This document shows, in pieces, positions 1-20,888 of a stretch of 20,888 nucleotides of DNA. Made by a program: the position numbers and the translations under genes. Origin of the DNA: Candidatus Thorarchaeota archaeon. GTDB lineage: Archaea; Asgardarchaeota; Thorarchaeia; Thorarchaeales; Thorarchaeaceae. The stretch lies in contig JBHLRS010000030.1 of the NCBI GenBank assembly GCA_048882325.1, positions 16,642-37,529 of the forward strand, in the 5' to 3' direction. The notes below the pieces were generated by a model. That model was not told the DNA's origin. It did no database searches and saw only the letters and a list, made by a program, of their open reading frames with translations. Within the stretch, counting starts at the first letter, position 1. Each line of letters begins with the position of its first letter.

Positions 1-194
1 CAGTCTGGCATCATACCCGTGGAAAGGCAAGGAAGTGGCCTGTTGTCAGAGGTGCTGCAATGAATGCCGCATCACACCCCCATGGTGGTGGGTCACACCA
101 ATCACCCGGTCGACCGACAACCGTCAGTAGACACGCTCCACCGGGTCGCAAGGTTGGTAACATAGCAGCCAGACGAACTGGTCGTAAGAAGTAG
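1..194 (+). CDS. rpl2: 50S ribosomal protein uL2, C-terminal fragment (5' truncated by window)
   Basis: Not in the ORF track. Frame 3 translates to [63 protein letters not shown], containing the uL2 signature RGxAMNxxxHPHGGG and the archaeal/eukaryotic PPGRKVGxIAARRTG tail. Stop TAG at 192-194. Confidence 0.97.
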
Positions 195-202
195 AATGTG
201 AC

Positions 203-238
203 GAGAGGTTTTTTCCTCTCTCCTTTCTTTTTGTTTTC
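203..238 (+). terminator. Putative terminator of rpl2
   Basis: Hairpin GAGAGG-TTTTTT-CCTCTC (203-220) followed by the pyrimidine/T tract TCCTTTCTTTTTGTTTTC, just after the rpl2 stop. Confidence 0.6.
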
Positions 239-260
239 ATGAATACTACACAGGTATGTG

Positions 261-287
261 AGTATTACAAGGAGCCATATCCCCCTA
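261..287 (+). repeat. Imperfect direct repeat, copy 1 (left flank of accessory block)
   Basis: AGTATTACAAGGAGCCATATCCCCCTA matches 5036-5062 (AGTATTACATACAACCATATCTCTCTA) at 21/27 positions without gaps. Confidence 0.55.
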
Positions 288-312
288 GTTCCTCAGCACA
301 ATCCATTTACTT

Positions 313-843
313 TCAAAAGTCATCAATACTTGTTTGGATTGACATTTCTGGAATTCTCTCCTCAAACCTTCTAATGACTTCTTTTGTTAAGAGATATTTT
401 ACGTAGCCATCTTCTATGATTTGATTCTGAGCATATTCAAATTCTCGACAACTAGCAATAACCTCATGGATTGACAGGTATGTCCTCAATCTTTTCCGCG
501 ATGGTTTTTCAGACTGCTTTCCATACATCTCATAGAATTGATTGATGTCAAGGTTTCGGCAGACAAAGCAGCTACAATTCAAGTCTTCTCCAACCATATC
601 GTTGTGTTGGTTTCTAGTTAGGAAACCAAGTGTAGTTGTATCAAATCTGGTTTCAGGTTTTGATTCTGAGGGCCCACTTCTTATTTGTGTAATTCTAGGT
701 TCGGTGAAATCTGGATCACTACCTTCAGGCACTATATCAAGTCGTAATTGCTCTGTTTCCTTCTTACGAGGACCCGAGGGATACTTGTAGCTCGAAATGC
801 TATCGAAAGTGAATAATGGCATTAGATGCAAAGATGCAACCAT
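313..843 (-). CDS. tRNA-guanine transglycosylase (TGT)-fold protein, C-terminal half (Zn-binding motif, PIP-box-like tail)
   Basis: CSCFVC...IH resembles the TGT CxCxxC-Xn-H zinc site, and FTFDSIS resembles the last barrel strand (GxDxFD). The protein ends QTSIDDF. The frame is open upstream of the ATG through the A7 run at 858-864. Confidence 0.55.
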   Translation of the reverse strand: MVASLHLMPLFTFDSISSYKYPSGPRKKETEQLRLDIVPEGSDPDFTEPRITQIRSGPSESKPETRFDTTTLGFLTRNQHNDMVGEDLNCSCFVCRNLDINQFYEMYGKQSEKPSRKRLRTYLSIHEVIASCREFEYAQNQIIEDGYVKYLLTKEVIRRFEERIPEMSIQTSIDDF

Positions 844-1364
844 AGAATTAGCTCTACTTTTTTTGGAGCTCCAGTAAGATGAATCCAGATATCTGATTTA
901 GAAAGAGTACGTGTCACCTGCATAGCACTTGGGATTTTTCCAGCCCTATACCGAATGGCAATAACATCATACCCGCTATCTTTTAGGTGCAACAAACGTT
1001 GTTCCATTGAAAGTGGTTCAGTGCCAAGGTCCAAATGTGGCACAATCCGAGTGCTATCTAAACCCAATTGATCAAGCATATTTCTTGAAACATTTAAGGC
1101 ATCCAACAATCGACTACCACTTTTTTCCTCATAGCTTGGATCAGGTACAGATATCATATCAGTAGCGCTGGATTTCACCTGCATCAAAGCAACCATTTCT
1201 AGTAAATGGGGGTCTATAGCTTCTTGTTGCCCCCTAATTTGGATGTTACAAAATCTCATACGATGTGGACCATTCTTGCAATGTTGTCTTATTCTTGATG
1301 ACTGATAGTTAAAAAAACGATTATCTGTTGAGAGACGTTTGATATCATCTGTTTTAAAATCCAT
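822..1364 (-). CDS. TGT-fold (TIM-barrel) protein, N-terminal half; joins 313..843 by a -1 frameshift
   Basis: Strand motifs DMISVPD, IVPHLD, GYDVIAI and WIHLTG occur in the order expected for TGT-family barrels. The ORF ends shortly after HLTG, where a TGT would continue into the 313..843 sequence. Confidence 0.5.
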   Translation of the reverse strand: MDFKTDDIKRLSTDNRFFNYQSSRIRQHCKNGPHRMRFCNIQIRGQQEAIDPHLLEMVALMQVKSSATDMISVPDPSYEEKSGSRLLDALNVSRNMLDQLGLDSTRIVPHLDLGTEPLSMEQRLLHLKDSGYDVIAIRYRAGKIPSAMQVTRTLSKSDIWIHLTGAPKKVELILWLHLCI

Positions 1365-1371
1365 TACTGCT

Positions 1372-3135
1372 TCAAGACATTAGCCAAACATCGACATCAT
1401 ATACTCCGCCATAACCGTTCCCGACACTGACACGTATTCTATAGTATCCTTGATCGTCAGTCCAGTCATAGGATTCTGTCGAACCAGCTCCATAGTCATC
1501 AACTGTCGCAATTAGCTGACTGTAAGCATCATATATCTTGAAGGCAACATCGAAATCGGAACGTCCAGGCGCGACAGAGATTATCATATACCTATCATCG
1601 CCATAGGAATAGTATCTTAGCCAATCGGCGTCATCAGCCCAACAAGGCTCATCATCAAATTCGAAGTGAATATCTTCACCTGATGCCCCTTCACCTAGAA
1701 AGTAGTTGTAAGCAACATCTTCATTCACTAATGATATAGACCTATTTCCCCACAATGATGCTAATGCACCTCCAAGACTGGAATTTGAATAGTATGACCC
1801 AGCGTAGGCTTGACAAGAAGCGAAAGTCTTTCCACACATTGCTGCGGCCCAGAAGTATTTTGAATAATTGGCAGCTTGTATTGTATATGGACTGCCCTGA
1901 TATCCAAAGAATGCTTTTGCACCAGCATCCAGAGCTGCAGAAGAAAGATATCGGTCAATCATTGAGGGAGCAGAGGTTGTCCAACCACCGCCACAGGAAG
2001 ATGTGTAGACGATTATTGCCTGAGACATATTCGAAGGCACATCTGTAGTTTCTGTGTCGGAATCATATCCGAAATCTTCGTTGTTCTTACATGTGATCCA
2101 GCTTCCTACCCCAGAACTACCGTGACCATGTCCTGTAAAGAACGCAATTTCAGCAGTATCCCAGTCATTCACGAGGTCAGCAACCCAAACTGTAGTGTCC
2201 GAAGTAGCAGAGTAATTATTACTCTGTAGCGCATTACTAACAACGGTGCGCTCCTCTGTGTGAGCAGGATCAAGATTGTCTTCGCTATCCCTTCCTTGGG
2301 CTAGTTTTGCTATTCCATTATAGTTCGTTTTCTCATGGTGAAGTATCTCTCCAGAGTGGATAGAAACAAAATCTCGACCTATGACAGTTCCGTCCCCAAT
2401 AATGTCAAACATCCAGATTGGTTCGTGAAGGCTTGGTTCGTCTAATTTGGGAAATAGAAATGCACCTTGATAGTGCGTTCGTACCGTGATGTCTTGATGC
2501 TGGTGAGGTCGGGGTTCAGCTTGAGACAGGAGCATGTCATCAAAACTTGTTACATGAACCTCAGACCATTTCAATCCAAATGACCTAATTATGCCTGACT
2601 GAGGATCAACTCGAATACGAATGAACTCATCCCATACAGGAATTCCTTTGATACTATGAAGCCATTGGAAAGTCCAATCAGATTCTGATGTCATTAGTCC
2701 TTGAAACTCAGATTCTAGAGGTAGATCGAATATTCCTTCATCCCCTAGTCTTCCAACGAAATCCATGACAACCCTTTCCGCCTCAACTTTAGTCAAATCT
2801 ACCTGAAGCTTGGGTAATTTCGTACGTGTGTCCACAATATGTACTAGTTCCAGAGTGTCTGGCTCAAATTCCACTCGAATCATGTCCGAACCATCGCTAG
2901 TCCAAGCAACAACCCATTGAAGCTTCCCCGTACCAGGATCTGAAACAATGCTACAAGTTTCTAGAAACAGTCCAGAAGTATCTCCGATTATCTTGGATGC
3001 TGCAGAATATACTTGGGAGTTCTCATTTTCCGCTGTTGAACTTGGTCGTGGTAATGTAATGAACAACAAACACAGACTAAGCATGATCCCTAGAGCTAAC
3101 AGTTTTCTCTTACGTGACCTATGATCCCTATGCAT
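1372..3135 (-). CDS. Secreted putative clan CD (caspase/gingipain/CHAT-like) cysteine peptidase with PepSY/YcdB-like prodomain and C-terminal PPC domain
   Basis: Basic N-terminus plus hydrophobic signal/anchor. IAFFTGHG (His codon 2128-2130) and IVYTSSCGG (Cys codon 1993-1995) lie 45 aa apart, each after a hydrophobic strand, followed by GAKAFFGY. The C-terminal DADWLRYY...SDFDVAFKIYD...GYYRIRV...YDVDV pattern is PPC-like. Confidence 0.7.
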   Translation of the reverse strand: MHRDHRSRKRKLLALGIMLSLCLLFITLPRPSSTAENENSQVYSAASKIIGDTSGLFLETCSIVSDPGTGKLQWVVAWTSDGSDMIRVEFEPDTLELVHIVDTRTKLPKLQVDLTKVEAERVVMDFVGRLGDEGIFDLPLESEFQGLMTSESDWTFQWLHSIKGIPVWDEFIRIRVDPQSGIIRSFGLKWSEVHVTSFDDMLLSQAEPRPHQHQDITVRTHYQGAFLFPKLDEPSLHEPIWMFDIIGDGTVIGRDFVSIHSGEILHHEKTNYNGIAKLAQGRDSEDNLDPAHTEERTVVSNALQSNNYSATSDTTVWVADLVNDWDTAEIAFFTGHGHGSSGVGSWITCKNNEDFGYDSDTETTDVPSNMSQAIIVYTSSCGGGWTTSAPSMIDRYLSSAALDAGAKAFFGYQGSPYTIQAANYSKYFWAAAMCGKTFASCQAYAGSYYSNSSLGGALASLWGNRSISLVNEDVAYNYFLGEGASGEDIHFEFDDEPCWADDADWLRYYSYGDDRYMIISVAPGRSDFDVAFKIYDAYSQLIATVDDYGAGSTESYDWTDDQGYYRIRVSVGNGYGGVYDVDVWLMS

Positions 3136-3207
3136 TCATACGAACCCTCCACGATTCTATTCAAAACCTATCCTATACTAATAAAAAAACATTCGGCTAT
3201 CTAAATA

Positions 3208-3654
3208 TCATGGGCTTGACCGAATGAGTGTCATTAATTCAAAGAGGGAAGTCACGACTCCAAATAGAAGAATACTGAGAAAAAGAAATGCAACATCATT
3301 CGTCACTCTGTTGAGAATAATTACTGTATATGTCAATAGTATGAGGTAGAATGAAGAGTATAAAGCAAAACGAGGAACTAAACTATTTCTGAACTTGAAG
3401 TAGAATCTCGTTATTCCAACACGAACTGTTTTTGTCACAACATAATCTCCATGTGCAAGTTTGTCAACAAGTCCTAGATCCATTAGCTTTCGAAGATGAT
3501 ATTCAGCAAGACTTGGAGCTGACAGACCTGTTCCTTTCTGAACAACTTTTCTGTCAACTGGTTTTCTTTCTTTAAGTAGAAACCAATAGACCTTGAGAGT
3601 TCGGCCGGTGAGCTGGAACTCCATATCCTGTTCATCTTCAGTAATAGACCCCAT
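3208..3654 (-). CDS. Membrane-anchored winged-helix transcriptional regulator
   Basis: N-terminal wHTH (TLKVYWFLL...GLSAPSLAEYHLRKLMDLGLVDK...GDYVV) followed by two C-terminal hydrophobic helices. Confidence 0.8.
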   Translation of the reverse strand: MGSITEDEQDMEFQLTGRTLKVYWFLLKERKPVDRKVVQKGTGLSAPSLAEYHLRKLMDLGLVDKLAHGDYVVTKTVRVGITRFYFKFRNSLVPRFALYSSFYLILLTYTVIILNRVTNDVAFLFLSILLFGVVTSLFELMTLIRSSP

Positions 3655-3685
3655 TCAACCACGCTTCCAGTTGTTCCAGAGTCTC

Positions 3686-4834
3686 TTATCCTTGATAGAT
3701 TCTCCGTTTTTGAGCATAACCTGCAATAATTGCTACCATTACAGAAGAAACTAAGGCAACTGGAATGATTGAGACTGGTAGTGGCTGACGTTCTCTGGTT
3801 TCAACAGGGATATCAACTGGTCCATTTGTCTGTCTTTCTTCTAAGAACTCACCGGAAACAGCATCCACGAATAACCACCATAGCTTGTTTGAAACATTGG
3901 ATGCGATTGTCCATGTGAGATGTAGTTGTGGTGAACCATCTTGAGATGTAAGAGAGTGTATCTCAATGAGTGAGAGTCGACTAGCAACTATTGCTAAATC
4001 CACGGCCGAACTGTTTCGTAGTGCTATAGTTTCTGCATAATCCTTGGACTTTACATCAAAAACAGGTATTTCACCTATCTTTGTCCAGCGATACCCAAAT
4101 TGAGTGACGATTCCAGTTGAGTTAGAAACACGTACAGTGATTCCTTCCGATGTGTATGCTGGATGTATATCCTCATTGAGAAATTGATTGCCCACCTTGA
4201 AGGATCCTTCGTAGTGATGGAACTCGACATAAAAGCCGTCAAGATCTGATGGATACTGATTAACACCCATAAATCGAGCAGTTGTAGGAATTGAATAGTT
4301 GTTCAGTCTGAGGAACTGATATGCAAGCATCTCGACATCCTCAGTAGAATTCACCAAAACCCTGTTCGATTTCGAGCTTGAATGAGATGAAAGATTCCAT
4401 CCTATGATTTCGCCAGTAATTGCATTGACTCGGATTTGAGTATGCACATTCGGACCTTCCACAATGAATGCCCATGTAGGTTGAGTGTCCACAAGATCGG
4501 CCCAGACTGTTACATCTTCCAATGAACTTTCATTCAGATTCAATCTAAGAAATGCGAATACCGCTGTCTGCGCTTGTACCCGAGTGAGTAGAGGTTGGTT
4601 CCAAAGATTGGAATCAATGTAGTATGACGGTGTTGATACTGTCATCTCGCTCATATCGAATAGAGGATATGTTCCTGATTCTTGTAGGTTCGAAAAAATT
4701 GTATTATCTATAGTAACACCCTCAGGCGCGTCGAAGACAATAACGTAATCAGCAAGACCAAGAATGGTTGTACTAAGTAGAACGCCTATTACTATGCCGA
4801 GAATAGATTTCCTTCGCAAAGACCAATCTGGCAT
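3686..4834 (-). CDS. Extracytoplasmic PepSY/YcdB-YcdC-like repeat protein with N- and C-terminal membrane segments
   Basis: N-terminal signal/TM and a C-terminal TM with basic tail. Repeated PepSY-like motifs (PTWAF..IRVNAITGEII; ITVRVSNSTGIVTQF; LFVDAVSGEFL). Several N-x-S/T sequons. Confidence 0.65.
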   Translation of the reverse strand: MPDWSLRRKSILGIVIGVLLSTTILGLADYVIVFDAPEGVTIDNTIFSNLQESGTYPLFDMSEMTVSTPSYYIDSNLWNQPLLTRVQAQTAVFAFLRLNLNESSLEDVTVWADLVDTQPTWAFIVEGPNVHTQIRVNAITGEIIGWNLSSHSSSKSNRVLVNSTEDVEMLAYQFLRLNNYSIPTTARFMGVNQYPSDLDGFYVEFHHYEGSFKVGNQFLNEDIHPAYTSEGITVRVSNSTGIVTQFGYRWTKIGEIPVFDVKSKDYAETIALRNSSAVDLAIVASRLSLIEIHSLTSQDGSPQLHLTWTIASNVSNKLWWLFVDAVSGEFLEERQTNGPVDIPVETRERQPLPVSIIPVALVSSVMVAIIAGYAQKRRIYQG

Positions 4835-5035
4835 GTCGAAACTCCCAGAAATACTGTGGTATTATTCCTTTAATAGACTAACTTTTTCAACAATGCTACA
4901 AGCTCAACATATTCATACATCTTCATTCATCCAATATTCTATATAATTTCTAAGCCAATTAGAACTCCGACAACAATCATACTTGTTTCTGTGAAGCGGA
5001 CTCGAATGCAATCCTATCTACTCGTATAGGCTCTC

Positions 5036-5062
5036 AGTATTACATACAACCATATCTCTCTA
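5036..5062 (+). repeat. Imperfect direct repeat, copy 2 (in cdrS-ftsZ upstream region)
   Basis: 21/27 identity to 261-287; ends 31 nt before the cdrS ATG. Confidence 0.55.
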
Positions 5063-5093
5063 TGACGCCTGTGCTATAGAGGAAGAACTAGAC

Positions 5094-5279
5094 ATGCGTC
5101 TCATAGCTGTGCATTTGCCTGAGAAGATTGTTGAAGACATTCAACGCCTTGTAGACAAAGGTCTCTATCCTAACAGGTCTGAAGCAATTCGGAACGCTAT
5201 TCGTGATTTGTTGAAACGAGAGTTATGGGATGGTACCATGAACACAGGTGGTAGATTGAGTGAGGTAGTGGGACAATGA
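5094..5279 (+). CDS. cdrS: Ribbon-helix-helix regulator CdrS (CopG/MetJ family)
   Basis: MRLIAVHLP...LVDKGLYPNRSEAIRNAIRDLL is a typical RHH sequence. ATGA overlap with ftsZ matches the conserved archaeal cdrS-ftsZ2 arrangement. Confidence 0.88.
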   Translation: MRLIAVHLPEKIVEDIQRLVDKGLYPNRSEAIRNAIRDLLKRELWDGTMNTGGRLSEVVGQ

Positions 5280-6529
5280 AGTCGTTGATTGATTCTGCAC
5301 GTGAACATAGCCGAGGAGAACGATGTACGTCTACAGTCCGTGATATGGGCCAAGCCCGGATAGTGGTGGTGGGATGCGGCGGTGCAGGGAATAACACCGT
5401 GAAACGGCTCATGACTATTGGTATTCAGGGTGCAGAATGTATCGCAATTAACACAGATCGTCAACATCTGGCTGTCACAACAGCACACAGGAAACTCCTG
5501 ATTGGTGAACGAATCACCCGAGGACTGGGCGCTGGTGGATACCCTCATGTCGGACGGGCTGCTGCTGAGGAATCAACAGGACAATTGACCGAGCTCCTAC
5601 GTGATGCGGACCTTGTTTTCATCGCTGCAGGTATGGGTGGAGGAACTGGTACCGGAAGTGCGCCTGTAGTAGCTGAGATTGCAAAGAACAGTGATGCGAT
5701 TGTCGTCGGTGTCATTACAATGCCCTTCAGTCTTGAGAGAACCCGTATTGACAAAGCAAAGGCTGGCCTGGCTCGTCTACAGGAGAATGTTGACACAGCT
5801 GTAGTGATTGATAACCAGAAACTAATGGAGCTAGTTCCCGACCTACCCTTAGAGGAGGCCTTTGGAGTTGCAGATGAAGTCCTTGCAAATATGGTGAAGG
5901 GCATCACAGAAACCATAACCATGCCTAGCCTGATCAATCTAGACTACGCTGATGTTCGTTCAATAATCTGCAATGGTGGAGTTGCTCTGGTAGGGCTTGG
6001 AGAAGCAACGGGGAGCGATCGAGCCAATGAAGCAATCCGCAACGCTCTCAATAGTCCCCTCCTAGAGGTTGAATGGAGTGGAGCCACTGGGGCTCTGATA
6101 CATATCACTGGAGGTCCTGATATGAGTCTGGCTGAATCAAACAAGGTCGGTGAACTCGTATCCGAGAAGATGAGCTCTGATGCCAATGTCATCTGGGGTG
6201 CTCGTGTAGACCCTCGGCTCAGTGGAGTCCTCCGTGTGATGTTGATTCTTACTGGTGTCAAGAGTCCTCAACTACTAGCACGGTCCAAAGAAGAAGGCAC
6301 TCTATCCTCAACAACAAGACGTCTTGCTGAATATGGGATCATCAGTTCCCAGACTTCAATAGGGTCTCGAGAGGCTCGTGAACGAGCATTCGGAAAAATC
6401 CCTGAATCAACTGGTAGGTCTTGGGAAGACCGCCTCAAACCATTAGAACGCACTCTGTCACGAAAACCAAAGGAGAAAGAGGTAAAGAAGAGAGACCTTG
6501 AGGAGCTTGGACTTCGAAAACTTCTCTAG
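5276..6529 (+). CDS. ftsZ: Cell division GTPase FtsZ (FtsZ2-type by context)
   Basis: GCGGAGNN, AINTD, tubulin signature GMGGGTGTG, T7 loop INLDYAD, IWGAR; about 85-aa low-complexity C-terminal tail. Confidence 0.97.
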   Translation: MKSLIDSAREHSRGERCTSTVRDMGQARIVVVGCGGAGNNTVKRLMTIGIQGAECIAINTDRQHLAVTTAHRKLLIGERITRGLGAGGYPHVGRAAAEESTGQLTELLRDADLVFIAAGMGGGTGTGSAPVVAEIAKNSDAIVVGVITMPFSLERTRIDKAKAGLARLQENVDTAVVIDNQKLMELVPDLPLEEAFGVADEVLANMVKGITETITMPSLINLDYADVRSIICNGGVALVGLGEATGSDRANEAIRNALNSPLLEVEWSGATGALIHITGGPDMSLAESNKVGELVSEKMSSDANVIWGARVDPRLSGVLRVMLILTGVKSPQLLARSKEEGTLSSTTRRLAEYGIISSQTSIGSREARERAFGKIPESTGRSWEDRLKPLERTLSRKPKEKEVKKRDLEELGLRKLL

Positions 6530-6635
6530 TCCCGAACTGAATCAGACGCCTTATTCGCAGCAATAATGCTGACTTTGCCTAGTATTGACTCAGAGATGTA
6601 TTTTGGTCACATGCTCATTTGTTCATAGTGACTGT

Positions 6636-7067
6636 TTATGCTAGACCGTGTTCTTTCAACCAGTCATCTGCAATGACTGCGACTCGCTCATAGAGTGGGC
6701 CACTGCCCTCGATTCCGTCCTTTGAGATACGGATCTTATTCATGACGAGTATTATTCCTGTATCAGGATAGAACTGCACTCCGCCAGGCGGAAATGTCTT
6801 CTCTAGCTCCTTTGCAAGCCCTTCAAGACTAATCTCTCGCTCAGCAACTGAGAATGAAACAATACTATTACCGTAGAGAAATATCTTTGGAATATTTGTT
6901 TCACCATCAGCAACAACATCTGCGAGGACAATACTCAGGGTATTCTGATCAATCCCCTTCAGGGTGCCTGCATAGGTCTTGCCCGTGTTGATTACAACTT
7001 CTACTGTTGCGCCAACAACTGCTGCAAGCTCGCGGTTGAAGGCTCTCATTGCTGCGACATCTGACAT
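6636..7067 (-). CDS. Sm-like RNA-binding protein with C-terminal extension (SmAP3/Lsm type)
   Basis: Sm1 (VEVVINTGKTYAGTLKGID..LSIVLADV) and Sm2 (IFLYGNSIVSF) motifs plus a ~65-aa C-terminal domain; GGTGA SD upstream. Confidence 0.88.
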   Translation of the reverse strand: MSDVAAMRAFNRELAAVVGATVEVVINTGKTYAGTLKGIDQNTLSIVLADVVADGETNIPKIFLYGNSIVSFSVAEREISLEGLAKELEKTFPPGGVQFYPDTGIILVMNKIRISKDGIEGSGPLYERVAVIADDWLKEHGLA

Positions 7068-7217
7068 CTAGTTTCACCACTAATGTGATTGAAATCAGAG
7101 TGGAGGGCGCAGTCATGCCGTTTTAAAATTGATGCTAGCACGGTTTGCAGTCTCTCGGTGCTTAAATTGTACTAACATCACGTCATGACAGTTCATAACA
7201 GAGTAGAGGCCAGATAT

Positions 7218-8192
7218 ATGGCAACAACACAAGTTCAAGAGATAATCGAATCCGAACAAGTAGAACCATCCGCGTGGTCATCATTCAGTCTCCTCAAAGT
7301 AGGCGGAATCATGCTAGCGATTGCTGCAGCCTGGCGAGTAGTGGATCAATTTGTACTCGGTCTTGGTGATACATGGTTGAATATCATGCCCTCAAAGCTT
7401 TTCCCATTCCTGCTTATAATCGGCTTTTTCTGGAGATATCGACCCCACGAAATCGACTCGGTACTTGGTTTGACAAGAGAGAACTTTCAAGCACAACTTG
7501 CCGTTGGACTGTTGATTGGGATAGCAATTTCCTTTGGTATTGATTTTGGTGGGACAATTGTATACGGACTTTTTGTAGATTCAACATATCCTTTGCAATT
7601 CCATATTTTGAATCCTGAATTACTAGGATACATGTTGGTCTTCTTTGTGACTAACGCATTTCTCGAAGAAACCCTGTTCCGAGGTCTATTGATTAACGCT
7701 TTCAAAACCAGTCAAAGTTCCACCCGAGCAATACTACTGTCTGCCATTATTTTTGGTGTTTGGCATGCAGGCTGGCCCCTAGTAAATGGGTTTGCTGATA
7801 GTGAAGTAATGAACCAAGTTGTCTCAATGGTTTTTTTCACAACGATTCTAGGGATATTCCTTGGCATTTACTACGAACGGTTCAATTCTAGTCGGTCTCT
7901 TGTTGGTCCTATCTTCATTCACACGATGTTCAATTATGTCAGTGAATGCTTCAAGATTGGTCCTGAGCCAGTAATTCAGGGTCCAGATCTTATTTTTTCA
8001 AACCCTGGACTCATGGCTACTACACTTCTAATGTTCTTCTTGATATTCATTCCACTTGGTATAATTCTATGGAAATTTAAAATCGAACAGGCTTCGGTCA
8101 TATGGTACCGATTGGTTGGCAAAGAAAGCGACGGAGAACAGACACACTCTGATGATGAAATACTGACAAGTAAAAATGATAGTGAGGTTTAG
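7218..8192 (+). CDS. CPBP family intramembrane glutamic/metallo-endopeptidase (Abi/CAAX)
   Basis: EETLFRG, FGVWH and IHTMFN motifs; many TM helices. Start placed at ATG 7218 after GAGG (ORF track starts at 7185). Confidence 0.88.
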   Translation: MATTQVQEIIESEQVEPSAWSSFSLLKVGGIMLAIAAAWRVVDQFVLGLGDTWLNIMPSKLFPFLLIIGFFWRYRPHEIDSVLGLTRENFQAQLAVGLLIGIAISFGIDFGGTIVYGLFVDSTYPLQFHILNPELLGYMLVFFVTNAFLEETLFRGLLINAFKTSQSSTRAILLSAIIFGVWHAGWPLVNGFADSEVMNQVVSMVFFTTILGIFLGIYYERFNSSRSLVGPIFIHTMFNYVSECFKIGPEPVIQGPDLIFSNPGLMATTLLMFFLIFIPLGIILWKFKIEQASVIWYRLVGKESDGEQTHSDDEILTSKNDSEV

Positions 8193-8195
8193 ACA

Positions 8196-8885
8196 ATGCA
8201 AATTGGTACAGATTTAGTCCTGATGTCGAGCATGGCAACGGTAATCGTCGCCCTTTCCCTCGGAGGTTACCTGGGTCGAAAGTGGTTGTCTCAGAAGGCT
8301 CGGCTCATCACAGACCTGCCTTTGGTCTTTGGAATCGCCTTCGTGAGCCAAGCCTTCAATATCACGATAGTCACACTACAACACATTGGAATATTGCCAG
8401 ACGCAATGATATTCTTCCGGATTCGCACAATAGGGATTGGTGGTTCAATCATCCCGATATTTGGTGCTATCCTTCAGATTTGGACACCCTCTATCCAGAA
8501 ATATCATAACCGGTTGGTCTATCTGCTCACCCTCTATTGGTTGGCTATAGACTTCCTTGTGGCAAGTGAAACCCTAATCATGATGCTGCTCATTCCAGTC
8601 TTGGTTATCTTGGGAATCATGATGATGTTCACATTCATCATAACTTGGAGAACTGGTCGTCTGAAAGAGGTTCGTAGCGAACTCATGGTCATATCAGTGC
8701 TATTTGGTATGGCCAGTCAAGTTCTTCGAGTCCCGTTACTTACTACATCTCTGTTCTATGTCCCGGATATATTGCTAGCAATCTCAATGCTTCTAACAGC
8801 ACTTGCGTTTGCCAATCCATGGTATAACAGAGAAATCACGCCACGAGCAGAAGAATCTCCACACATGGTTGCCGTATCTGGTTGA
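8196..8885 (+). CDS. Polytopic membrane protein (~7 TM), unknown function
   Basis: Successive hydrophobic helices; GAGG SD; 3 nt after the CPBP stop, so probably co-transcribed. Confidence 0.75.
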   Translation: MQIGTDLVLMSSMATVIVALSLGGYLGRKWLSQKARLITDLPLVFGIAFVSQAFNITIVTLQHIGILPDAMIFFRIRTIGIGGSIIPIFGAILQIWTPSIQKYHNRLVYLLTLYWLAIDFLVASETLIMMLLIPVLVILGIMMMFTFIITWRTGRLKEVRSELMVISVLFGMASQVLRVPLLTTSLFYVPDILLAISMLLTALAFANPWYNREITPRAEESPHMVAVSG

Positions 8886-8898
8886 TAGTTAAGAGAAC

Positions 8899-8933
8899 TA
8901 CAGCAGGTCCAGAGATCTCTGGTCCTTGCTGTA
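8899..8933. repeat. 35-nt near-perfect intergenic palindrome
   Basis: TACAGCAGGT-CCAGAGATCTCTGG-TCCTTGCTGTA: perfect 14-bp core, one T-T mismatch and one bulge in the arms. Confidence 0.75.
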
Positions 8934-9000
8934 CCACTTTGTCGCAAAATGAGTAGATTAAAATCTAGTATATGCAGATAGAAGAGTGGAGGAGTTATCG

Positions 9001-9492
9001 ATGGCAATTGATGAACCAGACCCAACCCCGAAACCACAGGCTTATCACAGTTCTCCGCTCATGCAGTTTGAATCGAGTGCGTTGTTTGCAATGATACTTC
9101 AAATCGCTGCTGGAGCTATCACAATTCTCATGTTCGGACCTGCGTTGATTATTCTCCTGCCATTATTCTCATTGATGCCAGAAGGTCCTGTAAATCCCGT
9201 TGGATTCTACAGTCTACTACTGCTGATTCCCATCTCGATAGTGCAACTCTATATGGGCTATCGCCTCTTCAAGAAAATCCCGAACACAGTAACAATCTCA
9301 GTCATTTCAGACCTTCTTGCTTTCGCGTTGTATGTCGCGAGTCTTGTTTCCTCAATAATGACTGATACCCTGGCCTCTTCGCCTCAAATCTACATTGGTG
9401 TTATCGGCATCAATCTCTGTGCAGCAATCCTTCTGCTGTTACCATCTTCGCGGGATACTTTTGAAGGACAGAAATGGACTTCCCCGTATTGA
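9001..9492 (+). CDS. Small membrane protein (~4 TM), unknown function
   Basis: GGAGGAG SD before ATG 9001; four hydrophobic segments. Confidence 0.72.
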   Translation: MAIDEPDPTPKPQAYHSSPLMQFESSALFAMILQIAAGAITILMFGPALIILLPLFSLMPEGPVNPVGFYSLLLLIPISIVQLYMGYRLFKKIPNTVTISVISDLLAFALYVASLVSSIMTDTLASSPQIYIGVIGINLCAAILLLLPSSRDTFEGQKWTSPY

Positions 9493-9551
9493 AGCCCCTA
9501 GAGAATGTGTTATTAGTCTCTCAATCTGCACCGGAACTAGGTGTAGGTCCT

Positions 9552-10379
9552 ATGGTCCGCCAGAAGCATTTCGCCAGACAATATTTGAGAGAGGAAACTC
9601 TCGGTACTCCTTTCTGTCCAGGCTGTGGAGCTGGAGAAGTCAGCTCTGCATTTCTGAAAGCAGTTGGAGATCTAGGTCATGAGGACCTGAGCAAGTTAGC
9701 ATTCGTTTCTGGTATTGGATGCAGTGCATGGATTCCTTCTCCTCATTTCCAAGCAGACACGTTACATACAACGCATGGTCGCGCAATTGCTTTTGCAACG
9801 GGCCTCAAATTAGCACAACCTAAGCTGAGGGTGGTTGTGATTAGTGGTGATGGGGACCTTGCTGCTATTGGAGGGAACCATCTCATTCATGCTGCCAGAC
9901 GGAACATGGACATGACCGTGATCTGTGTTAACAACTACATCTATGGGATGACCGGTGGACAAGTAGGACCAACGACTTTCACTGGAGACCGTACAACCAC
10001 ATCGCCATATGGTAATCCAGAACGTCCATTTGATCTAGCCAGACTTGTGGCCGCAGCAGGAGCAAACTATGTCGCACGATGGACAACAGCTCACCCAGTA
10101 CAAGCCGCACGAGCAATCCGGACGGCGCTTGAACGTGAGGGTTTCTCATTCATCGAGATGATATCACAGTGTCCAACAGCATACGGCAGAAGAACAAAAG
10201 CCGGAAGCCCTCCAGAGATGCTGAAGTGGTTCAAAAAGTTCCCTGTTCGAAAGAAAGGTGAACCCATTGACCAGAGGATACCAACAAAAGAAGGAATGGA
10301 CCTCGGGGTTTTTGCTGACCGGCATGAGAAACCTTTCACTGAACTTCTGAGTGACATGTATAGTGGTTTAGGAGAGTAG
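9552..10379 (+). CDS. korB: 2-oxoacid:ferredoxin oxidoreductase beta (TPP-binding) subunit
   Basis: FCPGCG, SGIGCS, HTTHGRA, SGDGD...GGNH...NN..YGMTGGQ, SQCPT. Start placed at ATG 9552 after AGGTG. Confidence 0.93.
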   Translation: MVRQKHFARQYLREETLGTPFCPGCGAGEVSSAFLKAVGDLGHEDLSKLAFVSGIGCSAWIPSPHFQADTLHTTHGRAIAFATGLKLAQPKLRVVVISGDGDLAAIGGNHLIHAARRNMDMTVICVNNYIYGMTGGQVGPTTFTGDRTTTSPYGNPERPFDLARLVAAAGANYVARWTTAHPVQAARAIRTALEREGFSFIEMISQCPTAYGRRTKAGSPPEMLKWFKKFPVRKKGEPIDQRIPTKEGMDLGVFADRHEKPFTELLSDMYSGLGE

Positions 10380-10385
10380 AGGTCA

Positions 10386-10910
10386 ATGAGGACCGAGATC
10401 AGAATCGCTGGTACAGGTGGAATGGGTGTTGTTCTAGCTGGAGTGATTCTGGGACATGCTGCTGTTGTCTATGGGGGTCTTGAGGCTGTACAGAGTCAGA
10501 GCTATGGTTCAGAGGCAAGAGGTACCGCAGCAAAAAGTGAGATTATCATAAGCGATCAACCAATCAAATATCCCAAAGTCCGGGAATCAGACTATTTCAT
10601 TGTGATGTCCCAGAAAGCTCTCGAAAAGTACATTGACGGTGCCAAAAAGGACAGCGTTCTCATCATAGATCCTGACCTTGTAAACACTAAAAGTATCAAA
10701 GGGTTTGAAATTGTTGAGGTCCCAGCTATGAAGACTGCAGACGAATTGGGGCTCAGGCTTGTTTCCAACATGGTCATGCTAGGCGCCCTTGTGAAGAAGT
10801 CAGGTCTGTTCCCGCTAGAGACCCTTGAGAAGGCCGCCGTAGATTTGATTGGTGCGAAGACGCTCGAATTAGATGTCAAAGCAATAAAAGCCGGGGCGGA
10901 ACTCGTCTAG
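10386..10910 (+). CDS. korC: 2-oxoacid:ferredoxin oxidoreductase gamma subunit
   Basis: EIRIAGTGGMGV, QSYGSEARG, NMVMLGAL; directly after the beta subunit. Confidence 0.92.
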   Translation: MRTEIRIAGTGGMGVVLAGVILGHAAVVYGGLEAVQSQSYGSEARGTAAKSEIIISDQPIKYPKVRESDYFIVMSQKALEKYIDGAKKDSVLIIDPDLVNTKSIKGFEIVEVPAMKTADELGLRLVSNMVMLGALVKKSGLFPLETLEKAAVDLIGAKTLELDVKAIKAGAELV

Positions 10911-11185
10911 CCTCCGTGTATCAACGGCAGGACCACTACAACATCATTCTCGTTCATCTTTGTGTCAAGTCCCCCACTGAGACCGATGTCTGCACCGTTG
11001 CACAATATCAATGAATCACGATCAACCACTTCAGGATTTATCCACGCATCCTTGATGATATCTTGGCTCTCAATCACAGTTTTTAACAAATCCGAGAGAC
11101 TCGCATTGTTTTTCACTTCGACTACTAGAGTTCCCTCGGTGAACTGCTTTGCCAATGGACCTCTGATTTGAAGTGTGACTCTCAT
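10907..11185 (-). CDS. MoaD/ThiS/SAMP ubiquitin-like sulfur carrier
   Basis: 92-aa beta-grasp pattern (ILCNGADI..GGLDTKM.ENDVVVVLP) ending in di-glycine IHGG. Confidence 0.9.
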   Translation of the reverse strand: MRVTLQIRGPLAKQFTEGTLVVEVKNNASLSDLLKTVIESQDIIKDAWINPEVVDRDSLILCNGADIGLSGGLDTKMNENDVVVVLPLIHGG

Positions 11186-11284
11186 GATGTGTTGCCACTC
11201 GTTGTGGGTGAGTGAATGCTTGATAAAGTGCGTGCTTTATGCTCAAGTATGAAGCTCTATATGTAATTGATTTGAGGCGTTGTC

Positions 11285-12802
11285 ATGGCTGCGGAAAGCG
11301 AGCAGGAGAAACCTGAGATAGTTAGAAGCAGGTATGCTCGCATATTTGGTATCGCAGAGCCAACTGAGCAAGTTGTTCGTTTTATCCAGATTATTTCCGT
11401 TCTACTTCCTGCTTTCGCAGCAAGTTTTCAAATTAGTACGACCTTCTGGATGATTTACATTGCTAGATCCCTTGGCAATGGTGACGAGATAGCTGGTCTC
11501 ACCTTTGTCGGTATTCTTGTTGTCATCCAGATGGCAATTCAGACTGCACTGGACTATCCCACAGGAGCCATTGGGGATTGGATAGGACAGCGGTATGTCA
11601 TCACCTCAGCACTTCTCTGTTATGCAGTCGCCTTTGCTCTTACCTCACAGATTGTGAAGGACACCCCGGCACCAATTTGGATCTATGTTTCTATCTATGC
11701 CTTGTTCGGTCTTGGGTCCTCGCAGGAGAGTGGTGCTTTCAATGCTTGGTTCGATAACAACTATCGCGTCGCTATGCCACATGATACGGACCGAAAGCAG
11801 TATGGAGTGTTTCAAGGTCGACTTGGTATGGTGTGGCAGATATCGTCAACCCTGGTGCTGCTTCCAGGATCGTGGCTTGCACTGGTCTATGGAGAAACAT
11901 GGGTCTTCAATTTACAGGCTATCTTTGCTGTCATTTTGGCCATCATAGTCTTCAGAACGGTTAGAGACCTCCCTGGAGTCAGAGATGAGAAAGAGGAACG
12001 ACCATCACTTGGAGAGTATGCTTCACTCCTCAAGGATGGTTTTAGATTTCTATGGTCTAGTCGGTTTGTTACGCTCATCATCTTTGGGGAGGTCGTGATG
12101 TGGAGTATTGGACCGGTCTGGTGGAACCTCATCCTATTTCCTCTCTACTACAGTTTCCTAGTCACGTTCGTGGCTGTTTCAGCCTTTCGGACTCTGGTCT
12201 TCGTTCCACAAGCTCTAGCGAATGAAAGGAGTGGTGTACTAGCCAAGAGGTTCGAACCAAAGAAATGGATACCACGATTTAGGTTTCTACAATTTACAGG
12301 AGTCATCTTCTATCTCGTACTATCCGTGATAGTGTATCTGTTCCCTGGTGTCCCGGTAGGAACGAACCCCGAAACACTTGAGTATCATAAAATATTGATT
12401 CCTTTTACGAATCTCCCATTGATTGAGATTCCCAAACAGACAGTGATTCCGGTTCTTCTACTGTTCATCCTATTCGTTGCGCTTAATGTGTTCGGTGCGA
12501 TTGCTGGAATCCTGACTCAGCGTGTGATGCTGGACGTCATCCCGAATCGTATCAGAAACTCGATGTACTCCCTACAACCTACACTTGTCATGCTGGTTTC
12601 GATGCCACTTATAGCATTCTTTGGTTGGTTCATCCCCTTCACAGGAGGTTTCTTTCACACATTTTTGATATGTGCGGCAATATCTCTACTGGCTGTACTG
12701 ATGATTCGCGAGGCCTTCAATAACCCGATACCGAAGGCCGATGAGCTGGTACCTGCTACCGATAAGGAGCAGGAAGAGGTTCAAGAGATGGAAGTAACGT
12801 AG
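11285..12802 (+). CDS. MFS transporter
   Basis: Motif A-like DYPTGAIGDWIGQR, about 12 TM segments, C-terminal-half DVIPNRIRNSMYSL. Confidence 0.88.
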   Translation: MAAESEQEKPEIVRSRYARIFGIAEPTEQVVRFIQIISVLLPAFAASFQISTTFWMIYIARSLGNGDEIAGLTFVGILVVIQMAIQTALDYPTGAIGDWIGQRYVITSALLCYAVAFALTSQIVKDTPAPIWIYVSIYALFGLGSSQESGAFNAWFDNNYRVAMPHDTDRKQYGVFQGRLGMVWQISSTLVLLPGSWLALVYGETWVFNLQAIFAVILAIIVFRTVRDLPGVRDEKEERPSLGEYASLLKDGFRFLWSSRFVTLIIFGEVVMWSIGPVWWNLILFPLYYSFLVTFVAVSAFRTLVFVPQALANERSGVLAKRFEPKKWIPRFRFLQFTGVIFYLVLSVIVYLFPGVPVGTNPETLEYHKILIPFTNLPLIEIPKQTVIPVLLLFILFVALNVFGAIAGILTQRVMLDVIPNRIRNSMYSLQPTLVMLVSMPLIAFFGWFIPFTGGFFHTFLICAAISLLAVLMIREAFNNPIPKADELVPATDKEQEEVQEMEVT

Positions 12803-12807
12803 GACCT

Positions 12808-13773
12808 CTATTTCTTCTTAGTAGTTTCAATAGACTGCTTGAGAACGTCCGCGTTCAGCTCGCCAGCATGGAATACCTTTCCACTCTCTATGTGATTGAA
12901 TGTTATCTCTGCTGGACTGAATAGGAGTGGGTCCACTTTATAGAAGTCGTTCCCAACACTCTTGAACAGGTCATAGAATGGCTGACCATACTGTTCCGAT
13001 GAAGACGATGGGACTTTCCTAATGACTTCGTTCAGGTCTTTGTCATCATCACGGACAAAGTAGAAGGTCCTACCACCATAGAGGATACAGTCGTTAGTGA
13101 CGCCCATTGCCCTGGCGTCCTTCTTAGCCACCGGTGCCACAGGAGCTACACCATATCCTGATCTCACTCTATCAAGGTCAAAACCAATTTCATGCAATTT
13201 GTGCATTCCTACTTCTACAACTCGGGCTGAAACCTGGATCGAACCCACAAGACAGGCTGTTGGGGCAAGAAGACAGTAGAGGTCTGATGTTGCTATATTG
13301 CATTTGTCTGCGATATATTGAGCAACACTATCTGGAGGAGCGTCTCTGGTTTCAAGTAGAATCACACCAACTTTGGCGTCATCCGCATAGTCGAGATGCT
13401 TGTACAGCTTCTTCTCAACACGCGCAAGAGCTCTTGCTGGACCTGAACCCATTGCAAAGTAACCCTCCTCGTTGATTACCCAACCTGCATACTGGGACCC
13501 CATACATGCAATCTTTGGATGGTCCGAACTCACAACAACGGCAGGTAGATCCATGTCTCCAATGTGCATCTTGGTATGCCTAACGACGCCATGCCCTCCG
13601 AGACATATCTCACTCACCAATCTTCCGAGCTCATTAGTACCAGCAACCTCGATGCCAGTATCGATGACTGTTGTACCATTCTTCAGTTCACTGACAGTAC
13701 AATCCAACTCCTCTTTGTTATCCATGATTTCCTTCGCAATCTCGTATGCTCCTTCATTTACACTAATTTTCAT
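12808..13773 (-). CDS. mch: Methenyltetrahydromethanopterin cyclohydrolase
   Basis: ISVNE, CMGSQYAGW, MGSGPARALA, APTACLVGSIQVSAR, TNDCILYGG, DFYKVDPLLFSPA. Confidence 0.96.
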   Translation of the reverse strand: MKISVNEGAYEIAKEIMDNKEELDCTVSELKNGTTVIDTGIEVAGTNELGRLVSEICLGGHGVVRHTKMHIGDMDLPAVVVSSDHPKIACMGSQYAGWVINEEGYFAMGSGPARALARVEKKLYKHLDYADDAKVGVILLETRDAPPDSVAQYIADKCNIATSDLYCLLAPTACLVGSIQVSARVVEVGMHKLHEIGFDLDRVRSGYGVAPVAPVAKKDARAMGVTNDCILYGGRTFYFVRDDDKDLNEVIRKVPSSSSEQYGQPFYDLFKSVGNDFYKVDPLLFSPAEITFNHIESGKVFHAGELNADVLKQSIETTKKK

Positions 13774-13783
13774 GTCCTCTTCC

Positions 13784-14638
13784 TCACACTAAGTGCTGAT
13801 TTTTCGACGCCCGAATGAATATCTCCTCGCCTGGTGTTGCCTCAGCGAAGTCTCCCATGTATTTGACCCATTTCTCTGAAGCCTCAATATCCTCGGACAA
13901 GAAATCCGGTCTGCGGTCTTTCAAATATCGCAGATAGTAGTTGATGAATTCTCTCTCAGAACTTCCACTGAATTTGTAGGTTGGGAACAGGGAGTCCATT
14001 TTTCCAAGACAGAAAATCATTCCTTTTGTCGCCTGCACGCCAACACGTTCAGCCATGTCGCCGACAACGATTATAGTGCCACCCATCATGCGAATTGCAG
14101 ATTGGGGTCCTACATTGCCTTTCACTGCAATGAACCCTTTCCTCATATGCGCTGCCATCTCGCGTCCCGCATTGCCTGCCACATAGACGCGCCCTCCCTT
14201 CATACCTTCGGGAGTCCCGCGGTATCCAGAACAGAGATAGTCTCCTGCATCACCTTCAATCTGGATATTGCCTCCTTCCATCTCTGCTGCAGCCCAAGGT
14301 CCTACTGATCCTTTGACATGAATGCGACCCGCTATCATCTCTGCTCCAAGATACATCCCCGCATCCCCCTCAACGGTAATCCTCCCTCCGTTCATACCTT
14401 TTCCAATCATCTTCACATTCTTGAGGTCACCCTTGACCAAAATCTCGGTTTCATCTGGAGTCGGACCACTTTCGCCACTAAGGTCAAAGAAGTCTTTGAG
14501 TTTGAGAACTTCATTGCCTTGTTGAACGGGTATCTCCCCGATCTCCTTCACACTCTTTCCAGCAAAGTGCGTGGGTGTTATTGTATCCGCCTCGAGAGGT
14601 ATAGCGGGAGCCTTTCTAAGTGACAAAATCACGGTCAT
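13784..14638 (-). CDS. fwdC: Formylmethanofuran dehydrogenase subunit C
   Basis: PLEADTITP, beta-helix GxxMxGGxIxVxG repeats, YRG...GMKGG, YMGDFAE. Start placed at ATG 14638 after AGGTGG. Confidence 0.93.
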   Translation of the reverse strand: MTVILSLRKAPAIPLEADTITPTHFAGKSVKEIGEIPVQQGNEVLKLKDFFDLSGESGPTPDETEILVKGDLKNVKMIGKGMNGGRITVEGDAGMYLGAEMIAGRIHVKGSVGPWAAAEMEGGNIQIEGDAGDYLCSGYRGTPEGMKGGRVYVAGNAGREMAAHMRKGFIAVKGNVGPQSAIRMMGGTIIVVGDMAERVGVQATKGMIFCLGKMDSLFPTYKFSGSSEREFINYYLRYLKDRRPDFLSEDIEASEKWVKYMGDFAEATPGEEIFIRASKNQHLV

Positions 14639-14764
14639 GAGCCCAACCACCTTTTGTTTTTCGTGATGACATCCCCCTGATAAAACCTACTGCAGTTCTA
14701 AAGGTAGACGGAAAAAAGAAAAGGTGCCCTTGTTCCAGAAATTTCACTCAGCTGGTGGCGTTAA

Positions 14765-15661
14765 ATGGAGATAAACGGAGTTCCAATCGAAGACACATTC
14801 GCTGAAGCCTTTGGCATGCACATGAATCGAACAATTATCACTGCGTATACTGAGGAGTGGGCACGGATTACTGCCACAGAAACGACCGGTTTCGGGACTT
14901 CAGTAATCATGGCTCCAGCAGAAGCAGGGATTGAATACATCATGTCGCCTGACGAAACGCCAGATGGGCGTCCAGGTGTTAGAGTAATTTTCGCTGTAGG
15001 ATCAAAGAAGAAACTCGAACCACAACTACTTGCAAGACTTGGCCAGTGTGTCCTAACAAGTCCAACTGCATCTGCGTTTGATGACACTCCTAAACCAAAG
15101 GACCTGTATGAGATAGGCAAGAAAGTGGCTATGTTCGGAGATGGCTTTCAGACAAAGAAGGGTCCAATTGATGGAAGAATTCTATGGTTGATCCCAAGAA
15201 TGAGTGGGACCTGTGTCATTCAGAATATGTTTGGACGAGTGAAGGGAGTCGCAGGTGGAAACATAATCTATTGCTGTGAGGATGTAGAAAGCGGAATGAA
15301 CAGCGGAATGGCTGCGGTCAAAGCCATTGAGAAGGTAGAAGGCGCATATACTCCGTTCCCAGGTGGTCTCGTGGGTTCAGGCTCTAAACCCTCTTCAAAA
15401 TACAAAGTCCTGTTTGCATCTACTAACGAGAAGTTCTGCCCTACTCTCCGTGCCATTGTCCCGAATACAATGATTCCAAAGGGTAGTGAGTTTGTGCAAG
15501 AGATCGTCATCAATGGCCTGACTGAATCCTCGGTTGCAGAAGCCATGAAAGTGGCCATAGAAGAGGTCTGTAAACATCCTGGTATCACAAAAATGACCGC
15601 AGGCAACTATGGGGGGAAACTCGGAGAGTATCAGATCAAACTACATGATCTGTTCAAATAG
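14765..15661 (+). CDS. ftr: Formylmethanofuran--tetrahydromethanopterin N-formyltransferase
   Basis: MEINGVPIEDTFAEAF, TPDGRPG, GQCVLTSPT, PFPGG.VGSGSK, EIVING, AGNYGGKLG. Confidence 0.97.
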   Translation: MEINGVPIEDTFAEAFGMHMNRTIITAYTEEWARITATETTGFGTSVIMAPAEAGIEYIMSPDETPDGRPGVRVIFAVGSKKKLEPQLLARLGQCVLTSPTASAFDDTPKPKDLYEIGKKVAMFGDGFQTKKGPIDGRILWLIPRMSGTCVIQNMFGRVKGVAGGNIIYCCEDVESGMNSGMAAVKAIEKVEGAYTPFPGGLVGSGSKPSSKYKVLFASTNEKFCPTLRAIVPNTMIPKGSEFVQEIVINGLTESSVAEAMKVAIEEVCKHPGITKMTAGNYGGKLGEYQIKLHDLFK

Positions 15662-15673
15662 TCCTCTTTCACA

Positions 15674-16516
15674 TTATTTCAGATCTGACTTGACACCATC
15701 AGTTGATATCTTTCCCACTTCTAGCGGCTCTTCCTCAAACATCATTGGCTGATCTGGGTTGAACATTGGTTCTCGGTTGATGAGCCTCTCAATCATATCT
15801 TCCCCAACTTCGAAGGCGTTTCTAATCTGAAACTCTAGGATTGGACTGAAGAGAAGAAGTGGGACAAAGATTACTACCATCACATAGCGTAGTGGCCATA
15901 GATTATAGCTGAAGCCAGGTTCTGCTAAAATCAGCTCATAGAGCTTGAACGCCACTTCTGTAAATCCCCACAGAAAACCAAGCAAAAGACTTACCTGTCT
16001 GATGATTTTCAGAAGATTGAATTTTCTAAAGGCTTCTTCAACCCAGTCATCATAATCAGGTTGTCCTAAGGGGTATCTTAGCACACCCCCTTTTCTGACT
16101 GAGAATATAGCAAGCTTTCCGATGAACTCTAGATTCTCTTTCTCGATGAGGACCACTGTCCGATATCGTTTCCTGATGAATCCACCAAAGGTCATGATGG
16201 AGAACGCTATCATCACCACTACCCAAACTGTGGCAAACACTACGAATAGTGCTATGACTACCAGAATACAGAACAGGGCTGCGTCCCCATCCCCAGCTCC
16301 GCCTCCACCACCATCACACCCTACACAGTCTCCACCTGTGATGAATATCTCCGGTGTCACCGCCACACGACCGGTTTCTCTAGTGTAGACAGCATTGTTC
16401 CCTGGATTGACACCAGTGATTGCCTCAATCTCTTTCTTGATAGACCCTCCCGACACACCATAGATTTGAACTGGAAGAACTTTCTTTTTGGAAGTTTCAT
16501 CCTCAAAACCAAACAA
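15674..16516 (-). CDS. Hypothetical membrane protein with Gly/Asp-rich linker
   Basis: TTG start after GGAG; GDCVGCDGGGGGAGDGD precedes a long hydrophobic hairpin; two further TM helices. Confidence 0.7.
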   Translation of the reverse strand: MFGFEDETSKKKVLPVQIYGVSGGSIKKEIEAITGVNPGNNAVYTRETGRVAVTPEIFITGGDCVGCDGGGGGAGDGDAALFCILVVIALFVVFATVWVVVMIAFSIMTFGGFIRKRYRTVVLIEKENLEFIGKLAIFSVRKGGVLRYPLGQPDYDDWVEEAFRKFNLLKIIRQVSLLLGFLWGFTEVAFKLYELILAEPGFSYNLWPLRYVMVVIFVPLLLFSPILEFQIRNAFEVGEDMIERLINREPMFNPDQPMMFEEEPLEVGKISTDGVKSDLK

Positions 16517-16585
16517 TTACTCCAAACTCCACCACGATATTGGACTCTTGAGATTATCACTTCTTCGATGATGAATTTTTCTGCA

Positions 16586-17536
16586 TTATTGTAGTCCGAC
16601 TGGGTGTTTCCCTGCCAAATCAATTGCTTGCTGAGGCCATTTCCCAAATGTTTGAGCTGCTATATCTAAGTGCCCAACCTCCCGTACATCAAGTCCTAGT
16701 TGTGTTGTCACCACAGCATCTAGTTCTAGAAGATCATTTGATCCCCAGACAAGTCCCAAGTTTGTATACTGTGTAGACTCTGCGAGAAACTCATCCGAGG
16801 CCGAGGTTGAGAAGACTGCCTCGACAACACCTCGAACATCAAAGAGCGAGTGACAGACCTTATTGATATCCATTATACTGTCATTCAGCTTGGAGTCATT
16901 TACACCATGGAATTTCCCTCTGTACGGTGTCGAAATCATTCCAAACAGATTCTTGACTGACATCGTGACACCTATTGTTCCATGTGCAAGTTTTGGCTTG
17001 GCCAGACTAAGTAACGTACCCCCTCGAAGCTCGTAAAGTCTTGATGGTATTATTGAATACATTATCTCATTTGTCAGGGGTTTGAAACGTGTTTCTACAA
17101 GTGATTGGATTTGATCTGGTTCACACACTTGATTGGACCATAATTCCTCTGAGAGATTGAGATACTCTACATCATGTTTCTTCAGAACCTCATCGATTCC
17201 AGTGAAGTCGAGAAACCACTTGTCATTTTCCCGTAAGTCGTCCCTCGTCTGAGCTTCCAGTTTCCTCTCAAGCTCTGGACTGAATGGTCCACTGTGTTTC
17301 CTGAAGATCGGGCTTCGGTAGTGGGCAAAGCTCTCTACAACCATCTTCTCAGAGTCTATTGCAGATAGAGTCCAGTCCAATATCTTTGCTTCAGTGTAAA
17401 TCTTTGATGTCGACCAATTGGGTTTAATCACAACTGGTGGTTTGAGGTTGAGTCTTGAAACAATCTCTATGAAGGATTCTCTGTTTCCTTCTTCACAGAA
17501 CATGACGTGATTTAGGAGTTCAATCTCCCCTGTCAT
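16586..17536 (-). CDS. DUF362 family protein
   Basis: VVIKPNW, LSLAKPKLAH...VTMSVKNLFG, and D-x-x-x-L-D-A-V...LG...GHL C-terminal pattern. Confidence 0.8.
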   Translation of the reverse strand: MTGEIELLNHVMFCEEGNRESFIEIVSRLNLKPPVVIKPNWSTSKIYTEAKILDWTLSAIDSEKMVVESFAHYRSPIFRKHSGPFSPELERKLEAQTRDDLRENDKWFLDFTGIDEVLKKHDVEYLNLSEELWSNQVCEPDQIQSLVETRFKPLTNEIMYSIIPSRLYELRGGTLLSLAKPKLAHGTIGVTMSVKNLFGMISTPYRGKFHGVNDSKLNDSIMDINKVCHSLFDVRGVVEAVFSTSASDEFLAESTQYTNLGLVWGSNDLLELDAVVTTQLGLDVREVGHLDIAAQTFGKWPQQAIDLAGKHPVGLQ

Positions 17537-17661
17537 GGTCTTCTAGAGGAAATCAGTGCATTTTGGCTTTGTGTTCATCTAGGATTGAGAACCCTGTAGA
17601 AATCTTTATCACTAATTTTCATGCGAAAAACGAAATGACAGCCTATGGTTGTCACACGGAA

Positions 17662-17771
17662 GCCTCAGTAGCTCAGACTGGTTAGATCGCCTCCTTGGTA
17701 AGGAGGAGGCCGCGGGACTTCATGGACGTCTGCGCCATGAAGCGCGAATTCGAATCCCGCCTGGGGCTCCA
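17662..17771 (+). tRNA. tRNA-Thr(GGT) with 32-nt non-canonical intron at 53/54 (17717-17748), encoded CCA
   Basis: Acceptor GCCTCAG/CTGGGGC, anticodon arm CCTCC-TTGGTAA-GGAGG. The T arm GCGGG-TTCGAAT-CCCGC is restored only after removing 17717-17748. T-tract follows CCA. Confidence 0.92.
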
Positions 17772-17777
17772 CTTTTT

Positions 17778-18146
17778 CTAATCATCCTCGTGATTGTTAA
17801 ACTCTGACACGAGGCAAGATAGATCGTCACACTTGCTTCTAAGAACGTCATCACTGCGTATCTTTCGCAGTGATGAAAACACAAGATATCCTCCAATCAA
17901 GAATAATACCACAATGCTCACGATGAGAGTTATCATGTATCCTAGAACTTCAGCTATCGAGTAACTATTTGACGTTGCAATAAGAATTGTCAACAGGGAC
18001 ATAGGGATGGTCAGAATTCCAATTCCTGTTCTAAGCTCAGCAAGATGAGTCCTCTTCTCTGCATCAATTGTACGGATGAAAGCTAATGATGTTCTGATGT
18101 TACTCTGTTCCGTACTTTCGTCAATCTCGTATTCTTTTGTAGTCAA
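17778..18146 (-). CDS. DUF202/YidH-like small membrane protein
   Basis: Tandem RTSLAFIRT / RTHLAELRTG motifs followed by two TM helices; TTG start. Confidence 0.65.
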   Translation of the reverse strand: MTTKEYEIDESTEQSNIRTSLAFIRTIDAEKRTHLAELRTGIGILTIPMSLLTILIATSNSYSIAEVLGYMITLIVSIVVLFLIGGYLVFSSLRKIRSDDVLRSKCDDLSCLVSEFNNHEDD

Positions 18147-18159
18147 TGTGGTCCATCCA

Positions 18160-18447
18160 TCAGTCTTCGAGTAGAGGGTCTTCAGGTCTCAATTTCCTAC
18201 CATGTCTGCGACGTCTAGCAAATAGTCTTGCAGCCTCCTCTGGACCAACAAGCTCTGACACTCTTTTGAATGCTTCAGGATCATCTTCTCTGTCCAGCCA
18301 CTTTTCAATCTCTTTTGCTACTGAAGGAGCAAGGTCCTTTGCCAGCTTCTTCTTGCGACCTTTTCTGTCTAGATCGAAATCGTCTGGGCCAAGTAGACTC
18401 ATCGTACTCAGCATCATGTAATGACCAGCAGTTAAGACCTTATTCAT
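18160..18447 (-). CDS. Small hypothetical soluble protein
   Basis: Charged helical ORF filling the space between the DUF202-like gene and the tRNA-Pro promoter; the start could be 18417 or 18414. Confidence 0.55.
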   Translation of the reverse strand: MNKVLTAGHYMMLSTMSLLGPDDFDLDRKGRKKKLAKDLAPSVAKEIEKWLDREDDPEAFKRVSELVGPEEAARLFARRRRHGRKLRPEDPLLED

Positions 18448-18512
18448 GACTGACTTTTCATTGCAGCTCCGTTATTCTTATAACCAGAGTTGGAAGACTG
18501 CGGGTCTAGCAA

Positions 18513-18619
18513 GGGTCGGTGGTCTAGCTTGGCTATGATTCCTGGTTTGGGTCTTGCGGACTCATGTTCGCTAGCAAGACTCCAGGGGATCCCCGGTTCA
18601 AATCCGGGCCGGCCCACCA
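18513..18619 (+). tRNA. tRNA-Pro(TGG) with 29-nt canonical intron at 37/38 (18552-18580), encoded CCA
   Basis: Acceptor GGGTCGG/CCGGCCC, anticodon stem CCTGG/CCAGG, T arm CCCGG-TTCAAAT-CCGGG. BHB: central TTTG/CAAG with bulges GGT and ACT. Confidence 0.95.
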
Positions 18620-18636
18620 TGTTTCTGCACAATCAA

Positions 18637-18697
18637 CGAACTTCGTCAATAGTCGAAATCCTTATGTTGAAAATGCCTCGAACTTCGTTCAATGTCG
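18637..18697 (+). promoter_or_regulatory. Twin palindromic operator-like repeats flanking the putative TATA box of the HTH gene
   Basis: CGAACTTCGTCAATAGTCG (18637) and CGAACTTCGTTCAATGTCG (18679), 42 bp apart, each with a CGAA-C-TTCG palindrome; GAAATCCTTATGTT lies between them. Confidence 0.6.
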
Positions 18698-19417
18698 TAT
18701 CAGTCGTCTGTTCGTGAGCGGCTAGCTCGTCGCATTGCTGGTGAGATTGCGTTATCGGATCACCCTGGACAGACGATGCGGATTTGGAGGGAGCGTTTCA
18801 GACTCCCACAGATAGTCTTAGCTGACCATCTTGGCATTAGTCCTAGTGTTATCAGTGATTATGAGTCCGGGCGTAGAAAATCACCAGGCACGTCAACAAT
18901 ACGACGTTTTGTCATGGCTTTACTTACACTAGATGAACGGCAAGGTGGGCAAGTTGTGGCTGCGTTTGTCCGTCTGATGGATGTCAGTCTTGTAGACCTG
19001 AATATTGTTCTAGCAATGAGTGATTTTCCATCTCCAATGACTGCCAAAGAGTTCTGTCAACGTCTGAAATGTTCAGTCAAGAGTGGTGAAAAGCTTCTAG
19101 ATAGAGAGATATTTGGTTATACCTTGGTTGATGTCGAACGGGCAGTCAAGGAGCTGAGCAGTGATGCGTTTCTGAAGCTCTTCGGAGCAACAACCGAGCG
19201 ATGCTTGATATTTACAAATGTCAATACTGGACGAGCTCCAATGATTGCCATCAAATCCCAAGAGTTCAAACCATCCCTTGTGGTACTCCATGGTGTTGTA
19301 GAAGTAGACCGCCTTGCTCTGGAGCTGTCTGAACAGATGAGAATCCCGCTTGCTGTAAGCAAAGCGGGCTCCATTGAAACCCTAACCCGTGAGTTGAGGG
19401 GTATCGAACCAACCTAG
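18692..19417 (+). CDS. XRE-family HTH transcriptional regulator (archaeal COG1709-like)
   Basis: IAGEIALSDHPG.TMR.WRERF...Q..LA..LGISPSVISDYESGRRKSPG; C-terminal FTNVNTGRAPMIAIK...KPSLVVLHG. Confidence 0.88.
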   Translation: MSYQSSVRERLARRIAGEIALSDHPGQTMRIWRERFRLPQIVLADHLGISPSVISDYESGRRKSPGTSTIRRFVMALLTLDERQGGQVVAAFVRLMDVSLVDLNIVLAMSDFPSPMTAKEFCQRLKCSVKSGEKLLDREIFGYTLVDVERAVKELSSDAFLKLFGATTERCLIFTNVNTGRAPMIAIKSQEFKPSLVVLHGVVEVDRLALELSEQMRIPLAVSKAGSIETLTRELRGIEPT

Positions 19418-20328
19418 CCAAGAATTAGCTTCAACACAGCCATGCGCAAAATTACTCCATTGTAGACTTGGTCAAAGTATTTTGCATGAGGTGTATTATC
19501 TATTGCCGCGTCAAGTTCGTCAACTCTAGGGAGTGGATGTAGAATGATTGCATCCTCTCGCATCAGACCTACATCGTCTATCGTGATGCGGAACCTGTCC
19601 TTCACCTTGTCATATTCCCGAATATCCGGAAAACGTTCCTTTTGGATTCGAGTTGTGTAAATCACATCGACGTCCTTCACAGCCTCCTCAACACTCTCAC
19701 ACTCAACAACGTCAGCCCCAGACTTTTTCATCTGCTCAATGATGGCAGGTTTCATTCTGAGTGACTCTGGTGCGGCAAGCTTGATCTTGACATCATAGTG
19801 ACTGAGTCCCATACCCAAGGAGTGAACGGTCCTTCCGTACTTGAGGTCTCCACAGAGCGAGATTGAGAGACCATCTATTTTTCCCTTCATTTTCCGAATA
19901 GAGTACAAATCAAGCAGCGCTTGGGTTGGGTGCTCCTCAGAACCACTTCCAGCATTGACAACGGGGATATTAGAGAACTCTGCAGCTACTCTTGCGGATC
20001 CGTCTAGTGGGTGTCGAATAACAATGATGTCTGCATATCTCTCAACAGTCCTTACTGTGTCGGCAAGAGTTTCCCCTTTGCCACCTGCGCTTGACACACC
20101 TGCTTCAGCGAATCCAAGAACGCTACCTCCAAGTCGAAGCATAGCGCTTTCAAAAGATAGACGTGTGCGTGTGGAAGGTTCAAAGAATAGGACTGCCATT
20201 ATTTTTGAGTCCAGATCTTTGCTTCTCTTGATTGCCACATCTTCCATCTTTGCTGCAGTGTCAAGAATATGGTCTATCGTATTCCTATCTAGGTCGTGAA
20301 TACTGATTAGGTTCTGAAGCTTTCCCAT
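19414..20328 (-). CDS. pyrB: Aspartate carbamoyltransferase catalytic subunit
   Basis: FFEPSTRTRLSF, KGETLADT, HPTQALLD, GDLKYGRTVHSL, TRIQKERF, HPLPRVDE. Start placed at ATG 20328. Confidence 0.97.
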   Translation of the reverse strand: MGKLQNLISIHDLDRNTIDHILDTAAKMEDVAIKRSKDLDSKIMAVLFFEPSTRTRLSFESAMLRLGGSVLGFAEAGVSSAGGKGETLADTVRTVERYADIIVIRHPLDGSARVAAEFSNIPVVNAGSGSEEHPTQALLDLYSIRKMKGKIDGLSISLCGDLKYGRTVHSLGMGLSHYDVKIKLAAPESLRMKPAIIEQMKKSGADVVECESVEEAVKDVDVIYTTRIQKERFPDIREYDKVKDRFRITIDDVGLMREDAIILHPLPRVDELDAAIDNTPHAKYFDQVYNGVILRMAVLKLILG

Positions 20329-20394
20329 TGAAGGACACCCACTCAAACTGGAACAAAACGATGTTGTTCTTTAACCTTTCCAGATGCGCGAATG

Positions 20395-20868
20395 TCAAGA
20401 TGAGTTTCTTCCGTATTTTCTAGATATCTTCACTTGACGAAGGTCTAGTTCTGACTCTTCAATGAGCTGTGCAGCCAATTCGTCGTCATACTCCTCAATA
20501 TAGATGACTTCGTGAATACCTGCGTTGATGAGCATCTTAGTACAGATACTACATGGTCGAGTTGTGCAGTAGATCTTGGCGCCATTCACACTGACGCCAT
20601 GAAATGCAGCCTGAATGATGGCGTTCTGTTCAGCATGCAATCCCCTGCATAGTTCGTGGCGTGTTCCGGGCTTAACACCCAATTCCTCACGAAGACAACC
20701 TACATCTTCACAGTGTGGTAGTTTCTTTGGAGCCCCATTATATCCAGTGCTCAATATCTGGGAGTCCTTAACAATGACCGCACCTACTTGGTTCCTAATA
20801 CAGGTACTTCGTGAAGAAACCAAGTCTGCAATCTCTGCAAAGTAGACATCCTTGCTTTTTCTGGTCAC
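20395..20868 (-). CDS. dCMP deaminase (ComEB/cytidine-deoxycytidylate deaminase family)
   Basis: [33 protein letters not shown] zinc motifs; GTG start. Confidence 0.93.
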
Positions 20869-20888
20869 GATTATGTCATCCCTTGTTC

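Follow-up and report, generated by a model that had tools for sequence, protein, structure and literature searches.

The window, by which we mean the whole 20,888-nucleotide stretch of Candidatus Thorarchaeota DNA analysed here, carries a low-GC insert of 4.8 kb (261-5062) between rpl2 and cdrS, which lie ~115-135 nt apart in nine of ten same-genus genomes. The insert is bounded by a direct repeat of 27 nt, whose two copies (261-287 and 5036-5062, 78% identical) duplicate part of the cdrS promoter region. The accessory-island location suggested in an earlier note on this DNA is supported. No integrase is encoded among its open reading frames, so the insert resembles a decayed element. The right repeat resembles the version of a congener (G013) more than the native left one, which would fit an element that carried a replacement promoter. 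To the left lies the 3′ end of rpl2 (3-194), separated from the preceding rpl23 by a scaffold gap of 100 N directly in front of it, and the gene order supports this scaffold join. Positions 1372-4834 encode a 587-aa secreted protein, a winged-helix 2-TM protein and a PepSY-like protein. The first of these, a peptidase encoded on the reverse strand (1372-3135) and unrelated to the gene considered below, is matched in four of 27 congeners by homologues of 22-32% identity; its 3′ end is complete by comparison with homologues, and its stop codon abuts the truncated gene.

That gene, the subject of this work, occupies two overlapping reverse-strand frames at the left end of the insert. The frame at 822-1364 matches the family profile described below with an E value of 5e-30 and encodes barrel strands 2-7 of a protein resembling tRNA-guanine transglycosylase (TGT), while the frame at 313-864 (E 5e-36) encodes strand 8, the zinc subdomain and the C-terminal tail. 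Public models see little of this, since TIGR00449 matches the 3′ half weakly (E 0.016) and the Pfam TGT family gives only a faint match to the separate halves (E 0.06). The two frames overlap at a run of seven A residues (858-864, reverse strand), past which the 5′ half is out of frame; adding one A restores both frame and length and fuses them to a product of 350 aa, in which the distance from the strand-7 His to the next conserved His is 15 residues, identical to that in the closest intact homologue. The zinc ligands CxCxxC (559-576) and the fourth ligand, a His (466-468), are conserved across the family, the cysteines in 94, 93 and 84% of members and the His in 98%. An Asp equivalent to D156 of the Zymomonas mobilis TGT, a base-recognition residue, is retained at 1140-1142, and a DxxS motif at 793-804 keeps the first Asp but has Ser where TGT has the nucleophile D280. 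The tail QTSIDDF, with its single aromatic residue, is encoded at 316-336, directly before the stop codon at 313-315. Neither a PUA domain nor a DSGG motif is present in the window sequence, as the earlier note had observed; its description of the zinc site and of the C-terminal tail also holds.

The joined product of about 350 aa put forward in that note is, however, not the whole protein. By comparison with full-length homologues, ~68 N-terminal codons are absent, and the alignment of the window copy to the family profile begins at position 59-60 of 375. Homology extends three codons 5′ of the ATG at 1364 and ends at a truncation junction (1365-1374), where the codon of a conserved Glu (1371-1373) shares sequence with the stop codon of the peptidase gene (1372-1374); the correspondence at this junction between LEAVMDF in the window and QETVLDF in its nearest relatives places the start of homology upstream of the window ATG. 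The lost part comprises barrel strand 1, with P34 (95% conserved) and the TPxR and E42 motifs. A search of the source genome, which is 93% complete and has a separate TGT-family gene elsewhere, found neither the missing 5′ piece nor the winged-helix and membrane partner genes described below. With every other conserved residue still in place, the damage is taken to be recent. An intact near-identical copy was found neither in metagenome contigs nor among longer proteins, both of which are weak negatives. In a tree rooted on archaeal TGT (ArcTGT), the root of which is unsupported and which was therefore used solely for the nearest relatives of the window copy, the latter falls in a six-member clade with support 0.996.

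Judging from the sequence, the window copy is probably a truncated and frameshifted pseudogene, although the frameshift at the A run itself may be an assembly error. It is improbable that this copy is functional, whether through programmed −1 frameshifting to the 350-aa product or as an intact gene that has been mis-assembled. The heptamer A AAA AAA qualifies as a slippery site and has the correct phase, and an ATG lies 7 nt past the upstream stop codon; together with the preserved residues these points are in keeping with such a reading. Against it, 14 homologous genes are unbroken and lack an A run at the corresponding place, the RNA downstream of the run folds no better than shuffled sequences (z +0.68) and has no stable structure, and strand 1, with P34 and E42, is missing from the gene and was found nowhere else in the genome, nor were the partner genes. 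Programmed frameshifting was accordingly rejected, having the support of neither structure nor conservation.

The family to which this gene belongs was nearly invisible to word-based homologue searches and was recovered by a full HMM scan, which yielded 222 representatives at 50% clustering. The best 150 of these include 118 full-length members of ~345-465 aa, on which the tail and Pfam counts below are based. The corresponding atlas clusters are unnamed and mostly archaeal. One intact Asgard homologue, P0003, is 38% identical to the window copy; its gene is unbroken, encodes 426 aa and lies in provirus-like surroundings in G033, the one genome among 60 relatives in which a homologue was found. 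Intact copies occur in five further Asgard genomes, and the overall distribution is patchy, with clear members in 7 of 400 Asgard genomes plus a few more distant ones. Weak profile matches in ~320 Asgard genomes are due to the zinc subdomain of ordinary ArcTGT or ArcS proteins and were not counted as members. We found no paper describing this family or its module. A distant TGT-like subfamily was also seen (L029:1417-2613, L030 and L109:2612-3412), in which CxCxxC is absent from L029 and L030; the L029 member ends in the PIP-like tail QTKIIDYF, and the L029 and L109 genes adjoin winged-helix and PIN-like genes.

The AlphaFold2 model of the intact homologue P0003 (pLDDT 90) is a TGT barrel, with Z scores of 23-24.6 to ArcTGT, bacterial TGT and QTRT1, confirming the predicted TGT-like fold. 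Individual comparisons gave 23.4 for ArcTGT, 23.1 for bacterial TGT, 22.6 for QTRT2, 16.1 for DpdA and 14.5 for Cap10, at 7-14% identity, and hhalign of the family against Asgard ArcTGTs gave probabilities of 98-99%; the family is distinct from canonical ArcTGT and ArcS. In the profile alignment the family has counterparts of D156 (59% Asp and 16% Glu across the family), of the His on strand 7, of the leading Asp in GxDxxD and of all zinc ligands. A nucleophile Asp, in contrast, is present in 0 of 123 members as against 7 of 7 ArcTGT controls, its place being taken mostly by Ser but also by Ala, Thr, Gly or Cys, and the Asp of the TDSG motif (D102), which serves as acid/base, has no counterpart in the profile alignment, there being no conserved Asp after strand 3. 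Members end 60-90 residues past the zinc cysteines, lack the tRNA-binding C1 and C2 domains and give no PUA match. What the family shares is a zinc-binding barrel of the TGT type from which both catalytic Asp residues are absent.

Since D280 and D102 are both required for base exchange (PMC5699537), their absence makes TGT or DpdA chemistry unlikely. The earlier note had proposed base exchange or modification of DNA by a DpdA-like enzyme, which these losses and the low Z score to DpdA speak against, with a non-catalytic protein as its fallback; the fallback is the part that survives, for TGT chemistry only. Other polar residues are conserved in the family, namely E42 (95% acidic), E69, D146, H233, H251 and D259, and these could form a different active site, which is why the term non-catalytic has to be limited in this way.

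The C-terminal tail is a real but optional feature of the family. A strict Qxx[LIM]xx[FYW] motif within the last 14 residues is found in 18 of 118 members (15%), compared with 15 of 2109 host open reading frames (0.7%) and a background of 0.7% of internal windows, and the shorter Qxx[LIM] core in 42% of the 118 members versus 6.7% of host frames; because the members are related to one another, a p-value for this enrichment overstates it. In the host, two FEN1/XPG nucleases, PolD DP2, NreA and a Hel308-type helicase are among the proteins that end in the strict motif, but so do NOG1 and a HEAT-repeat protein; for FEN1, PolD and NreA a PIP motif is established (PMC4929162). A PCNA is encoded in the host genome. 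In the P0003 model the tail has low confidence, as expected for a PIP segment, and includes a short helix. Like the tails of PIP-box clients of PCNA, it presents a Q-x-x-h-x-x-a core at a flexible C-terminus; the second aromatic residue (QxxhxxAA) is absent from the window copy, but a number of members, P0022 and P0064 among them, do have it. Conservation of the tail is partial: ~40% of members (50 of 123) have no recognisable motif, so the module must be able to do without clamp binding. Binding of PCNA through this tail, where it occurs, is what we infer from the motif. Strong PIP-like tails are also seen on a DUF2797 and a DUF72 protein of the source genome (L091 and L094; G000 C10 and C13), which are candidate PCNA clients.

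Examination of the gene neighbourhoods revealed a constant companion. In 16 of 17 loci, two of which (G069 and G070) are near-identical, a gene for a winged-helix protein of 150-200 aa lies no more than two genes from the TGT-like gene, and four of the winged-helix matches were outside the training set of the profile, with E values of 8e-27 or better. The L062 gene is intact and tail-bearing and has no such neighbour. The winged-helix proteins carry the signature F-x-P-x-x-x-G-P-Y-S, in which G-P-x-S is invariant. Six of 12 gave weak matches to the C-terminal region of DarG (best E 8e-5), and one of 12 matched the Panacea family PF13274 at E 0.034, which is below the curated Pfam cut-off. Complex prediction for the G033 TGT-like protein and its winged-helix neighbour gave scores of 0.01, 0.46 and 0.00, to which we attach no weight either way.

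A third, toxin-like gene is swappable. It encodes a GNAT protein in four Asgard loci and a 3-TM protein in seven loci (split in one of them); in L063, and judged by eye also in L061 and L057, its product combines an RNase-like DUF4258 domain and a zinc ribbon. PIN-like proteins take this place in the distant members. The split membrane gene lies in two frames at L060:4092-4630, and the other two genes of that cassette are intact. The flanking genes include MazEF, Fic, HEPN, restriction-modification, resolvase and viral or proviral genes. The family probably belongs to a defence or addiction module. The intact cassette of L003 lies at 8941-11286, in a Thorarchaeia-type genome, within a provirus-like region (1235-19914) that encodes a large structural protein, an ATPase and a ParB-domain protein. 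PADLOC returned isolated weak matches alone and no CBASS match. A link to deazaguanine metabolism was another proposal to be followed up, and no queC/D/E, folE, dpd or dnd genes were found in 11 Pfam-annotated loci, in L003 or in the 1.5-kb flanks of five Asgard loci.

The winged-helix family is wider than the TGT-like one, being found in 72 of 400 Asgard genomes, and in L114 and L118 it accompanies PIN-like genes with no TGT-like gene seen in the 1.5-kb flanks. Such pairs suggest a system built around the winged-helix gene and its toxin, with the TGT-like gene as a regulator added to it. In G033 the order is winged-helix, membrane and TGT-like gene, and a single deletion in such an arrangement would remove both partners together with the 5′ end of the TGT-like gene.

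How does this module compare with systems already described? The barrel and zinc subdomain are those of ArcTGT/TgtA (1iq8, PF01702) and bacterial TGT, with which the family also shares the N-terminal hairpin with TP, but it is only 10-14% identical to them and carries a PIP-like tail on patchily distributed, mobile genes; canonical ArcTGT membership was rejected on the missing nucleophile and TDSG Asp and on the absent C1, C2 and PUA domains. Eukaryotic TGT has a non-catalytic subunit, QTRT2 (6fv5), which acts on tRNA together with a catalytic TGT, whereas the present family sits with toxin-antitoxin-like genes. DpdA, the DNA preQ0 insertase (7ui4), is likewise a TGT paralogue in defence islands, but its catalytic core is preserved and its gene is found in clusters with dpdBCD and genes for preQ0; membership was rejected, since the catalytic residues are lost and no dpdB/C/D or preQ0 synthesis cluster was found in the loci read. 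Cap10 of type IV CBASS (9ntn) is another case of the TGT fold being reused in antiviral defence, but it retains D73 and D248, has no zinc site and requires the QueC-like Cap9 and a CD-NTase; the family has the zinc site, neither Asp and no Cap9 or CD-NTase neighbours, and so was not assigned to it.

The closest system logic is that of TIM-B (PF14350, the phage P4 beta-Gop system), in which a TGT-related barrel, proposed to be a negative regulator, is accompanied by swappable GNAT, BECR RNase or 2TM effectors (bioRxiv 10.64898/2026.10.19.760177). Membership was nonetheless rejected, as PF14350 matched 0 of 118 members at E 0.01 and hhalign gave no more than 1.2%, the latter against a shallow template of three sequences; CxCxxC is absent from the three TIM-B proteins seen, and our family has in addition the winged-helix gene and the PIP-like tail. 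These three are Asgard genes (L087, L088 and L089), two of them near-identical although in genomes of different families, so that transfer or bin contamination is possible. The winged-helix partner, for its part, recalls PanA-PanT (Panacea/DUF4065), SocAB and the C-terminal domain of DarG, in that it is a winged-helix protein, bearing F-x-P-x-x-x-G-P-Y-S, beside varied toxin-like genes; PanA carries a GPV signature (PMC8832971) to which the invariant G-P-x-S of the cassette protein may correspond, and the SocB toxin binds the sliding clamp. It differs in falling below the Pfam cut-off, and the described pairs have no constant third gene of TGT fold. A further lead, that SocB might itself belong to PF14350, was dropped when the family search was silent in a Caulobacter control.

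Overall we favour, tentatively and at somewhat less than an even chance, a reading in which a defence module of toxin-antitoxin type, made up of three parts, is regulated by the intact protein, which would ride on the clamp and not exchange bases. The winged-helix protein would keep the toxin in check; the TGT-like protein would perform no base exchange, its barrel and zinc subdomain binding nucleic acid or a nucleotide instead, and its tail-bearing members would ride on PCNA. A particular state of the fork, such as a clamp seized by a virus or foreign or modified DNA, would then release the toxin and lead to abortive infection, a trigger that we purely infer. In the source genome, the partner genes and the 5′ end would have gone in an internal deletion of the island, and the remnant would be inactive. 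That the intact members are specifically PCNA-riding dead-TGT sensors of viral fork take-over or of modified guanines, triggering the toxin through a Panacea-like adaptor, so that the sliding clamp would be a guard post of an archaeal immune system, is rather unlikely.

An unlikely alternative reverses the roles: the TGT-like protein would itself be the toxin, blocking the PCNA pocket or damaging fork DNA in the manner of SocB, and the winged-helix protein would neutralise it, as does SocA, the Panacea-domain antitoxin of that clamp-binding toxin (PMC8832971, PMC9690074). The constancy of the winged-helix and TGT-like pair fits this, a PCNA inhibitor is already known in the archaeal protein TIP (PMC4929162), and the sole copy seen with a tail and without partners is broken, as would be selected for once an antitoxin is lost. 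However, the many tail-less members are hard to accommodate, most loci already have a separate toxin-like gene, the winged-helix gene is found with PIN-like genes elsewhere, the L062 gene stays intact with its tail and no winged-helix neighbour, and a single deletion accounts for the loss of the partners and 5′ end with no need for selection. It is quite unlikely that the protein is instead a co-antitoxin resembling TIM-B, an enzyme of new chemistry that keeps the toxin off, either by producing a small inhibitor or through modification of the toxin or adaptor, until infection lifts the brake, the tail merely positioning it. The matching effector set and the conserved E42, D146, H233 and H251 agree with this, but neither family search nor profile comparison connects the two, TIM-B is said to keep active-site-equivalent residues that are absent here, and the cassette already has a dedicated antitoxin-like gene. 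Highly improbable, finally, is a replisome-coupled enzyme that, like DpdA, writes or removes 7-deazaguanines in DNA. The fold, the zinc subdomain, the D156 equivalent, the predicted clamp-binding type of tail and the frequent restriction-modification neighbours all suit such an enzyme, but both Asp residues required for exchange are missing, the model is far closer to ArcTGT than to DpdA, and que, folE and dpd genes were absent from the loci read.

Triggers are known for few archaeal defence systems. If the preferred reading, that of a clamp-riding regulator, is true, an exchange-dead TGT-fold protein that often has a clamp tag and travels with interchangeable toxins would connect the surveillance of replication with abortive infection. 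The window copy is a poor subject for studying this because it is probably dead, and the intact cassettes of G033, G069/G070, G228 and G275 are better suited. The winged-helix family also occurs in a second type of Asgard cassette (L110, L113 and L116), together with a membrane gene or a PIN gene, with a gene for a small nuclease-like protein and with a further conserved protein of no assigned function that has the motif FIDPxTY.
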